NCBI GenBank assembly: GCA_000004985.1
Contig: GG738924.1
Length of the DNA stretch: 64,000 bases
Strand: one strand, 5' to 3'
Source: Naegleria gruberi
Lineage: Eukaryota
Part shown: piece by piece, positions 1-64,000 of the stretch
Layout of the letters: every line of letters begins with the position of its first letter
Numbering within the stretch: the stretch's first letter is position 1
Made by a program: the position numbers and the translations under genes
The notes under the pieces: generated by a model
What the model was told of the DNA's origin: nothing
The model's input: the letters and a program-made list of their open reading frames with translations, nothing else
Database searches by the model: none

Positions 1-1
1 T

Positions 2-1650
2 AATGGGAAAAGTTCAAAAGTGGAGGAAGAGAGTGAAATAGATGCAAGTTTACTTGATCAATTACCATTTGATATGAAATTTGAGATTATCTCTTTCATT
101 CCAACTTATTCGAAACAAGAACGAATTAAACTAGTCGAGAGAAATGTAAGAATAGCCTGTGAACTCTTGAAAATATGTGAGGATGAGTTTAATGATAAAT
201 ATTGTGATAAAACGTGTACTGCAATGCGTATTGAAAAGAGATTAAATCCAGATCGATTATATGAAATAGATAATGATTTTATCAGATTTGTGAAAATGAG
301 ATTGATTAATAAGGAGTTTGCCAAAATTATGAAGGAAAACATTATGAAATTGGATTTATTATATATTTATCGAGATGATATAGGAAGGAGACGATTGGTA
401 AGGACTAGTATTGAACTTGCAAGAAGAGATTATTTCAAAGACCCTTCACTTAATCCCATCTATTTTCTTTATTATTATTCACAGATAGAAAAACATGCCT
501 ATCCCTACTATGGTTATAATGATCTTAATATTGCATGTGCGCCATCTTTAGATAAACTGAGCAGGTTTGATTTTGCAGTATCATTCTATGAAAAGTTTGG
601 ATTGTCATCTAATGAAATATATTTGATGGAAAAAATAGATTTTTGTGTTAACAGGAAGGAACTAAAATTATATAGACCTACGTTCATCTTGGAAGAGTTT
701 AGAGCACTTTTGGGAGAAATTTTTCTTGCTCTAAATTAGAAATCTATTGCCTCTTTTTTGATACTAGAGTATCACAGTTTATTGTTGATGAATTAAGCAC
801 TCAAAGCTATATAATTACATTACACAAAAGAGATTTTTGCAAGAGAATACAAAGATTTATACAGACGGATGAAAATCCACCTATACAAATTAATCTATTT
901 GAGCTAGAAGAATATCATCCATTAATGGATCCTTATCCCATACAAAATAAGCTATTTTTCTGCATGGATTTATCGCAAACCAAACGAATGCTGGACTCAA
1001 TTTTAAATAATAATCATAGCTTAATTTTGGACACTACATTCCATCCTTCTCACCTAAACGAATACTTTTCAAAACTTTGTCAACACCAGTCAGGAGGAAA
1101 ATTTAATGCTCATCCTTGTGAAAGGGAGACCACTACTGACTATGAATTCATTGATGTAATTCGAAACTCTAACTATTCTATTGAACACATGATGCACGAA
1201 ACTTTGAGTCTGATTACTTTGGATCCAAAGTTACGGAGCTATTTTTATAGACCTTACATTACATTTTCAGGACCTTCTTTATTATTTGCCAATCATTATT
1301 CAGCTGGTTGTGAAATTGCTTTCCAATACATGGAAGAGCCTGAACTTTCTTATCGAGACCAAAATGGGTTAACTGTACTGCACTACATTGCAGAGAATTT
1401 TTTGGAGATTAAGCAACAGAAAATTTTAACAGAAAAATTAGTCAAATATCCCCATTTATTGAATATTTGTGATAATAGGGGAAGAGTTCCAACTGATATT
1501 TTTATGCCACCATTTGCAACAAATTTTTTACGTAACTATATTGAAGAAAATGAAATTACAATTGAACGAAGGTACATACCATTTAACCCCTTCGAGTTAC
1601 CTTCAAAGAAACAAAAACGAATTGATTCATATTTTAAGAAGAAACAATAA
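2..1650 (+). CDS. Hypothetical F-box-like / ankyrin-like protein, 5' partial (open from window start). Track ORFs 20..739 and 925..1650 are probably one gene joined by a 71-nt intron 697..767.
   Basis: The frame of ORF 20 is open back to position 2, and the track's 'M' at 20 is GTG. An LLDQLPFDMKFEIISFIP F-box-like motif is present. The reading frame of ORF 925 is open for 74 codons upstream to 703, which is unlikely by chance in AT-rich DNA. A GT at 697 and a T-rich tract before TAG at 765-767 join the two frames in phase (...FILEE|VSQFIVDEL...). Ankyrin-like NGLTVLHYIA / DNRGRVPTDIF follow downstream. The joined reading ends in TAA. Confidence 0.4.
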
Positions 1651-1915
1651 AAGCATAGCTTATAATTCGTTTGGCATTATCCAGTTTGTAATCTCATTAT
1701 TGTAAACCTTTACACAAAATGCAATCAACCACTGTTGAGGAAATATCCAGCATGATTAATTTCTATTCAAAAGTTGGAAATTCAGCTTTCCATAATCACC
1801 TACAATGCAGAGATCGAAACATTGGCCTTCCACTGAGATTGTGAAATAGTTTAATTTATTTTGTTATTAATATTTCTCACGTGTTACTGAGAGTGTGTAA
1901 GTAAATGCCATTAAT

Positions 1916-2881
1916 TTACAAGGATGGTTTAACGATTGGCTTTGATGACTTTTTACATGTCTTTCTCTTGATACAAATCTTCTTCTTGATTGACTTGCAA
2001 CACTTCTTCTTTCCACCAACTAATTTGAATTTCTTACAAATCTTCTTTCCCTTTGAACGTTTCAAACACTTCTTATAATACTTCTTCTTGATACATCTTG
2101 GTGGAATGATAATTGACTTGGCACAATACTTCTTCTTGTTATATTTCACACATTTGGAAATAGTCTTCTTGTGCTTACAGAACTTGATGGTCTTATGTTT
2201 GGCACAGAAGAATTTCTTCTTAATGAGACAACATTTCTTAATGGATTTTCTCTCCTTACAATATTTAACCTTCTTATACTTGGCACATTTCTTTGCCCAT
2301 GAAACAATCTTGCACTTTTTAACATATCTACATTTGGCAACCTTCTTATTATAGGAATCAACAGTGTACTTATCACAGACTTTCTTCTTTTCACACTTCT
2401 TGATTGGAACCTTCTTGAATTTCTTACAGACCTTCTTATATCCCTTCTTGACGCACTTGTTGACAATCTTGTACTTGGCACAGAATTTCTTGAAACCCTT
2501 CTTGATACAAATCTTCTTAGTTCCATAAGAATCACAAACCTTCCAATACTTCTTCTTGGCACATCCAACAGTCTTGTATGCATGTAAGACACACTTCTTT
2601 GTTGCCTTACTGTACTTGTCACATTTGGAATATTTCTTATGTTTGAGACATTTTCCAGCACCGACAATTGCATATTGATCACAGACCTTCTTTTGACCGA
2701 CGAGTTTGTGTTTTAAACACTTCTTAATCCACTTGTGCTTTAAACATTTTCTCTTACAAATTCTTGGTTTGTGATACTTGTCAACAACTGGAGGTTTGGT
2801 TTGATAGCTGTCACTTGCTTGAACTGAGAGGACTGCAAGCAAGAGTAGAATTGCAATTGAAAAGATTAGATTTGTTTTCAT
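1916..2881 (-). CDS. Secreted, extremely basic Lys/Cys-rich repetitive protein (about 320 aa, roughly 40 Cys and 100 Lys)
   Basis: N-terminal MKTNLIFSIAILLLLAVLSVQA looks like a signal peptide. The rest is quasi-periodic (about 10-12 aa) K-K-C-x-K-x-Y-K-K-V units with no recognisable globular domain. The RS-rich antisense ORF 2146..2682 is an artifact of the repeat. Ends in TAA. Confidence 0.6.
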   Translation of the reverse strand: MKTNLIFSIAILLLLAVLSVQASDSYQTKPPVVDKYHKPRICKRKCLKHKWIKKCLKHKLVGQKKVCDQYAIVGAGKCLKHKKYSKCDKYSKATKKCVLHAYKTVGCAKKKYWKVCDSYGTKKICIKKGFKKFCAKYKIVNKCVKKGYKKVCKKFKKVPIKKCEKKKVCDKYTVDSYNKKVAKCRYVKKCKIVSWAKKCAKYKKVKYCKERKSIKKCCLIKKKFFCAKHKTIKFCKHKKTISKCVKYNKKKYCAKSIIIPPRCIKKKYYKKCLKRSKGKKICKKFKLVGGKKKCCKSIKKKICIKRKTCKKSSKPIVKPSL

Positions 2882-3119
2882 TTTTTTTTGTTGGATAGTA
2901 AAGTTCAAACACATGGTGCTAATTTAAACCATTTCGAATAGTTTTTCATTTGGAACAAACTCAAAAAGTTAGATGTAAGGTTCCAAATTTGGATGGAAAT
3001 CTGATTTCCCCTAATGAAACCTTCACTGATTCAATCTACTTAATATCAACTCATATTTCAAATTTAAATAATGTTATATGATTCGTACATTACAATTAAT
3101 TCAAGTTCTTCTTTCACAT

Positions 3120-5663
3120 TCAAGGTTTAATGAGACCTTCTTTTGTGTTTCTATTGAATGAGTAATTCATTAAAAATCTTTCAGTTCTAAGTTTCCTGCA
3201 AGATGGACAAAAAACATCACGGTCATCGGTATCAGTAGATTCTTTACCATTCCATCGTTTGCTGCTAATTATTTCGGCCAATGTTGGAGAATAGAGATAG
3301 GTTAAGCACTTGTCACATTTGGCTATACAGTACTTTCTTGCCAAATGCCTGTCAGAGTATTTCTCCTTTACAAAATCATGGTTTTCTGCTAAAATCTGAA
3401 ACAGTTCTGAAGGTCTATCAATAAAGATGTACTCATCTGTTGTCATAATATTTTCAACTCTTTCTGCATGTTGAATCTCATCAGATTTTAGATTTTTCAT
3501 AAAATCTTCCACATTTTCCGAGTGTTTGAATGGTGTGGTAAGAATAAAATCGAATATAAAGCAGTGATGATTCCTTGATAGGTGTCTACGAAGTTTCCAC
3601 AATGCAGCGCTCAATCCAATACTCTTACATAGGTCAATAAAATAATAATCCACATTTCTCAATACTAAAGGATACAAGTATTCAGAAGCATCCAAATCTA
3701 TAGAACTACTAGGGTCAGTAGTATGCGTTGATTGAACATGCAAGTTAGATGAAGGATGAAACCTATAATATCCAGATTCATAATTCGAGAGATAATTTTT
3801 AAGAGTATGCAATCGGTGGCTTTCAACAATAAAATCACAATGCATGGCATGCAGCAAAGGATGGTCATATTTCAGTACGAATGTGTGAAAACCTCTAGTT
3901 CCATATTTCCATGCCCGCCTATTATTGATTTCTGAGTTTCCGGTTTCTTTAGAAAGAAAATTTATCTTATACTTGAGGGATCTTAAACATTCTAAAACAG
4001 TAAATACTTGTGATCCATCATAGGCAAGTTTGCAGCAATCCAAGTCAAAAAATAAAAGTAACTCCTCAATAGAATCATATTTCAATAAAACTATTTGAAT
4101 ATTTTGGTTGCTTTCCACTCTGTAACCATCCTTTAGACTCATTCTAGGACGTTTTTGACAAATATTAATTGTTGTCTTGGAGCTCATTATGTTATAATCA
4201 AATTTGGTAGATTTCTTCTCAAACATTAGCATTACGTGTTTAATTGCTTGATTAATCACATCATTTGACTCGCCATTATTAATGATGAAAATATCAATAT
4301 CTTGACATCCACAACCAGTTAATGTGTGAAGGAGTGATCCTCCTGAAACAACAAAGCGTTCCTTTGTTTTGGTTGTTCTATTGTACTGAAAGATGCAATC
4401 ATAAATAAGGACTCTTGCTAGTTCATTAAGGAAATGGTTCTTGAATCTTTCTTCGAAATTAGAAAATGTCATCTTGTGAGGATGTTTGAAAAATCTCACC
4501 AATCTCTCCAAGTAAATAGAATAAAGGTCTGGATTTGGTTTGTCTACATATGTGTGATAATCAATTTGTGAATGGCTACCTAATTCACTTTGTTGATTGT
4601 AAAGATCTGGAGTAATTACACGATCCAACTTCCATATTTTGTCCAAATCTGTATAATACTGCCTGGTCATTCCTTTCACACATCTTCTCCTTACAAATTG
4701 ATCAAACGTGAGATAGTATCCATCTTTCTGTGGAAAGAGTCCATAAGGAAAGACAGGAAGACTTTCATTTGACAACTTTTGAATTTCATCATCTGGCAAA
4801 CTATTTAAAGAGGCCATTTTCAAATCAGCAGTATCATTAATTTCCTTAATTTCTGGATCATCCGCTTGATAAACGGTTGAAAACTTTTTCTGATCATGAA
4901 AATAACTCAAAGGCCACGATACTGAACTTCTCGTTCGGAAATATTGATCATAGGTCAACATGACTTTCTCTCCACCACTAGCCAAACTATCCGAAAACAA
5001 ATCAAACGCTCTACTCAACTCTCCAATCTTCCTCTTTCCATTCAAAATATCCAAACGAAGCCTCTCAACACTCTGACCATAAATCTCATCAAACAATTGA
5101 TAAACATCTCGGCATGTACATATAAAATTGAAAAGGCTCTTCGTATCCATATAAAACATCCAATCTAACATTATTTCATTTGGAATTTGCTTGATTAAAT
5201 TATGATCAGGTATTACTTCATAATGAATTTCTCCCCAATCAATATTAATAATATTATTATCATCACCATCATCCTCATCACAATTATTCATTAAATAATT
5301 AGTATCGGAATCGATATATCTTTCTTCATCCTCTTCATGTTTACGTATCAGACCTCCATTGGAAAATATCTTTCCATCTTCAATAATCATTGCCACCTCA
5401 TCAGTACTCGATTTAATTGTATAAATATTGTTGTTGTTGTTGGGTGAGAAAATGTTTGGATTAAATTCATTTTGGATTTTTTCTTGGCGGGAAATTCCAG
5501 AAGAGGAAGCAATCGTAGTGGATTTTTTTTCATGATCCTGAATTTCCTCCCAATCAATAATGAGATCATCATTGTCATCATCACTGATAACGATTACCTG
5601 ATTGTCAGGGGTCTTTTTGGTTGGGCGGGAAGAGGGTGAATCTGAATCAAACTTTCGTTTCAT
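3120..5663 (-). CDS. Large (847 aa) protein with an F-box-like segment, a Pol-beta-type nucleotidyltransferase signature and a C-terminal CxxC...CxxC zinc-ribbon-like tail
   Basis: Single long ORF ending in TGA. N-terminal acidic low-complexity region followed by IMLDWMFYMDTKSLFNFICTCRDVYQLF (F-box-like). The central VSGGSLLHTLTGCGCQDIDIFI matches hG[GS]-x11-DhDh, with FFDLDCC about 85 aa downstream as a candidate third carboxylate. C-terminal CIAKCDKC...CPSCRKL. Confidence 0.6.
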   Translation of the reverse strand: MKRKFDSDSPSSRPTKKTPDNQVIVISDDDNDDLIIDWEEIQDHEKKSTTIASSSGISRQEKIQNEFNPNIFSPNNNNNIYTIKSSTDEVAMIIEDGKIFSNGGLIRKHEEDEERYIDSDTNYLMNNCDEDDGDDNNIINIDWGEIHYEVIPDHNLIKQIPNEIMLDWMFYMDTKSLFNFICTCRDVYQLFDEIYGQSVERLRLDILNGKRKIGELSRAFDLFSDSLASGGEKVMLTYDQYFRTRSSVSWPLSYFHDQKKFSTVYQADDPEIKEINDTADLKMASLNSLPDDEIQKLSNESLPVFPYGLFPQKDGYYLTFDQFVRRRCVKGMTRQYYTDLDKIWKLDRVITPDLYNQQSELGSHSQIDYHTYVDKPNPDLYSIYLERLVRFFKHPHKMTFSNFEERFKNHFLNELARVLIYDCIFQYNRTTKTKERFVVSGGSLLHTLTGCGCQDIDIFIINNGESNDVINQAIKHVMLMFEKKSTKFDYNIMSSKTTINICQKRPRMSLKDGYRVESNQNIQIVLLKYDSIEELLLFFDLDCCKLAYDGSQVFTVLECLRSLKYKINFLSKETGNSEINNRRAWKYGTRGFHTFVLKYDHPLLHAMHCDFIVESHRLHTLKNYLSNYESGYYRFHPSSNLHVQSTHTTDPSSSIDLDASEYLYPLVLRNVDYYFIDLCKSIGLSAALWKLRRHLSRNHHCFIFDFILTTPFKHSENVEDFMKNLKSDEIQHAERVENIMTTDEYIFIDRPSELFQILAENHDFVKEKYSDRHLARKYCIAKCDKCLTYLYSPTLAEIISSKRWNGKESTDTDDRDVFCPSCRKLRTERFLMNYSFNRNTKEGLIKP

Positions 5664-5783
5664 TTTTTTTGATTTTATTTCACTTCTAGTTTGTGCACGA
5701 ATTTAGTATTTGAAAGATGATTCAATACTATTTGATATTTGAAATAAAGATATTGAGTTATTTGTTTCATCTTTCCTTTAAAG

Positions 5784-6705
5784 TTATTCGAATTGTTCGA
5801 GCCACATCAAGTGACAACCATCATTCTTTGGATTTTTAAAAGTAATTTGTTCGAATGGTTTGTATAATTCACCAGTTTCCAAATGATTAGTTTCGTATTC
5901 TGAATATTTTACAACAGCTTTTGAGACAAAGTTATGTTGTTCCTTAATTGATTTTGAAGTGTGACTTGTGCACTCTGCAACGGCTCCCTTAAATCCCAAC
6001 ACATTTTTAGCATAATCAAAATGAATTTTGGTCAATTGTGAAGCAATTCCTTTTCCTCTATTTTCAATTTAGTCAAAAATTATGGAATATTTCAATAATT
6101 TAAAGTCAATCAATTTACACACCTATACTCTGCATAAACACTTGTGCAATTCAAGTGAAGAATCTTTCCAAAACTTTCAGAATTTTTAATTTCCTTCTCA
6201 CGTTCAGGATTTGCATGGAAGAATTTTTCATGTAACAATTCCAAAACTTTAATCACTCTTCCAATTTTCTTATTTTCCATCAATTTTTCTGGAATAGTTG
6301 CAAAAAAGCTTTTGGCATAGTCTTCACTGATGATTACACCAATTAATTTTCTATTCATTTTCATTAATTTTTCATTAATTTAAATAAATATTCACCAATT
6401 ATATTATTATTTTAAAAAATTAATTTTAATATTATTAAACACCTCGGAATAAATATAACAAACAAGCAATACACTTACCCAGTAGCTGTATCGATAGCTA
6501 CATGTCCCAATCTCTGCTCACAAGCCACACCTGCAAAATAAACCTCAAAATCCAAGTAATCATCAGGAACATGTCCCAACGCTACTCCCATTGGTTCCGA
6601 TGTACCAAAAGTATAGGCAAGACATTGAACGGCTTCATCCAAATACTCTGCAGTTAACAGTTGATATTGGATAGCATCAATAACAGTAGAATCTTGTGAT
6701 GACAT
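5784..6705 (-). CDS. GNAT-family N-acetyltransferase, 3 exons (about 6705..6479, 6350..6125, 6057..5784)
   Basis: Three consecutive minus-strand ORFs. Intron 1 runs 6478..6351 (GTAAGT...ATAG, 128 nt, the stop TAA lies inside GTAAGT). Intron 2 runs 6124..6058 (GTGTGT...AATAG, 67 nt). The splice restores the acetyl-CoA motif RGKGIASQL across the exon 2/3 junction. C-terminal HLMWLEQFE. Ends in TAA. Confidence 0.6.
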
Positions 6706-6982
6706 TTTTTTAATAGTGGTTGATAAATCTTCACAGTTGTTTGCACAATATTCTGAAACATCGATTCTCTTCTATTGGCAATGTTCCACTCTTAAGTTAG
6801 TCAACTTGTATTACAAATTTTATTGAGTTATTAGTAATGTTAAAGGAAAACAATGAAGAAAAACCTTAAAGATTACTCAGAATCTTAACACATGTTGACT
6901 TTGCTTCTCTCTTGGTACTATCCTTCAAAATCCACTTTCTTCCTAATTCACATCCGTGTGAATAAGATGTAATTTAAAAAAA

Positions 6983-7936
6983 ATGCAAAAAGATATTTCT
7001 CCTGATCAATTTCGTAGATTGGTTCGGAATGGACAGTTTGAGCATGGTACATCATCAGGATATTGTGAAGGTTGGTTGAATTTTATTGGATGATGGAGTG
7101 GACTATTGAGAATTTTAATAATTATTTTGATGATATGATTAAAGGCTTTATTCAGGCCAATTTGGTCATTCTGCCTTCGGAATATGCAACAGAATTTGAA
7201 GAATTTTGTAAGCTAAATCATCAGCCATGTCCAGTATTGGAGACTCTCAAACCAGGATGTATAAAACCAGAGAAATTAGTATTGAATGAAAATGAATGTG
7301 ATATTAGGAAGGATATTCCAAAATATAGAGTTTTTAAAAAAGGAAAATTGATTGAAGAAACACGTGATGTTACAAAATATTGGAGGGATGATCTGGTAAC
7401 TTTTCTGATTGGATGCAGTTTTTCGTTTGAGAAGGCACTTCAAGCTCATGGAATTGAAATTAGAAATATTACAGAGAAGAGAAATGTATCCATGTACAAG
7501 ACAAATATATTATGCAAGACACAACCAAACTTTAAATATTTGAATCAATCAATTCCAATGGTTGTTTCCATGAGACCTGTAAAACCAGACCAAGTAGAAC
7601 TTGCCAAAGCAATTACTGAACAATTCACAACAACTCACGGAGGACCAATTCATTGTGGAGATCCTAAAGAGATTGGTATTGAGGATTTGAGTAAGGTTGA
7701 CTTTGGAGATTCAGTTACAGTGCATCAAGATGAGATTCCTTGTTTTTGGGCATGTAAGTTTTTAATGATAATGTGAAATTGTTTTTTACATTAATTTAGG
7801 TGGTGTTACAAGCTCAATGGCAGCACTTGCTATTGAGTCAGACATTTGCATTACTCATGCTCCTGGAAATATGTTCATTTCTGACATTAGAGAGCCAATA
7901 ATTTCCCTTAATAAAATTGGAAATGACCGAAAGTAA
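6983..7936 (+). CDS. DUF1445 / D-glutamate-cyclase-like (UPF0317) protein, 3 exons (6983..7070, 7145..7753, 7800..7936)
   Basis: Intron 1 is 7071..7144 (GTTGGT...AAAG, 74 nt). The splice creates TSSGYCEG|FIQANLVILP, matching the family motif TSG..GY.QANLV.LP. Intron 2 is 7754..7799 (GTAAGT...TTTAG, 46 nt). After it, AC|GVTSSMAALAIESDICITHAPGNMFISD continues to TAA at 7934-7936. Confidence 0.65.
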
Positions 7937-8094
7937 AATAAAACAAAATCAATTAACATGTGCACTAACATGTTCTTAAACGCATCCTTGAATACGCATA
8001 CTTCACAGAACTTTTTCGAACTAAACATTACAAGATTCTTATTTGCTCCAATTTTCACATTGTTCGAAAATAACAAAAAACAATCATAAAAAAA

Positions 8095-9909
8095 ATGCAC
8101 AACTTATCTCTGGATGAACTTTTCTGTGTGATGGAGTATTTACCACTCCATGATTTATCAAATGCTCTTCTTGTTTGCAAGGAATGGCACTCTCTGGATC
8201 AATATGAACCATTCTGGAAGATGATTCTTCATCATCATTTAAATGGAAAATTAATTTTATTATTTGATCGAATGGCTTCGAATCATCTTTGGAATATTGG
8301 AAAGGTGAAGGAAACTCTGAAGGGAAATGATGTGAAGAGTAAATATTCACTGTTGAGAGCTTTGAAATCGTGTAAATTGAAGGAAACGACAATTAATTAT
8401 CAAATTGATAAGGCATTGATGAATTCTGTTTGTTTCTCGTATGAGAGTCATATTTTGAAAGATAGAACTGCTTCGAGGGAATCCTTGGGAAGGTTTAGTA
8501 GATTGGAGGAGAGTGAGTTGCAGGAAGTGGAGGAAGTGGAGGATAGGTCATCAATGATTGGAAAACGATTCAAGTATTTGATGGAACGACAATTATTTTC
8601 AAATATTGCAATTACCATCTCAACATTTTTCAATTCGATTCATTATAATAAGCAAATTGGATTTAAGGAATTTTTCAATGTCTTTATGAATGGAGAGGTA
8701 GAGCTCGAGTCTAAACCCAATGAAGATATGTACAAATTACGAATTGAAGTGTTTACTCTATTTTTAAAGAACTATCAAAGACTAGATAATGCAAGCAAAT
8801 ATTGGGAACAAATATTGAATTGTTGTCTTTATGAAATGGCAAAACAGTGTCAAGTTCAGGATTGTGAAAAATTATTGAAGAAAATTATCAATTCTGATGT
8901 TGTGTGTCCTCTTTCCAATACAATGCTTGGATGTGTGTTTAAAGACTTTGAGTATTATGAAGGTATTCTTCCTATAATTACTCAATTGTTTCAAAAGATG
9001 AAAACATATTACGAAATGCCAACATTTTCTGGTAATTTTAATTTTAATTATCGTGATGGCATTTCAAAGGCCAATGATATTGTGAAAAGATTAAGATATT
9101 TGGAAAACTTCAAATCTGAACAAGAGATAATTGAGCAATATATGGTCGATTTGTTTCGAATTTGTACTAGTTTGATTTCTACAGATGACCAGAACAATTT
9201 TATAGACGAAATTTTGAGAGTGTACCCTTCTATGGATCTACTCAAGTTCCCTTTTAAAGAAGGTTTCTTTGTAGTTGACAAGGTTATTGAAGTTGCCAAC
9301 AGAAAAGGCATTCAGTATCCATTCGAAAGTATTCAACAGGCGCTCACTGAAGGTACATCCCTAACAGACACAGCCTCAATAATTCGCTACATTAGAGATC
9401 ACTTTAAAATGGACATTTATGAGATTCAGAAAAGAACTCAATTCTTCATCAATTTTTTATGGCAACAAATTAACTCTTACCAAACATTTGATCATTTAAA
9501 AGAAGGATTCAATGGTGTATTCTTGCCCTCAGAATTTCCAATTGACTTGAATAGATTATTAGAGGTTACAGAAAACCCTGATTCGATTTGGAGAAGATTT
9601 AAATCTTTAGTCAACTTTTCATTTGATGGAACAGATGGTTTGCTGTATTTGAATGAAATATTCACGCCAACTATTTTCAATGTGGAAACTCTCTCTGCTT
9701 GTGTTAATAACTGTTATGATTCTGATATTCGTCAAGTACTTTACAATATCACCATGTTTGACGAGAATGAGAAATTAAGTGACCATGTTGAAAAGATGCT
9801 GCAAGAGAAAGATTGGTCCGATTTCACAGATACAGATCATGGCCAATATCCAATTTCAGATCCAAAGCATTTGATTGCTCTCTATAGAATGTGCATGCAT
9901 GATGATTGA
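8095..9909 (+). CDS. F-box domain protein (604 aa)
   Basis: N-terminal LSLDELFCVMEYLPLHDLSNALLVCKEWHSLD is a clear F-box. A-rich context before the ATG, single exon, ends in TGA. Confidence 0.6.
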   Translation: MHNLSLDELFCVMEYLPLHDLSNALLVCKEWHSLDQYEPFWKMILHHHLNGKLILLFDRMASNHLWNIGKVKETLKGNDVKSKYSLLRALKSCKLKETTINYQIDKALMNSVCFSYESHILKDRTASRESLGRFSRLEESELQEVEEVEDRSSMIGKRFKYLMERQLFSNIAITISTFFNSIHYNKQIGFKEFFNVFMNGEVELESKPNEDMYKLRIEVFTLFLKNYQRLDNASKYWEQILNCCLYEMAKQCQVQDCEKLLKKIINSDVVCPLSNTMLGCVFKDFEYYEGILPIITQLFQKMKTYYEMPTFSGNFNFNYRDGISKANDIVKRLRYLENFKSEQEIIEQYMVDLFRICTSLISTDDQNNFIDEILRVYPSMDLLKFPFKEGFFVVDKVIEVANRKGIQYPFESIQQALTEGTSLTDTASIIRYIRDHFKMDIYEIQKRTQFFINFLWQQINSYQTFDHLKEGFNGVFLPSEFPIDLNRLLEVTENPDSIWRRFKSLVNFSFDGTDGLLYLNEIFTPTIFNVETLSACVNNCYDSDIRQVLYNITMFDENEKLSDHVEKMLQEKDWSDFTDTDHGQYPISDPKHLIALYRMCMHDD

Positions 9910-11190
9910 GCATTTTCAATTATTATCCTAAATAGTTTCCACTCTTTGGAAATTGTTGAGTTCAAATTGAAAGAGATCGGATTGCTACACTGCATTTCTT
10001 TTTATTTTTTTCATGATCTTTTTAAATATTTAATAATTATTGTAAAGTATTAAATAATTATTACAATATTTTTTGTATACACGCAAAGTTCAAGATGAAC
10101 TCTAGAGATAATCACACATATTCATAGATCTTTTTCAAATAGAAAATTCCACTCTAGTCAACTCTTTCCTGATTTTGATTCGTCTTGACTTTTTCAAGAT
10201 TTACTCGAATTGTCTTCCTTAGATTTTGTAAACTTTTTCAAGGCATTAGCTATTAATGTTTGGAATCAATCTGTCAAGTGTTGAGCAAAAATGTAACAAA
10301 AAATCGAGGTTTGTAGTTTTTCTATTTAAAAGTTCAGTTTCAAATAGACTAAGGGTGAAATATGAATCGGTTTGTTTCGAATACAACACCATGAAATTGC
10401 GCAAGGAAACAAGTTTTTGTCAATCAGCTACATAACGGTCCAAGAAATCTCTGTCAAAATTATAAAGATATCTTGCATGTTGGTGAATTGAAAAAAAAGC
10501 AATTATTCTAACTGCTTTCTTGTAGACGAAATATTGTACGAAAGTCAATAGGACAACTTTCTCTGAAGAACGAACAACAAGTAGTAACTGCACCACCAGA
10601 CAATTACCTCAATATCGCTCACAGACAGATTCAACCAACTCAAAGCACCATTGTCCAAACACTACCTTTCTAACAAATTTGATACTATCAGAAACTTTAG
10701 AAATCCAATTGTAAAAATAGATCCCACTATCATTCCAAATCATACACAACCCTCTTTCTAATCTGTCCAAACAAATTACTCATTTGTAGTCGGGTGTATC
10801 TTTTTCAAAATTTAGTAAGTAACGAATAACAATTAAAATATCAGAAAACCTCAACTAAGTAGCTATATATACAATACGCAACGAATACTTGCTGTAAAAC
10901 AACACAACAACAACACACAACTACTTACTACCTCAATATTGTTTTGTTGTTGTTTGAGATCTCGCTTTGTTACTATATTAATAGAATCTTTGCTTTGAAA
11001 AAAAAACAAGCAACATCAAACACTTGCGAATTCATCACATACAACGCAGAGAGTTTTTCAATATAAAGAAAATATACACCACTTTGAAAGTATTCTCTCT
11101 TCCCGCCCGCAGATTTTGTGTTACTAATTACTCAATAAGAATAATAATAATTGTATCCTTTGAATTTTCATTTAAATCAGAATAGAAAGA

Positions 11191-11868
11191 ATGGTCATCT
11201 TACAACTCAAGAAGATTATGGTCAATTCATCAGCATCATCGACATTGAATAATTCAGTGTCGTCACCACTGCATGCTGTTTCTGCCACTAACCACCACAC
11301 AACAACAACAAGTTTTGAATCATCCTCCAACCATTGTAAATCTTCCACTCCTTTTCTTGATTCATTTTCCTCTGCCTCAATGATTTCATCCAATGAATTA
11401 TTCAAAGATAGATTGGATTTGAAAAAGAAAAAACAACTCTCACTTAATAATTATCAAACATCCTCTCCAACTCTTAATGTTCAACTGACTCCTAGTACTC
11501 CTACAACTCCTCATTCACCAAGTCATTTGGCTCATTCTCCCAGAAATGGAAAGCAGCCACGGTCTCGAATGCAAACTACTGGAATCCATCTGAAAGAAAA
11601 AGTCATTGAAGAAATACCTAGTGTTTTTGATGTTTGTTTTGCAACAGATTTGAAAAAGGAATCCTCTCATCAATCTGGAACAATTCTGGAGAGTGATGAA
11701 CTGAAGCAATTGCAAGATACTCTATTGGCAGAGTATTGCAAACTCAGACCAGTCACCGTTCAGGTTGATAGAGAACAACGAGCTGACAAGACAGCTGTCT
11801 GCTCAATGAAACCACTCATTTCAATAACTCTTCAATTGCCCCATCTCAGTAGAAAGAAGAGAAACTAA
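11191..11868 (+). CDS. Hypothetical low-complexity (S/T/H-rich) protein
   Basis: The ORF has an ATG start and a TAA stop. Compositionally biased (NHHTTTTS, STPTTPHSPSH), no recognisable domain. Confidence 0.35.
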   Translation: MVILQLKKIMVNSSASSTLNNSVSSPLHAVSATNHHTTTTSFESSSNHCKSSTPFLDSFSSASMISSNELFKDRLDLKKKKQLSLNNYQTSSPTLNVQLTPSTPTTPHSPSHLAHSPRNGKQPRSRMQTTGIHLKEKVIEEIPSVFDVCFATDLKKESSHQSGTILESDELKQLQDTLLAEYCKLRPVTVQVDREQRADKTAVCSMKPLISITLQLPHLSRKKRN

Positions 11869-12972
11869 TAATAAATTATTCTAACTTGATGATAATTTCA
11901 GTGACGCAATTTTGTTATTCCAAATAAGTCTCGATTTCAAAAATGTTCTTCCATCCAATACAATCCCTTTTCTCATTCTTCTTTTAATGGAACTTGTTAT
12001 AGCAAAACCATTTGGAATTGAGCACTGTAATGTTTAATTGACTTGTATAATGTTTGGACAGGTCACGCCAACCAATAAAAATTTACCAGAAAACTTGAAA
12101 AGTTACCTTACTCAAATCAAATTATTGGTCCATTTATGGTCCATGTTTGGTAATAAAAAACGATTGAGGAAAAGGGACCCTTAATGAAAGAGCCACAAAA
12201 ACTCCGTAAAAAGCAAAGCATGTAGCACTGAATTTGCCAGTGGATCATTCATTATTGAAGATTAACACAGTAAATATTCCAATGCTCAGTCATCCAAAAA
12301 ATTAAATACATACTCTGTGAACAATAGTTGAACAAAATTGCAAATGTTTCCTCGATTACAATAGAAACTCCACGATAACACTCAATGGTTAAAAGGTTTC
12401 TATTTAATTGTCATACATTACAATCATCTTCCAATTCATAGATTTTTTCTTCAAAGAATTGAAACACCTCAATTCGAATCAATCCTACTTGCTTGTAGTT
12501 GATCATCACAGTAATCGTACTTAATTGCCCTCAATACTATTGAATTACAGAGAACAGACATTAATATGATAAACCAATTAAGCCCTGCTATTCAAATAAC
12601 CGCCAATATGTTGTAACACCCATTGCCAAACTTTGTTATTTTGTTTGTTTCAGCTCATGGAGTGTTGCTTTGCACTCCCGATCTCTCTTTCGTGGAACCC
12701 TGTATAATGAAAGCTGAGACAAGATATTTAATGGTTGTGATTGGGAACATTTCGGAAGTGGATTGTATGCAACCTTTACTTCTCTCTCTTCCATCATACA
12801 ATAGATATTTGAAAGAAGTCCAAAGTAATGAACATTGTTGGTAAAATTAACTCTGTTTCATTGGAGTATGAACAAGGGATTATAATTTTTTTGTGGTAAG
12901 ACACCTTTGTATGTATGTTCTTCAAAGAACACAGCAAGGTAGAACCAAATTCCCCGCAACATCGATTCAGCT

Positions 12973-14822
12973 ATGAAAGAAAAAAAAAGTATGCAAAGAC
13001 GCCACTACAAATCCAGCATACGGCAAACAGGGAAAAGTGGCGCATCAATTAAAGGAGCAACATTTGGCAATCAACACCACCACTGTAATGATACTACTAA
13101 TAACAATTTTACATCACCATCAATAACAACTACAACGTTACAACATCATAGTAAACCAATAGTGATTCGCAAGTCACAAAATACTGAATGGAGTTGCCAT
13201 CACCAACAAAGCCAACAATTAATGCTCTCTCCTTCCAATGCTGATGATTCGGAAGATAGTACGAGTCTCATGGAAGAGGAAGAGGATCCTTCATCAGTGC
13301 TCGAATGTACAGCCACTTCAACATCTTCAATAACAACAACAACATCGATAACCTCTTCAATACTTTCATCACAAGTTGTCTCTTCTTGCAGCACTACAAT
13401 TAACCCATTCGCATCATTTGCTCTTCTTCCTCCGATTAGTAAGTTATTGATTCATCCTTCTATTTTACTCAGCATTGAACCCAATTAGAAAATAGTCCTT
13501 CCCAATCCATTCTTCCAGAAACTACTACTACTACTACTACCGATAAACCCCAACCACTCAACATTCTTGCATTCAATCCAATCCTTAATTCAATTCACGA
13601 CGAACATGAATTGTTAAAGACCTTTAAGAAAGCTCAATCTTCACCACAATCACTCATATCAACTATTTTCAATTCATTCATAATGGAAACTCTATCCGAA
13701 TATCCAACTGATGGAACTTTTGATTTTGGGTGGACGAATCCAAATACTACTGTACCGAATTCTCCTGTTGCTTCTCCTTCCACTTCCCCTCTCGAGTTGG
13801 CTAGTCCATCCAACAACAATAATAGCTTACTGAGATTTGCCTTGACTAGCAATTTACCTTCTGCCATGCAATCGGATGAAACCAATCCAAAACCACTCTC
13901 CACCAAACTTGTACAAACACTTGTGAGACACCAAGAAGAAGCAAACTCTGGTCCATTCCCAATACTGGACCCAAATGCTGTGCCTGACGAACCATTCTTC
14001 ACCTCATTCGAAACTATGAATGATTTGTTGAAGGAACATGAACGAGGTGATTTGGAATCATTCCTCCTTGCCTTACCACCTGTGAAGAAGTGTTTATGTG
14101 ATAGAAAGGCCCTCCACTGTTGTGTCTGTGGCCACGTAGGTTATGGGACAGCAAAAGATTTGTATCTGCCCAACTTGTCTACTGGTATAACTCAATCGAG
14201 ACGCCTCTTGCTACCATCTCTCAGTTCCACACTGAAAGGTAAAAAGCTGATAGCCGAAAAGAAGAAAGACCTCATGATGGACGTGTACAGAAAATCCCAA
14301 TCATCCATGATGAATGCAAGATTCCCAATTTTCCTCTCCATTTCCCATCCTGGCCACCTCCAACCTCCTTCAACGCCAGCTCCAAAACTCACCATCCCAG
14401 GAACTTTTTGTTGTGGCATGACCTATGAGATTTTTGTAAAGGTTTTTATTGCAAAACATTCACAATACAAGCAATTCTCCTCCATTGAACAAATGATGGA
14501 TATTAAGAGAGATTGGTTCTGTGAGAAGGAAGACGAAGATGATGAAACCTACAAACAAGGTTGTTACAAGGCACTCATGACACGAAATTTGGGAATACAT
14601 GTCGAGTCAATTAGTGATGCTATAAAGGGTGATTTCATTCAGTTCTGGAGGCATAACGGTACAGGTCATAGTGTTATTTTCAATAGCTTGAGTGAGGATG
14701 GTACTGAATTCGAGTATTGGTCCTCACAACGATCAACCAAAGGGCTGGGCTTCAACAAGGAAAATGTCTCTTCCATAACAAACTTTTACATTGTAAGATT
14801 AAAAGATGAACCAGCTGTTTAA
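12973..14822 (+). CDS. Hypothetical protein with poly-Thr/Ser tracts and a Cys cluster, 2 exons (12973..13438, 13489..14822)
   Basis: ORFs 12973..13488 and 13611..14822 are joined by a 50-nt intron 13439..13488 (GTAAGT...CAATTAG). The stop of ORF 1 lies inside the intron. The downstream frame is open from 13479 and contains CLCDRKALHCCVCGH. Ends in TAA. Confidence 0.45.
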
Positions 14823-15069
14823 TATTATTTTCATCATAATAATAACTTAAAGTTTACCATCATGATCTCTTTACCTTTTAACGTATGTTTCTAATAATCA
14901 TTGGAATGGGAATGGTACTTTCCAAGAATATGATTCCTTTAAAAAACGAAATTCCTTACTTGGAAATTTCTCATTTTCAAAACTACTTTCAAAAAATTAG
15001 ACGAATACGCTTTGCACAAGAAACTAGTTTCAAAAAGCACTTGTTTGAAGTCAATCCTGCTAAGAAGAA

Positions 15070-18000
15070 ATGGAACTCACCCTATTAACATTCAATTTGA
15101 TATTTGGCACTTCCCTTATCATTCTCTATCTGGTAGGATTGGTAGCTTGGAAATATTACGATAAGAAACAACGACTTTTCAGAAAGGATATTCTCAAGAG
15201 AGTTTCTCGTCATGTCAATTCTACTCGAAAGGGAGAACATCACGTCAGCCAACATGAACCTCTTGAATCCTCTCCTCCTATAGTTATCTTTCCACTCTCA
15301 AGACAAGAAATTTATCCATACGAAAAGCAAGAAACTTTCCCCTCTCAAACCCACACTCCATCCTCGCATAGGATAAGAAGAAGTTCTATCGACTGTACTC
15401 ATTTACATCAATCGTTGCACTCGTCCACTTCATTACACTACGATCATCACAAGTGGATTAAAATAATGTGGGATTTATACGAATTACTTCCACCAGTGCC
15501 TTATTTGAGTGTATTGATTCAGTATTTGAGTGATCCTGTGGTGTTTGTTGAGAGATGTGCAAAGATTTATGGTCCTTGCTTTTCAATTTATGCTTGGTTT
15601 GGTATCAAGTGGACTTTTATGGTGGGACCAGATTCGAATAGAATTTTCTTTTCAGATATTGAGGGAAAACAATCGAATTTGTTTAATCCTTTAATTGATT
15701 ATAGTAAAGCTTCTGAAATGTTGAATAAGGCATTTGAGAGAAGTGACATCTTGCCAAGAAACCATCAAATTTGCTTGCCTTTCATTTCCAGAAGAGTGAG
15801 ATGGCATCCACTTGAAAACGAACCTGAACTAAAGGAGGAGCCAATCTCCAAGAAACAACTATTAACTGAAAAAGAACATTTGAAACAAATGCTTCATGAA
15901 GGTTTCTCCTCCATTCAACCACTCTCTGAATTTGTTTTAGAAAATATTCGAAAGGAAGTCAAAAGCTCACTCTTCCACCTCAATCACATCAATTTGGATT
16001 TTGTTGATAAGAATGAAATGCCAGCCATAGCCGAAGCAGATCTAGAAACTCCAAAGCAATTATTTGGCATTACGAAGACATTTTCACCGAAGGTTTAAAG
16101 AAGCAACAATTCAATGATCAAGTTTTAGTGATGGGTGACGTTTTTTCACACATGTCTCGATTTGTTATCAAGTCAGTGTTGAGAAGCATCTTTGGATCAA
16201 CTTTTGCCAAGAGTCATGGTGATGAGTTGTCAGAAATTGTTTCAACTTTGCAAGTTTCTTGTTGTGATCCATTAATGATGTGTTATTATAACTTTTTTAG
16301 GTTTAAACTGTTAGAAAATGTTTGGGTTCCTAATAAGGTTTATGAAATTGAATTGAAGAAGAAGAGATTACACGAATTATTGTTCAGAGAAATTGAGAGA
16401 CATGTCAAAATTTATCAATTTAACATGACAAATGCCAGCACTAAGAAACCATGCTTGAAGAATACCAATTATGCTAACAATTCTCTTAAAACATATGGCT
16501 GCTACATGGACTATGTCTTGGAAAATCTTGGACCTAACCTTTCCAAATATGGATCCACAATTGAGCACACCATGTCCATCTACGCCATTCACTTTGAAGA
16601 ATTGATTCTCTCTGTTCACAAACATGAAGTAACCAACCTATCCTGGACAATCTGTCACTTGGCACAAGATCAATCCCTCCAAGATAAGGTAAGAAAGGAA
16701 ATCTTCCAATTTCAAGATGAATTGAAAAATCAAATGACCAGTTTAATTTCACAGAAAACAGATACAGAAGAGTATTTGAGCAAATTTGATCATTTGAATG
16801 GAGTAATGAATGATAATAACTTTGATGAGCCTAGAAAGGAGCTTTTGGAAGGTATTCATACACTCAAAAAGGAAGATTTGGATTTGCTCAATAGGGTGAA
16901 TAGCATGGACGAAACCCCACCGACAACATTTTCTGCCAATGATATTTCAGATCCATTTGCTTCACATACTTCATTGGATACAATTCCATCTGAGAGTATT
17001 GGTACTCTTTCAAGTGCTCCTTCCTCACCGGTTGGTTTCGTTCCCTCTCCATTTTCTCGTTCGAATGATGAGTTGAAAGAGAATACATTCCCTTCAGATC
17101 AAGATACAATTAATTATACTGAGGAGCAAATTATTACTGGAGAATTGATTCCTCCTCACTATTTGAATGTCAATAGAACAGTATCTCCATCCAAGACAGA
17201 ACAATTAACATTGCCAAATATGGATAATTTGAGTTTGGCTGCTCAAGCACCAATGCAATCTATTGCTCAATCCAAGAATTATGATTTCAATGTGGAGACT
17301 ATTAGTCCAGATCTTGTACATAAGGGATTGGTTCAAAAGAAACTCTTGTTCAATGCTTTATTTGTTGAAAGTGTTCTTTCTTCCAGTTTCGACAAGCAAT
17401 TCGAATCCATGCACCACTCAGGCCTCCTCAATCCAGATGAAAACAACCTCAGACTCCTAGACGCATGCTTTAAAGAAACTACTCGTCAATATTCTTTGAA
17501 ATTCATGACAGGCAAGACGACCAAACTAGACTTTAGAACTCTTCGTTATTTCAATTATGACATTCCGAGCGGACAATTCGTTTCCATCGTTCCATACTTT
17601 TCACATCACTCGAAGGAATATTTCCCATTCGAAACTCATACCTACAGACCAGAAAGATTCTTGGAATTGTATCACCCAGATGAGAAGGAAGAAACTCCAA
17701 CCATTGAAGTTTCGAATAGTGACACTGAGAAACAACAAGTACTTCGTGGTGGACCATCTGAAGTTTCTGAATTATCCTTCAACAAGTCCAATTCCATTGA
17801 AGAAGATCGCTCCTTAATGAACAAATTGAGAGTTGACCAAGCATTCACTCAATACGGATATGTTCCTTGCAAATCCCATCAACAAATTGTCAAGAATGGT
17901 GAATCTATCGAAAGTAACACTAGTGTTCTATTGGATACTTGTTTGGGTTGTAATTTCATTCATCTTTCGAGTAGAGTTTTCGTTATTGAACTTTTAACTC

Positions 18001-18128
18001 ATTACAAGGTGGAAATTCCTCAATGGCAAAAAGCTGATGTTTCATCCAACAGATATTTAAGTTCTGAGAGTCATGATTGTGCATTCCCTATTCATCCAGT
18101 TGCTCTCGTCCTCAATCCATTCCTCTAA
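15070..18128 (+). CDS. Cytochrome-P450-fold protein, divergent, with an N-terminal TM anchor and a roughly 300-aa S/T/P-rich insertion; the two ORFs 15070..16098 and 16128..18128 have an unresolved junction
   Basis: P450 N-terminal block LPPVPYLSVLIQYLSDPVVFVERCAKIYGPCFSIYAWFGIKWTFMVGP. I-helix-like LILSVHKHEVTNLSW (the conserved Thr is Val here). K-helix ETTR, meander PERF, L-helix-like CNFIHLSSRVFVIELL. The canonical FxxGxRxCxG heme loop is not recognisable. Both frames are open across 16017..16130. The only in-phase GT/AG pair there lies 8 nt apart, so this is a frameshift or an unresolved tiny intron. Confidence 0.5.
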
Positions 18129-18239
18129 AAACTCATTTATTAGATTATTTAATTCTCATTGTAAAGTAGTATTTAATTTTCATCAAATAAGGAAATTCAA
18201 TAAAATACAAAAAAAACTATTAAGAAACAACAAAAAAAA

Positions 18240-18817
18240 ATGCTTTCAAATATTTGTCATAATATGGGTGTTTCCGAGAGTGATTGGAACAAGATGGACC
18301 ACAACTTGGCCACTTGCAACATCTCCGATGAAGACACTTTAAATTCATTCAATAGATATCAAGATTACTCACCACTCACTAAGACAGTGATGGGAAGTAT
18401 TAAGATTGATACCTCCATGAAGGAAGATGCCGTTTTGAAGAGATATTTCAAATTTAAGGAAGGCACGGTGCAGTTGAAGATTACTAGAGAGTTTCAAGAA
18501 AAGTTAGAGTAGGTTTTTATGAAGAATTGATTTGATAATTATTATGTTTTGTATTTTCGGAATTTTATATTAATTTTGAATATGATTTTCTAATTGATGA
18601 TGTAATGGAATTTTAAATTGTATTGAATTGAAAAAGAACCATTGATGAGGTTTCGAGTGTTTTAGTTTCGTTTTTCCCTCAATTCTTTTGTCTTGAGGTT
18701 ACGTGCTCACCAGCAAATTTTGAAATAGTGGAAGAAAAGCTGAAGGAGGATATTGAAAGTGGATGGGTAAGATTATTGGTTTTGGATCCTCTTTCTGATG
18801 ACGACGAAGAGGAATAA
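18240..18817 (+). CDS. Possible small 2-exon gene encoding an acidic-tailed protein (exon 1 18240..18508, exon 2 about 18658..18817)
   Basis: A-run before the ATG. The terminal TAG of ORF 1 overlaps GTAGGT. A 62-codon open exon downstream ends ...WVRLLVLDPLSDDDEEE then TAA. The only phase-compatible acceptor (CGAG at 18657) is weak. Confidence 0.25.
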
Positions 18818-19027
18818 TTGTTTTAAACATTTAAATAATTTGTAAATAATATTAATACCATCAACTCTTCAATTAATTCAATAACAATTAATTCAATTAT
18901 TGAATTAATCAGATTTTGTATGAATCAATATGATTTCTCCATGGATCATCGGTTCCTTTCCGAATACCTTCCGATTCCCAAAGATTGTTTTATTATAAAA
19001 TTGAATTAATTTTACAATAAAAAAACA

Positions 19028-20716
19028 ATGCAACAACAAGAAGTGACAATGAACCTCTCACTCCTTGATGAAAATCTTCTCGGATCTATATTTTCCTTTG
19101 TTCCTATCAATAGATTGGCACTCCTATCACAATCTCGATTAGATTTAGTCTGCAAGAATTTCTACCATTTTCTCCATTTCAAAATTAATTTCTGGCAAAG
19201 AATTTATGGAAGGGAAGTTGATGAAACCAGTTCACAAACCAATCAATCGTACAAGCATACTGTACATTATGTTTTGGAGGAGAAGGAAGCACATGATACA
19301 AAGATTTCAGATGATGAGGAAGGTGATGAGAATTTGATTGATAGCAGTCAATTTTTGTACAGACCTGAACAATATAGTGAGGAAGATAAAAGACAAACTG
19401 ATGTTTTCAGGTGGATGTTGGTTCATTTGATACAGTCGAAGGATAGATTGAGTGTGGGAGGTAATGCTGTGAAGGAGAATTTTCAAGTTGTCTCTTCAAT
19501 CATGACTGAGAGTATTCATTCAAATACTTGCTTTGCCATTTGTAATGTATTTAATAGACATACAGAGTTGATTGCTTCTGGAACTCGTGATGGATTGATT
19601 CATATCTATACTCGAGATTATGGAAAGGAATTTTCTGAGAGATATAACCTTATCAAGAATGATGATGAATACATGCAGGAATCTGACTCTGATTACAAAT
19701 TCAGTCTCAGAGTTAAAAGTGCACACAATGATGAAATTACATGCATGAAATTCTTGAATTCTCAATACTTTACCAAGAGGTCAATGCACTCTGACAATAT
19801 CAATTCTCTTATCCTCCTCACTGGCTCAAAGGATAGAACTCTCAAGATGTGGAAAATTACCTTCTCAGAATTTGAAACATTGAGCGGTAAGAGAAGTATT
19901 TCCATGAAATTAGTTGCCACTTTAGATTCCCATCAGGATTGGATTCGTGACATTACTCTCATCAGTCAACATCCAACTAAGATTGTTACCACATCAAGAG
20001 ATAAGACAATCAAGATTTGGGATTTGAATAGATTGGATAAAGAAATAACTATTGATTTACCAAGTACCTTAGCATGGACTGTAGCAGATCACTTGGATAA
20101 AGGCTATCTCATTGTTGGGTTGGCGAATGGTAATTTACAATTCTATGATGTAATGGGAGGAAAGTTAATATATCAAATGAAAGCTCACTCTGACCTCATA
20201 TCTGACATTCTCTATGTTTCCAATCAGATTAATCCAGATTCTCCTAAACAATTAATTCCACTCATTATTACTATTTCCTACGACAAGTCCATCTCCATAT
20301 TTAATGCCCTTACTTTGGAGAGAGTTATACAAGTGAGTGAAGCTCATTCGACACCTCTGTTTTCTCTTGCATCGAATGGAAAGGATTGTTTCACTACATG
20401 CTCAGTTGACCAATTCGCCAAGCAATGGAAAATAGAGAGGAATGATTGTAAACTAGAGCAGCTACTTATTGGACCAGAGAAGCACAAACAGCTGGTTTCC
20501 CCAAGTCCAGTCAGCTCTATCCTCGAAATTAGCAGTATGTTTAGCACGAGAGAATGTAAAATTGTAACAAGTGGAAGCAAATCATCCAATCCAAGTGCCC
20601 AAGTGATTCATTGGAATATTTATCAGTATGGATATCAGATCAGCAATCTAAGGAAGAGAAGAGACACTACTGTTTCCCAAATGTTCTCCTCACTCCAAAG
20701 AATCAGTACTCTGTGA
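19028..20716 (+). CDS. F-box / WD40-repeat protein (562 aa)
   Basis: F-box LSLLDENLLGSIFSFVPINRLALLSQSRLDLVCKNFYHF. WD40 signatures LTGSKDRTLKMWKI and TTSRDKTIKIWDL. Ends in TGA. Confidence 0.65.
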   Translation: MQQQEVTMNLSLLDENLLGSIFSFVPINRLALLSQSRLDLVCKNFYHFLHFKINFWQRIYGREVDETSSQTNQSYKHTVHYVLEEKEAHDTKISDDEEGDENLIDSSQFLYRPEQYSEEDKRQTDVFRWMLVHLIQSKDRLSVGGNAVKENFQVVSSIMTESIHSNTCFAICNVFNRHTELIASGTRDGLIHIYTRDYGKEFSERYNLIKNDDEYMQESDSDYKFSLRVKSAHNDEITCMKFLNSQYFTKRSMHSDNINSLILLTGSKDRTLKMWKITFSEFETLSGKRSISMKLVATLDSHQDWIRDITLISQHPTKIVTTSRDKTIKIWDLNRLDKEITIDLPSTLAWTVADHLDKGYLIVGLANGNLQFYDVMGGKLIYQMKAHSDLISDILYVSNQINPDSPKQLIPLIITISYDKSISIFNALTLERVIQVSEAHSTPLFSLASNGKDCFTTCSVDQFAKQWKIERNDCKLEQLLIGPEKHKQLVSPSPVSSILEISSMFSTRECKIVTSGSKSSNPSAQVIHWNIYQYGYQISNLRKRRDTTVSQMFSSLQRISTL

Positions 20717-21536
20717 TGAAGCTATTGGAAGTAATTCCTTCAGATATCATGTTGAGAAACTTTACCATCAGCGCTAATCGAGTGATTTGTATTGCTGATT
20801 TTGTGCCACATGCCTCGAGAGAGACTATGAGAGAAAACTTCTTAACTCAAAAGAGAGCTGCTATTTGTATGTGGACTCTCTAATCTGTTGTTGAATTAAA
20901 TATTTAATTTCTTCTTGTTTCTATTGTAAGCTTAATTATATTGTAAGAACCCTATTAAGAAACAAAAAAATGTAAAAGCAGTAAATTATTAAATATTAAT
21001 TGATAATCTCTATCTGTGCTTCAATTTTCGTATGTAAGGATAGGGAAGAAAGAGAATGGAATACCTTGATGATAAATATTCTCTTGATAACACCATCGAA
21101 TGGGAAAAGGTAGTGCGAAGTACTATCTAGATAGATTACTGGTTATTACAATATGGTCAATTAGGTTGTTAGTAATTGCAAATAAATATTATATTAATTA
21201 TGAACACAATCTACAACAAGCCTTTCCAATTAGCATAGTACTGTTGTTGTTGGTGTAATTGTTATTGGATTTTATCATCTTCATCTTCAAGCCATATGTG
21301 AAGTTGGTGAAAAAACGTTGTGAGTGAATAGAAAAAAAATAAAAAACTACATTGCATTTTTTAATCAAAAAAAATATCAAGTCTTGTTGGCTACTCACTC
21401 TATTGTTTTTTTGTTGTGAACAATTCTTGATTTTTGTACAAAGATTGATACACTAGACTACTCTACTACTACCTCTACAACTATAATAGTTGTATACAAA
21501 CTACTTTATATAATTTATTAACTAATTTATAGGAAA

Positions 21537-24500
21537 ATGATGGACGATAATAATCCTAACATGGATGATATGGAATACGAAGATGATGAACAAATGGACT
21601 ATGAAGACAATAACCAATACGCTGGTATTTCTATGGAAGATGATCAACAAAACTTCAACTTTAACGAAGCTGATGAACTGAAAGTACAAGAAGATGTCTG
21701 GCCAGTCATTACAGCCTTCTTTGATCAAAAAGGAGGTCTCGTAAGACAGCAATTGGACTCTTTTAACGTATTTATTCAACAAACTATTCAAGAACTTGTC
21801 GAAGGTACATCAGAAATTATGCTCTCCAGTAGTGCTTCATACAAAGTTGGCCAAAAGAGAGACCAACAACAAAATCAACCACAATTCAAGTATAATATCA
21901 AGTTTGGACAAATCTATTTATCTAGACCAACAGTAGATACCAAGTCTGAACAAATTGAAGCTTACTCCTCCGTATATCCTAATGATGCTCGTCTGAGAAA
22001 TCTTACCTATTCAAGTCCACTCTATGTAGACATTCACGAAAAGAAGATTACTCTCAGGCCCGGATCAACAGCAAACATTTATACAGCCCAAGTTGGTGAA
22101 GAAGATACAGATGACTTTATTGTGCAAAGCAAAATCCATAATCAAATTCCACTCGGTTCTATTCCTATCATGCTTCGTTCTGTCTATTGTATGTTGAGTG
22201 AAGTGCAGGATGTTACCGATGTTGGTGAATGTCCATTCGACTCTGGTGGTTACTTTATTATTAATGGTGGTGAAAAAGTTATTATTGCTCAAGAACGTAT
22301 GGCCACTAACCATGTATATGTTTTCAAAAAGGCAATGAGTAAGTTCAGCTATGTTGCTGAAATCCGTTCTTCACAAGAAGGTGGCTACAGAGCACCAAGT
22401 GGATTTTTCATTAAAATGGAACCTAAGCAAGGTAATAAGAAGGGTGGTATTGGTGGATTAATTCATGCCACAATTCCATATATTAGACAAGATATCCCTA
22501 TTGTCATTTTGTTCAGAGCTTTGAGTTGTCAAGCCGATAAGGAAATTATCAAACATATTATCTATAATTTGAACGATGGTCAAATGATGGAACTTTTGCG
22601 TCCATCTTTGGAAGAAGCTGTTGCTGTTCTTTCAAACACTGTAGCTTTGGATTATATTGGTAAGAGAGGTAACACTCTTGGTGCCAGTCAAGAAAAACGT
22701 ATGAATCATGCTGAAGAAATTTTACAAAAGGAAATGCTTCCACACGTTGGTATTGGTGACACTTCATACGATCGTAAAGCTTACTTTATCGGATACATGG
22801 TCCATCGTTTATTATTGGGTGCTCTAGGTAGAAGACCATTAGATGATCGTGATCACTATGGTAACAAGCGTTTGGAATTGGCTGGTGGTTTGTTGCAAGG
22901 TTTATTCTTACAATTATTCAAGAAGGTTGTTAAGGAAATGGAATCAACATTGAAAAAGTCAATTTTGAAATCATCAGAAATTGATGTTGCTCCAGCTGTC
23001 AATAAGAGAACTATTACCAAGGGTCTCCAATATTCACTTGCCACAGGTAACTGGGGTGTCCAAGGTTCTAGAGATATTCGTGCTGGTGTTGCTCAAGTGT
23101 TGAATCGTTTGACATATACTTCAACTTTATCTCACTTGCGTAGATTGAACACACCAATTGAAAGATCAGGTAAACAAGCTGCTCCTAGACAATTGCACAA
23201 CACTCAGTGGGGTGTTATTTGTCCAGCTGAAACTCCAGAAGGTGGTGCTTGCGGTTTGGTCAAGAACTTGGCTTTAATGTCTTATATTACTGTCGGTACT
23301 GACAAGACTCACATTTCTAAAATGTTGGACGAATTGGGTATTAACAAGTTGCACGAATTGGACGAATCTGATTTGAACAAGTACACTAAAGTTTTCCTTA
23401 ATGGTATGTGGATGGGTGTTCACCACACCCCAGATGAATTGGTTAAACACTTGAGAGTCTTGAGAAGAACTGGTGCTGTCGATATGCAAGTCAGTATTGT
23501 TCGTGATGTTAGAGAAAGAGAAGTTAGAATTTGGTGTGACAGTGGTCGTTGTGCTAGACCATTATTCATTGTTGATCGTGATCATGATACATTATTCATT
23601 AAGAATCAACATGTTCAAGCTCTTCGTGAAAATACCATGAACTGGGACAATTTATTAGAACAAGGTCTTGTTGAATTGATTGATACTGAAGAAGAAGAAT
23701 CAATCATGATTGCTATGGACTTTAGAGAACTTGTAGAAAAGAGATCATCTGCCAATGAAGGCAAATCTAGGAAGGGTGGTAGTAGGCAACCATATACACA
23801 CGCAGAAATTCACCCTAGTATGATTCTTGGTATTCTTGGTTCAATTATTCCATTCCCTGATCACAACCAATCTCCTCGTAACACTTACCAATCTGCGATG
23901 GGTAAGCAGGCTATGGGTGTCTATATTACAAACTTCCAACAACGTATGGATACTCTTGCCCACGTTTTGTACTATCCTCAAAGACCTCTTGTTACAACTC
24001 AACCTATGGAATATTTACGTTTTGGTGAACTTCCTGCTGGTCAAAATGCTGTTGTCGCCATTGCTTGTTACTCTGGTTACAACCAAGAAGACTCTGTCAT
24101 TATGAACCAAAGTGCCATTGATCGTGGTTTGTTCCGTTCTGTATTTTATCGTACCTACAGTGATCACGAAAGAAAGAAGGGTAACTTTTTATTGGAAAAC
24201 TTTGAAAAACCAAAACGTGATACTACAGCTGGTATGAAGACAAGTACCTATGAAAAGCTTGAAGATGATGGTATTATTGCTCCTGGTGTTAGAGTATCTG
24301 GATCTGATATCATTATTGGTAAGACTGTTCCACTCCCAGAAGAATCAGCTAAGCAAAAGACAAGTCGTCAAACCAGACTTGATATGAGTACTCCTTTGAG
24401 AAGTAATGAAAACGGTATTGTTGATACAGTTGTTGTTACAACAGATTCTGAAGGTTTCAAATTTGTCAAGATTAAGGTTAGAGTTGTCAGAATTCCTCAA

Positions 24501-25238
24501 ATTGGTGACAAGTTCTCATCTCGTCACGGTCAAAAGGGTACTTGCGGTATTACATATAGACAAGAAGATTTACCATTCACTCGTGAAGGTATTGTTCCAG
24601 ATATTATTGTCAACCCACACGCTATTCCATCTCGTATGACAGTCGGTCAGTTGATTGAATGTTTATTGGGTAAGATCAGTTCCTTGTCTGGTAACGAAGG
24701 TGATGCTACACCATTCACTGATGCAAACGTTAACTATTTCTCTGAAATGTTGCACTCATTGGGTTATCAAAAACGTGCCAATGAAGTCATGTTCAATGGT
24801 CACACTGGTAGAAAATTGGAAGCTCAAATCTTTATTGGTCCAACTTATTACCAACGTTTGAAGCACATGGTCGACGATAAGATTCACTCTCGTGCAAGAG
24901 GTCCATTACAAAACTTGACAAGACAACCTGTAGAAGGTCGTGCTAGAGATGGTGGTTTGCGTTTCGGTGAAATGGAACGTGATTGTATGATTTCCCATGG
25001 TTCTGCTGCTTGGCTTAAAGAACGTTTGTTCCAAGTTTCTGACGAATACCGAGTTCACATTTGTAATGTTTGTGGTATGATGGCAACTGCTAATATCAAA
25101 CAACAACAATTCAAGTGTGATGCCTGTGATAACAAGACTAGTTTCTCTCAAGTTTTCATTCCATATGCTTTCAAGTTGATGATTCAAGAACTTATGGCTA
25201 TGAACTTGGCTGTTAGAATTATTACTGCTACTGAATAA
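21537..25238 (+). CDS. RPB2: DNA-directed RNA polymerase II second-largest subunit (RPB2), 1233 aa, single exon
   Basis: Full-length collinear match to eukaryotic Rpb2, including [16 protein letters not shown], the C-terminal Zn ribbon CNVCG...CDACDN, and an acidic low-complexity N-terminal extension. Ends in TAA. Confidence 0.95.
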
Positions 25239-25742
25239 ATATTTAATTTATTCTATTGTTAAATCTCCATCACTATAATACTTTGAATTGTAAATAAATG
25301 AAATTATAAAAATTGTTAATATTCTTATCATGTTGGATCTCGAAATTGAATGTTTCATTCGCTTATTATAACAGCGTTCGAGTTCAGTTACTAATATTAA
25401 TTCAATAAGGCTTTGCCGCAATTTCATTCCACCACTAAAAAAATATTTACAGTAAAAACAACAAACAAATCACCACCTCTCACTTCATCCGAGTTGGTGA
25501 ACAAGTGTAAATCATATTTTCAAATAGTAATAACTTTTTATCAAATAGTATTTGCGGAAATTATCAACTTGTTATAATTCCCTACTATAAGTTTTGGAGT
25601 AAGGTTGCTTGTCATATCTTCGCATTAAATTTCTAACAGAAATTCAAAACGAATAGTAGCACAACATCAAGAAGAACTACAACAACAACCACAGATCTTA
25701 ATTGTTATTTAATTATTAATTATTTTCTATTAAAATACAATA

Positions 25743-28239
25743 ATGGATGACCATCAAATATATACATCAACAAATGACAGAGATATCATCATAGAGGAGG
25801 ATGATGCTGATTCAATTCCACCAGAGAGTCCTGCACACAAGCCACCCTCCTACTCACCATCTGTCGCCTTAATTAGCTCTCCGAGCAATCAACACCATCA
25901 ACAAAATCAACCCCACTTTAAAGAAACAATGCCAACACATCAATCCTCTAATGACAATCAAGAAAAACATTCTGGCAGGAAGAATGTTTATATAGAGGAA
26001 GAATTTGAGGACTCTGATGAAGAATCGGAATTTTCAGCAAAACACGAAACATCTGCTTCAACACTCATCTCCCAAACTTCTTCATCTACTGCCAATTCGA
26101 GAACACCTCTCACTACAGCCGATTCTTCCAAATCACGATTTGGACTTAAAATTGATATTCCCTCAAATCATCATCATGATTCTTTTCCACTAGAACATCA
26201 CGATATTACCATGCATCATTTAAAATCTCAACTCTATGAAGATGAAGATTATATTGAGGAGCTGGAAAAGATTGCAACACCAAAGAGGGGAGAGGATCGT
26301 TCTCGAGGTGTTCATTTCGATCAAGCAGCCACCAATAAGGAGGAAGAAGAACTTTTTGTAAAAACACTTTCAGCTAGAAAACATTCCCATAGTCATCCTG
26401 AAAAGAAACCACTTCCAACCACGCCAAAAGGAGAGAAATCCCTTGAGGAATTAATAACACTGAGTCCAATCGGAAAAGCCAAATTTCTTCATCAGGACAC
26501 TTCACCAAAAACTAAACATTTTGTAACTGGTTCGAAAATGTTTAATGTCACAACAGAGCAATCAACTGTACCGACCCATACAAAGAATTCATCACTCTCC
26601 TATAAGAATATGAGTGGTGTAAAATTGAGCAAACTCGAGCAGATTTACCAAAACTATTCAAAACCAACGCAACTTACTCCTCATACAATTGAGGAATCTC
26701 ACATTACCGAGAAACGATTGAAGAAAATTAGATCGAGTGTTCCATTTCATTCCAATGAAATTATTAAGGCAGATGTTTTGCTAAAGGAAGATTTTACTCA
26801 TTCACCAACTAGTCCAACTTATCAGTCCTCTTGGTCTGCTTTTAAAGAGGCCAATTCATTGCCCTCTCCTCCCAGTCTTAATAATACCATGTCGAGTGTT
26901 AATACCTATCAACAGGATATGTCCTACTCAAGTCCAAAGAGTAATGGAAGTCAGAATTTATCACCCTCATCTAAGAGTGGACAACCTTTGGATTCTCCTT
27001 CACACCAATCTACGACGAGTACATTCAGAGCTTCGAGTCCAACCAACACTTCCCCTTCTAAAAACGGATCTTGGTCCAAATTTACAGGAGGTTTTTATAA
27101 TAGTCCCGTAGGTTTTTGTAATGTCTTGATGATCATCTTAACATTTTTATTCAAATTTATTTTCAATAATGACTATTATTTCAACAGAGATGTTTCAATA
27201 CAAATCACAAACACCTCAATGATCCAAACTTTTTAAGAAAGAATGCCAATGAGGAGGTTCCAGCCAAAAGAATCATGGTTGAAAGCGAGAAAGACAACCC
27301 AACTCTGCAAAAGAAAAAGGAAGAAATCAAAAGTGCACATGCTAAATGTCAAGTTCGATCATTCAGTCCAACTACACGTTCAAGAAATAATTCTCTTGAT
27401 GGCGGCTCGTTAAAATCTGTAAATAGTAGTTTAGATAGATCATCAATACTTGAAGGTCACACTCAATTCACTGCTCAAAACAATTCTCATCTTGGTGAAA
27501 CTGATCCTGATACCCTATCGATAAGGGCCCACTCTGTCATTTCACCAATGCCTCTGGACAGAAACCCTAGGAAGGAGAAGCTCACTGCAGATGACATTCA
27601 CAGGAAGCGAAACCAGAAGTTTAATGATCCAAATACTATGCATGCCCATTCCTCATTCATAACTCAATTCAGACCAAAACAAATGAAGAAAAGAAATCCT
27701 GACGAAACCGAGGAGGAAGCTAGCCAAAGAAGAATCTACGAAAATGCCACTAAAAAGGAGATTAAGGTTGAGCATTTGAGTACGAAAAAGGCAAACTTTT
27801 TCAATTTTAAAGATTTTGATAGAAGCACTATGGCTCTTGTAAATAATGCAGATCCTGCTCTAGCAAAGTTATTTGATGCAAAGAATTATCCAGCCGAGAT
27901 GCAAGCCCAAGTGGAATATTTCAAGAGACGAAGAAATATGAATAAGAATGATTACCAGAATTTCAGTCCCAATAGATCTCAAAAACAACATACGCCTTAT
28001 TTATATTACAGGTAAGTAGGTGTGCAGATATGCAATTCAGAAATACATCATTTAATAGACGAAATGCCATCAAACAATATATGGAATTCAAGCATAAATT
28101 GGAATGTGTTTTGGGAGAGGAAATTGAAGATCTTCCTCACAATCTTTTCAAAGGTGATCAGAATACTTTGAATGTTTCTCTTCCTAGTATCAAACAAAAG
28201 ATGGAAGACAATCGTGCCAATACTTCCGCAATAAATTAA
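25743..28239 (+). CDS. Ser/Thr/Pro/Gln-rich low-complexity protein, probably 3 exons (25743..27107, 27188..28011, 28059..28239)
   Basis: Intron 27108..27187 (GTAGGT...TTTCAACAG, 80 nt) joins ORF 25743 in phase to ORF 27275. Intron 28012..28058 (GTAAGT...TTTAATAG, 47 nt) joins in phase to ORF 28030. No recognisable domain. Ends in TAA. Confidence 0.45.
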
Positions 28240-28330
28240 TCCATCTTGTTTTTGAATCAAAATTTTAATAGGTGAATAAATTAGAAAAAGTGTAAATAAT
28301 GCCATTCAAATTCTCGGGAATGGCATTGAA

Positions 28331-29027
28331 TTATTTAGATTGTTTCAACAACCAATCAACAACATCTGTGATATTGGTCTTGTGAAGGGCAGAAATTGGA
28401 ATGACAGCCCAAGGATTCTTATTGTTATCAATATAATCCAAATTCAAATGTTTAACAATATCATCCTTTGTGAATCTTCGTTCAATATCAATCTTATTCA
28501 AAACAACCAACAATGGTTTACCTTCCAAACCCTTATTTTCCAACAATTTGTGTAATTCTCTTCTAGCATCAGGTACTTTATCAATATCAGCACCATCCAC
28601 AACAAATACCACCACATCACATGACTTTGTATGTTCCAACCACTGTAGATTTGATCATTCAATTAGAACTCCGAGCGGAGCTTTAAAAACTTACCAAATT
28701 TCTGAAACGCTCTTGACCTCCAAGATCCAACACTATGAAATTTCACAAACAATGTTATAACATGATGAAAATATGGAATAAGGATCAATTTGATGAATAA
28801 TGTTAACACGATCATCAAATAAACATCAAATACAAACCTTTCATTGTAACACTACCCTTCTTGACATGTCTCATATTCACACCAACAGTTGGCAAAGTAT
28901 CTCCAGGTTCGTTATCACTAATGACGTTCAACAAGGTTGTTTTACCACTATTAGCCAAACCAACCATTAAAATTTCAATTTGTTTTCCATTAAACAATTC
29001 CCACAACTTTGAAAATAGAGCACCCAT
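28331..29027 (-). CDS. ARL8: ARF-like GTPase ARL8 orthologue, 3 exons (29027..28846, 28732..28695, 28642..28331)
   Basis: MGALFSKLWELF...LMVGLANSGKTTLLNV...PTVGVNMR (P-loop, switch I). The tiny exon 2 encodes VLDLGGQERFRNL. Exon 3 encodes ...VVDGAD...LNKIDI...DWLLKQSK. Collinear with ARL8 (PTVGFNMRK / WDIGGQPRFR / NKxD / WL..HSK). Introns are 28845..28733 (GTTTGT...TTTCATAG, 113 nt) and 28694..28643 (GTAAGT...CTACAG, 52 nt). Ends in TAA. Confidence 0.8.
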
Positions 29028-29071
29028 GATGTATTCTTAAAGTAGTACTATATATCTTTTGTACACTATAT

Positions 29072-29096
29072 TAATAATAATAATAATAATAATAAA
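29072..29096. repeat. (TAA)n microsatellite in the intergenic region; a (GAT)n tract lies nearby at about 29163-29176
   Basis: Direct reading: taataataataataataataataaa. Confidence 0.7.
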
Positions 29097-30144
29097 TTGA
29101 TGATGATCAATTAATATTCTATAAGAAAAACTGTATCTATCTATACAAATAAAAAAACAAAATGATGATGATGATCAAACTCTTGTTACTCCTCCGAAAC
29201 AATGATGCGATCACAAAATAAAAATTGATGATGAAAAAATTAGCGCGAGAGAACACAAACGCTGTTTGCTGTTTGGAAATAAATTACGGTATTTTTTTTG
29301 GAAGAGAAAAGCGCTGATAATTTAATGCTGAAATTTTAAGAGTTTCGTTTTTTTCAAGTCAACATGGAAATTGGATGAAAGGAAGGGATTGGGAGGTGTT
29401 GAGAGGAATGTTGAAAGGTTTTGGAGTCAGTGAGCTGTAGATGGTGAATTTCTTGATTTGGAAAGACAATTAGTAGCAGAAGATTTTATGAAATTTGACT
29501 TGGGAAGAAAGGTGAGAAGGTTTCTAATAGTGTTGGAGGATATTTTCGGAGAGAAGGTGAAAATAGATTGTGAGAAGTGAGTTGTAGTATTGTGAAATAG
29601 CTCTGAATCTCATTAATTTCTAAATTTCTAATGTGAAATTTAAGAAACAAAACATTTCTATTTGAATTGAAACTATTTTACCAAATGAACAAAAAATGAA
29701 AATCAACATTAATAATAAAAAACAACTTCCCTTAATGACAACAAGTTATTAATATTCAATTCTTAATTTCTTTCCATTTAATAACTTCCTAATTGTGCTA
29801 ATCCGCGGATTTAAGAGATCTAATTTCTCCGCCTTAGATATTTTAACAATTTTACATCGACCCTTAATTTACAGTGAAAATATCTACACAAGAAAATCTT
29901 TGCAAATTAGAGTCAAAAGATGTGATACATAGCTTTGAAATATTTTTGTAAACTTTCAAAATATTGAACTCGGAAAAAAATTGGAGATGTTGGAGTAGAT
30001 CACCAATTCTCAATGTGAGTTGCTTTGGAATTAATTAAAAAAAAATCCTTAATAACATTGAGCGAGCTGATTATCTTTATTTCTTGAATAATTATTGTAA
30101 AGATTGGCGCCAAAATTAATTCCAATGAAAAAGTAAAAAAAAAA

Positions 30145-31482
30145 ATGGCAACACATGATCTTTCCTCCACCTTCTTCATTTTTCATGCAGGAAAACGATT
30201 GCAAATTAATTGCATGGTGCGTGATAATTCACTTCATCATGATGTGTATGAAATTGACAATAATTCACCACCAATATCTTCCGAAATAATTGATCATCCT
30301 AATAGGCTGGATAGTAACCAAGAAGGAAAAAGTAAAAAAAGGAAGACCGACTTGTTTTCATCCACAAATACGAAAGTAGATGAAAGTAAAAATTCCAATG
30401 TTTGGAAGAAACTTAAAATTTATAATGAAAGAAATTTCATTCCGATCGAGAGAGAATTATTGTTGAATCAGAGAGATGTTTTTCAGGAGATTATGTCTTG
30501 CTTGGATGTGGAGAGTATTGCTTTAATATTGAGAGGTGTTTGTAAAACATGGCATGATTGGATTATGGTTGATTTTAATGGTCATTGGACGAAACAATAT
30601 GAAAAGATGTGTAATTTTGAATTATTTAGTGGATGTCAATTAAGGACATGTCAAAAGTCTTTTTTATTGAACTTGTATATTTTGGAAAAGGCCAAGAGAA
30701 AGCAAGCTAATTTTACAAAATACAGACTTGATGAGTTTACTCGTGTTCGTTATGATTTATATCAAGATCCAAATTATGGAATAGTTAAAGAGATAGTCAA
30801 GCCACGATTGTTTCTTTTGGAAATTAAGAATGAGTCGAATTATTTTGGAAAGGATAGTACAAGAATTATAGAATTGACTTCAATACTTAATCTTGGAGAA
30901 CATGGTTTTGTGAAATTTTACTATTCCTTTAAGGATTTAACACCAAACAATGGTGAAAGTGAAGTTGAAATCAACATTACTCACAAGATGTTACTGAACT
31001 CTTTTGATTGGGGTAATTCGAATCCCTTACTTGAAAGTTATGAGTACGCAGGTCCTTCCAATGTAAAAAGAAATGACGAGCTAATCAAACACATCATGTC
31101 TTTGATTGGCCTTGATAGTTGTGCAATTAGAGCTTTCCTTGCTTTTGTAACGGTTGACTTGGCTTTTAAATTTATTTATCAGATGCAATACTATGAATAC
31201 CATGAAAAAATGTTTGGTTCATATGAATGTGATCACTCTACATCACAACCAGGAGGAGTACAGAAGCAGGAATTACCAATTACTCCTATTGCTCAATTTC
31301 TGTTTTCACAACAAATTCCTCAATTTCATCCAGTAACAAGTCAACCAGTTTATCAACCAACAGTGATTCATCGACCTCAATCTATGCAGTTTGTAGAACA
31401 ACTCCAACCGATTCCAACTTATTCCCAATATGTAATGCAACAAGATCCACAACAACATGTATTGACATATCCTCGAAATTGA
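30145..31482 (+). CDS. F-box-like protein with a Q/P-rich C-terminus (445 aa)
   Basis: QRDVFQEIMSCLDVESIALILRGVCKTWHDWI is F-box-like. C-terminal PQFHPVTSQPVYQP low complexity. Ends in TGA. Confidence 0.5.
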   Translation: MATHDLSSTFFIFHAGKRLQINCMVRDNSLHHDVYEIDNNSPPISSEIIDHPNRLDSNQEGKSKKRKTDLFSSTNTKVDESKNSNVWKKLKIYNERNFIPIERELLLNQRDVFQEIMSCLDVESIALILRGVCKTWHDWIMVDFNGHWTKQYEKMCNFELFSGCQLRTCQKSFLLNLYILEKAKRKQANFTKYRLDEFTRVRYDLYQDPNYGIVKEIVKPRLFLLEIKNESNYFGKDSTRIIELTSILNLGEHGFVKFYYSFKDLTPNNGESEVEINITHKMLLNSFDWGNSNPLLESYEYAGPSNVKRNDELIKHIMSLIGLDSCAIRAFLAFVTVDLAFKFIYQMQYYEYHEKMFGSYECDHSTSQPGGVQKQELPITPIAQFLFSQQIPQFHPVTSQPVYQPTVIHRPQSMQFVEQLQPIPTYSQYVMQQDPQQHVLTYPRN

Positions 31483-31571
31483 TGTTTCTTTTTACAATTT
31501 GGTGATCTAGGCATTTTGAATAATAAGTTAAATCATTGATCAGTTTCTATCTTTAATCTATTCGAAAGGGT

Positions 31572-32914
31572 TTAGTTCAACAAATGATCTGAATCAAACT
31601 TGGAAAGCAAAGTAACCAAATTAACACATCTCTCTCCACAACGATCCATTTCAGAACTTCCAATAATCGGCATCTTTTTTCTGACAACCACAACGTGAAT
31701 TTCTCTTGCTTGTAAAAAAGACGAAACTGTGAAATCCAAATCAATTCTTCTCCATTTGATATCTTGCAAGTTTTTCAACATTTTCACTTCAAATTCAACT
31801 TCAAAATAATTATCCCTACAGAGACTTTTGTGTTTGTCGTTGGAAATTCCATCAAATGGTTCAATTTCGGTTCCTTTCCAACTTGCTTTCCTTAATGTTT
31901 CAATTCGCTCATTTAGTCCAGTTTCTCCTTCTCCTTTAGCTGTGAAAAATTCACTCAGTAACGAGACATATTCTGGAGAATCCAAAAAATCCCCACCAAT
32001 CCCTCCAATTTTCATCGAAGCTTCACCATAACCATTATTCAAATATGGATTAAATGATCGAATCGAAGCCGATGGAAATGGAACAGTCGAATCCAAATGA
32101 CACGAAGCAATTAAAGTTCTATACGGAAACATTTTCAAAACTTTCACATAATCTGAATCTGGCAAACTCATTCTATAAAGCAATGATTCCTCAATTGAAT
32201 TTCCATCATTTAAAATCAATTCCTTTCCAGTTTTTCCAAGAATTGAAAGAAAAGTATGAGCTGCTATTCTGTACGCTGAGCCGAAATAGTTTCCACCTCC
32301 TGGTCTTCTAGAACCCAAATGTGGAGTTGAAATTGTTGTAAAGCTCTTTGAAAGTTGGTGAAATTTGTAAATATTCGAAACTTACACATGGAACTAAATG
32401 AGGGAAAATATCATCTACGAAATGTTTCGAATATTCTGGGAGTAAATCATGTGATTTTTCATTATTTGGTAGATCGTATAACAATTTGATGAAATATCTT
32501 CCGATTAATCCTCCAAGAGAATGTCCAATTATACTCAATTTCAATTTCTTTCCATTCGAAAGTAAAGACGAAACCTTTCTTTCATAAATAATTTTCAAAA
32601 CTTCCTTCAATACATTCACTCCCAAACTTTCAATGCCATCAGCTGTTTTCCCTTCATTACAAGCACAATCAATAATCTTTCCGATATTCAAATTAATTAA
32701 AAAATTGAATTAAACTTACAATGGCATGTTCCGAATCTTTATTCGAATCATCATTATATAATTCTTTTAATTTCTGTGCAATAAAGTGAAAATCTTGTTG
32801 TTTTCCATGCAAGCCATGAATCAAAATGTACAAATCACAATGTTTCACAATATTTTCTTCTTGTTCGAAACTATTCGTTTCCGTTACTTGATATTCAATC
32901 AAATCTTCAAACAT
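31572..32914 (-). CDS. DUF676 putative serine esterase/lipase (alpha/beta-hydrolase), 3 exons (32914..32720, 32676..32386, 32345..31572)
   Basis: HGLHG oxyanion-type motif in exon 1. GHSLGGLIGRY nucleophile elbow in exon 2. Intron 32719..32677 (GTAAGT...GGAAAG, 43 nt) and intron 32385..32346 (GTAAGT...TTTCAAAG, 40 nt) restore one continuous frame. The ORF-track stops lie inside the introns. Ends in TAA. Confidence 0.7.
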
Positions 32915-33463
32915 TTTTTAAATTGTTTTCCAATACACGTGTTTAATACACATCAACACTCTATTAATAATTGCAAACACTCCTAATCCAATCAAAAAAC
33001 CAATTATAAGAAATTTCTTATTTCATTCCACATTGAATGGAATTAGATTTTTTTTTAATGTGGAGGATTGAAAAATGGCTTAATTGTTATAAAATTTTGA
33101 TGCAAGGCTTGGGGCTGTTACTTGATGAAAAAGCAATGCGAAACAACAAATGATCATAGAAACCTTTCAGGTGGTCCATTCTATTCACAGTACAATTTTA
33201 AATTGTTCAATTGTTAAATTCATTACAAATGAAGGTAATTTCCACATGCACCCATTGACACTTCTTTAATTAGAATTTATCGTGCTACACCCAAATATGA
33301 AAAGGAGCGGCAAAATTTTAACACAATATTTGTAATGCAAGGTGACATTCCATTCGATAGTGCAATTTTCATTGGGGAAGGATTATTCATCATTGTTATT
33401 CACCGGTGAAAATTCATGTTACTCTTTAATGATTATTTTTGTAATTCTCAATAGAAAAAAAAC

Positions 33464-34474
33464 ATGTTACTTGGATTGACTGAAGATTATTCGATTTTGT
33501 TGAGAGTGTTTGGATTTTTACCCTTTCAGCATGTAGTGAGAGTGTACTCGGTGGTGTGTAAGCAATGGCATTGCATTTCACTCATGCAAAGTCACTCAAC
33601 TTTGACATTGAATTGGACACGTGACACTGGTCCACATGGAACTGACATGCACGAACGAATGCAAGCATTATCTAACACTCCAATGTTAGCATGTGTTAGT
33701 AGTTTGGATTTGAGTAATAACTTACTTGGAGATGCATGTATTTACATGTTGTGTGAAAGTCCATTTGCATGTAACTTGACGAAACTAAACTTGTCAAGGA
33801 ATGAACTTTCGAATAATGGAGTTTCATATCTTACATCTACTCCATTTCTAGCAAACTTACAAGAATTGAATTTGGAAGGAAATAGAATTTCATCTGAAGG
33901 TTTACAATCAATTTCTGAATGTTCCTTCATGTCAGGATTGAAAACTCTGAATTTAAATCAGAATTTGATAGACGAAAGTGGAGTAATTGCACTCTCGCAT
34001 AGTCCCTACATGTCATGTCTAACGAATTTGAGTTTAAATGTAAATAATATTCGAAACCTAGGTGTAAAGTCAATTAGTTCAAGTATTTTTTTGGCAGATT
34101 TGCAAATTTTGAGTTTATCAGGATGTGGATTGGATAATGAGGATGTAAAATGGATTGCAAATGGGATGATGACTAATTTGGTGGATTTGGATTTGTCTGA
34201 CAATTTGATTAGTGATGTGAGTTCACTTGCAAGTTATTCGAAACTGATGAGATTATCAAAATTGAATCTGAAAGGAAATTATATTATTGAAAAAGATGCT
34301 CTGGTGATTCTCACATCGAATAGTTTATCAAACCTTACTCAATTAAACTTGAGTTGTAATTGTATTGCAAATATAGAAGAAATAAGAAACATTTCGAATA
34401 GTAATAAGAAACTACAAATCGATTTGCAAGATAATGATCCAGTTCGATCATTGCTTCTTGGTGATAATCTTTAA
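33464..34474 (+). CDS. F-box / leucine-rich-repeat (RNI-like) protein
   Basis: F-box LGLTEDYSILLRVFGFLPFQHVVRVYSVVCKQWHCIS followed by more than ten LxxLxLxxNxI(S/G)xxG repeats. Ends in TAA. Confidence 0.65.
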   Translation: MLLGLTEDYSILLRVFGFLPFQHVVRVYSVVCKQWHCISLMQSHSTLTLNWTRDTGPHGTDMHERMQALSNTPMLACVSSLDLSNNLLGDACIYMLCESPFACNLTKLNLSRNELSNNGVSYLTSTPFLANLQELNLEGNRISSEGLQSISECSFMSGLKTLNLNQNLIDESGVIALSHSPYMSCLTNLSLNVNNIRNLGVKSISSSIFLADLQILSLSGCGLDNEDVKWIANGMMTNLVDLDLSDNLISDVSSLASYSKLMRLSKLNLKGNYIIEKDALVILTSNSLSNLTQLNLSCNCIANIEEIRNISNSNKKLQIDLQDNDPVRSLLLGDNL

Positions 34475-34826
34475 TTGAAACTCTCCTAATTAGAATGTAT
34501 TCAATAAAAAATGATGATATGTTTGTAAGATAGTTCAATTTATGAATGAATTCAGCATTATAGAGTGTGATTCTTTCTATTAACCTTGTCATAGGTAAGA
34601 TTCAAGCAGAGCCAAACATAGACAGATCTGGCCTTTTCTTCAATATTATCAAAAGGGCGTGCATTTCTAGCATGAGCATCAGCAAGTTCGTAATTTCTCA
34701 AGGTTTTAAATGGTATTGTTAATGTTAAATTTAATGACAATTTTCTTATCTTTGCTTATCGATATTCTCTTTTAAAGCCAAATAAGTGCAATCAAACAAT
34801 TAACATTGCTTAATGATATCTACAAT

Positions 34827-36584
34827 TTATTGTTGGTTTTTCATCAATTTACCTTTAACATAATCAAATGTTTTTGGAAAGAATCCTTGTTCCTCACTAT
34901 TTGGCTTTACATAAGCATCATAGATTCCATGTAAAACTTCATAAATGTCAGCAACGGTAAAGTTGTAATCTCTCACAAAATCCACAAAATCTTGCATTTT
35001 TTCTGAGATTTCCTTCTCTCCAAAAGTGTAATAATGTAATGGTTTCATGGCAATTGAAGCGGAAATAAATTGAATAATAAACTTGAGCTCCTTATCACAC
35101 AAGAATGCACCACAACCCCAATGTCCAGTACTAATCTTTTCATAAATTTCCAAATCATATAATTCCTTATCAACATGACAAAAGGCAGAGTAGGCCTTTG
35201 TAATTTCTCTATCAATGTGTTCAACTTGCCATTGTTCCAACAAATTGTAACGTGTATAATATTTGGAATCAAATGCCACAATTTGTGAGTTGAAAGACAA
35301 TAAATTTCCATCATACAGTTGTTCATAGTCCTTATCCTGATAATCTCCACCATAGAGCAATGATTTGGCATATCCTTTGTGTGTACTGAATTGTTCAGAT
35401 CCTACAATGAGAATAGATTCATTGTCAGCCATTCTTTCAATAAATAAACGAGAGACAATAGTTTCAGGACTCAATACAAATCTAATTTCCTCTTGTACTG
35501 CACCTGCTCTCAATACACCACCTCCAATATACATATTGGCAAAATCAGCATGTAAAGCTTGTGGACAATCTTCAATAGATCCCTCTGGGTGGATTTGCAT
35601 TTCAGAAAATGTACTTCCTTCCTCATCAGCACTTGCCAACAAAAGTGATTCAATATGGGTTGGATCTACTATCTTTCTAATGAAATGAACATAGCCCATT
35701 CTTGCAATTTCTTCATATCCTCTCTCAGAAAGTCTTTCAAAGTAGTGAATAATCATCAAGAGCTTGCTAGCACTTGCTTCGTGTGGATTATTGATCAATG
35801 AATCCAAATTAATGCTTGGCATGAATAAATGAGGACCATCTCTAGTGTCTCCAATTCTTGGGAAGGTACAGAAAAAGCTGTTTGCTAAAATACAAGCACA
35901 TTCCAATTTGGATAATTTAACACACTTGGAATCAAGTTGAAAAGGTAATTGGTTCAAATCTCCAAGAATAGGCAGCATACCACCATTCTCCTGAATGGTA
36001 GAATGCTTCTGGCTAGAATGGTTGTACAGTTCAGTTTTAGCTCTTGGACCTAAAATAATTGGTGTATCCAAAACAAGTTTCTTGATAAACTCGACAGTCT
36101 CAAAAAACTTGCTTCTTCCTTCCCAAACTTGTCCACATGATGATCCCAACAAGTAGGTCAAATTATTTTCCGCACTGATCACAAATTCATTAAATCCACT
36201 CTTTGATCCCTTCTCAGTTGATCCGTAGACAATATTTTGTACAGTTCTCAAAGTCTCACACAGAATACCTTCATCATTAATATCAGTGCCATACAACAAT
36301 TCGCTCACTTCATTCCAATAGGCATTCATGTGTGGTAAATTTACAAAATTAATCCTTCTATTATCACTCACAAATTCCCTCTGATTGCCTCTCCGATGAG
36401 ATTGAGATGATGATGATTGGTGTGATGATTGTTGCTGTTGTTGTTGATAGTATGTTTCATCTTTCTTTTTACGACCCGATGATCGAGTAACGTGTTTTCC
36501 AGAGTGAGCATTTTCCGAATAGTTTGATCCCTTCGAGTAGAAGGCATCACCACCTCCATTATCAAAGTTGTTTCTTCTTGGCAT
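34827..36584 (-). CDS. PARG: Poly(ADP-ribose) glycohydrolase (585 aa, single exon)
   Basis: Catalytic signature GGGVLRAGAVQEEIRF plus TGHWGCGAF and the Tyr-clasp region. N-terminal poly-Q/S low complexity. Ends in TAA. Confidence 0.9.
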   Translation of the reverse strand: MPRRNNFDNGGGDAFYSKGSNYSENAHSGKHVTRSSGRKKKDETYYQQQQQQSSHQSSSSQSHRRGNQREFVSDNRRINFVNLPHMNAYWNEVSELLYGTDINDEGILCETLRTVQNIVYGSTEKGSKSGFNEFVISAENNLTYLLGSSCGQVWEGRSKFFETVEFIKKLVLDTPIILGPRAKTELYNHSSQKHSTIQENGGMLPILGDLNQLPFQLDSKCVKLSKLECACILANSFFCTFPRIGDTRDGPHLFMPSINLDSLINNPHEASASKLLMIIHYFERLSERGYEEIARMGYVHFIRKIVDPTHIESLLLASADEEGSTFSEMQIHPEGSIEDCPQALHADFANMYIGGGVLRAGAVQEEIRFVLSPETIVSRLFIERMADNESILIVGSEQFSTHKGYAKSLLYGGDYQDKDYEQLYDGNLLSFNSQIVAFDSKYYTRYNLLEQWQVEHIDREITKAYSAFCHVDKELYDLEIYEKISTGHWGCGAFLCDKELKFIIQFISASIAMKPLHYYTFGEKEISEKMQDFVDFVRDYNFTVADIYEVLHGIYDAYVKPNSEEQGFFPKTFDYVKGKLMKNQQ

Positions 36585-36754
36585 TTTTTTTTGTATTTTC
36601 TTGTTTTGTAAAATCTCAATTCTATTAATACAAATTTCTTTATTAAATTCCTAAATTGACAATCAATAAATTGTAATTAGAAATTTCATCATGTTTACTA
36701 CAAGTTCAATATAAAGAAGAGGGAGTGAAAAATAATCAAGTGAGTGCAAATTTT

Positions 36755-39700
36755 TTATTCTTTATTTTCTCGCAAAGTCCAAATTTTCTTGGATTTACTG
36801 AATCTTGCAATCTTTTGTAAAAGTTCTTTAAAGTAAATGACATCATCTCCTGTAATATAACTAAAATGCTTTCTTACTTCATCAGTTGTGGCTTTTCCAC
36901 GTTTTTGGAAAAAGGAAACAATGTTATCCACCATTTTGTTTGAACTTTTGTAAACTGGTTTGAGTTCATCAGCCAAATCATTTACATTATTTACAGATCT
37001 AGGTTGATCGCTCATAATATCTTGTTTCTTTCTAATGTTTGCCAAAAGTACAGACGATGCTAATCCACCTTTTGGATTGGTACCACTACTACTTCCCAAA
37101 GCAGATACCCTGAGCCCTCCTAATCCATTTTGTCCTGTGAAAGTTGGTACAGATAAAGGCATGCTTTTTCTTAATTCTCCTGATTTTTTTAATTCCTTAA
37201 CAGCAATTTCAGCTATTTGTTTTGCTTGTTTTTCCAAAATTGATGTTTCAGAACTGGTAGTATTCACAACAGAGTCATGATTGAAAATACTTTTAACAGA
37301 CTTTTCGTCAAATAAGCATTGCAAAATATAAGTCTCATCCTTTTTTGAGTCATCTTCTGAGCCCTTGAATTTTTCTACACGATATTCCACATCTTTCTTC
37401 TTCTTCTTAATTGTTGGCATGTCTTGCCTTAAAATTTCACTATTCGAGAACAAATTACCAGTCTCTGTATTCTCTTCATCATCGTCATAAGGAATAGATT
37501 TGTTGCCATTCTTTCTTCTCACAGAGTCATATTCTTTACCAAGAGTAAATAACTCATAAAGATCATTGGACTTGAAAAATCTCTTTTGTCTAGGATCCTT
37601 GAGAACCTTATTCGAAAGAAATTGTTTGAAAATTTGTCTATGATACATCTTCTCTTCAATAGTACCACTTGTCATCAATCTGTAAACAGTAACTTGTTTA
37701 GTTTGACCCAATCTCCATGCTCTTTCGAGAGCTTGAAGATCTGTGGATGGATTCCAGTCAGGATCGAATAAAATAATTCTATTTGCACCAATTAAATTCA
37801 CACCCAATCCTCCTACCTTTGTTGTTAGTAAAAACACAAAGATTTTGTCATCACTATTGAATTGATTAATCAGTACGCTTCTCTCCTTTACAGGAGTGTC
37901 GCCATCCATTCTAGAATAGGTATAGTCTCGTTCTTGTAAAAATGGTTCAAATACATCTAACATTTTCTTACTTTGAGAAAAGAGTAATACTCTATGATTT
38001 TGTTCCTTCCAAAGACTCAATAGCTTTTCTACAACCATCATTTTACCTGACTTTTCTACTGCACCAAAATCATCAGGTTTCTTCTCAGTACATATCAAAT
38101 CAGGATGATTACAAACTTTTCTGAGATTAGTAATGGCTTTGAAAAGTAAATGTTCTCCATCAAGGGTTCCAGTAACTTCTCTACTCTTCAAATATTCATC
38201 ATATATCTTAACTTGTTTGTCTGTCAATTTACAAAAAATTACATTTTCCTTCTTTTCAGGTAATTGATGCTTTACATCTTTCTTCATTCTTCTTAAAAGA
38301 TATGGCTTGATTAAATCTCTCAGTACACATGAACATTTGTAAGCTGTTTGTACTTGAAATTTGGTTGCATTCGAATAACCACCCTGTGTGATAGGAATTG
38401 AAAATTGGGTGAGAAATACTGGAAGAGTTCCGAGCTTTCCAGGATAACAAAAATCAAATAGTGACCAAAGCTCTTTCAAATTGTTTTGAATTGGTGTACC
38501 TGTCAAAATAATTCTGTGTGGTGTTTCAAATCTTTTACATGCTAATGTTAAGGCAGCATCAGGATTTCTAATCTTGTGACCCTCGTCCAAGATAATATAT
38601 CCCCACTTTTTAGAAGTAAGCACGTCTTGATAAATTCTTAAAGATTCATATGTTGTGATAAGAACACCATTAGGGCAGCTGGAAACCTTCTCTATGAGTG
38701 ACTCGAAATTGGCTTTAGTTCCTTGAGATGTGTGCATAATCACAACTCTAAGCTCTGGCCACCATGTATTAATTTCTTCTTGCCATTGCTTCATTACAGT
38801 TGCAGGTGCAATAATGATAGAAGGTTCGAATAATCCACTAAAGTGAAGTCCAGCAAGGAAAGTGGTAATTTGTACAGTCTTTCCCAATCCCTATAACATG
38901 TTATAAGGATTGAACCAATAAAACTACTTACCATTTCATCTCCCAGTATTCCTCCAACTCCTTGTCTATTCAATTCGCACATCCACTTAAGAGTAGTCTT
39001 TTGATATCCAAATAACTTGTCATAAATCTCTTTAGGGATTGAGTAAGATCCTGCAATTTGTATACTTGGTCCATAATTCACTTTAGTAACTTCCATTTCT
39101 TCGCCTTCATCACTGATTATAAACCTTTTAGTCACTTCTCTTGTTTCATAAAATTCCTCCAATCTCTTTTTATAGTATTCATCATTCGAATCGTCCTCTT
39201 TAAATTCCTTTTTCATTGGTACTTTTTCTTCCTCTTCTTCCTCTTCTTCCTCGTCATCCTCTTGATTTTCCTCATCATCTACATAATCTTCATCATCTTC
39301 GTCCTCCTTCTTGATTTTCTTTGGTTTTTTATTCTTATCTTGTTCTGGAGCCTTTCGTTTACCTGGTTTAGGCAATTGAAAATATCATTGGCTTCATTAG
39401 AAGGCATATTATCAAACGGAGTAATGATACCTGTTCTAATTAATCTTTCTCTTTCCGATTCATTATTATCATTATCAATTACATTTAATGATTCTCTAAT
39501 TTCTCTTCTATCTTCCAATTCTTCGATCATTTCGTCTTTCTTATCCAAGAGAGTTGCAATTTTCTTCTTCAAACTCTTTATTTTCTTTTCATCACTACTC
39601 GAAAGTGATGATCGTTTATTCAACTCTTTTAATTCCTTTTCATACTTTTCGATTTTTGCATTTAATTTATCAATTCTGCTGTGTTCCTTTTTTTCTAATA

Positions 39701-39929
39701 CTTTTTGATTTTCTTCAATTTGTTTATTCACTTCATCCATAACATTCTTTTCAATGTCTTCGGTTCTGAAGGCAGACACTCCCAACATTGATAAATCGTC
39801 TTCGGATGGTCCAACCGACCGAAGTGATGTATTTTCATGTTGTTCTTGTTGTTCGTGTTCATTTGTTGTTGAATTTCTTCCTGAAGATGATGATGAAGAG
39901 GAAGCTACAGCAGAACGACTGCGCAGCAT
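36755..39929 (-). CDS. ERCC6: CSB/ERCC6 (Rad26)-type SNF2-family DNA-dependent ATPase, 3-4 exons (39929..39363, about 39318..38932, 38890..36755)
   Basis: N-terminal coiled coil plus the [10 protein letters not shown] leucine-latch motif. Acidic DEYYKKRL region, GGILGDEM|GLGKT Walker A restored by a 41-nt intron 38931..38891 (GTAAGT...TTATAG). DEGH, helicase-C and SNF2 motifs follow. A further short intron (GTAAAC...AG, about 44-53 nt, starting 39362) or a -1 frameshift connects the first two track ORFs. The track ORF 39279..39929 that ends in TAG is the out-of-frame continuation. Ends in TAA. Confidence 0.85.
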
Positions 39930-40138
39930 TTTTTTTCTTGGTTTTGGCGTACTTGAACATTTTTATTTTTGGGTTACAAAATACACTTCGAATTTTCGCT
40001 GGAACTCAAAGAAAATTTGCAGTAATCGGTGGTTTCACACTTTAAAAAAAAACGAGTTCTCATTCCAACAAGTAACACCCACGCAGTTGTTGTAGTTTGG
40101 AAGAGGAACTTTGAGATTTTTGCAAAAAAAAACAAAAG

Positions 40139-40174
40139 TGGAGTCATAGGGAATCGAACCCTAGACCTTCTGCA

Positions 40175-40205
<31 letters not shown>

Positions 40206-40211
40206 AACCCC
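40139..40211 (-). tRNA. tRNA-Ala(UGC): tRNA-Ala (anticodon UGC), 73 nt, no encoded CCA, Pol III T-tract (TTTT) immediately 3'
   Basis: Reverse complement GGGGTTATAGCTCAGTTGGTAGAGCGTCTGCTTTGCATGCAGAAGGTCTAGGGTTCGATTCCCTATGACTCCA. 7-bp acceptor stem with G3:U70, D-stem GCTC/GAGC, anticodon loop TTTGCAT, T-loop TTCGATT, discriminator A. Confidence 0.92.
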
Positions 40212-40336
40212 TTCTTGACTCTTTCTTAAAAATCGCCATAAGTTAATATCATATCATTTTTACAAAACTTTTTTTTTTGTTTATTTATTAAATAAACCAG
40301 AAATAACACATTGTACTATTGAATTGAAATTTAGAT

Positions 40337-41763
40337 TTATAATTTGGAAATGATGGATTCTATCTTTTGATTAAATTGTGGTCTATCATTCTTTTGATCA
40401 AAACGAATAAGATGGGAGACAAATTCTGGTTCCTTGGCCAACTCTTCAGCAGATAATTGCTCACACAATTGACTCTTGTGGACTGGGAAAATGATTGATT
40501 GTTCTTGGAGTGGTGTGAATTTCATACCCTTAATAATTTTACAATTGAGAATAAGCTTGAATACTGAGTCTGTTCTCATTACCATACGAGCATTCTTTTC
40601 ATCATCCTTTCTTACGTTTAATCTCAATGAACCAACACCTCTTTGTTGCCATGATGACTTTCCATCAACTACAACAGTTCTATACAACTTGGCAAGTTTG
40701 AATTCTCCCACAACAATTTCTCCCTCTTCTCCAGACTTGATTTCAACAGCAGGAAGATCAATAATTTTGTGACTAGTGGCTCTTGATGGCGATTCTGGAA
40801 TGGATGGATCTTCGGAACCGTCTTCTTCTCCATCTTCACTTTCCTTTGGCTTGTATTCTTGATTGGTCCAAGTTGGTGGTTTGCTACTAATTTCAAATTT
40901 GAATTGGCTTTCACCTGTTGAACCTCCGAATGGACTAGAGAAGGATGAAAATCCACCAAATGAGAATTTACCTGATTCACTTGATGCTGTTGAAGAGCCA
41001 TTATTAAAATTAAAGTTGAAAAGTGGTTTCTTTTCTTCTTCCTTCTTTTCTTCAACCTTTGGTTCAGGTTTCTTTTCCTCTTCCTTCTTTTCTTGTGGAA
41101 CGACTGCTGCTGTTGGTGTAATTGTGACAGGCTTTGTTTCAACAACAGGAGTTGTGACAGCTGCTGGAGTTGGGAATGTAACTGGAGTAGTTTGCTTTGG
41201 TTGATTGAAAGAGAATGCAAATCCACCGGTTGAAGGAGCTGATGACTTTTCTTGTAATTGTTTCTTCAATGTCTCAGTTTGGTTTTCCAAGTCTTTAACT
41301 CTCTTTTCCAATTCCTTGATAATATTATCCTTAGGATCAGTGGTAGCTGCTGGTTGATTTCCAAAAACAAATCCTCCTGTTGTTGTTGGTGCTGATGTAG
41401 TGTTACCGAATGTCCAAGCCATTTTAGGTGGTTCGGATGTTGTTGAAGACAATCCAGATGCATTTGTTTGTGGAAGAACAAAATTGAATCCTCCTGTGGC
41501 AGGTGTTGATGTAGTTGGTTGTTGTGGATTCTTCTTCTTGGCAACAATTTTTCTGTGTTTTTATGATTGTTCAATTAAATTGTTGTAGATTAAAGATGTA
41601 ATTATGTTGTTATCCACATCAATACATTAGATTGCAATAAGTTTGAATGTAAATAATCCTATGTGATGAACACTTACTTCCTTGACTTGATTTCATCTTC
41701 ACTAGCCTTTTCAAAAGAACCGGCTTCAACAACTTCTTCCTCTCTATTAATGTTATTGTTCAT
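40337..41763 (-). CDS. FG-repeat nucleoporin with a C-terminal Ran-binding domain (Nup50/Nup2-like), 2 exons (41763..41678, 41551..40337)
   Basis: Exon 1 encodes MNNNINREEEVVEAGSFEKASEDEIKSR. Intron 41677..41552 (GTAAGT...AACACAG, 126 nt). Exon 2 has FxFG/FG repeats (GGFNFV, GGFVFG, GGFAFSF, FSFGGF) and a KKEEEKK charged linker. RanBD: EEGEIVVGEFKLAKLYR...WQQRGVGSLRLN...ARMVMRTD. The antisense and alternative-frame ORFs here are artifacts. Ends in TAA. Confidence 0.7.
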
Positions 41764-42179
41764 TGTATGATGATGAATTATTGTTGTTGTTATACAAAAA
41801 AAGATATTGTTGATGTTTTAATTTCATTATACATTCATCCGTACATGTTAAATACAAAAGATTAGCAACAATTTAATAGAATTGGTATTGAAACTCTACC
41901 TATCAAGGTCGTTTTCAGTGATTTGATATTCGTTGCTTCTCTTGGACATTTTTTTTGCTTCAATTTGTTTTCTCTTGTGGTTTTTCTTGTTGTGTTCAAT
42001 ATCTAAAGGAAATTCCTCGGATGGGAATTTTATTGCAAACCTCCATAAGCTGAAAGAAGAAGCAAGAAAAAGGTTAGTTTCACTTTTCATTCATCATCAT
42101 TTCATAATTAATAATATTATCAAACTGAACAGATTGTGAACAGGATTTGAAAAATAATAAAAAAATAAATATTTAAAAA

Positions 42180-42743
42180 ATGAGTAAACTTGCAAAGGTC
42201 GGAGAACAGTCATTCAACAAGATAGACAAGATCAACTCTGAATTACTTGCCATGACTTATGGCTCTCTTGTAACACAAATGTTGAAGGATTTTGAAGATG
42301 TTGCTGCTGTGAATACACAATTGGAAAAGATGGGATACAAGATGGGTATGAGACTCATCGATGAGTTCATGTCAAAGAGTGGTTTAGGATCGGGTGCATG
42401 TCGGGAGTTTAAAGACACTGCGGAATCTATTGCTAAAGTTGCTTTTAAAATGTTTTTAGGAGTGAATGCCAATATCACCAATTGGTCAAAGGATCAATCA
42501 GAATATAGTCTTGTCTTTGATGAAAATCCATTGAACGATTTTGTGGAATTACCAGAAAATATCAAACAAAAACGATTGTATTATTCTAATATTATTTGTG
42601 GAGTTATCAGAGGTGCTTTGGAAATGGTTTTGATGCGTGTTGATTGTGAATTTAGAAAATGTCCATTGTTAGGTGATGATCAATCTGAAATTCGTGTGAG
42701 ATTGAAGGAATATTTACGTGAAACTGTTCCAGCAGAAGATTAA
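42180..42743 (+). CDS. TRAPPC3: TRAPP complex subunit Bet3 (TRAPPC3), 187 aa
   Basis: Collinear match: LAMTYGSLVTQMLKDFED...NTQLEKMGYKMGMRLIDEF...AKVAFKMFLG...NWS...NPLNDFVELP...CGVIRGALEMV. Ends in TAA. Confidence 0.85.
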   Translation: MSKLAKVGEQSFNKIDKINSELLAMTYGSLVTQMLKDFEDVAAVNTQLEKMGYKMGMRLIDEFMSKSGLGSGACREFKDTAESIAKVAFKMFLGVNANITNWSKDQSEYSLVFDENPLNDFVELPENIKQKRLYYSNIICGVIRGALEMVLMRVDCEFRKCPLLGDDQSEIRVRLKEYLRETVPAED

Positions 42744-43116
42744 TAACAACAACAACAACATGATCAATAGATTTGTGTGGACACGTATTTTGTAATTTAT
42801 ATTATTTAATTGTAAATTTTAATAACATTGAAGCTTTAACGAATTGATAATGCAGGATTATTTATATCATCATCATCATCTTTGTTTCATCAATATTCAT
42901 TTTCTAATTGACTATAGTATTCATTCATCTTTTCATATATCCCATTCAAAGGAAAGGCTAAATGCTTGGGATTTAATAGTTCCTCCTCTCTTCAACATGT
43001 TGTATTTATCAATAATTGAAACAAGCCTTTGATTTCACTGCTCTGAGGAAATTCTCACTCGACCTTATCAATTTTTACTACAGAAAAAAAACATCAAACG
43101 AGACTTCCACCACCGA

Positions 43117-44853
43117 TTGAATTCATTCAACATGTTCTTCAAAGGAAAGGCTACTTTTTGTCCTACAATGTATTGGATGGTATGTGGGGAGGTAGAGCTG
43201 AGAGGAGACTCAAGTCAACCATCATCTTCTGAGGATGTTTCTTCCATCTTGTTTTCTAATAGTGATCGTCAACAACCTGTAGATTCTTCCTCCTTTAATA
43301 TCACCTCTAAGGCTTCCTCTCATGAAGGTCACATTAGTATTGGATCATCTTCATCAGAAACTTTGAGAAGAAAGGGTGATCATCATAATAGCCTTGTCAA
43401 ATCTATCAAGGATCGTTTGGTAGGCTTGGATCATTCAAGAAAGGCCTCATCCTCAATTCGATCATCATCATCATCAGAGAAAGATTATCAGCAACAACAA
43501 ATGGCAAGGATGGGCTATCTTGTGGAGAATAGTGAAAGGCAGAGAGGTGTTCTCATAGTTTGTAATCTCTTTGAAGAAAGCCTTTCGAATGGTTGTACAG
43601 AATTAGAGGTTTCTTGGGTTACAAAACGATGTCAAATTCAACCTGGTCAAATTCTCTATGCACCAAAGGTAAAAGCCTACAAGCAGGATACGGTTGATGA
43701 AGATTCAATTCAATTCTTTATTGTTGCTCGATATGTCAAGTTGGTTTCTCAAAAGTCTGCCATCTACCAATTCTTTGAACCTAACAGTAAGAAGATGTTA
43801 TTGGAACCGAGTGAGTTCATTCAACAGGAAAAAAATCAAAAGAAGAGATTATTCACAGATGCTTCCACTCAAATATCGTGTGATAAGGAAAATGAGGTTC
43901 CTACAAGAATCGAGGAACCATTTCAACAATTGTTGAAGAAGACTAAGAGGTTGAATTCTACTCCTGCCACCACTATTTCTAAAACAGCATCTGCTCCTTC
44001 AGCTTCTTCAAATACAAAGAATTCTCCTAAAGATTCTGTTGCATCCACCTCTTTCTCTTCAAACACCAAGAACAAGAAGGAACAATGCAGACAAAGAATT
44101 AAGGCCATCAAGAAGAAAATCATGAAAAAGGTTGAAGAAACTCAATCCAAGATGGACTCGTCCATTCTACCAATGTCCACAACAATTGTCAAGACTGAAC
44201 AGTTAGAACAGAGAGCAGACTCTGTAATTTTTGATTCAGGTACACCTTCCTTCTTTAACAATGGATTTATTAGTGATATTGTTGTTATTTCTGATGATGA
44301 AGAGGAGGAATCACATGCCAAAGCACATGAAAGCTTGTCAACTATGCAAAGTATTACTCCTCTCATTTGTTCAGAAACACCAATCATTCCAAGCTCAAGA
44401 ACAATCCGTGTCAAGAGAGATTTGATTAGTGAGGAAGATAAGGAAATTAACCTATCATCAAATTCACCAATCACTCTCTCAATGCTCTACTCGACTGCAA
44501 ATCAAGTGAAAGAAATGTGTTCAATCCTTGACAAGTCACCCTTACTAGAAATCTCCCAAAAGGAAGAAAATGAAGCCATACTCACCAATGAGAATGCCCT
44601 CTTCACACAAGAACAACTCGCCCCACAAGTGGATGAAACATCCTCAAGCAGCAGAAGTGGAGTATCTTCAAGTCACAATTTGGAATTACAAAAGGAATAC
44701 CTTAAACCTTTGGCCAATAGAAGAACTGATTTTGAGAAGCAAGGTGAACCAAGCAATGAAGGTTCCAATAACACACTGGAGAAGGATGGAGTATCATCAC
44801 CAAACTTTAACAACTCAATTGTAAAGGAAGAGGAAAATGCAACCTCCCAATAA
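43117..44853 (+). CDS. Hypothetical Ser-rich protein (578 aa)
   Basis: Long ORF ending in TAA, S/T-rich, no recognisable domain. An upstream exon cannot be excluded. Confidence 0.4.
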   Translation: MNSFNMFFKGKATFCPTMYWMVCGEVELRGDSSQPSSSEDVSSILFSNSDRQQPVDSSSFNITSKASSHEGHISIGSSSSETLRRKGDHHNSLVKSIKDRLVGLDHSRKASSSIRSSSSSEKDYQQQQMARMGYLVENSERQRGVLIVCNLFEESLSNGCTELEVSWVTKRCQIQPGQILYAPKVKAYKQDTVDEDSIQFFIVARYVKLVSQKSAIYQFFEPNSKKMLLEPSEFIQQEKNQKKRLFTDASTQISCDKENEVPTRIEEPFQQLLKKTKRLNSTPATTISKTASAPSASSNTKNSPKDSVASTSFSSNTKNKKEQCRQRIKAIKKKIMKKVEETQSKMDSSILPMSTTIVKTEQLEQRADSVIFDSGTPSFFNNGFISDIVVISDDEEEESHAKAHESLSTMQSITPLICSETPIIPSSRTIRVKRDLISEEDKEINLSSNSPITLSMLYSTANQVKEMCSILDKSPLLEISQKEENEAILTNENALFTQEQLAPQVDETSSSSRSGVSSSHNLELQKEYLKPLANRRTDFEKQGEPSNEGSNNTLEKDGVSSPNFNNSIVKEEENATSQ

Positions 44854-45261
44854 AAAACCTCCTCACACTTCTCCTAATAAGTTTCTCCAAGATGATGAAT
44901 AGCTTTACAGTGACCACTAATTTCTGAGTTGAAGTTAATGAGGGGAAAGTTGAGCCCTTTCAGAAATCAAGTCAAACAGTATAAGGGTGGTCAAGGTTGA
45001 ATTCATATTTAATAACGGTTACTTGTTTGTTGCAAGCGAAAAAAGACATCATCTATTTTAAAAAAATAGCCAACAACCGCTGCTGTTCGAAGCTTTGAGG
45101 GTCGCTTGTTGTTTTTATTAAGGCATCATCACAGGTGACCATACCATCATCATTACATTATTGATTATCGTTTAAATCTGCTTCTTTTCTAGTTGTAAAA
45201 TAATAAGCAAGAACATTAGTGTACATACCATCTATAATTTAAAATCTTCATAAGAACCAAA

Positions 45262-48200
45262 ATGAAAAAGATATCAACCTTTTTAAAGAGGAAGGAAAGT
45301 GAACATAGATCAAAGCATGCCAGCAATAGCAGCTCTGGGAGTTCTCCAATCTCTCCGAATCATCAAGGCTTTGTGATGGTTGAACATGAAGACGCCATTC
45401 TAATTTCTAAAAACAGCAGCACAACAAGTTCAACAGCTGTGGAATGGAATGAAAAGCTTGAAGAGGATTTCAAGCAATACTTGGACAAAACCTTCAAGAA
45501 TCAAACTGAAACAATAGAAAAGTTGATGGCCCTTCCACCAAAGAAAAAGATGGAAATTCTCAAATTGAAGCAATCTCAGATCAGTTCTCAGAACAATATC
45601 TTACTTCACTTGGAAACAACAATGAATAACATCAAACATCCGCTCTCCACCTTGACACTACATACGCAACTGAAGGAATTGAGAGTTGTCTTGTCAAACT
45701 ATGCCGAAGCAGAAGAAGCATTCATCAATAGAGGTGGTGTTGATTTCACCATGAAATCTCTTTCCAATAATCTCGGTAATCTGAATGGAGCTGCAGACGA
45801 GAATAACAAACTCTTGTTTGCTGAAATTACCATCTCTATTATTATGATCTTGACTCAAATTTGCAAAAACAATGAAGGATTGGAAAAGTTTTTAGAATAT
45901 CCAAATAGTATTGAAGAAATCTCCAAGGCTCTCTTACTGGAACATGAAGATAAGGGTCAGAGGAACTCGATATATTTCCTATTGTCATCATTGTGTTTTT
46001 GTAGGGATGGTACCTACGTTCCACAAGTTTATGAATCTGTTAAGAATTTGTCAAAAATTAGAGGTGAAGAACAATTCTTAACTGTTGTGCAGCATTTGAG
46101 AGAGGCCAACAGTTTAAAGAGCAGATACATCATTCTGGCCTTTATCAATATTTTGATGAGGCAAGCTCCTGTTCAATTCAGAAGAGAGCTAAAGCAACGA
46201 TTTATCAGCGCAGGTGTTTATACTGAGGTTAAAAAACTGGAAAAGATTAAAGTGGAAAATAAGGATACAGAGGATGCCCTCAAGCTAAGCAACCAAATAG
46301 AAATTTTCAACAAGATTATTTCTGGAGATTTAGAAGAAGATATTTTTGATGATTTGAGAGAAATTGTCGAAGAATTAGAAAATTCTAATGTTCCTCTAGC
46401 TGAGGGAATTAAGGCAGTTTCTGAAAAGATGTTGGAGAAATGTAATCAAACTTCGTAAGTTTTAAACAGTTTCAACATCATTAATTATTTATTCAACAAC
46501 AGATCAAGTTTGGAATGGGTCAATGATATCAAAATAATTTTGGAGGGAAGTGAATCTGTAAACTTGTTAAAAGATAGAAATCTCTCACTTCAAAAACAAG
46601 TGGATACCATTACAAAAGATAATGCACAATTAAAAGATCAAATGGAAAAGCTAAAAGTCAGAATTGAAGCTTTGGAGAAGGCACCACCAACAGTTATTGT
46701 GAAAAAGGTTGCAGTTGTAAGACAAGTTGGAGAATTGAAATCGTCTGGTTCCGGTAGTAATCTTGCAGGTTTAGTGGAATCCAATTCACCGACAACATCA
46801 CCTCCTAATATTTTTCCAGATGATACAGTTCCCTCTTGTAACAGCTCTGTTCCACCACCTCCTCAAGCTAGCTCTGTAGTGCCTCCACCTCCAGGAATGG
46901 GAGGTGTTGTTCCTCCACCACCAATTGGTTCAAGCTCAGTTCCTTTGCCTCCCATGACCATCAGTAGCTCTGTTCCTCCTCCACCTGTGGGGTTCAATAG
47001 TTCTGTTCCACCTTCGTCATCTATTCCTTTACCACCAGTAATGGGAACTGTTCCACCAAATTCTGCCATTCCTTTGCCACCAGGAATGAATAGCTCTGTT
47101 CCAATGCCTCCAGGTATTCCTGTACCACCAGGAATAGAAATGCCAGTGGTAGGAAGTACTGTTCCTCCTCCTCCAGGTTTTGGTGGCGTTCCTCCTTCTG
47201 GGTCTGTTGTTCCTCCACCTCCAGTTGGAATGACTAGCTCAGTACCATTACCTCCAGGAATGGGAGTATTGTTCCTCCACCGCCTTTCTCAAATGTACCA
47301 ATGCCTCCTGGTTTTGGAGGTGTTCCACCTCCTCCTGGAATGAATGGTACTGTTCCAGTTCCTCCACTAGGAGTGGGAATGCCACCCCCACCAATGTTTG
47401 GATTTGTACAAACACCACCTGTTATTGCAAGTGCTCCAAAACTTCCAGACATACCTAAGAAGAAGGCTTCTGTGCCCACTAAGGACGTAAGACTCAACAA
47501 ACTAGATAATAACAAACTTCAAAAGTCTGTTTGGATGAAGAAGAACATTCATGCCAAGTTATTCGATATTGATATTCCAGAAAAAGAATTAGAAGATATG
47601 TTCGCTCAAATTTCTAAATCCCCTAGTGTAGGTTTAACTCCAGAAAAGTCAGAAAAACCAAAGGATACAACAATAAGTTTATTGGAAGGACCTAGATTGC
47701 AAAACGTTTCCATCTTTATGAAATATCTCAAGATGCCTTCAACTCAGTTGGTTGAAAAGATAATGACCATCTCTGATGATTTTAATGAGGAATCAATTGG
47801 AAAATTGTTGAATCAAGTTCCTAATGAAGATGAAATTCAAAGACAAAATGATTTTGATGGAGATGAAGCCACATTGAATGAAGCCGATAAGTTTATCAGA
47901 GCCATGATGAAGGTTCCGAGACTTGCTTCCAGATTGAAATGTTGGAATTTCAAGTTGAAATATGTTGAAACAAAGGCTTGTATCAACCCAGACTTGGAAA
48001 CCATCATTTCAACATGTGCTAGTTTGGTAGAATCTGAAAAACTTCAAGAATTGTTTGCTGTCATTTTGGCTTTCAGTAATTACCTTAGCAGGACTGGTAT
48101 CCATGGATTCAAATTGAACTCTCTCCAAAAATTAAAAGAAACAAAAGGTAATGCTAAGAACATTACGCTCCTTGATATGATTGTCAAGCATATTACAAGT

Positions 48201-49103
48201 GCAAAACCAGATATTCTCAAAGTTAAAGAAGATTTGAACATGTTGGAAAGGGCTGCCAGAGTTGAAATGCAAACATTAGCAGACAAGATTGACAGTATGG
48301 AAAAGTCTATTGCTCTTCTGAAAACAGAGATTCAATACTATAGTAAAAATCCACAGCCAAACGATAGATTCTTGGAAGTTTTTGGATCCTTCCTGAATGA
48401 ATGTGAGGATGAAATGAAACTTATTAAGGAAAAGCAACAAAATATGGATAATCAAATTTCAGGGGTTGCTGAATTCTTGGGTGAAGACCCAAACACTGTA
48501 AAGAAGGAACCAAAGGAAATGTTTTTAATGTTAAATTCATTCATTACTGACTTGTACAAATCAGTAGATAATTTGAAAAAGGAAGAAGAAAAGAGAAAGA
48601 AGGAAGAAAGCAAGCTTGCTAAGGAGAAAGACAATCGTCCATCATCCCCTGTAGTTACAGTTGGTGGATTGAAGGCATTTAATTCATTCAGAACACCATC
48701 TAAAGTTCCTCTCATTGCTGAAAATGCAGATGTTTCTGTAACACCAAGCAGTCCTGTAACTCCAATTATTATTTCCTTACCAGATAGTGAACCAAGTGTG
48801 GAAATCACTTCTCCAAGTACACCAATTCAAGAGAAGCAAAATGAGCCAACTATCGAATTAACCAAGAATGGACATGATTTGCTTTCACCTTCGATGCAAA
48901 TGGGTAATTCTTTCGAAGAAAATAGTCCATCAAGACGTAGTGGTCACATTAGAAATCCTTCCATTCTCATGTCTCTTGAAAAGTCCCTATATGAAGGTTC
49001 TGCCTTATTGTCCCCATCTACAAAGACAAGAAAGAGAGGTGGAGGAATGATGACAGGTTTAGATATGAATGAATTGAGTGCTGCATTAAATAAAAAAAAG
49101 TAA
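45262..49103 (+). CDS. Diaphanous-related formin (GBD/FH3 - coiled coil - FH1 - FH2), at least 2 exons (45262..46454, 46503..49103), with an apparent 1-nt frameshift inside FH1 near 47265
   Basis: Armadillo-like GBD/FH3 in exon 1. A 48-nt intron 46455..46502 (GTAAGT...CAACAACAG) lies at the TCG|GTAAGT junction. Exon 2 has a coiled coil, then about 15 tandem (S)SVPPPPGM proline repeats (FH1, 46850..47420). The FH2 (ORF 47301..49103) is then in the next frame. Ends in TAA. Confidence 0.8.
46850..47420 (+). repeat. Coding tandem repeat (formin FH1 polyproline units)
   Basis: About 15 imperfect 27-36-nt units encoding (S)SVPPPP(G)(M/I/F). The short reverse-strand ORFs here (46863.., 47021.., 47234..) are artifacts. 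Confidence 0.7.
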
Positions 49104-49232
49104 TCTTCAATTTGCTAGTAAAGGTATTTTGTATGTTTCTTGTTTCTTATTGGACATTTCCAAAACGAACCCTTCAAAGACTTGAACTCAGAGGCGCGAA
49201 AGAAAACGTGTTTTGATTTTTATCTTAAAAAA

Positions 49233-50195
49233 ATGATTCACAAGATTTCGTTACTTCTCTTGCTTGTTTCATGTTCTTGTTTAATGATGAGAATTTCGGA
49301 GGCAAGTGGAATTGATTTTTCATCGGAAATTGTTTATTGGATTGGTGCTAATCCTCATGGTTATTGGCAAGATCCATCCAATTGGGAAAATCATCAAATT
49401 CCAACAATGAATCAAACAGCAATTATTAAACATTCCAAATTGAGAATTTTACCTGATTTGGATGTTATTAAAGTGAAGCGAATAATTGTGGAAAGTAATA
49501 TTGCCACAAATCAAAGCTTCAAACAAGATGAAAATTTAATACTCATTGAAAATCCAATTCTCATTTCGAATGGCATTGAAATTGGTGAATTTTCAAAAGT
49601 GATTTTCAATGAAAATGTTGCTTGTTTGGAAGATTTTAATTGTCAATTGAATGTGAGAGGAAAAGTTGAAGTTTTTGATGGTGGAAGGGTTGGTTATTGG
49701 AATGAGAAATGGAATGGGTTTCGAATGGAAACTTGTTTGAAGAATTCGCAAGCTTCGTTCAAGATTTCGAATAAGAAAATCATGTGGAATGAAACGAAAT
49801 CAATTGAGGAGTGGAAAGATTCTTTGGACGGAGAGTTTGGGGAACTTTTTGCTAATCATGAAATTTTACTGTTTGTTCCCTCGACTCGAAATGTTAATGA
49901 ACAAATTTCGAATGAAGAATTGGAAACTCTATTAGAAAGGATAATTTCAGATATTTCTCATATTGTTGGAGGGGTTACTCTCCATCCGAATCAGAAAGGA
50001 TATTGGTTGAGTGAACGAGAGGGACTTGTCAGCGAATTAGTTAACATTATTTCTGTAAGCGTTCCGGATAATTTGTTGGTCGAAACAAAACGAAAGGTCA
50101 AGGAAATTTCGTTGCAATTACTTGAAGAATTGAATCAAGAAGCAATATTTGTAAAGATTGACTCTAATTCCTTTCTGCTAACCAAGAATAAATAA
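49233..50195 (+). CDS. Hypothetical secreted protein
   Basis: MIHKISLLLLLVSCSCLMMRISEASG looks like a signal peptide. No recognisable domain. Track ORF 49140 is in the same frame, and its upstream start is less likely. Ends in TAA. Confidence 0.4.
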   Translation: MIHKISLLLLLVSCSCLMMRISEASGIDFSSEIVYWIGANPHGYWQDPSNWENHQIPTMNQTAIIKHSKLRILPDLDVIKVKRIIVESNIATNQSFKQDENLILIENPILISNGIEIGEFSKVIFNENVACLEDFNCQLNVRGKVEVFDGGRVGYWNEKWNGFRMETCLKNSQASFKISNKKIMWNETKSIEEWKDSLDGEFGELFANHEILLFVPSTRNVNEQISNEELETLLERIISDISHIVGGVTLHPNQKGYWLSEREGLVSELVNIISVSVPDNLLVETKRKVKEISLQLLEELNQEAIFVKIDSNSFLLTKNK

Positions 50196-50550
50196 CTTTC
50201 TCTACCGAATCTACTCATTTAATAATGGATGCATTTCGAATATAAAACTATTCGAATCTGGGTTACCAATATCACTTTAAATGAACCAATGGTGCTAGAA
50301 ATAAGGTATGAGAACATGAATTTGAAAACTTGTCATGTGAAAAACCAAATTTTACCAAATTAGAAACTGAAAGTGGCCGAAACTTTTACAGAACAAGGAT
50401 TTTTATGGATTTGATGACACAATTAATCTCAATTTTTCAGGAGCATTGAAATGACAGGCAAACAAATTACTAAAAAGGCAAATTTTAAAAACCTGCCCAA
50501 CAATAAAGTTATTCGAAACTATCTGAAAAATTGACCTAAAAAAACAAAAC

Positions 50551-52683
50551 ATGACTCACAAGAATAACTCTACCACCAACAATACCACAACGTCTTCATC
50601 CATTGACCAAAATGCTACCACTTTTCAATTTCAATTTGTCTTTGACAAGGTCATGCTCAACCAAAGAACATTGAAATTATTCAAAGAATTTCTAATGAAG
50701 AGTTTACATTCCCCAGAAGCTATCCTCTTCTATGAGAAAGTTCTCGAATTTAAATCATTCGAAGGACAAGCTCTGACTGAACATCAGACGAAACTTGCTT
50801 AGAATATTGTGGAGAATGTTATTTTTGTTGGCTCCGCGCATGAAATTAACATTGGAAAAAGAGAGAGAAATCAGGTACTTGAGAGGGTGAAGAGATTATT
50901 AGGTAATAACCCACAAAGAAGTGAAGTTGAGTTGCAATATTTTTCGAATAGTAAGCAAACGCTCAATAAGAAAGAAACCGAAAGTGATGAACAATCAGAA
51001 ACTTCAACAAATAAGCAAAAGAGCTTTTCTTCGATGAATGAGACTTCTACCTTCATAATGGTCGATCCAATTAACATTTTTGATGAAGCATTAGTGACAG
51101 TTAAGAGACAACTCAAAGAAGACGTGTTTCCACTTTTTTTGAGAAGTGACAGATTTCTGACATTTTGTAAGAAGGCATCGAGAGAAACTCTGGGAGAGAT
51201 TGGTTATGAGAGAAGACAGTGTCGTCAATCTGGCAACGTTTCTATTGAAGATTTTTGGAAATTTTACAGAGCTGATTGTGAATCTCTAAATGTCAATGGT
51301 CAAGATGTCAAATTTTTAAGCTCTTTATCAATAGATAGTTCTGATTGGACTCTATTAGAGCAAGAATACTTTAAAAAGAGTTGTTTTGCAACATTTGTTT
51401 CATCTGAAACTCATTGCATGATTAGACCAGAAACTTCCGAATATAGAAATCCAAATTCACAACATATTTACAAATGTACAGGTGTCATTAATCACTCAAC
51501 TGAGAAAGTATTGAAAGCTCTGACAGATTCTCACTTTATGGCCACTTATGATAATAATTTAGCTGTTTGTGAATGCATTGATTTTGTAAATTCTCAAATT
51601 CAAAGCAATTCTCTTCCTGAATCATTATTCGAATTGGACGAAACTGTTCAATTCTCCTCCTCTATCATTCTACAAAATTATCCTTTCAACTGGCCACTTT
51701 CTGGAAGAGATTTCCTCACCAGTCAAACAGATGTCTATGAAAAATCCACTCAACGTTATTTCATTCTCATCAAATCTGTCAACCATCCACTTGCCAAACC
51801 AAAAGAAGGAAGTGTCAGATCTTATCTTGTCGGTGGTTGGATTATTCAACCAATTTCTGATGAATTCTCACGATATACTTTGGTCAATTATATGGATGTG
51901 AATATGAGTGAAAAATTAGTTCAGCAATTTCAACTGAGGAGAGGAAAGAAATTATTCCATTCGTTGAATAAGATATTGAAAGAGATGGACAGGAGTTCAA
52001 TGAATGAGGTGAATGATTCGTGTGGTTTATTGGAAACTTTGGACGAATTTTTGGATTTATACGAAATTAACATTGATGACCAATATAGGAAAGTGAAGAA
52101 ACTAAACAAGATGGAAATGAAGGAACTTCTCACTCCAAGAAAAACTCACCTCGCAAGCACTTCTACCTCAAATCTCGACCACCTTTCGAATAAGATTATT
52201 CGATTGACCTACATTTCCAAATGTAAGAAAAATTTCAATTCTACAGAGCTTGACAAGATTGCAACCACTGCAACTCGATTCAATTCCAGTATCAACGTAA
52301 CTGGTCTCCTTCTCTATTGTAAAGAAGGAATTTTCTATCAAGTATTAGAAGGTGAAAAAGAATTAGTTTCAAATCTATTCGAAAAGATTAAGAAAGATTC
52401 GAGACATTTCGATGTGAAATGTGTCAAAATGGAAACAGATTTATGTGATCGTGATAGACAATTCAAGGGATGGGCCATGAACACAGTTAACTTGGAAACG
52501 TCAGATCATTTCTTTGCTGATTTTATGAAAGAATTATTAGTGACAGTTTCAAAGATGGAGCTCAATAACATGACAGAAGATCAAGCTGTTGGGTTTATAT
52601 TCAAGACATCGAGGCAGATGTTTGAGAAGAGTAGGGAGAGCGGATTTGTTTCGAGATTAGGTTCTTGTTTTTGTATGAAATAA
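50551..52683 (+). CDS. RGS - START - BLUF multidomain signalling protein, interrupted by an in-frame TAG at 50800-50802
   Basis: RGS domain: FDKVMLNQRTLKLFKEFLMKSLHSPEAILFYEKVLEFKS ... [TAG] NIVENVIFVGSAHEINIG ... FDEALVTVKRQLKEDVFPLFLRSDRFLTF. START-like region: YFILIKSVNHPLAKPKEGSVRSYLVGGWIIQPISDEFSRYTLVNYMDVN. BLUF: RLTYISK...INVTGLLLYCKEGIFYQVLEGE...DSRHFDV...RQFKGWAMN. Ends in TAA. Confidence 0.7.
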
Positions 52684-53065
52684 AGGTAAATAAAGTGGAC
52701 GAAAGTAAACTAAAGTTGATTCTCAAAGTGTTATCTCTTTATGATCTAATAACGTATCAGTATTAGGAAGGTCCTATCTCCTGTAATAGAATGAAAACTA
52801 TTTTGGCGCCTTTTCCTCCTTAATGTCATCTGACAAGTGTCAAAAAACCACCAGTAAATGTCTCAAAACGTAAAAAATCCAACCATCAACCACCATCACC
52901 AAGTACATCTTAATTCCTCCTCCTCATAACAAATCCCATCTCACCTGCCAACCATCAAACCAACACTATTTTTTTTTCGCGCCATTTCCCTCTATCCAAT
53001 CTCTACAATTATTTTCAATTCAGCAACTCAAAAAAAAACTCGCGATTCCAAATTTCTTCGAAGAA

Positions 53066-56000
53066 ATGAGCAGCGTTGAATATCAGCACGGCAATGAAGT
53101 GCTTTTCATAAAGAAGGGAAGTAGTGGCGAGTCAACCAACAACAATAATAACGCGATGACCACAGAAAGTAATGATCATAAGGCACAGGAATTGGCTCAT
53201 CACGGCGATTCGAAGGATGAACATGTTGATAGTCAACATCATCACCCGAAAGGACCGTTTACATTAACGGCAGATGAATTGTCAGAGATGCATCAGAATA
53301 AGGATTTGAAAGGGTTGCAAAAGATGGGTGGAATGTCTGGTTTGATGAGAGATTTGAAAACTGATGCAAAGAGGGGGATTGCCTGGAAGTCGAATTATCA
53401 AAGTTATGATGAGAGGACGAATCTGTATGGTCTTAATGTGTATCCTGAACCGCCGGCTAAAGGTCTCTTCAAAATATTCTTTGAGGCTCTATCAGACGAA
53501 ACTCACATTATTTTAATGATATTCGCCTTCATTTCGATGGTGTTGGGATTGGCATTTCCTGAATCTGAAGAGGAAAGACCAATTGGTTGGATTGATTCGT
53601 TTGCAATTTATATAGCTGTAGCTATTGTTTGTGTGGTTACAACCGCCAACGACTATTCGAAAGAGAAAAAGTTTAAAAACTTGTCAAGAGAATCCAAAAA
53701 GGTAATGGTTAAGGTTATTAGAGATGGGGAAAATTTTAGCGTTCTCACTGATGATATCAGAGTTGGAGATATTGTTGAAATTGAACAAGGAGATGGTATT
53801 CCAGCTGATGGGCTCTGTATTGAATCAAACCATTTGAAAACAGACGAATCTGTCATGACAGGAGAACCAGATTTGATTAAGAAGAATACAACAGAATTAA
53901 TTTTCTTATTGAGTGGTTGTACAGTTGCTGAAGGTTCTGGAAAGATGCTTGTTACAGGTGTTGGTGTTGGAAGTGAATGGGGAAGAACCTTGCAAAGTTT
54001 GAAAGAAGCCAATGAAGAACAAAGAGAAACTCCTCTCGAAGCCAAATTAGATAAGCTCGCCATCAATATTGGTAAAGTTGGTACTGCATTTGCGATTGGT
54101 ACTGTTACCATTTTGATTTTGGCCTTTTGGATTAAGAAATTGATGTACACTTCAACTTGGGTTGAGGCCTCATCAACATTTGAAGAAACTTGGCAAGAAA
54201 AGAATGTAGTTGATGTGGTCAAGTACTTTATTATTGCTTTGACTATTGTCGTCGTTGCTGTCCCTGAAGGTTTACCACTTGCTGTCACAATTGCTCTTGC
54301 TTACTCTGTTCGTAAAATGATGAAAGATCAGAATTTAGTTAGACACTTGGCAGCTTGTGAGACTATGGGTGGTGCTAACAATATTTGTTCTGACAAGACT
54401 GGTACACTTACTTTGAATCAGATGAGAGTTACCCAAGCTTATTTTGGAGATCGATTCTTTGGTGAGCAATTGAGCTCAATACTGTTGACATTGAAATCAC
54501 CACTGTTGCAAGTAATCATTGATGGTATTGTTGCCAATTCAAAGGCAAACTTGGTCAAGGGTGATGACAATAATAAGAATAAGGAGTATGCCACTCAAGG
54601 AAGTAAGACTGAAGCTGCTCTTTTACTTTTACTTGTCAAACATTTGAATCAGACCATTGACAGTTACAAAGATAGAAGAAATGAATTGCTAAGTGAAGAA
54701 AGAGGCTCTCACCTCCAACTTCCATTCAATTCCAACTTGAAGCGTATGAGTACCATCGTTACAAACTCTGAGGGAGAAACCAGATATCGTCTCTTCACAA
54801 AGGGTGCTTCTGAAATTGTCCTCAAATTGTGCTCCTATCACATGGCTAGTGATGGTTCATTGAGAAAGATGGATTCTGAAAAGGAAGCTGAAATGATGAA
54901 ATGTATTGAAGATATGGCTAATCAAGGTTTGAGAACAATTTGCTTGGCCTACAGAGATGTCAATCCAGAAGTTGAATTCTCATCACGAGCTGATGAAGAA
55001 AATTATTTAGAAAATATTGATCCAGTTACCTTGGAACAAGATTTAGTATGTATTGGTATTGTAGGCATTAAGGATCCATTGAGACCTGAAGTACCAGCAG
55101 CTATTGAACAATGTAAGAAATCAGGTATCACTGTCCGTATGATTACAGGTGACAATATCTTGACAGCCAAGTATATTGCCAGAGAGTGTGGTATCTTGTC
55201 GAAGGATGGTATTGCTATTGAAGGCCCAACATTCAGAAAGATGACTCCAGAGCAAATTGATGAGATTCTTCCAAAATTACAAGTTATGGCTCGTTCCTCA
55301 CCAACTGACAAGTTTATTCTTGTAAAGCATTTGAGAAAGAAGGGTAACGTTGTTGCTGTGACTGGAGATGGTACCAATGATGCTCCAGCTCTTAAAGAAG
55401 CCGATGTTGGATTGAGTATGGGTCTTAGTGGAACCCAGGTTGCTAAGGAAGCTTCTGATATCATTATTTTGGACGATAACTTCTCATCCATTGTTAAGAG
55501 TGTGTTGTGGGGTCGTTCCATTTACGAGAATATCAGAAAGTTTTTAGTTTTCCAATTGACAGTCAACGTGGTTGCTTTGATTTTAACAATTGTTTCTGCT
55601 GTTTCGTCTGCTTTCCAACATAATTCTTCCTATAGGCCACCTTTGAGTCCTGTACAAATGTTGTGGATCAACTTGATCATGGACACGTTTGCAGCTCTCG
55701 CCCTTGCCACAGAACCTCCAATTCCAGAACTTTTAGACAGAAAACCTCACGGAAGAAAGGATTCCCTCATTACAATGAGAATGTGGACCTTCATTGCTGC
55801 TGAATCAATCTTCCAGCTCACTGTCATGTTCACACTCTTCTATGGAGCAACCTCATTCAGAGGACTTTCATTCAGCTTAGCCAGAAATGATGCTGAAATG
55901 AGAACCATCATTTTTAATGCTTTCGTATTTTGTCAAGTTTTCAATCAATTCAACGCAAGAAAGATTAATTTTGAGTATGATATTTTCAGAGGAGTTTTCA

Positions 56001-56317
56001 AGAGTTTCTGGTTTATTGGTATCACCATAATGATTTTCATTTTACAAATTGCCATCATTAACTTTGCCTATTATGATCCAATTCTTATTGGTTTGGGTAA
56101 GAATGATGGTTTGACTGCCTCCAATTTTACCCAGACCATTCCATTGAATTGGTATCAATGGGCCATAACTATTTCCATTGGTTTCATCAGTATTCCATAT
56201 GGCTTTTTAGTGAGATTCGTCAGCAGAATGTTTTTGAAATTATTGAGCTTGAAGAAGAATAACAGACAAATTACCAGTGATGGCTACGAGGAAACCTATT
56301 CCAAAGCAAGTGAATAA
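53066..56317 (+). CDS. Plasma-membrane-type Ca2+-transporting P-type ATPase (PMCA family), 1083 aa, single exon
   Basis: P-type motifs TGES-equivalent region, phosphorylation site CSDKTGTLT, KGAPE-like KGASE, DPLRPEV, TGDN, GDGTNDAPAL. Ten predicted TM segments. Ends in TAA. Confidence 0.92.
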   Translation: MSSVEYQHGNEVLFIKKGSSGESTNNNNNAMTTESNDHKAQELAHHGDSKDEHVDSQHHHPKGPFTLTADELSEMHQNKDLKGLQKMGGMSGLMRDLKTDAKRGIAWKSNYQSYDERTNLYGLNVYPEPPAKGLFKIFFEALSDETHIILMIFAFISMVLGLAFPESEEERPIGWIDSFAIYIAVAIVCVVTTANDYSKEKKFKNLSRESKKVMVKVIRDGENFSVLTDDIRVGDIVEIEQGDGIPADGLCIESNHLKTDESVMTGEPDLIKKNTTELIFLLSGCTVAEGSGKMLVTGVGVGSEWGRTLQSLKEANEEQRETPLEAKLDKLAINIGKVGTAFAIGTVTILILAFWIKKLMYTSTWVEASSTFEETWQEKNVVDVVKYFIIALTIVVVAVPEGLPLAVTIALAYSVRKMMKDQNLVRHLAACETMGGANNICSDKTGTLTLNQMRVTQAYFGDRFFGEQLSSILLTLKSPLLQVIIDGIVANSKANLVKGDDNNKNKEYATQGSKTEAALLLLLVKHLNQTIDSYKDRRNELLSEERGSHLQLPFNSNLKRMSTIVTNSEGETRYRLFTKGASEIVLKLCSYHMASDGSLRKMDSEKEAEMMKCIEDMANQGLRTICLAYRDVNPEVEFSSRADEENYLENIDPVTLEQDLVCIGIVGIKDPLRPEVPAAIEQCKKSGITVRMITGDNILTAKYIARECGILSKDGIAIEGPTFRKMTPEQIDEILPKLQVMARSSPTDKFILVKHLRKKGNVVAVTGDGTNDAPALKEADVGLSMGLSGTQVAKEASDIIILDDNFSSIVKSVLWGRSIYENIRKFLVFQLTVNVVALILTIVSAVSSAFQHNSSYRPPLSPVQMLWINLIMDTFAALALATEPPIPELLDRKPHGRKDSLITMRMWTFIAAESIFQLTVMFTLFYGATSFRGLSFSLARNDAEMRTIIFNAFVFCQVFNQFNARKINFEYDIFRGVFKSFWFIGITIMIFILQIAIINFAYYDPILIGLGKNDGLTASNFTQTIPLNWYQWAITISIGFISIPYGFLVRFVSRMFLKLLSLKKNNRQITSDGYEETYSKASE

Positions 56318-56442
56318 ATTGTATATTATAATATAAAATTAATATTTTGAAAAATTCTTATCAATTATTTACAGTAAACATTTCCCGCCCAACAACAATT
56401 AAAAAATGAAAAAGCAAAGAAAAATTTCATCCATCAAAAAAA

Positions 56443-57210
56443 CACGGGTGGCCGACGCATATCCCTTTTGGCCTGAAATCAGCACTGGGAAAACGTGGGC
56501 CAAGTTGACTTCCAGAGAAATACATAGGTACATGATACCATATTTTCACAGTATGAGTTATCACGCTAAAAAATAATTTTGGAAAACTTTTATTAATTTT
56601 TGTATTGTTTTTGACGAGTTATAAATAAATTCCCATTTTTAGAATTTTTTAAAATGGATTAATATGGTATTATCATAATGAATACAGAAATTCATCAAAT
56701 AATATGAATCAATAATATAAATTGTGTATTAATGTACTTAAATTTCAATTTTCATTAATTCATTCCAACAAATAAAAGACTAGTTATAAAATAATAATAG
56801 GTGTCAATTGACAATCGCATTAATAGATCATACTTTATTTTAAATTGATGATATTTTAACATCACCTTATAGACATTGTATGTATAATATTTTATCATTT
56901 TAGTTGGTTGATATCAGATTATCAACAAGATAGAGCTCAACAAAACATTTTTTCCAAAATATGTTAGTGTTTTCATAAGTAAATTAAAAAAACTGACGAC
57001 AAAAGTTGCTAAATAGTGTTTAGAGAATTTTCACGTATACGACCATGTATAACGTGTTGTAATAAAAAACTAGATAGGGAAAAACATTTAATTCTAAGCT
57101 AAAATTTGAAAATACTTTTATTAACCAATATTTTTCATGTTCTAAAAATAATCAGCTTGTTTGGCCTGAAGGAGACTTCTAAAAAAAATCGCTGGAGTCG
57201 GCCACCCGTG
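56443..57210. mobile_element. MITE-like non-autonomous DNA transposon (768 bp) with 14-bp perfect terminal inverted repeats and 8-bp flanking direct repeats
   Basis: Left end CACGGGTGGCCGAC (56443-56456). Right end GTCGGCCACCCGTG (57197-57210) is its exact reverse complement. Identical CAAAAAAA flanks at 56435-56442 and 57211-57218 (candidate 8-bp TSD, hAT-like). Subterminal TTGGCCTGAA motifs at both ends. AT-rich non-coding interior. Confidence 0.45.
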
Positions 57211-57250
57211 CAAAAAAACAAAATAAAAATTTCAATATTATTCACTCACA

Positions 57251-58627
57251 TTAATACTCATCATCTTCTTGATTGGAAGAACTTTCATCATCATTGTATC
57301 CGTACCGTTGATTCCATCGACTAGAATGAACATACTCCCTCTCTGTAGTTGTAATTTCAGGCTGAAATTCAGATAAATTTAAATAGCCTTCATTCATCTT
57401 GGCTTGATTGTTGTTGGAGTGATGATGAGAAGCAGCAGCAACACCTCCTCCTTCTCCCATCTTGCTAGCTTTACAGATGGGACACGGATACTCCTTATTA
57501 AAGCCTTTCCATGCCTTTAAACAATCCGCATGAACATTTACTCCACAACAATGACAATATCCTGCCTCCTTCTGTTCATCAAGTTGAGAAAATCCATCAC
57601 AACAAATAGGACAATTGGAAGTGATGAAGGGATTTCTCTCCTCTTCTCCTTTTAGATGTTTGTAGGTGGCTATGGCTTGTGAATTTGCCATTGAATTATT
57701 AGCTGGAGCCTTCTTGAATATTTCCTCTAATTCTGATGGTAGCAAGGCATGTTGATAGATGAGATAGGAAGACTCTTCTATACGTAGTACCTTCAACAGA
57801 ACGAATAACTTAATTTACACAACATAATAATAATAATTAACAATATATATTTACATCACGATTAACAACGAATAGATAATTAATTAGAGAGGAGAAAGTA
57901 CTTACAACATGTTTACACAGATTACCATTCTCTGCATCAGGACAATTACACGAAGGTTCTTCACCAATAACAACATCATAGACATTACCTGTTGTTCCCA
58001 TCACGACAAATGTCTGCTCATGAGCACTATTTACCTTTCTTTCTATGAGGAATAATCTACGTGATATGTGTTAAATAGTAGTATTTCATATCATTATTGA
58101 ATTAATTGTGAAATTATTGGAACAACCTACTTTTGAGTGAGAGCTCTTTCAATTCTTTCTTGAGTTTTAATTGGACAACTGGAAACAAATCTTCTCTTTC
58201 TATGTTCTTTAGATTTGTGAGAGCTAATGTGATGATGAGTGGTTGCTGCAACCTCAGCTGGTTCTTCCTTTTTTGAAATGGACAAGGAACTGAATGAATG
58301 TGGATGCAACAAATCCTCCTCCAGAATATCATCACTCACCTTCTCCTTCTTTGGACTTTCTTCCTTCTTTAATTCGGAATCATTGTGTTTTCTCTTCTCT
58401 CCATGATGATCATGATGATGTTCCTCCACCAAATGATTGAATTCTTTAATCTTTTCAATTAATTCTTCCTTTCTCAAATGGGAACAACCATGATAAATTC
58501 CCAAATCTTTCATGTGTTGTTTTAATTGGTCAACTGTGAGAGCCCACAAGTCCAAATCACTGTAGAATACTTTAAAACTGCCAGATGATGATGTAGCAGT
58601 AGAATGATGATGATCAGTTTGATGCAT
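57251..58627 (-). CDS. SAP - SWIM zinc finger - RING-type E3 ubiquitin ligase-like protein, 3 exons (58627..58131, 58056..57906, 57790..57251)
   Basis: Exon 1 has a SAP-like LTVDQLKQHMKDLGIYHGCSHLRKEELIEKI. Intron 58130..58057 (GTAGGT...CACGTAG, 74 nt). Exon 2 has the SWIM CxCxnCxH (CNCPDAENGNLCKHV). Intron 57905..57791 (GTAAGT...TTGAAG, 115 nt). Exon 3 has RING-like CPICCDGF...CHCCGVNVHADCL...CPIC. Ends in TAA. Confidence 0.65.
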
Positions 58628-58829
58628 TCTTTTGAATTATTTGAATTAACTGTTTATTATCTTTCTTTAGTCCAATTATTTGAAGTTCAAAAATGGAACC
58701 TTTTCATATTTGGTCAATTTGATTTGAACCAACTTTTTCTTGAGGACTTTAACAGAATTTAACTGTTGGTTAGTATTTAGTATTGGAACTGTGAATCATC
58801 ATGATTGCCTTACAATGTCTAGAAATTGC

Positions 58830-59789
58830 TTATTTGAAAACTCTCACAACACCATATTGAGCATCACAAACAAATAATTCACCACTAATTGAATTGAAAC
58901 ACATTCCACCAACATTGGCACCCTCCTTTCTATTCTCAAATGATTTGACAATGGCGCCACTCTCCACACTAATCATCAACAGACCATGTCCTTCCTTATT
59001 TAAGAGAATGTATTGATTCGTCTGGTCGAGAAGAAATGAAAAGGAAATGTCTTCATCTTGTGGATAAGAAAATAATCCTTCCTTTGCAATGGATTTCACA
59101 CATGACCATACACCACGTTCATTCTGAGAATAGATTTGAAACAAGTTGGTTGGGAAATTGTTTCGAATACCAACAATCATTGAACCATCTTTTGGATCAA
59201 TAACTGGTTGGAAACATGAAATGACTGGAAGTACATCATCATCATCATCGTTCATCAACCCTGTCAGGCTATCTACTTTTCCAATGCAATTCTTTGGAGA
59301 CCCACAAACGTAAATCTTATTTCCATCCTTTTCCTTAACAAGTGACATTCCCTTAAATTCACAACTTGCGTACAATCTCCACAAACAATCAGCATATTGA
59401 TTGTACGTGGCTGCTTCAATGAGATTGGCAAGATCATATTTAATCATTTCATCATTGGAAGAGACAATTAGGGCATCCTTATTCGATTCGTAATTCTCCT
59501 CAATGAGAATTCTCAAGATTGGAGAAATTGGAACTTTAATGGCAAGTTTAAAGGCCTTTGTGTGGATATCGAGGACATTGATAGAATTATTGTAAAAGTC
59601 AGCAATTAGGATACAGGAATGATTGTGAGATAGTTTAATATCAACTGGAAATCCTGGAACTTTCTTTCTGTATTGAGATTCGTCACTGATATCCGAAACT
59701 AATCCTCCTATTGTTTGAACACATTCGAGTTGGAGTTTTGTTCTTCTGTTGTGGTAGGTGCTACTATTACTGAAAGGACTTGGAGCCAT
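58830..59789 (-). CDS. Hypothetical beta-propeller (NHL-repeat-like) protein, 319 aa
   Basis: Single ORF ending in TAA. Repeated hydrophobic-G-x-V-x-D blocks, ending ...LFVCDAQYGVVRVFK (NHL-like). Confidence 0.45.
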   Translation of the reverse strand: MAPSPFSNSSTYHNRRTKLQLECVQTIGGLVSDISDESQYRKKVPGFPVDIKLSHNHSCILIADFYNNSINVLDIHTKAFKLAIKVPISPILRILIEENYESNKDALIVSSNDEMIKYDLANLIEAATYNQYADCLWRLYASCEFKGMSLVKEKDGNKIYVCGSPKNCIGKVDSLTGLMNDDDDDVLPVISCFQPVIDPKDGSMIVGIRNNFPTNLFQIYSQNERGVWSCVKSIAKEGLFSYPQDEDISFSFLLDQTNQYILLNKEGHGLLMISVESGAIVKSFENRKEGANVGGMCFNSISGELFVCDAQYGVVRVFK

Positions 59790-60361
59790 TTTGTTTTCAA
59801 TGAAATAATAACTTTCGAATGGTGATTGAATTATACGAAAACAATGCTAACAACTTTCTAATAAACACAAAGTAGTGTTATCTCCAATAAGAGATGTCTG
59901 TTTAAATCACCAGAATAGACAGTCAACCCTACCAAATGACATTTCGTGACATTAGTAAATTCAAACAAGGGAGAATAAACTTGAAATGATTTTTCAAAAT
60001 TGTATTTAAAGATTTTGGAAAGAAAAAATTTCGTTTAAGGATTTTTTTGTATACGAATCTCTCAGTTGGATTTTTAATTAAATTGATAATATGGTATAGA
60101 TTCTTATTTTTCAAAATGACAGACGTCAAACTAAACCTTTCGTTTCAATAGCCCATTATCTTTTCTTATTACAATTTCACTTTACAGTTGTATTATTGAA
60201 AATGTCAAATGACAATTTTTTTAACAAACTTTACAAACACTCTTAAACTGGAAACTTGAACAAAATCACCAATCGTTTTTACTAAGTGATTTTCCCAGAT
60301 CAAAAGGATTCTCTCTAGTATTACCTGTCAAGTGACATTCAACTGTCATTGTTAAAAAAAA

Positions 60362-60997
60362 ATGAAACAACAACTTTTCACTATTCTCCTTCTTCTCATC
60401 TCCCTCCTCTCCTTCACATTAGCACACGACGGTCACAAATCATTGGTTTTCGATTGGGTCATGATGTCAAACGAATCTGTCACAACTGTCAGTGCTCTTG
60501 ATTTACTCAACAATGAAGAAGCCATTGAAATTAGAGTTCCAAGAGTACCAATCGGTGGTGATAACTCCAAGAGAGCATTCCTTAAATTTTCACAAATTGC
60601 CACTCAACCATACTTTTTGACTTTTGACACTTCCTCGCTCAATACCAGTTGTCTAATTGTCAAGAGTAGAATTGGCGCCAAACCAAGAACTGATCGACCA
60701 AGCACTTCCTACAAATATCCAACTGAACTCACTCAATTTGACATTTTGGATGGTGGTTGCGATTTCTATATCGAGTTTCGTCCAGATTTTTATAATCCTT
60801 CAACTGAAAATGCTTCATGTATTGCTAAATTTGAGATTATTCAATCATTGTGTGAAAATAGTGCATGTAAAAGTCAAAATGGAACATGTGCTGATGAATT
60901 GGCATATGAAGCTAGAATGAATGACATGTCAGTAATCAAGACATCATGGGTTTTGATTTGTTTGTTATTTGCACTGGTTGCAATTATTTTTAATTAA
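60362..60997 (+). CDS. Hypothetical cell-surface protein (signal peptide plus C-terminal hydrophobic GPI-anchor-like tail)
   Basis: MKQQLFTILLLLISLLSFTLAHDG is a signal-peptide-like start. Cys-rich region. C-terminal SWVLICLLFALVAIIFN. Ends in TAA. Confidence 0.45.
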   Translation: MKQQLFTILLLLISLLSFTLAHDGHKSLVFDWVMMSNESVTTVSALDLLNNEEAIEIRVPRVPIGGDNSKRAFLKFSQIATQPYFLTFDTSSLNTSCLIVKSRIGAKPRTDRPSTSYKYPTELTQFDILDGGCDFYIEFRPDFYNPSTENASCIAKFEIIQSLCENSACKSQNGTCADELAYEARMNDMSVIKTSWVLICLLFALVAIIFN

Positions 60998-61072
60998 AAA
61001 GTGGAATTTTTTTGATTATTATTTTTTAATATTCAGCGGAGTGTCACCTGCCAAAAACTCCCATCAAAAAAA

Positions 61073-62137
61073 ATGACAAGACACATTGTTTGTTGTCTCT
61101 TAATTTTGACATTGTCATCATTTATTCTGTGTGGTAAACCTTCCCTACCAACAAGTGTCACTGATTCTCTTCAACCATGTTCACATTCTTCCAAAAATGG
61201 TGATTTCTGCACTTTACCACTTTTATCAGCAAATCCAACACAAATTCCAGTTGGTTTGGGTGAAATTTACTGTAAAATTCAAAAATTAGAAAATGAATAT
61301 TCCTCCGAAAAGAAATTAATTGAAAAATATTTATATAAAAATCCAGTGCCAGTTGTCAAGGGACCTTTGACAGATGGCAGTGGATTGGGATTATATGTGG
61401 TAGATCATCATCATTTGATTGTTTCCATGTATTCAGCTAGTTTTGATAAGACTGATTTTCCAACTTTTCATTCTGCCAAAAATAGATATGTCATTGCTCA
61501 AGTTGTCAATGACGTTTCTAATAATTTTACATCTGCTAATGAAGCTTTTTGGAATAGTATGTTTGGTAAGGGATATGCCTATCCAAAGGATGAATATGGT
61601 AAAAATTTGACAACTGGCATGTTTATTCAACAATTGCCACGTGACATTTTGTCAATGAGAAATGATCCTTACAGAGCTCTCTCATATTATGACAGATCTT
61701 ATGGTGGATATGGAAAAACTGACACTTCCATCTATTTTGTTGATTTTGTTTGGGGAAATTTCTTGAGAGAATTTGGTGGACCTGACATGTCAGCTCATTT
61801 ACAACCATTTATTGGAATTCAAGTTAAAAATGCACCTGTCACCAAGTCATCAGTCACTCCAAGTGGTGCCAAGACCAATTCCTATACCATGAAGGAAGAA
61901 TTCAAAGTTCAAAAGTCATTAATTGGAGCTGCAGTTGCAATCTCAAAATCTTCAGCTGCCAAAGGATTGCCAGGTTACATGCAAGGAACAGTTGATCCTC
62001 CATATTGTTTGGCAAGTTATCAAGTTGTTTCTTCATCAACAACTAGTGGTGGTAGTAGTACTGGAGATGCAAGTGAGAAGAAGAAGAAGATTATTTTATT
62101 GTCTGATAATTTGGAAGATGAGGAATATGATGAATAA
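61073..62137 (+). CDS. Hypothetical secreted protein with an acidic C-terminal tail
   Basis: N-terminal MTRHIVCCLLILTLSSFILCG is signal-peptide-like. A VVDHHHLIV motif is faintly ParB/sulfiredoxin-like (unverified). Ends ...LEDEEYDE then TAA. Confidence 0.45.
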   Translation: MTRHIVCCLLILTLSSFILCGKPSLPTSVTDSLQPCSHSSKNGDFCTLPLLSANPTQIPVGLGEIYCKIQKLENEYSSEKKLIEKYLYKNPVPVVKGPLTDGSGLGLYVVDHHHLIVSMYSASFDKTDFPTFHSAKNRYVIAQVVNDVSNNFTSANEAFWNSMFGKGYAYPKDEYGKNLTTGMFIQQLPRDILSMRNDPYRALSYYDRSYGGYGKTDTSIYFVDFVWGNFLREFGGPDMSAHLQPFIGIQVKNAPVTKSSVTPSGAKTNSYTMKEEFKVQKSLIGAAVAISKSSAAKGLPGYMQGTVDPPYCLASYQVVSSSTTSGGSSTGDASEKKKKIILLSDNLEDEEYDE

Positions 62138-62240
62138 ATTTTTTGATTCTGAGTTATTTGAAAACAAGAATATGAATTCATATGAATTATGAATTGGAAT
62201 TGTTTGGTATTTAAATTGGAATTAAGGTTAAGGTTGTTAA

Positions 62241-63755
62241 CTAGTTAAATTCTTGATAATCAAAATTCAACTTGGAAAATGTGGGATTTTTAAAGAAAGC
62301 TTCTTCACCTTCTTCAGAGGTAACTTGTCGCATTCCATACCATTGAAACAATCTCAAATTGATTAGAGTTTTACAATTCAAAATAAGTTCTGTAGTCAAT
62401 AGTTCTTCAGTATTCCTAAAGTCAGTTGGATAAGAATGTAATTCCTCCAATTTAGTAAAATTTGGACTTGTGAATAGTATTTCAAATATCTCATCCCAGC
62501 ATGAAATGTCTAATCGTTTCAAATTGGATAAATTTGGTGAACTTATTAGGTCAATTAAGGCATTGCTTGATTTCTTCTCTATTGAAGGTATTATGATTGT
62601 TAGTTTTAAAAGATTTGTGCAATAATTGGCCAATGAAGGAAATGATGCAATATTGGAAAAATTCAAATCTGTGAGTGATGATCTCGTGTGAATATCTGTA
62701 GGTAGTTCAATAATTGAATTGTCTGTGCTTGAACAGCTTGCATGAAGAGTGGCAAGTTTAGGCAAATTTGGAGAAACTAACAAATCACCTAATTCCCTAT
62801 TAGAAATAGAGCAGTGAGCAATATCTAGGAAAGTAAGATTCATAAAGCTGCCATCTGTCAGTAATTTTGGATAATTTGTCAGATTGAAACGTCTAATTTC
62901 CAAACGTTCCAAATCATTCTTATCTTTCAAACACAAATCAAGTCCATAATTTCCAGTTTCCATTTTGAGTGATTTCAAATTTAAATGTGAAAGATTCTTT
63001 AAATATTTTGAATTTGAAAGAATTTCAATAAATTCTTTTGACATTTCATGTTGAATCTCCAATTTCTTGATATTTGACAGTAATGAACTGCTATGAAACA
63101 GTTCCTTTGCCTCAATTTCTGTAAAATTACTAGCATTATTCAACTTGAGTTCTGTTAAATTTGGCATTTGACATTTCGCCAAATATTTAACAGCTGTTTT
63201 CCCCAACCGTGAGTAATTCAAATCCAAAGTTTTCAAATTCTGCAATTTTTTACAACTAGAAAGTGATTTAAACATGTCAGAAGTTGGATGTTGCATTCTC
63301 AATGATGTTACATTTGTAATTAGTGAACTCTTTACCAATTGACCAATCATTGTTTTTGACTTGTCAACTTTTACAGTGAAATTTACTCGATTTAGAGTTT
63401 GTTTCCATGATTTACAAACTAATTGACAGCAATGAACAAGGTTTTTCAAATCTAAAAATTGGTAAATATGAAACAAGTTATCCGAATTTAATTGTTCGGA
63501 CGAAACCTTTCGTCTATGAATATCGACTTGTTTTAAAAATTCGTGTATATTTTCAATAAATTCATCGATCATACCGCTGTTGTTCACAAAGTAACGATTA
63601 TCAACCAATTTAACTTTGCTTGCCAATGAAATTAATTGACTATTGACAGATGTCATCTCATCAAACAGAACCGACTCGATATCAGTCACCATTTTCTCAT
63701 CACCATCTTGATCGATATTTTGTGATGTTTCGTGTTTTCTCTTCTTGTTTGTCAT
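62241..63755 (-). CDS. F-box / leucine-rich-repeat protein (504 aa)
   Basis: LFHIYQFLDLKNLVHCCQLVCKSWKQTLN is an F-box. About 12 LxxLxLxxC/N LRRs follow. Ends in TAA. Confidence 0.65.
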   Translation of the reverse strand: MTNKKRKHETSQNIDQDGDEKMVTDIESVLFDEMTSVNSQLISLASKVKLVDNRYFVNNSGMIDEFIENIHEFLKQVDIHRRKVSSEQLNSDNLFHIYQFLDLKNLVHCCQLVCKSWKQTLNRVNFTVKVDKSKTMIGQLVKSSLITNVTSLRMQHPTSDMFKSLSSCKKLQNLKTLDLNYSRLGKTAVKYLAKCQMPNLTELKLNNASNFTEIEAKELFHSSSLLSNIKKLEIQHEMSKEFIEILSNSKYLKNLSHLNLKSLKMETGNYGLDLCLKDKNDLERLEIRRFNLTNYPKLLTDGSFMNLTFLDIAHCSISNRELGDLLVSPNLPKLATLHASCSSTDNSIIELPTDIHTRSSLTDLNFSNIASFPSLANYCTNLLKLTIIIPSIEKKSSNALIDLISSPNLSNLKRLDISCWDEIFEILFTSPNFTKLEELHSYPTDFRNTEELLTTELILNCKTLINLRLFQWYGMRQVTSEEGEEAFFKNPTFSKLNFDYQEFN

Positions 63756-63862
63756 TTTTTTTTAAATTGTAAATATTTTTTCAAGTTTTTACAATTTTAT
63801 TTAAATATTTAACAAAAGAAATGCACTAAATTACAAAAGCACAAAAGTAGAGATGCATAAAT

Positions 63863-64000
63863 TTACAAATCTTCATCATCTTCCTCATCGTCATCATCAA
63901 ATTCTTCATCACTGGCATCATTATCAGTTGTTCCAGTCATTGTAAAGTTTTCCATATCCGCATCGAACAATGTTAACATGGCATCTTCTTCCTCCAAGAT
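63863..64000 (-). CDS. 3' end of a gene running off the window end; acidic C-terminal tail
   Basis: The minus strand reads ...ILEEEDAMLTLFDADMENFTMTGTTDNDASDEEFDDDDEEDDEDL and then TAA at 63863-63865. Confidence 0.35.
   Translation of the reverse strand: MLEEEDAMLTLFDADMENFTMTGTTDNDASDEEFDDDDEEDDEDL

What the first reader, a model, noticed from the sequence alone, without database searches (positions are those of the whole stretch)
50551..52683. Novel RGS-START-BLUF domain architecture: a candidate light/lipid-gated regulator of G-protein signalling
A complete RGS domain (N- and C-terminal RGS motifs both present) is fused to a START-like lipid-binding module and a C-terminal BLUF (flavin blue-light sensor) domain. 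The BLUF diagnostic blocks are present: Y in RLTYIS, FYQVLEGE, D.RH, and W/M in FKGWAM. I know of no described protein with this RGS plus BLUF combination. BLUF is rare in eukaryotes, and in the examples I know of (euglenid and heterolobosean photoactivated cyclases) it is fused to adenylyl-cyclase domains, not RGS or START. When aligned to PixD/AppA, the photoactive Gln falls on a Thr (TATRFNSS versus SSQRNN). The domain may therefore be photochemically atypical or a non-photoactive BLUF fold.
Basis: partly seen in the sequence, partly recalled or inferred. Interest (0 to 1): 0.8.

Follow-up and report, generated by a model that had tools for sequence, protein, structure and literature searches.

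The report
Blue-light sensor fused to G-protein regulator
This Naegleria gruberi gene joins a G-protein "off-switch" (RGS), a lipid-binding START domain and a fully canonical flavin blue-light sensor (BLUF) in one protein, a layout conserved across related amoebae and not characterised experimentally in anything I could search, although this copy carries one premature stop codon.

Summary
Window 50551..52683 (+) is one 710-codon reading frame with a single in-frame TAG (50800-50802). It encodes RGS (Pfam E about 1e-11), a START-fold domain and BLUF (E 6e-25). START is shown by homologues, a profile search of PDB and predicted structure, not by the window's own Pfam score.

The window is Naegleria gruberi NEG-M. 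The gene has no protein model on this scaffold. A second NEG-M copy (XP_002668848.1, a truncated chimeric model) has Gln where the window has TAG, so this is a CAG/TAG difference.

The architecture is not a one-off. Willaertia magna, Acrasis kona (several paralogues mislabelled "photoactivated adenylate cyclase") and metagenomic sequences carry colinear RGS-START-BLUF or START-BLUF proteins. RGS-START proteins without BLUF are also common.

The photoactive Gln is the Q of FYQVLEGE (Q597) and is present, as are Tyr554, Asn578, Trp641 and Met643. These are conserved in 18 of 19 family BLUF domains.

Best reading: a blue-light-regulated Gα GTPase-activating and lipid-binding protein, convergent with fungal RGS-LOV receptors. 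Function is inferred, not shown. I rate it a new variant of a known kind, interest about 0.6.

The parts
50551..52683 (+). Whole gene: 710 codons plus TAA, no intron detected, one in-frame TAG. Encodes RGS-START-BLUF.
   Evidence: Same start Met as the annotated second copy P0006. Colinear with P0001 and W. magna P0005.
50800..50802 (+). In-frame TAG at codon 84, inside RGS helix alpha5. The second N. gruberi copy has Gln (CAG) here.
   Evidence: P0006 reads 'TKLAQNIVERF'. The flanks align to RGS17 and CG5036 'A..IYEDYI'.
50638..51183 (+). RGS domain (aa 30-211), split by a 51-residue low-complexity, disordered insertion (aa 118-168, nt 50902-51054). Glu56 and Asn100 are the equivalents of RGS4 E87 and N128.
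51244..51993 (+). START-fold (helix-grip) lipid-binding domain, aa 232-481. Lys408 and Arg423 are present in every aligned family member that covers the position.
52018..52059 (+). Conserved helix 'SCGLLETLDEFL' after the START C-terminal helix (family consensus S-x-G-L-x-x-T-L). Candidate signal-relay element.
   Evidence: Alignment A5. Predicted helix 409-419 of the 626-aa model.
52060..52194 (+). Variable, disordered START-BLUF linker (aa 504-548, net charge +3).
   Evidence: pLDDT below 50. Charge computed.
52198..52479 (+). BLUF domain core (aa 550-643) with Tyr554, Asn578, Gln597, Asp616/Arg618/His619, Trp641 and Met643.
   Evidence: Pfam PF04940 87.6 bits. OaPAC and bPAC E about 1e-23. 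Foldseek rmsd 1.7 A over 120 columns. Conservation.
52510..52638 (+). Two C-terminal helices packing behind or after the BLUF sheet (PixD/PAC alpha3-alpha4-like).
   Evidence: Predicted helices 570-583 and 592-612. Sequence alignment to OaPAC runs to chain residue 141. Foldseek match to TePixD and Slr1694 over about 144 columns.
52660..52680 (+). C-terminal Cys-rich tail 'GSCFCMK'. Possible lipidation site (speculative).
   Evidence: Sequence. Related tails in family members: CTIV, ACVF, TCIM.

Best explanation
Shown: the locus is one Naegleria gruberi gene for a three-domain protein. The domains are an N-terminal R4-like RGS box, a central START helix-grip lipid-binding domain, and a C-terminal PAC-type BLUF flavin domain followed by two helices. 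It belongs to a conserved heterolobosean family that also includes Willaertia, Acrasis and metagenomic sequences. In this assembly the gene is interrupted at codon 84 by TAG, where the second NEG-M copy has CAG (Gln), and it has no protein model on this scaffold.

Inferred mechanism: BLUF binds FAD or FMN. Blue light rearranges the Tyr554-Gln597-flavin hydrogen-bond network (the classic ~10-nm red-shifted state). The change then passes through the beta-sheet and C-terminal helices, and through the conserved S-x-G-L-x-x-T-L helix, to the START domain. This alters its lipid or membrane engagement, or un-masks the RGS box. As a result the GTPase-accelerating activity on membrane-bound G-alpha subunits becomes light-dependent.

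The conserved core is START-BLUF, and RGS is one of several N-terminal outputs. I therefore think light acts first on START and only indirectly on RGS. In logic this is a convergent counterpart of fungal RGS-LOV (BcLOV4) receptors. From this particular copy, full-length protein would need the CAG allele, or the TAG would have to be an error.
Against: There is no transcript, protein, flavin-binding, GAP or lipid-binding data for any family member. This copy has a premature TAG and also Val instead of the family-conserved aromatic at position 90 of the RGS, so it may be decaying. The RGS4 N88 equivalent is Ala and the R167 equivalent is Leu in the window protein. The window's own START region fails the Pfam threshold. 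BLUF is C-terminal here, unlike the well-studied BLUF-effector proteins, so the relay route is conjecture. N. lovaniensis keeps only a stand-alone 173-aa BLUF of this clade, so the fusion is dispensable in some Naegleria.
Confidence: 0.55

Rival explanations
1. The window copy is a null or decaying allele. The TAG is a real C-to-T nonsense change in one NEG-M haplotype, so this locus yields only an 83-residue peptide. At best it yields an N-terminally truncated START-BLUF protein re-initiated at Met162 or Met170. Any full-length protein comes from the other copy. This concerns only this copy and is compatible with the family-level explanation.
For: The TAG is in the assembly. The second copy differs at about 25 other residues in aa 1-168, so TAG versus CAG is one of many real haplotype differences rather than an isolated base-call. 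The window copy also has Val where 9 of 10 relatives and the second copy have Phe, Tyr or His. No protein model exists for this locus. Natural START-BLUF proteins lacking RGS exist.
Against: Only one stop occurs in 710 codons, and the 626 codons downstream are fully open, so any inactivation is very recent. No reads were available to confirm the base.
Confidence: 0.45
2. The TAG is a sequencing or assembly error and the gene is intact in both copies.
For: It is a single-base difference from CAG. Everything else in the frame is intact.
Against: The two copies are truly divergent in this segment. A random error creating a stop exactly here is a priori rare. This cannot be tested with these tools.
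Confidence: 0.25
3. The RGS box is a G-alpha-binding or scaffolding module without GAP activity, as in SNX14/25, axin or GRK2. On this reading the protein is a light-gated lipid sensor or lipid-transfer protein in which START-BLUF is the functional unit.
Against: The Asn128 equivalent is invariant and the Glu87 equivalent is nearly so. The best structural neighbours are true GAPs, RGS4 and RGS3.
Confidence: 0.25
4. The BLUF is a photochemically dead fold.
For: None after re-alignment. One paralogue (A. kona P0020) shows that such dead versions do arise.
Against: Tyr554, Gln597, Asn578, Trp641, Met643 and D-x-R-H are all present and conserved. Identity to OaPAC and bPAC is 39% in the structural alignment.
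Confidence: 0.06
5. The three domains belong to separate genes, or the fusion is an assembly artefact.
For: None found.
Against: The same colinear order is found in independent genomes (Willaertia magna, Acrasis kona) and in metagenome contigs, with no stop or frame change between domains.
Confidence: 0.03

Closest known systems
Fungal RGS-LOV photoreceptors (BcLOV4 class; Glantz et al. 2018, PMC6099885)
   Same: A flavin-based blue-light sensor sits in one chain with an RGS box and a lipid- or membrane-interacting element. The proposed logic is also the same: light controls membrane engagement and hence access to G-alpha.
   Different: The sensor here is BLUF (Tyr-Gln-flavin hydrogen-bond switch), not LOV (Cys adduct). 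The membrane element is a START lipid-binding domain, not a polybasic amphipathic helix plus DUF. The order is RGS-START-BLUF. The lineage is Heterolobosea, not Dikarya. The resemblance is convergent, not homologous, and no LOV/PAS domain was detected.
Photoactivated adenylyl cyclases (bPAC, OaPAC, Euglena and Naegleria PACs)
   Same: The BLUF domain is of this type. They are the best sequence matches in PDB (E about 1e-23), superpose at 1.7 A rmsd, and the similarity extends into the post-BLUF helix.
   Different: No cyclase domain is present in the window protein or in any of the 20 aligned family members. BLUF is C-terminal rather than N-terminal. The 'photoactivated adenylate cyclase' names on the Acrasis members are annotation carry-over.
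Short BLUF proteins (PixD/Slr1694, TePixD, BlsA, BlrB)
   Different: In the window protein the module is tethered in cis to START and RGS.
START-domain proteins STARD4/5/6/10, StAR, MLN64; and the RhoGAP-START proteins DLC1-3
   Different: Sequence identity is only 14-20%. The ligand is unknown. The GAP partner here is an RGS box acting on heterotrimeric G-alpha rather than a RhoGAP, and a photosensor is attached.
Heterolobosean RGS-START proteins without BLUF (for example N. fowleri FDP41_005315)
   Same: They have the same RGS and START domains in the same order, and they are the nearest non-BLUF relatives in the profile search.
   Different: They lack the C-terminal linker helix and BLUF module.

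Membership tests
BLUF (PF04940) | Profile match above the curated threshold | tested here: met
   87.6 bits against a cut-off of 25, E 6e-25, profile positions 2-91 of 92.
BLUF (PF04940) | Photocycle residues: Tyr (beta1), Gln (beta3), Met and Trp (beta5), and the flavin-binding Asn | tested here: met
   Y554, Q597, W641, M643 and N578 align without gaps to OaPAC Y6 and Q48 and to bPAC. Tyr and Gln are kept in 18 of 19 family BLUF domains; Asn, Trp and Met in all 19.
BLUF (PF04940) | Ferredoxin-like beta-alpha-beta-beta-alpha-beta-beta fold | tested here: met
BLUF (PF04940) | Non-covalent flavin binding and a reversible ~10-nm red shift | not testable with these tools
   Needs recombinant protein and spectroscopy.
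RGS (PF00615) | Profile match above the curated threshold | tested here: met
   44.3-45.3 bits against a cut-off of 23.9. The C-terminal helices match RGS, GRK2 and axin chains.
RGS (PF00615) | Nine-helix RGS-box fold | tested here: met
RGS (PF00615) | G-alpha-contact and GAP residues (RGS4 E87, N88, N128, D163, R167) | tested here: inconclusive
   E56, N100 and D191 are conserved; N is kept in 11 of 11 and E in 10 of 11. The N88 equivalent is Ala and the R167 equivalent is Leu in the window protein. The RGS4 numbering is from my own knowledge.
RGS (PF00615) | GTPase-accelerating activity on a G-alpha | not testable with these tools
   Biochemical assay needed.
START (PF01852) | Profile match above the curated threshold | tested here: not met
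   The window's own middle region gives no START hit at E<=10. The homologue P0001's region scores 25.2 bits (cut-off 22). Five of 20 aligned members hit START, best E 2.3e-10. A two-sequence profile hits only START chains in PDB, best E 0.0045.
START (PF01852) | Helix-grip fold with a long C-terminal helix over a curved beta-sheet | tested here: met
START (PF01852) | Binding of a lipid or sterol in the cavity | not testable with these tools
   The ligand is unknown.
Photoactivated adenylyl cyclase (PAC) | Class III cyclase catalytic domain fused to BLUF | tested here: not met
   No Guanylate_cyc hit in the window protein or in any of the 20 family members. True PACs in the same hit list do show it (P0027 and P0030).
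RGS-LOV (BcLOV4 class) | LOV/PAS flavin domain with an adduct-forming Cys | tested here: not met
   No PAS or LOV family was detected. The resemblance is functional analogy only.

The most novel reading that the evidence does not exclude
RGS-START-BLUF proteins are single-chain photoreceptors that couple flavin photochemistry directly to heterotrimeric G-protein signalling through a light-gated lipid-binding START domain. This would be the heterolobosean route by which blue light steers behaviour or development, for example light-induced fruiting in Acrasis. It would also be a natural, compact optogenetic switch for G-alpha signalling or for lipid or membrane recruitment.
Probability: 0.3. Interest if true: 0.8.

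Novelty: new variant of a known kind. Interest (0 to 1): 0.6.

Why it matters
BLUF outputs characterised so far, as I know them, are cyclases, phosphodiesterases, transcription anti-repressors or separate partner proteins. A BLUF wired to an RGS box through a lipid-binding START domain would be a new sensor-effector logic for this photoreceptor class. It would also be an independent invention of what fungi do with RGS-LOV.

It gives a concrete molecular candidate for blue-light responses in Heterolobosea. Acrasis development is light-induced, and Naegleria has a very large G-alpha/RGS/cyclase repertoire. It also offers a possible template for optogenetic control of G-protein signalling or of lipid or membrane targeting.

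On the practical side, three annotation problems come out of this. The gene is missing from the N. gruberi NEG-M protein set on this scaffold. The second copy is a chimeric model fused to the neighbouring calcium pump. The Acrasis orthologues are mis-named as adenylate cyclases.

Tried and rejected
1. An intron that removes the TAG. A 63-nt in-frame GT..AG segment (50740-50802) exists. However, its 5' site (GTTCTC) is poor. It would delete residues that align to conserved RGS helices in P0001, P0005 and RGS17. The JGI model of the second copy reads straight through this segment.

2. A reassigned TAG codon. Among ORFs of at least 300 codons in the window, the terminating stops are TAA 19, TGA 4 and TAG 1, so TAG is used as a stop here. 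No other in-frame TAG occurs in the gene. The TAG-A context is not a classic read-through context (my knowledge).

3. The 710-aa ORF at 36755-38887 (-) has exactly the same length as this gene. It is a SNF2-type helicase, so the match in length is a coincidence.

4. A polybasic linker like that of BcLOV4. The START-BLUF linker has a net charge of only +3, so I dropped the idea.

5. Word-indexed protein searches were insensitive here. They gave 1 and 3 hits. The exhaustive HMMER search was what revealed the family.

The intact W. magna orthologue was modelled instead.

7. The DNA of the second NEG-M copy could not be fetched because it is not on record. The afdb50 fold library was unavailable.

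8. The prokaryotic promoter/terminator scan, NCBIfam, tRNA and tandem-repeat scans added nothing to the question.

9. The Acrasis paper's supplements held as text do not name the aggregation-induced BLUF genes. Yasukawa 2013 and Kaushik 2019 are not held.

Full report
**What is at the coordinates.** From ATG 50551 to TAA 52681-52683 the + strand carries one reading frame of 710 codons with a single internal stop, TAG at 50800-50802 (codon 84). The other five frames of the same 2.1 kb contain 36-69 stops each. The frame is therefore coding, and the TAG is the only lesion. The window is AT-rich eukaryotic DNA. Three long ORFs in it are identical to Naegleria gruberi NEG-M proteins: the calcium ATPase XP_002669620.1 immediately downstream at 53066-56317, RPB2, and one other. 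All lie on a 196.6-kb scaffold. Neighbouring genes are ordinary eukaryotic genes, including a formin, a RING protein, an F-box/LRR protein and a ParB-like nuclease. They give no functional context.

**Domains.** With the TAG bridged, Pfam gives BLUF PF04940 at 87.6 bits (E 6e-25, aa 550-643) and RGS PF00615 at 44-45 bits (E about 1e-11). START is not found by Pfam on the window's own middle region. Four other lines agree that this region is a START domain:
- The same region of the homologue P0001 scores 25.2 bits against START (cut-off 22), and 5 of 20 aligned family members hit START, best E 2.3e-10.
- A two-sequence profile of the region hits only START chains in PDB: STARD6 at E 0.0045, then STARD10, the carotenoid-binding START protein and STARD5.
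- An AlphaFold model of the 626 residues after the TAG has mean pLDDT 74, with the middle domain at 75-94. It matches STARD5 by Foldseek at E 1.7e-10, TM 0.77 over 234 columns, followed by STARD10, STARD6, STARD4 and CERT.

The ungapped HMMER alignments to OaPAC and bPAC (E about 1e-23) place the window's RLTYIS Tyr on OaPAC Tyr6. That numbering is confirmed by the PDB title 'variant Y6W'. They place the Gln of FYQVLEGE on the Gln of FFQILEG, which is residue 48 of OaPAC by direct counting in that alignment. This strand Gln is the photoactive one (PixD Q50, AppA Q63; my knowledge, consistent with the counts). The window protein has Tyr554, Asn578, Gln597, Asp616/Arg618/His619, Trp641 and Met643. 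Across 19 family BLUF domains the Tyr and Gln are each kept in 18, and Asn, Trp, Met and D-x-R-H in all 19. The single exception (Acrasis kona P0020) has lost Tyr and Gln together. That pattern argues for selection on a working photocycle.

**The TAG.** The flanks of the TAG align residue for residue with helix α5 of RGS17 and CG5036 and with all family members, so it interrupts coding sequence. A possible 63-nt in-frame GT..AG intron would delete conserved RGS residues, and I reject it.

The exhaustive profile search returned a second N. gruberi protein, XP_002668848.1 / D2W4A1 (NAEGRDRAFT_76231), on a 40.9-kb contig. It has these properties:
- It starts at the same Met as the window gene.
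- It is about 85% identical over aa 1-168 and 100% identical over aa 169-318 (92% over the whole 321-residue alignment).
- After aa 318 it jumps to the last 59 residues of the neighbouring calcium pump, so it is a chimeric gene model.
- At codon 84 it has Gln.

The difference is therefore CAG versus TAG, one of about 25 amino-acid differences between the copies. At position 90 the window copy has Val, where the second copy and 9 of 10 relatives have an aromatic residue. I think a real nonsense allele in one haplotype is the more likely explanation, and a base-call error the less likely one. I could not fetch reads or the second scaffold. No protein corresponding to the window locus exists in the searched collections, so the gene is unannotated on this scaffold.

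**The family.** An exhaustive HMMER search of 1.84 billion representatives found 19 proteins at E<=1e-30. The named ones are as follows:
- Willaertia magna KAL9658754.1, 644 aa, full RGS-START-BLUF, 41% identical to the window protein.
- W. magna KAL9658275.1, START-BLUF only.
- At least seven Acrasis kona proteins annotated 'photoactivated adenylate cyclase subunit alpha', 'pacA', 'pacB' or 'sensor of blue-light using FAD'.
- Naegleria lovaniensis XP_044552938.1.
- The remainder, which come from metagenomes or Logan assemblies.

The first homologue found, on an ENA metagenome contig, has a GTAAGT...TAG intron in its RGS region and is therefore eukaryotic. In a 20-sequence alignment, BLUF is found in 19 members, RGS in 10 and START in 5. 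A protein kinase is found in one member, which has START but no BLUF. A cyclase is found in none, so the Acrasis names are carry-over from BLUF similarity. N. lovaniensis has only a stand-alone 173-aa BLUF gene of this clade, with an unrelated hydrolase gene 250 nt upstream. Further down the hit list are many RGS-START proteins without BLUF, including N. fowleri FDP41_005315, and an ankyrin-START protein. The picture is a modular one: a START-BLUF core with variable N-termini, beside a larger RGS-START family.

**How it probably works (inferred).**
- BLUF binds flavin, and blue light switches the Tyr-Gln-flavin hydrogen-bond network.
- The change is relayed through the β-sheet, the C-terminal helices and perhaps the conserved S-x-G-L-x-x-T-L helix (aa 490-501) to the START domain.
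- The lipid or membrane engagement of START then controls where or whether the RGS box meets GTP-bound Gα.

The invariant Asn100 (RGS4 N128 equivalent) and Glu56 (E87 equivalent), together with the R4-like fold, favour real GAP activity. The Ala at the N88 equivalent and the Leu at the R167 equivalent are points against it. The precedent is fungal RGS-LOV, where light drives membrane binding and membrane localisation is a prerequisite for GAP action (PMC6099885). Biological context comes from two papers. N. fowleri encodes 13 Gα subunits and more than 100 RGS proteins (PMC9283941). Blue light induces Acrasis development, and two BLUF genes rise during aggregation (PMC11589745). None of this is experimental evidence for the present protein.

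**Novelty.** No held paper combines BLUF with a START domain. Papers that mention both BLUF and RGS do so separately, with RGS-LOV and BLUF as distinct topics. The Acrasis genome paper notes BLUF enrichment but not this architecture. The N. fowleri G-protein paper mentions neither START nor BLUF.

Two caveats rest on memory only, because the papers are not held. Kaushik et al. 2019 (Appl Sci 9:3924) list 'regulators of G-protein signaling' among BLUF-associated effectors. Yasukawa et al. 2013 showed that an N. fowleri BLUF-like sequence confers light control on a cyclase chimera. If that sequence is the orthologue of the N. lovaniensis stand-alone BLUF, it would support photoactivity of this clade.

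The sequences themselves are public and carry automated RGS and BLUF domain tags. I therefore class this as a new variant of a known kind: a BLUF photoreceptor with an uncharacterised RGS/START output, convergent with RGS-LOV. It is not categorically new.

**Verdict.** Interest is about 0.6.

Noticed in passing
window 50551-52683; second copy = XP_002668848.1 (P0006): The gene has no protein model on this scaffold. The only N. gruberi model of it (NAEGRDRAFT_76231, on a 40.9-kb contig) is a chimera: RGS plus the first third of START, spliced to the last 59 residues of the neighbouring calcium ATPase. The two copies are about 85% identical over aa 1-168, then 100% identical over aa 169-318. This abrupt mosaic is unexplained.
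   Followed up: partly
Acrasis kona KAL0486363.1, KAL0480502.1, KAL0484174.1, KAL0482910.1, KAL0476994.1 (P0011, P0012, P0016, P0157, P0022): These are annotated 'photoactivated adenylate cyclase subunit alpha', 'pacA' or 'pacB'. The four that were aligned and scanned (P0011, P0012, P0016, P0022) have no cyclase domain and are RGS-START-BLUF or START-BLUF proteins. P0157 is a 90%-cluster mate of P0019 and was not scanned itself.
   Followed up: yes
A. kona KAL0490722.1 (P0020): A paralogue in which the BLUF Tyr is Phe and the photoactive Gln is Ser. It looks like a naturally 'blind' member of the family.
   Followed up: partly
L002 6001-6522 (Naegleria lovaniensis PYSW02000008.1): N. lovaniensis has a stand-alone 173-aa BLUF gene of the same clade with no RGS or START upstream. 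A Hydrolase_4 gene ends 250 nt before it. This may correspond to the 'BLUF-containing protein' reported for N. fowleri in 2013 (recollection, not verified).
   Followed up: partly
hits P0032, P0038, P0039, P0043, P0047, P0070, P0161: RGS-START two-domain proteins without BLUF are numerous, including N. fowleri FDP41_005315. I found no paper describing an RGS-START fusion. Ankyrin-START (P0031) and kinase-START (P0021) relatives also exist.
   Followed up: partly
window 52660-52680 and the C-termini of family members: There are Cys-containing C-terminal tails: window GSCFCMK, P0015 CTIV (CaaX-like), P0017 and P0019 ACVF, P0022 TCIM. These may be lipidation or membrane-anchor sites. They are not present in all members.
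   Followed up: no
family BLUF domains: Pfam TEX47 (animal testis-expressed protein 47) co-hits 7 of 20 of these BLUF domains at E down to 1e-5. This suggests the TEX47 model is BLUF-related.
   Followed up: no
window 61073-62137 (+): An ORF with a strong ParB-like nuclease domain (PF08857, E 4e-34) in a eukaryotic genome.
   Followed up: no
window 45262-49103 (+): A formin (GBD, coiled coil, FH2) is split over three consecutive ORFs, presumably by introns or frame changes.
   Followed up: no
window 40138-40211 (-): tRNA-Ala (TGC), the only tRNA gene in the window.
   Followed up: no

What the first reader, a model, noticed from the sequence alone, without database searches (positions are those of the whole stretch)
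50788..50814. In-frame TAG inside a conserved RGS domain, in a window where TAG is never a confirmed terminator
AAA CTT GCT TAG AAT ATT GTG GAG AAT GTT reads K L A * N I V E N V I F V G. This sits exactly at the A..IY..FI helix of the RGS fold. The conserved RGS sequence continues in the same frame on both sides, so it is not an intron or a frame change. Across the window the 18 confident terminators are TAA (14) and TGA (4). No TAG terminates a confident gene. TAG appears as an apparent stop only inside inferred introns (gene at 2..1650, gene at 12973..14822), in a wrong-frame ORF (39279..39929), or on the low-confidence 18240 ORF where it overlaps a GTAGGT. Possible explanations are programmed readthrough or a reassigned TAG (a Gln, Lys or Arg would suit this helix position), a young pseudogene, or a single-base sequencing error.
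Basis: seen in the sequence. Interest (0 to 1): 0.6.

Follow-up and report, generated by a model that had tools for sequence, protein, structure and literature searches.

The report
Premature stop in Naegleria RGS-BLUF gene
One of two copies of a blue-light-sensor/G-protein-regulator gene in the amoeba Naegleria gruberi carries a single premature TAG where the other copy and the nearest relative have glutamine; TAG is a normal stop codon in this genome, so this is a broken (or mis-sequenced) gene copy, not a change in the genetic code.

Summary
The window is Naegleria gruberi NEG-M (three window proteins match NCBI entries exactly). The in-frame TAG at 50800-50802 is real. It lies inside the RGS domain of a 710-codon RGS-START-BLUF gene (50551..52683, +), and homology continues on both sides.

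The claim that TAG is never a terminator here fails.
- The F-box/LRR gene NAEGRDRAFT_54100 ends at TAG 62243-62241, at the position where two of its paralogues end.
- Taking only TAA and TGA as stops gives 32 long ORFs with 14,865 codons. Only this one TAG lies in an ORF interior. The two other reading frames of the same ORFs hold 156 and 225 TAGs.
- My count of terminators is 22 TAA, 5 TGA and 1 TAG.

A second N. gruberi copy sits on another scaffold (EFC36104.1). It has Gln at this position, as does the intact Willaertia magna homologue. TAG is one C-to-T step from CAG.

The context, UAG-A with no downstream RNA structure, is that of an ordinary terminator.

Best reading: a recent nonsense substitution in one of two diverged copies, that is, a young pseudogene or null allele. 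A base-call error is less likely. Readthrough is unlikely, and reassignment is excluded. The finding is ordinary. The RGS-START-BLUF family itself is a small side curiosity.

The parts
50551..52683 (+). RGS-START-BLUF gene. It has 710 codons and a single exon, and is intact apart from one internal TAG. No annotated protein for this locus was found.
   Evidence: ORF and translation. Pfam RGS and BLUF. Homologues P0001, P0131 and P0132. No exact or near-identical model of this locus turned up.
50800..50802 (+). In-frame TAG at codon 84. It corresponds to Gln in the second N. gruberi copy and in Willaertia magna. The context is GCU UAG AAU.
50641..51165 (+). RGS domain, aa 31-205, with a low-complexity insert at about aa 118-165. 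It is interrupted by the TAG.
   Evidence: Pfam PF00615, E 2.7e-11. Alignments to PDB RGS domains on both sides of the site.
51283..52005 (+). START-like lipid-binding domain (helix-grip fold). It has no Pfam match.
   Evidence: AlphaFold2 model with pLDDT mostly 75-90 in this part. Foldseek matches STARD5 2r55_A (E 9e-11, TM-score on target 0.71) and STARD4 and CERT START domains.
52198..52479 (+). BLUF flavin blue-light sensor domain. The Tyr, Gln and Trp/Met motifs are present (LTYIS, FYQVLEG, GWAM).
   Evidence: Pfam PF04940, E 6.2e-25. Foldseek matches BLUF domains of photoactivated adenylyl cyclases at 38% identity.
62241..63755 (-). F-box/LRR gene NAEGRDRAFT_54100. Its terminator is TAG at 62243-62241. 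This is the counter-example to the claim that TAG never terminates a gene here.
   Evidence: The annotated protein P0124 ends at ...DYQEFN, and MAFFT aligns that end with the C-termini of paralogues P0126 and P0128.

Best explanation
The TAG is an ordinary premature termination codon. It most likely arose by a single C-to-T change from a CAG Gln codon. It sits in one of two diverged copies of a Naegleria gruberi RGS-START-BLUF gene; the copies may be haplotypes or recent duplicates.

TAG is read as stop in this organism. This copy would therefore give an 83-residue fragment lacking most of the RGS fold and all of the START and BLUF domains. That makes it a young pseudogene or a null allele. 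The rest of the reading frame is still intact because the lesion is recent.

Shown: the stop, the domain context, Gln in the sister copy and in the Willaertia homologue, normal stop behaviour of TAG, and the absence of readthrough signals. Inferred: that the base is real rather than a base-call error, that the ancestral codon was CAG, and that the product is non-functional.
For: - Organism: RPB2, the PMCA calcium pump and an LRR protein of the window are exact matches to N. gruberi NEG-M entries on a 196,593-bp scaffold.
- The stop lies inside the RGS domain, with homology on both sides.
- Second copy: EFC36104.1 / NAEGRDRAFT_76231 lies on a 40,920-bp scaffold and reads KLAQNIVE where the window reads KLA*NIVE. 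The intact Willaertia magna homologue (43% identical) reads EAQKIIE, with CAA.
- The two N. gruberi copies differ at 20 residues plus two in-frame indels within aa 16-163. That requires at least 23 nucleotide changes in 489 nt. A real difference at this site is therefore far more probable a priori than a sequencing error.
- The window copy has Val at aa 90. The other 12 aligned family members, including the second N. gruberi copy, have an aromatic residue or His there (F, Y or H). This hints at relaxed constraint.
- TAG behaves as a stop: 1 interior in-frame TAG in 14,865 codons against 156 and 225 out of frame, and one TAG-terminated gene.
- The context UAG-A matches the commonest +4 base of true terminators, 15 of 28. 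There is no downstream RNA structure.
- No annotated protein for this locus appeared in any search.
Against: - No reads are available, so a base-call error cannot be excluded.
- There is no second disabling lesion. The 626 codons after the TAG are open, and the BLUF key residues are intact. The gene is otherwise indistinguishable from a functional one.
The CAG ancestor and dN/dS are therefore inferred, not seen.
- The second copy is known only as a chimeric gene model fused to the PMCA tail. It is unknown whether a full-length intact copy exists.
Confidence: 0.75

Rival explanations
1. Sequencing or assembly error. The true base at 50800 is C (CAG, Gln) and the gene is intact and functional.
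For: - Apart from this codon the 710-codon frame is perfect and the domain motifs are intact.
- The sister copy has Gln.
- The assembly is a 2010 Sanger draft (my own knowledge).
- A nearby formin gene shows an apparent 1-nt frameshift with no intron, which could indicate local consensus errors.
Against: - Substitution errors in a Sanger consensus are rare, about 1e-4 to 1e-5 per base (my own knowledge). The two copies, by contrast, truly differ at 4.7% or more of sites in this segment.
- The local sequence is not a homopolymer or a compression-prone motif.
- No gene model for this locus was found, which fits a stop in the sequence the annotators used; why no model exists was not established.
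Confidence: 0.13
2. Functional stop-codon readthrough. UAG is occasionally decoded, for example as Gln by near-cognate tRNA-Gln, giving low levels of full-length light-regulated RGS protein from this copy.
For: - The downstream frame is fully open for 626 codons.
- Gln, the residue in the sister copy and in Willaertia, is what near-cognate decoding of UAG commonly inserts (my own knowledge).
Against: - The stop is not conserved in any homologue.
- The +4 base is A and the -1 codon is GCU. This is not a known leaky context such as UAG-CARYYA or +4 C (and my own knowledge).
- No RNA structure follows the stop, z = -0.01.
- An open downstream frame is equally expected for a recent mutation.
Confidence: 0.05
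3. Reassigned TAG. In this organism TAG is a sense codon (Gln, Lys or similar) or is read by a dedicated suppressor tRNA.
For: - TAG is rare as a terminator, 1 of 28.
- This TAG aligns with Gln.
Against: - Only 1 interior in-frame TAG occurs in 14,865 codons of ORFs defined without using TAG as a stop. The other frames hold 156 and 225.
- One gene terminates at TAG, where two of its paralogues end.
- The other in-frame TAGs lie in introns or in GTAGGT splice donors.
- The only tRNA gene in the window is tRNA-Ala(TGC).
- Rare use of TAG as a terminator is what an AT-rich genome is expected to show.
Confidence: 0.01
4. Truncated but functional product. Translation starts downstream of the TAG, at the first in-frame ATG (51034, aa 162). 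This would give a START-BLUF protein without a working RGS domain.
For: An open frame of 549 codons runs from ATG 51034 and keeps the START and BLUF domains intact.
Against: - It would need reinitiation after an 83-codon ORF.
- That ATG lies inside the RGS domain.
- No such model is annotated.
- All full-length homologues keep a complete RGS domain.
Confidence: 0.04

Closest known systems
Young pseudogene or null allele created by a single nonsense substitution (CAG to TAG)
   Same: - One in-frame stop inside a conserved domain.
- A sense codon one mutational step away in the sister copy and in the Willaertia homologue.
- The rest of the frame is intact.
- No gene model for the locus was found.
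   Different: - It is not verified in reads.
- There is no second lesion.
- Whether the sister copy is an allele or a paralogue is unknown.
Nuclear codes with UAG reassigned, such as UAR=Gln in ciliates and UAG=Gln in Iotanema spirale (Panek et al. 2017, cited from memory and listed in PMC6657734)
   Same: A TAG aligned with Gln in homologues.
   Different: In those organisms in-frame TAG is frequent in many genes and TAG is not a terminator. Here it occurs once in about 15,000 codons and does terminate a gene.
Programmed stop-codon readthrough genes, such as the viral UAG-CARYYA context and eukaryotic readthrough extensions
   Same: An open frame continues after a UAG.
   Different: - The stop is not conserved.
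- The context is not leaky.
- There is no downstream RNA structure.
- The stop lies in the middle of a domain, not before a C-terminal extension.
Fungal RGS-LOV photoreceptors (BcLOV4; PMC6099885) and Naegleria/Euglena BLUF adenylyl cyclases
   Same: These compare with the gene, not with the TAG. They combine a flavin blue-light sensor with a signalling domain. RGS-LOV also pairs an RGS domain with a photosensor.
   Different: The sensor here is BLUF, not LOV. A START lipid-binding domain lies between RGS and BLUF. There is no cyclase domain. No function has been tested.

Membership tests
Stop-codon reassignment (TAG as a sense codon) | TAG occurs in frame at many positions in many conserved genes | tested here: not met
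   Taking only TAA and TGA as stops gives 32 ORFs of at least 200 codons, 14,865 codons in all. They hold 7 in-frame TAGs. Six are at ORF margins, in introns or at the true terminator, and only 50800 is interior. The other frames hold 156 and 225 TAGs.
Stop-codon reassignment (TAG as a sense codon) | TAG is not used to terminate genes | tested here: not met
   NAEGRDRAFT_54100 (62241..63755, -) ends at TAG. The annotated protein ends there, and MAFFT aligns that end with the C-termini of paralogues P0126 and P0128.
Stop-codon reassignment (TAG as a sense codon) | A cognate tRNA with anticodon CUA, or an altered eRF1 | not testable with these tools
   Only 64 kb is available. Its single tRNA gene is Ala(TGC). 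The rest of the genome could not be retrieved.
Programmed stop-codon readthrough | The stop codon is conserved at the same position in orthologues | tested here: not met
   The second N. gruberi copy and Willaertia have Gln. More distant homologues have Q, K, A, S, L or F.
Programmed stop-codon readthrough | A leaky sequence context or a stimulatory downstream RNA structure | tested here: not met
   The context is GCU UAG AAU AUU. The +4 base is A, as in 15 of 28 true terminators. Folding 124 nt gives -19.2 kcal/mol against a shuffle mean of -19.17, z = -0.01.
Programmed stop-codon readthrough | Protein or ribosome footprints beyond the stop | not testable with these tools
   No expression data are accessible.
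Pseudogene or null allele by nonsense mutation | An in-frame stop inside a conserved domain, with homology on both sides | tested here: met
   The Pfam RGS match spans aa 31-123 across the stop at aa 84. Both fragments match RGS separately. PDB RGS alignments agree.
Pseudogene or null allele by nonsense mutation | Close relatives carry a sense codon one step away | tested here: met
   EFC36104.1 has Gln (codon not seen; CAG would be one step away). Willaertia has CAA Gln.
Pseudogene or null allele by nonsense mutation | Further signs of decay, such as extra stops, frameshifts or loss of conserved residues | tested here: inconclusive
   There are no other stops or frameshifts. One conserved aromatic position is Val only in the window copy. 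dN/dS could not be computed without the DNA of the second copy.
Pseudogene or null allele by nonsense mutation | The stop is present in the underlying reads, so it is not an assembly error | not testable with these tools
   No reads and no independent N. gruberi assembly could be reached. The metagenome scan found no close relative.
RGS domain (PF00615) | The score exceeds the Pfam gathering cut-off | tested here: met
   44.3 bits against a cut-off of 23.9, E 2.7e-11.
BLUF domain (PF04940) | The score exceeds the Pfam gathering cut-off, and the fold matches | tested here: met
   87.6 bits against a cut-off of 25. Foldseek matches BLUF domains of photoactivated cyclases at 38% identity.
START lipid-transfer domain | Helix-grip fold matching solved START domains | tested here: met
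   Foldseek: STARD5 2r55_A, E 9e-11, TM-score on target 0.71; STARD4 at 0.72. There is no Pfam sequence match, so membership rests on the fold only.

The most novel reading that the evidence does not exclude
The TAG is real and is read through at a low level, most plausibly as Gln. The level of a blue-light-regulated RGS protein in Naegleria would then be set by termination efficiency. This would be a first case of functional UAG readthrough in a heterolobosean.
Probability: 0.04. Interest if true: 0.45.

Novelty: already known. Interest (0 to 1): 0.12.

Why it matters
The finding matters little in itself. A lone premature stop in one copy of a lineage-specific gene is routine. It also shows that a small sample of terminators in an AT-rich genome can wrongly suggest a variant genetic code.

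It has practical value for annotation. This locus appears to lack a gene model, and the sister model EFC36104.1 is a chimera with the PMCA tail.

The only mildly interesting by-product is the gene family. RGS-START-BLUF proteins occur in Naegleria, Willaertia and environmental protists. They could couple blue light to G-protein signalling. I could not find them described in the literature I searched.

Tried and rejected
- **Intron hypothesis.** There is no GT in the 60 nt upstream of the TAG. The only in-frame GT...AG option (GTTCTC at 50740 to the TAG, 63 nt) has a poor donor and would delete a conserved RGS helix that all homologues encode. Rejected.
- **Exact look-ups of window ORFs.** The 549-aa and 83-aa fragments, the 320-aa neighbour, RPB2 and the PMCA were looked up in the gene-position index. 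N. gruberi is not indexed there, so no genomic context or second-scaffold DNA could be fetched.
- **First word-indexed protein search.** It returned only one metagenomic homologue and missed the N. gruberi and Willaertia proteins. The exhaustive HMMER search found them later. My early impression that there was no close relative was wrong.
- **JGI metagenome scan for close relatives.** It found nothing.
- **RNA structure after the stop.** None.
- **Literature.** No paper on a variant code or readthrough in Naegleria, and none describing an RGS-BLUF protein. The 2011 Naegleria genome review (PMC4929615) is not held.
- **Other candidate TAG terminators.** The TAGs at 58129 and 18510 turned out to be GTAGGT splice donors. 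They were not counted.

Full report
**Source and observation.** The window is from Naegleria gruberi strain NEG-M. The RPB2 ORF (21537-25235), the PMCA calcium pump (53066-56314) and an LRR protein (33464-34471) are exact matches to EFC36869.1, EFC36876.1 and EFC36872.1. All three lie on one 196,593-bp scaffold.

The TAG at 50800-50802 is in frame with ATG 50551 and TAA 52681-52683, a frame of 710 codons. Pfam finds RGS (E 2.7e-11, aa 31-123, spanning the stop at aa 84) and BLUF (E 6e-25, aa 550-643). The pieces before and after the stop match the N-terminal and C-terminal parts of the RGS profile separately. Alignments to solved RGS domains also run through the site. An AlphaFold2 model of the post-TAG part, searched with Foldseek, shows that the middle domain is a START fold (STARD5, TM-score 0.71) and confirms BLUF.

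**No intron or frame change explains the TAG.** There is no GT within 60 nt upstream. The only in-frame GT...AG option would delete a helix that every homologue encodes.

**Is TAG a stop here?** I defined ORFs using only TAA and TGA as stops. This gives 32 ORFs of at least 200 codons from their first ATG, 14,865 codons in all. They contain 7 in-frame TAGs. Six are at ORF margins:
- upstream of the annotated start (33452, 38893);
- the last three bases of a GTAAGT...TTAG intron (13486);
- near frame changes (737, 39281);
- the real terminator of a gene (62243).

Only 50800 is interior. The +1 and +2 frames of the same ORFs contain 156 and 225 TAGs. In-frame TAG is thus avoided as strongly as a stop codon should be.

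The 504-aa F-box/LRR ORF 62241..63755 (-) ends at TAG. The NCBI model NAEGRDRAFT_54100 ends at the same residue, and MAFFT aligns that end with the C-termini of two of its five N. gruberi paralogues. Two other apparent TAG stops (58129, 18510) are the TAG inside GTAGGT splice donors. The exon after the first of these encodes a SWIM zinc finger in frame.

My tally of last-exon terminators is 22 TAA, 5 TGA and 1 TAG. At that frequency, finding no TAG among 18 terminators is unremarkable. So the premise that TAG is never a confirmed terminator fails, and reassignment is excluded for practical purposes.

**What stood at this position?** The exhaustive HMMER search found what the word-indexed search had missed.
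- EFC36104.1 / NAEGRDRAFT_76231 is an N. gruberi protein on a different, 40,920-bp scaffold. Its first 318 residues are a second copy of this gene's N-terminus, and it reads KLAQNIVE where the window reads KLA*NIVE.
- The Willaertia magna homologue (KAL9658754.1, 644 aa, 43% identical, single intact exon) reads EAQKIIE, with CAA.
- More distant family members have Q, K, A, S, L or F at this column.

TAG is one C-to-T transition from CAG.

The two N. gruberi copies differ at 20 residues and two in-frame indels within aa 16-163. That needs at least 23 nucleotide changes in 489 nt. They are identical over the next 156 residues. They are therefore distinct sequences, either divergent haplotypes or a duplication with partial homogenisation. 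N. gruberi is reported to be heterozygous (PMC9928731).

EFC36104.1 then jumps to the last 58 residues of the PMCA. The jump uses a GTATTG donor right after ...HSTEK and a CAG acceptor before TIPLNW. It is a chimeric gene model across a gap or a deletion. Whether a full-length intact second copy exists is unknown.

**Mechanism.** With TAG read as stop, this copy yields an 83-residue fragment that lacks most of the RGS fold and all of START and BLUF.

Against programmed readthrough:
- the stop is not conserved;
- the context is GCU UAG AAU, with +4 = A, the commonest base after true terminators here (15 of 28);
- 124 nt downstream fold no better than shuffles, z = -0.01.

The open 626-codon frame after the stop and the intact BLUF motifs say that the lesion is recent, or an error. 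They do not say that it is read through.

One hint of relaxed constraint: the window copy has Val at aa 90, where the other 12 aligned family members, including the sister copy, have F, Y or H.

Real mutation or base-call error cannot be settled without reads. The copies really differ at 4.7% or more of nucleotides in this segment, whereas Sanger consensus substitution errors are orders of magnitude rarer (my own knowledge). I therefore favour a real nonsense difference (about 0.75) over an error (about 0.13). Readthrough and downstream initiation get a few per cent each, and reassignment about 0.01.

**Comparison and novelty.** This is the familiar case of a young pseudogene or null allele made by a single nonsense substitution. 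It resembles UAG=Gln codes only in that the TAG aligns with Gln, and it fails both testable defining features of a reassignment. It fails the two testable features of programmed readthrough.

The finding is ordinary (interest 0.12). The RGS-START-BLUF family is a small side curiosity. At least 13 proteins match at E < 1e-30, in Naegleria, Willaertia and metagenomes, and some relatives lack BLUF. I found it described nowhere in the searchable literature. Its nearest described analogue is the fungal RGS-LOV photoreceptor (PMC6099885).

**Limits.** N. gruberi DNA outside the window could not be fetched. No close relative exists in the JGI metagenome collection. All three word-indexed protein searches and the single exhaustive search were used.

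Noticed in passing
window 46459-49103 (+), about 47262-47268: The formin gene is split between two overlapping ORFs in different frames, 46459..47343 and 47238..49103. The Pro-rich FH1 repeat continues across the switch (...PLPPGMG | SIVPPPPF...) with no GT..AG intron. This looks like a 1-nt frameshift, either an assembly error in a Pro-rich repeat or a real lesion.
   Followed up: no
window 50551-52683 (+); P0131-P0142; L001; L002: The gene belongs to an apparently undescribed RGS-START-BLUF family. Members occur in N. gruberi, Willaertia magna (intact, single exon, L002 10001-11935) and metagenomic protists. Some relatives are RGS-START without BLUF (P0152, P0167, P0172). It may be a blue-light-regulated G-protein regulator, analogous to fungal RGS-LOV.
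   Followed up: partly
EFC36104.1 (P0131), N. gruberi 40,920-bp scaffold; window 51508 and 56138: The annotated protein NAEGRDRAFT_76231 is a chimera. It joins aa 1-318 of a second copy of the RGS gene to the last 58 aa of the PMCA, through a predicted splice (donor GTATTG, acceptor CAG). The two copies change abruptly from about 12% amino-acid divergence (aa 16-163) to identity (aa 164-319).
   Followed up: partly
window 58130-58047 (-) and 18509-18512 (+): GTAGGT 5' splice sites create apparent in-frame TAG stops. The gene 58636..57251 (-) continues after an intron of about 85 nt into a SWIM zinc finger (CNCPDAENGNLCKH).
   Followed up: yes
window 28013-28021 (+): The TAA that I counted as the terminator of ORF 27173..28015 sits in ...AG|GTAAGTAGGT. 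It may be a splice donor rather than a stop.
   Followed up: no
window 39279-39962 and 38794-39384 (-): The N-terminal part of the ERCC6/SNF2-like gene switches frame near 39360 (CAG|GTAAAC) without a clear intron. The TAG at 39281 is out of frame in the continuing ORF.
   Followed up: no
method: The word-indexed protein search, run with the X-containing 710-aa query, missed a 93%-identical N. gruberi protein and a 43%-identical Willaertia homologue. The exhaustive HMMER search found both. Negative results from the indexed search should not be read as absence.
   Followed up: yes
L001 1278-1430: The metagenomic homologue P0001 has a GTAAGT...TAG intron inside the N-terminal part of its RGS domain. 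The prokaryote-style gene call therefore starts at an internal Met and omits exon 1.
   Followed up: yes

What the first reader, a model, noticed from the sequence alone, without database searches (positions are those of the whole stretch)
56435..57218. MITE-like DNA transposon between two convergent genes
An exact 14-bp inverted repeat (CACGGGTGGCCGAC / GTCGGCCACCCGTG) bounds a 768-bp AT-rich non-coding segment. The sequence immediately outside each end is the identical 8-mer CAAAAAAA, the size of a hAT-type target-site duplication. Both ends also carry a subterminal TTGGCCTGAA motif. The IR core is an unusually GC-rich island in very AT-rich intergenic DNA. It lies between the 3' ends of the Ca2+-ATPase gene and the SAP-SWIM-RING gene.
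Basis: seen in the sequence. Interest (0 to 1): 0.55.

Follow-up and report, generated by a model that had tools for sequence, protein, structure and literature searches.

The report
Likely small transposon insertion in Naegleria
A 768-base non-coding stretch between two genes of the amoeba Naegleria gruberi has all the structural marks of a small "cut-and-paste" jumping-gene remnant, which is an ordinary kind of genome feature; whether other copies exist could not be checked.

Summary
An exact 14-bp inverted repeat (CACGGGTGGCCGAC, 56443-56456 and 57197-57210) bounds a 768-bp, 27% GC, ORF-free segment. It is flanked by identical 8-mers CAAAAAAA, and only a length of 8 makes the two flanks identical. 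The terminal ~60 bp at each end hold 5 of the window's 47 GGCC sites, as (T)TGGCC motifs. Removing the segment plus one 8-mer shrinks the gap between the two convergent genes from 933 bp to 157 bp; the other four such gaps are 89-352 bp. The window is Naegleria gruberi. The best reading is one insertion of a non-autonomous TIR DNA transposon that makes 8-bp target duplications. It is hAT-like by TSD, TIR length and subterminal repeats. Its terminus CACGG departs from the hAT motif YARNG at position 3, and CAC..GTG ends also occur in other groups, so the superfamily stays open. The key test, further copies or an autonomous partner, could not be run: no N. gruberi DNA outside the window was reachable, and metagenome, viral and peptide searches gave only chance hits. 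No usable empty site was found. This is an ordinary feature, probably a new member of a known kind, of low interest.

The parts
56435..56442 (.). Left copy of the 8-bp target-site duplication, CAAAAAAA
   Evidence: Read directly. Identical to 57211-57218. CAAAAAAA occurs only 10 times on this strand in 64 kb. P(two random 8-mers identical) = 6.4e-5.
56443..57210 (.). The inserted element: 768 bp, non-coding, 27% GC, with GC-rich ends and an AT-rich interior
   Evidence: No Pfam match in any of the six frames. No Rfam match. No other copy in the window.
56443..56456 (+). Left terminal inverted repeat, CACGGGTGGCCGAC (11/14 G+C)
   Evidence: I6. GC-rich exact 14-mer inverted pairs are expected at 0.005 per window.
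56467..56477 (+). Left subterminal motif TTTGGCCTGAA (contains TGGCC)
   Evidence: D10. An 11-mer shared between the two 80-bp subterminal regions arises in 0.2% of shuffles.
56498..56503 (-). Third left-end motif, GGCCAA (TTGGCC on the minus strand)
   Evidence: TTGGCC/GGCCAA occurs 3 times in the terminal 120 bp against 0.043 expected (post-hoc P about 1e-5).
57160..57170 (+). Right subterminal motif TTTGGCCTGAA, same strand as the left copy (direct repeat)
   Evidence: (D10).
57197..57210 (-). Right terminal inverted repeat, GTCGGCCACCCGTG on the + strand
   Evidence: I6. Similarity between the two ends in inverted orientation does not extend significantly beyond 14 bp.
57211..57218 (.). 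Right copy of the 8-bp target-site duplication, CAAAAAAA
53066..56317 (+). Upstream flanking gene: plasma-membrane-type Ca2+-ATPase; its stop codon lies 125 bp before the element
   Evidence: The 1083-aa ORF is 100% identical over its full length to a Naegleria gruberi protein.
57251..58627 (-). Downstream flanking gene (convergent): SAP-like / SWIM / RING protein in three ORF segments; its stop codon lies 40 bp from the element's right end
   Evidence: ORFs. Pfam zf-RING_2 (25.2 bits, just under the 27.3 cut-off), SWIM (above cut-off) and Rho_N/SAP-like (below cut-off).

Best explanation
The 768-bp segment at 56443-57210 is one insertion of a non-autonomous class II (cut-and-paste) DNA transposon in the Naegleria gruberi genome.

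Inferred mechanism:
- A transposase encoded elsewhere bound the 14-bp terminal inverted repeats and the (T)TGGCC repeats clustered within about 60 bp of each end.
- It excised the element from a donor site.
- It joined the element to a target cut with an 8-bp stagger in the A-rich spacer between the 3' ends of the Ca2+-ATPase gene and the SAP-SWIM-RING gene.
- Repair of the stagger produced the CAAAAAAA duplication.

Shown: the anatomy and its statistical non-randomness. Inferred: the insertion event, mobilisation in trans, and the role of the TGGCC repeats.

The 8-bp duplication, the short TIR and the asymmetric subterminal repeats make a hAT-type transposase the most likely agent (roughly 45% of the total probability). 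Other superfamilies that make 8-bp duplications are not excluded. The perfect TIRs and TSD suggest a fairly recent event, or one with little decay.
For: - Exact 14-bp GC-rich inverted repeat, unique in the window. Such pairs are expected at 0.005 per window.
- Abutting identical 8-mers, with identity only at length 8. P = 6.4e-5 for two random 8-mers. None of 100 simulated windows gave this combination.
- 5 of the window's 47 GGCC sites sit in the terminal ~60 bp of each end. An 11-mer is shared by both subterminal regions (0.2% of shuffles).
- The ends are 54-58% GC and the interior 15-29%.
- No ORF, Pfam domain or Rfam family lies inside.
- The gap between the convergent genes is 933 bp here and 89-352 bp at the other four convergent ORF pairs. 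It becomes 157 bp after removing the element and one 8-mer.
- Literature: hAT elements typically have 8-bp TSDs (PMC3014272). hAT transposases use short subterminal repeats arranged asymmetrically at the two ends (bioRxiv 10.1101/2022.09.16.508221; PMC3143072).
Against: - Only one copy was seen. There is no second copy or related terminus in the 64-kb window.
- No transposase is encoded in the window.
- No related sequence appeared in the metagenome or viral collections; all hits were chance matches in unrelated, mostly GC-rich contigs.
- Peptide searches with ORFs spanning the ends found nothing related.
- No empty site was found. Related species and contigs have different neighbours at both genes.
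- The terminus CACGG differs from hAT YARNG at position 3. The target CAAAAAAA lacks the T at position 2 of the Ac-type preference.
- 768 bp is large for a MITE in the strict sense.
Confidence: 0.72

Rival explanations
1. It is a transposon insertion, but of a superfamily other than hAT that also makes 8-bp duplications. Candidates are Zisupton/Dileera (KDZ) and, from general knowledge, P or short-TSD Mutator-like elements. The CAC..GTG ends would reflect that ancestry.
For: - Zisupton/Dileera make 8-bp TSDs, and Kyakuja (KDZ) has 5'-CA..TG-3' termini with 7-bp TSDs (PMC12730594).
- The terminus CACGG fails YARNG at position 3.
- The single target does not fit the hAT target preferences.
Against: - The paper read reports no TIRs for Kyakuja.
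- Nothing in the accessible literature reports KDZ, P or hAT elements in Naegleria; Kolobok is the one DNA-transposon superfamily mentioned there, and it makes TTAA duplications.
- The short TIR plus asymmetric subterminal repeats is the classic hAT layout.
Confidence: 0.2
2. It is not mobile. The two GC-rich ends are paired binding sites for a host DNA-binding protein, forming for example a boundary or termination element between convergent genes. The A-runs are ordinary 3'-flank sequence.
For: - The site lies between two convergent 3' ends, 40 bp from one stop codon.
- TGGCC motifs are clustered, which suggests protein binding.
- Only a single copy was observed.
Against: - This does not explain why the abutting 8-mers are identical in direct orientation (P about 6e-5).
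- It does not explain why this gap is about 600-800 bp longer than other convergent gaps.
- No other convergent pair in the window carries anything similar.
Confidence: 0.05
3. It is an insertion by another route. One option is a circular element integrated by a site-specific (tyrosine) recombinase at a CAAAAAAA core. Another is a foreign fragment captured during double-strand-break repair using A-run microhomology.
For: Flanking direct repeats in an A-rich, low-complexity target could arise by recombination at a shared core or by microhomology.
Against: - Perfect 14-bp terminal inverted repeats placed exactly at the junctions are not expected from either route.
- No recombinase or other coding capacity is present.
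Confidence: 0.02
4. It is a chance coincidence, or an unannotated structured RNA gene whose ends pair.
For: The RNA fold is more stable than shuffles (z = -3.1 and -4.2), with the 14-bp stem closing the molecule.
Against: - The excess stability of about 20 kcal/mol is about what the terminal GC-rich stem alone would contribute (my estimate; not computed separately).
- There is no Rfam match.
- The simulations exclude chance.
Confidence: 0.01

Closest known systems
Non-autonomous hAT elements and hAT-type MITEs (hobo/Ac/Tam3 superfamily, such as Ds-like deletion derivatives)
   Same: - 8-bp target-site duplication.
- Short (14-bp) TIR beginning with CA and with G at position 5.
- Short sequence motifs repeated in both orientations, arranged differently at the two ends, within the first ~60 bp.
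- No coding capacity.

   Different: - Position 3 of the terminus is C, whereas YARNG requires a purine.
- The target CAAAAAAA fits neither nTnnnnAn nor nnnTAnnn.
- No hAT transposase or sister copies could be shown.
- No report of hAT elements in Naegleria was found in the accessible literature.
CACTA/EnSpm and the wider CMCT clade (Mirage, Chapaev, Transib)
   Same: Termini 5'-CAC..GTG-3' (PMC12730594).
   Different: That clade makes 2-5 bp TSDs (3 bp for EnSpm). Here the abutting 2-5-mers are not identical (AAA against CAA), and only 8 bp gives identity.
Zisupton / Dileera / Kyakuja (KDZ) transposons
   Same: 8-bp TSD (Zisupton, Dileera). CA..TG termini (Kyakuja, which has a 7-bp TSD).
   Different: These are known mainly from fungi and some animals as large coding elements. 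The paper read reports no TIRs for Kyakuja. Nothing here links the element to a KDZ transposase.
Classical plant and animal MITEs (Tourist/Stowaway type)
   Same: Non-coding, with TIR plus TSD, AT-rich, inserted close to genes.
   Different: Those have TA or TWA duplications, are usually under 600 bp, and have high copy number. This element is 768 bp with an 8-bp TSD, and its copy number is unknown.

Membership tests
hAT superfamily (non-autonomous member) | 8-bp target-site duplication | tested here: met
   CAAAAAAA abuts both ends, and identity holds only at length 8. The 8-bp criterion is from PMC3014272 and the Hermes preprint.
hAT superfamily (non-autonomous member) | Terminal motif YARNG | tested here: not met
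   The terminus is CACGG. Y, A and G fit, but position 3 is C and not a purine (criterion). It is a near miss at 4 of 5 positions.
hAT superfamily (non-autonomous member) | Target preference nTnnnnAn (Ac type) or nnnTAnnn (Buster type) | tested here: inconclusive
   CAAAAAAA has A at position 7 but not T at position 2, and AA where TA would be expected. A statistical preference cannot be judged from one site.
hAT superfamily (non-autonomous member) | Short subterminal repeats near both ends that serve as transposase binding sites | tested here: met
   Five GGCC-core motifs ((T)TGGCC / GGCCA(A)) lie within ~60 bp of the ends against 0.09 expected. An 11-mer is shared by both ends. Binding itself was not tested.
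hAT superfamily (non-autonomous member) | A hAT transposase (BED finger, RNase-H-like core, hATC domain) in the same genome, on an element with the same termini | not testable with these tools
   N. gruberi DNA outside the window is not indexed. No transposase is in the window.
MITE (as a class) | Small, non-coding, TIR plus TSD | tested here: met
   768 bp (upper end of the usual size range), no ORF over 56 aa, no Pfam hit in six frames, 14-bp TIR, 8-bp TSD.
MITE (as a class) | Multiple homogeneous copies in the genome | not testable with these tools
   There is one copy in 64 kb. The rest of the genome is unreachable. Metagenome, viral and peptide searches gave only chance hits.
CACTA/EnSpm (CMCT clade) | CAC..GTG termini | tested here: met
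   criterion.
CACTA/EnSpm (CMCT clade) | 2-5 bp (typically 3 bp) TSD | tested here: not met
   The abutting 3-mers are AAA and CAA. No length below 8 gives identical flanks.
Zisupton/KDZ | 8-bp TSD (7 bp in Kyakuja) and a KDZ transposase | tested here: inconclusive
   The TSD length fits. The transposase is not testable.
Tc1/mariner, PIF/Harbinger, piggyBac/Kolobok | TA, TWA or TTAA target duplications | tested here: not met
   The flanks are ...AAA|CAC and GTG|CAA.... The other criteria are from general knowledge.

The most novel reading that the evidence does not exclude
The element could belong to a heterolobosean transposon lineage that combines CMCT/CACTA-like CAC..GTG termini with an 8-bp target duplication. 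No superfamily described in the papers read here combines these two features together with TIRs. Separately, lying 40 bp beyond the RING gene's stop codon, it could now supply the 3'-end or termination signals for one or both convergent genes.
Probability: 0.08. Interest if true: 0.4.

Novelty: new member of a known kind. Interest (0 to 1): 0.17.

Why it matters
If confirmed, it adds a DNA-transposon family with defined ends to the poorly documented mobile-element repertoire of Naegleria gruberi, a model heterolobosean. No description of such an element was found in the accessible literature. It would give a handle (the 14-bp TIR) for finding the autonomous partner and insertion polymorphisms between strains. 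Beyond genome annotation, the consequences are small. A TIR element with an 8-bp duplication in a gene-dense protist genome is expected biology.

Tried and rejected
1. Fetching the source genome. Exact-protein look-ups for the window's ATPase, its database twin P0001 and the N. gruberi paralogue P0004 all returned "not on record". No genome-wide copy count was therefore possible.

2. Empty-site comparison.
- The closest ATPase homologues, in N. lovaniensis (L001/L002) and an ENA contig (L178), are followed by a prefoldin gene, not the RING gene.
- The only RING-gene homologues (48% identity, two ENA contigs of about 1.6 kb) have no ATPase downstream; in L180 the next gene reads as thioredoxin-like, and L179 holds only about 220 bp downstream.
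- None of these loci contains the 14-mer with 3 or fewer mismatches.

3. Metagenome scan with TIR plus 6 degenerate bases. It gave 55 hits, all in 51-76% GC contigs, with no extension of similarity and no inverted partner; these are chance matches.

4. Viral contig scans. The 14-mer gave 120+ single hits, none paired or extended. The 20-mer gave 5 chance hits. The subterminal 19-mer gave none.

5. Peptide searches with ORFs spanning the ends, hoping for spurious ORF calls in sister copies. The left end gave only three weak hits; the two examined are unrelated tandem-repeat proteins. The right end gave nothing.

6. Coding remnants and RNA families inside the element. None were found.

7. Structured-RNA reading. 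The fold z-scores appear to be explained by the terminal stem.

8. Extended TIR. Similarity in inverted orientation beyond 14 bp is not significant.

9. Literature. Five topical searches found nothing on MITEs or hAT elements in Naegleria. A search for the TIR string returned unrelated papers. The N. gruberi genome paper is not held. A remembered resemblance to the rice nDart hAT terminus could not be verified and is not used as evidence.

10. CACTA, Tc1/mariner, PIF and piggyBac readings were rejected on TSD length and sequence.

Full report
**What is there**

Reading 56200-57500 confirms the finding as written.
- CACGGGTGGCCGAC lies at 56443-56456 and its exact reverse complement at 57197-57210.
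- These are the only two occurrences in the window even with two mismatches allowed; 0.03 are expected.
- The unit including both arms is 768 bp, with 740 bp between the arms (I6).
- The 8 bases just outside each arm are CAAAAAAA (56435-56442 and 57211-57218).
- Because the 8-mer is C followed by seven A, the flanks are identical only at length 8. For shorter lengths the left flank reads A^n and the right CA^(n-1), and at 9 they differ again. The duplication length is therefore not ambiguous despite the A-run.
Both copies are on the same strand, so it is a direct repeat (D10).

**Is it more than chance**

- The window has only two exact 14-mer inverted pairs within 3 kb. The other is AAAAAAAATGACAA, with no flank identity.
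- In 200 first-order Markov simulations, AT-rich pairs are common (mean 4 per window), but pairs with at least 8 G+C occur at 0.005 per window. This pair has 11.
- Two random 8-mers of the window are identical with P = 6.4e-5.
- None of 100 second-order simulations gave an 8-bp flank repeat abutting a 12/12 inverted terminus.
- Five of the window's 47 GGCC sites fall in the terminal ~60 bp of the two ends, against 0.09 expected. TTGGCC/GGCCAA occurs three times there, against 0.04 expected (post-hoc tests).
- GC is 58% and 54% in the terminal 48-bp bins and 15-29% inside.

**Context**

- The 1083-aa ORF at 53066-56317 is 100% identical over its full length to a Naegleria gruberi Ca2+-ATPase. 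The window is therefore N. gruberi nuclear DNA (about 33% GC).
- The minus-strand gene downstream has RING (57251-57796), SWIM (57837-58004) and SAP-like (58127-58627) segments.
- The two genes converge. The element starts 125 bp after the ATPase stop codon and ends 40 bp from the RING gene's stop codon.
- The gap between the two stop codons is 933 bp. The other four convergent ORF pairs in the window have gaps of 89, 103, 265 and 352 bp. Removing the element and one 8-mer leaves 157 bp.
- Inside the element there is no ORF above 56 aa, no Pfam match in any frame and no Rfam match.
- The RNA fold z-scores (-3.1 and -4.2) amount to roughly the energy I would expect from the 14-bp GC-rich closing stem alone; this was not computed separately.
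- None of the window's larger ORFs is a transposase.

**Interpretation**

The anatomy is that of one insertion of a non-autonomous cut-and-paste DNA transposon:
- a short perfect TIR;
- an exact target duplication;
- GC-richer ends carrying a repeated short motif in both orientations;
- a non-coding AT-rich interior;
- a host gap that returns to normal size when the unit is removed.

The mechanism is inferred, not shown. A transposase encoded elsewhere would bind the TIRs and the (T)TGGCC repeats, excise the element, and insert it at an 8-bp staggered cut, which repair turns into the CAAAAAAA duplication. The intact TIRs and TSD (44 bases without a change) suggest limited decay since insertion.

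**Which superfamily**

- *hAT, in favour.* hAT elements are described as having 8-bp TSDs and YARNG termini (PMC3014272). Their transposases recognise short subterminal repeats that are arranged asymmetrically at the two ends. TSD length, TIR length and subterminal repeats all fit.
- *hAT, against.* The terminus CACGG has C where YARNG requires a purine. The single target matches neither the Ac-type nTnnnnAn nor the Buster-type nnnTAnnn preference.
- *CACTA/EnSpm and the CMCT clade.* CAC..GTG termini are typical of this clade, but it makes 2-5 bp duplications, which the flanks exclude.
- *KDZ.* Zisupton and Dileera make 8-bp duplications, and Kyakuja has CA..TG ends, so a KDZ-type origin is not excluded.
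- *Tc1/mariner, PIF and piggyBac/Kolobok.* These are excluded by the flanks.

I put about 0.72 on "non-autonomous TIR transposon insertion". Of the total, roughly 0.45 is hAT and 0.2 another 8-bp-TSD superfamily.

**What could not be done**

The decisive test is further copies, or an autonomous partner with the same ends. That needs the rest of the genome, and no N. gruberi DNA was reachable.
- Scans of metagenome and viral collections with the terminus gave only chance matches, most of them in GC-rich contigs.
- Peptide searches with ORFs crossing the ends gave nothing real.
- No empty site was available. ATPase homologues in N. lovaniensis and an ENA contig are followed by prefoldin. RING-gene homologues on two short ENA contigs show no ATPase downstream.
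- The accessible literature says nothing on MITEs or hAT elements in Naegleria. It mentions only Kolobok there. The genome paper is not held.

**Verdict**

This is an ordinary kind of feature, at most a new member of a known kind, and of low interest.

Noticed in passing
window 56409-56429 and 57214-57234: An imperfect 21-bp A-rich direct repeat, AAAAAGCAAAGAAAAATTTCA / AAAAACAAAATAAAAATTTCA (18/21), lies in the two flanks (D2). With the element and one 8-mer removed the two copies would sit 29 bp apart, so the target may have been a small local tandem repeat. The sequence is low-complexity and the significance is doubtful.
   Followed up: partly
window 10488-11004: A weak second TIR/TSD-like candidate in an intergenic region. 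A 10-bp direct repeat TTGAAAAAAA flanks 497 bp whose ends are inverted at 10/12 (AGCAATTATTCT / AGCAAAGATTCT). Two such 10-bp cases in the window have P of about 0.03 in simulations. The other, 18597-20154, overlaps an ORF. The termini are unrelated to the main element.
   Followed up: partly
window 40138-40211 (-): A tRNA-Ala(TGC) gene, the only Rfam or ARAGORN hit in the window.
   Followed up: no
L001 and L002 (N. lovaniensis PYSW02000053.1, 142614-165838 and 44030-67254 reversed): The same 166-kb contig carries two copies, in opposite orientation, of a segment of at least 23 kb. The gene order is essentially the same in both: MCM, GFA, ribosomal L4, Ca2+-ATPase (identical protein), prefoldin, exportin, NHL. 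This is either a large inverted segmental duplication or an assembly artefact.
   Followed up: no
window 53066-56317, compared with L001, L002 and L178: The closest ATPase homologues in N. lovaniensis and an ENA Naegleria-like contig (72-73% identity) are followed by a prefoldin gene. N. gruberi also has a paralogue at 73% identity (P0004). The window's copy may therefore be a lineage-specific paralogue, or it may sit at a synteny break.
   Followed up: partly
window 50809-52683 (+) and 61073-62137 (+): An ORF with a BLUF blue-light sensor domain (E = 5e-25) and an ORF with a ParB-like nuclease domain (PF08857, E = 4e-34). Both domain types are better known from bacteria.
   Followed up: no
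window 57251-57796 (-): The RING-containing ORF found no N. gruberi or other named Naegleria protein in the large protein database. Only two anonymous ENA metagenome proteins matched, at 48% identity. The gene is either poorly represented or fast-evolving.
   Followed up: partly
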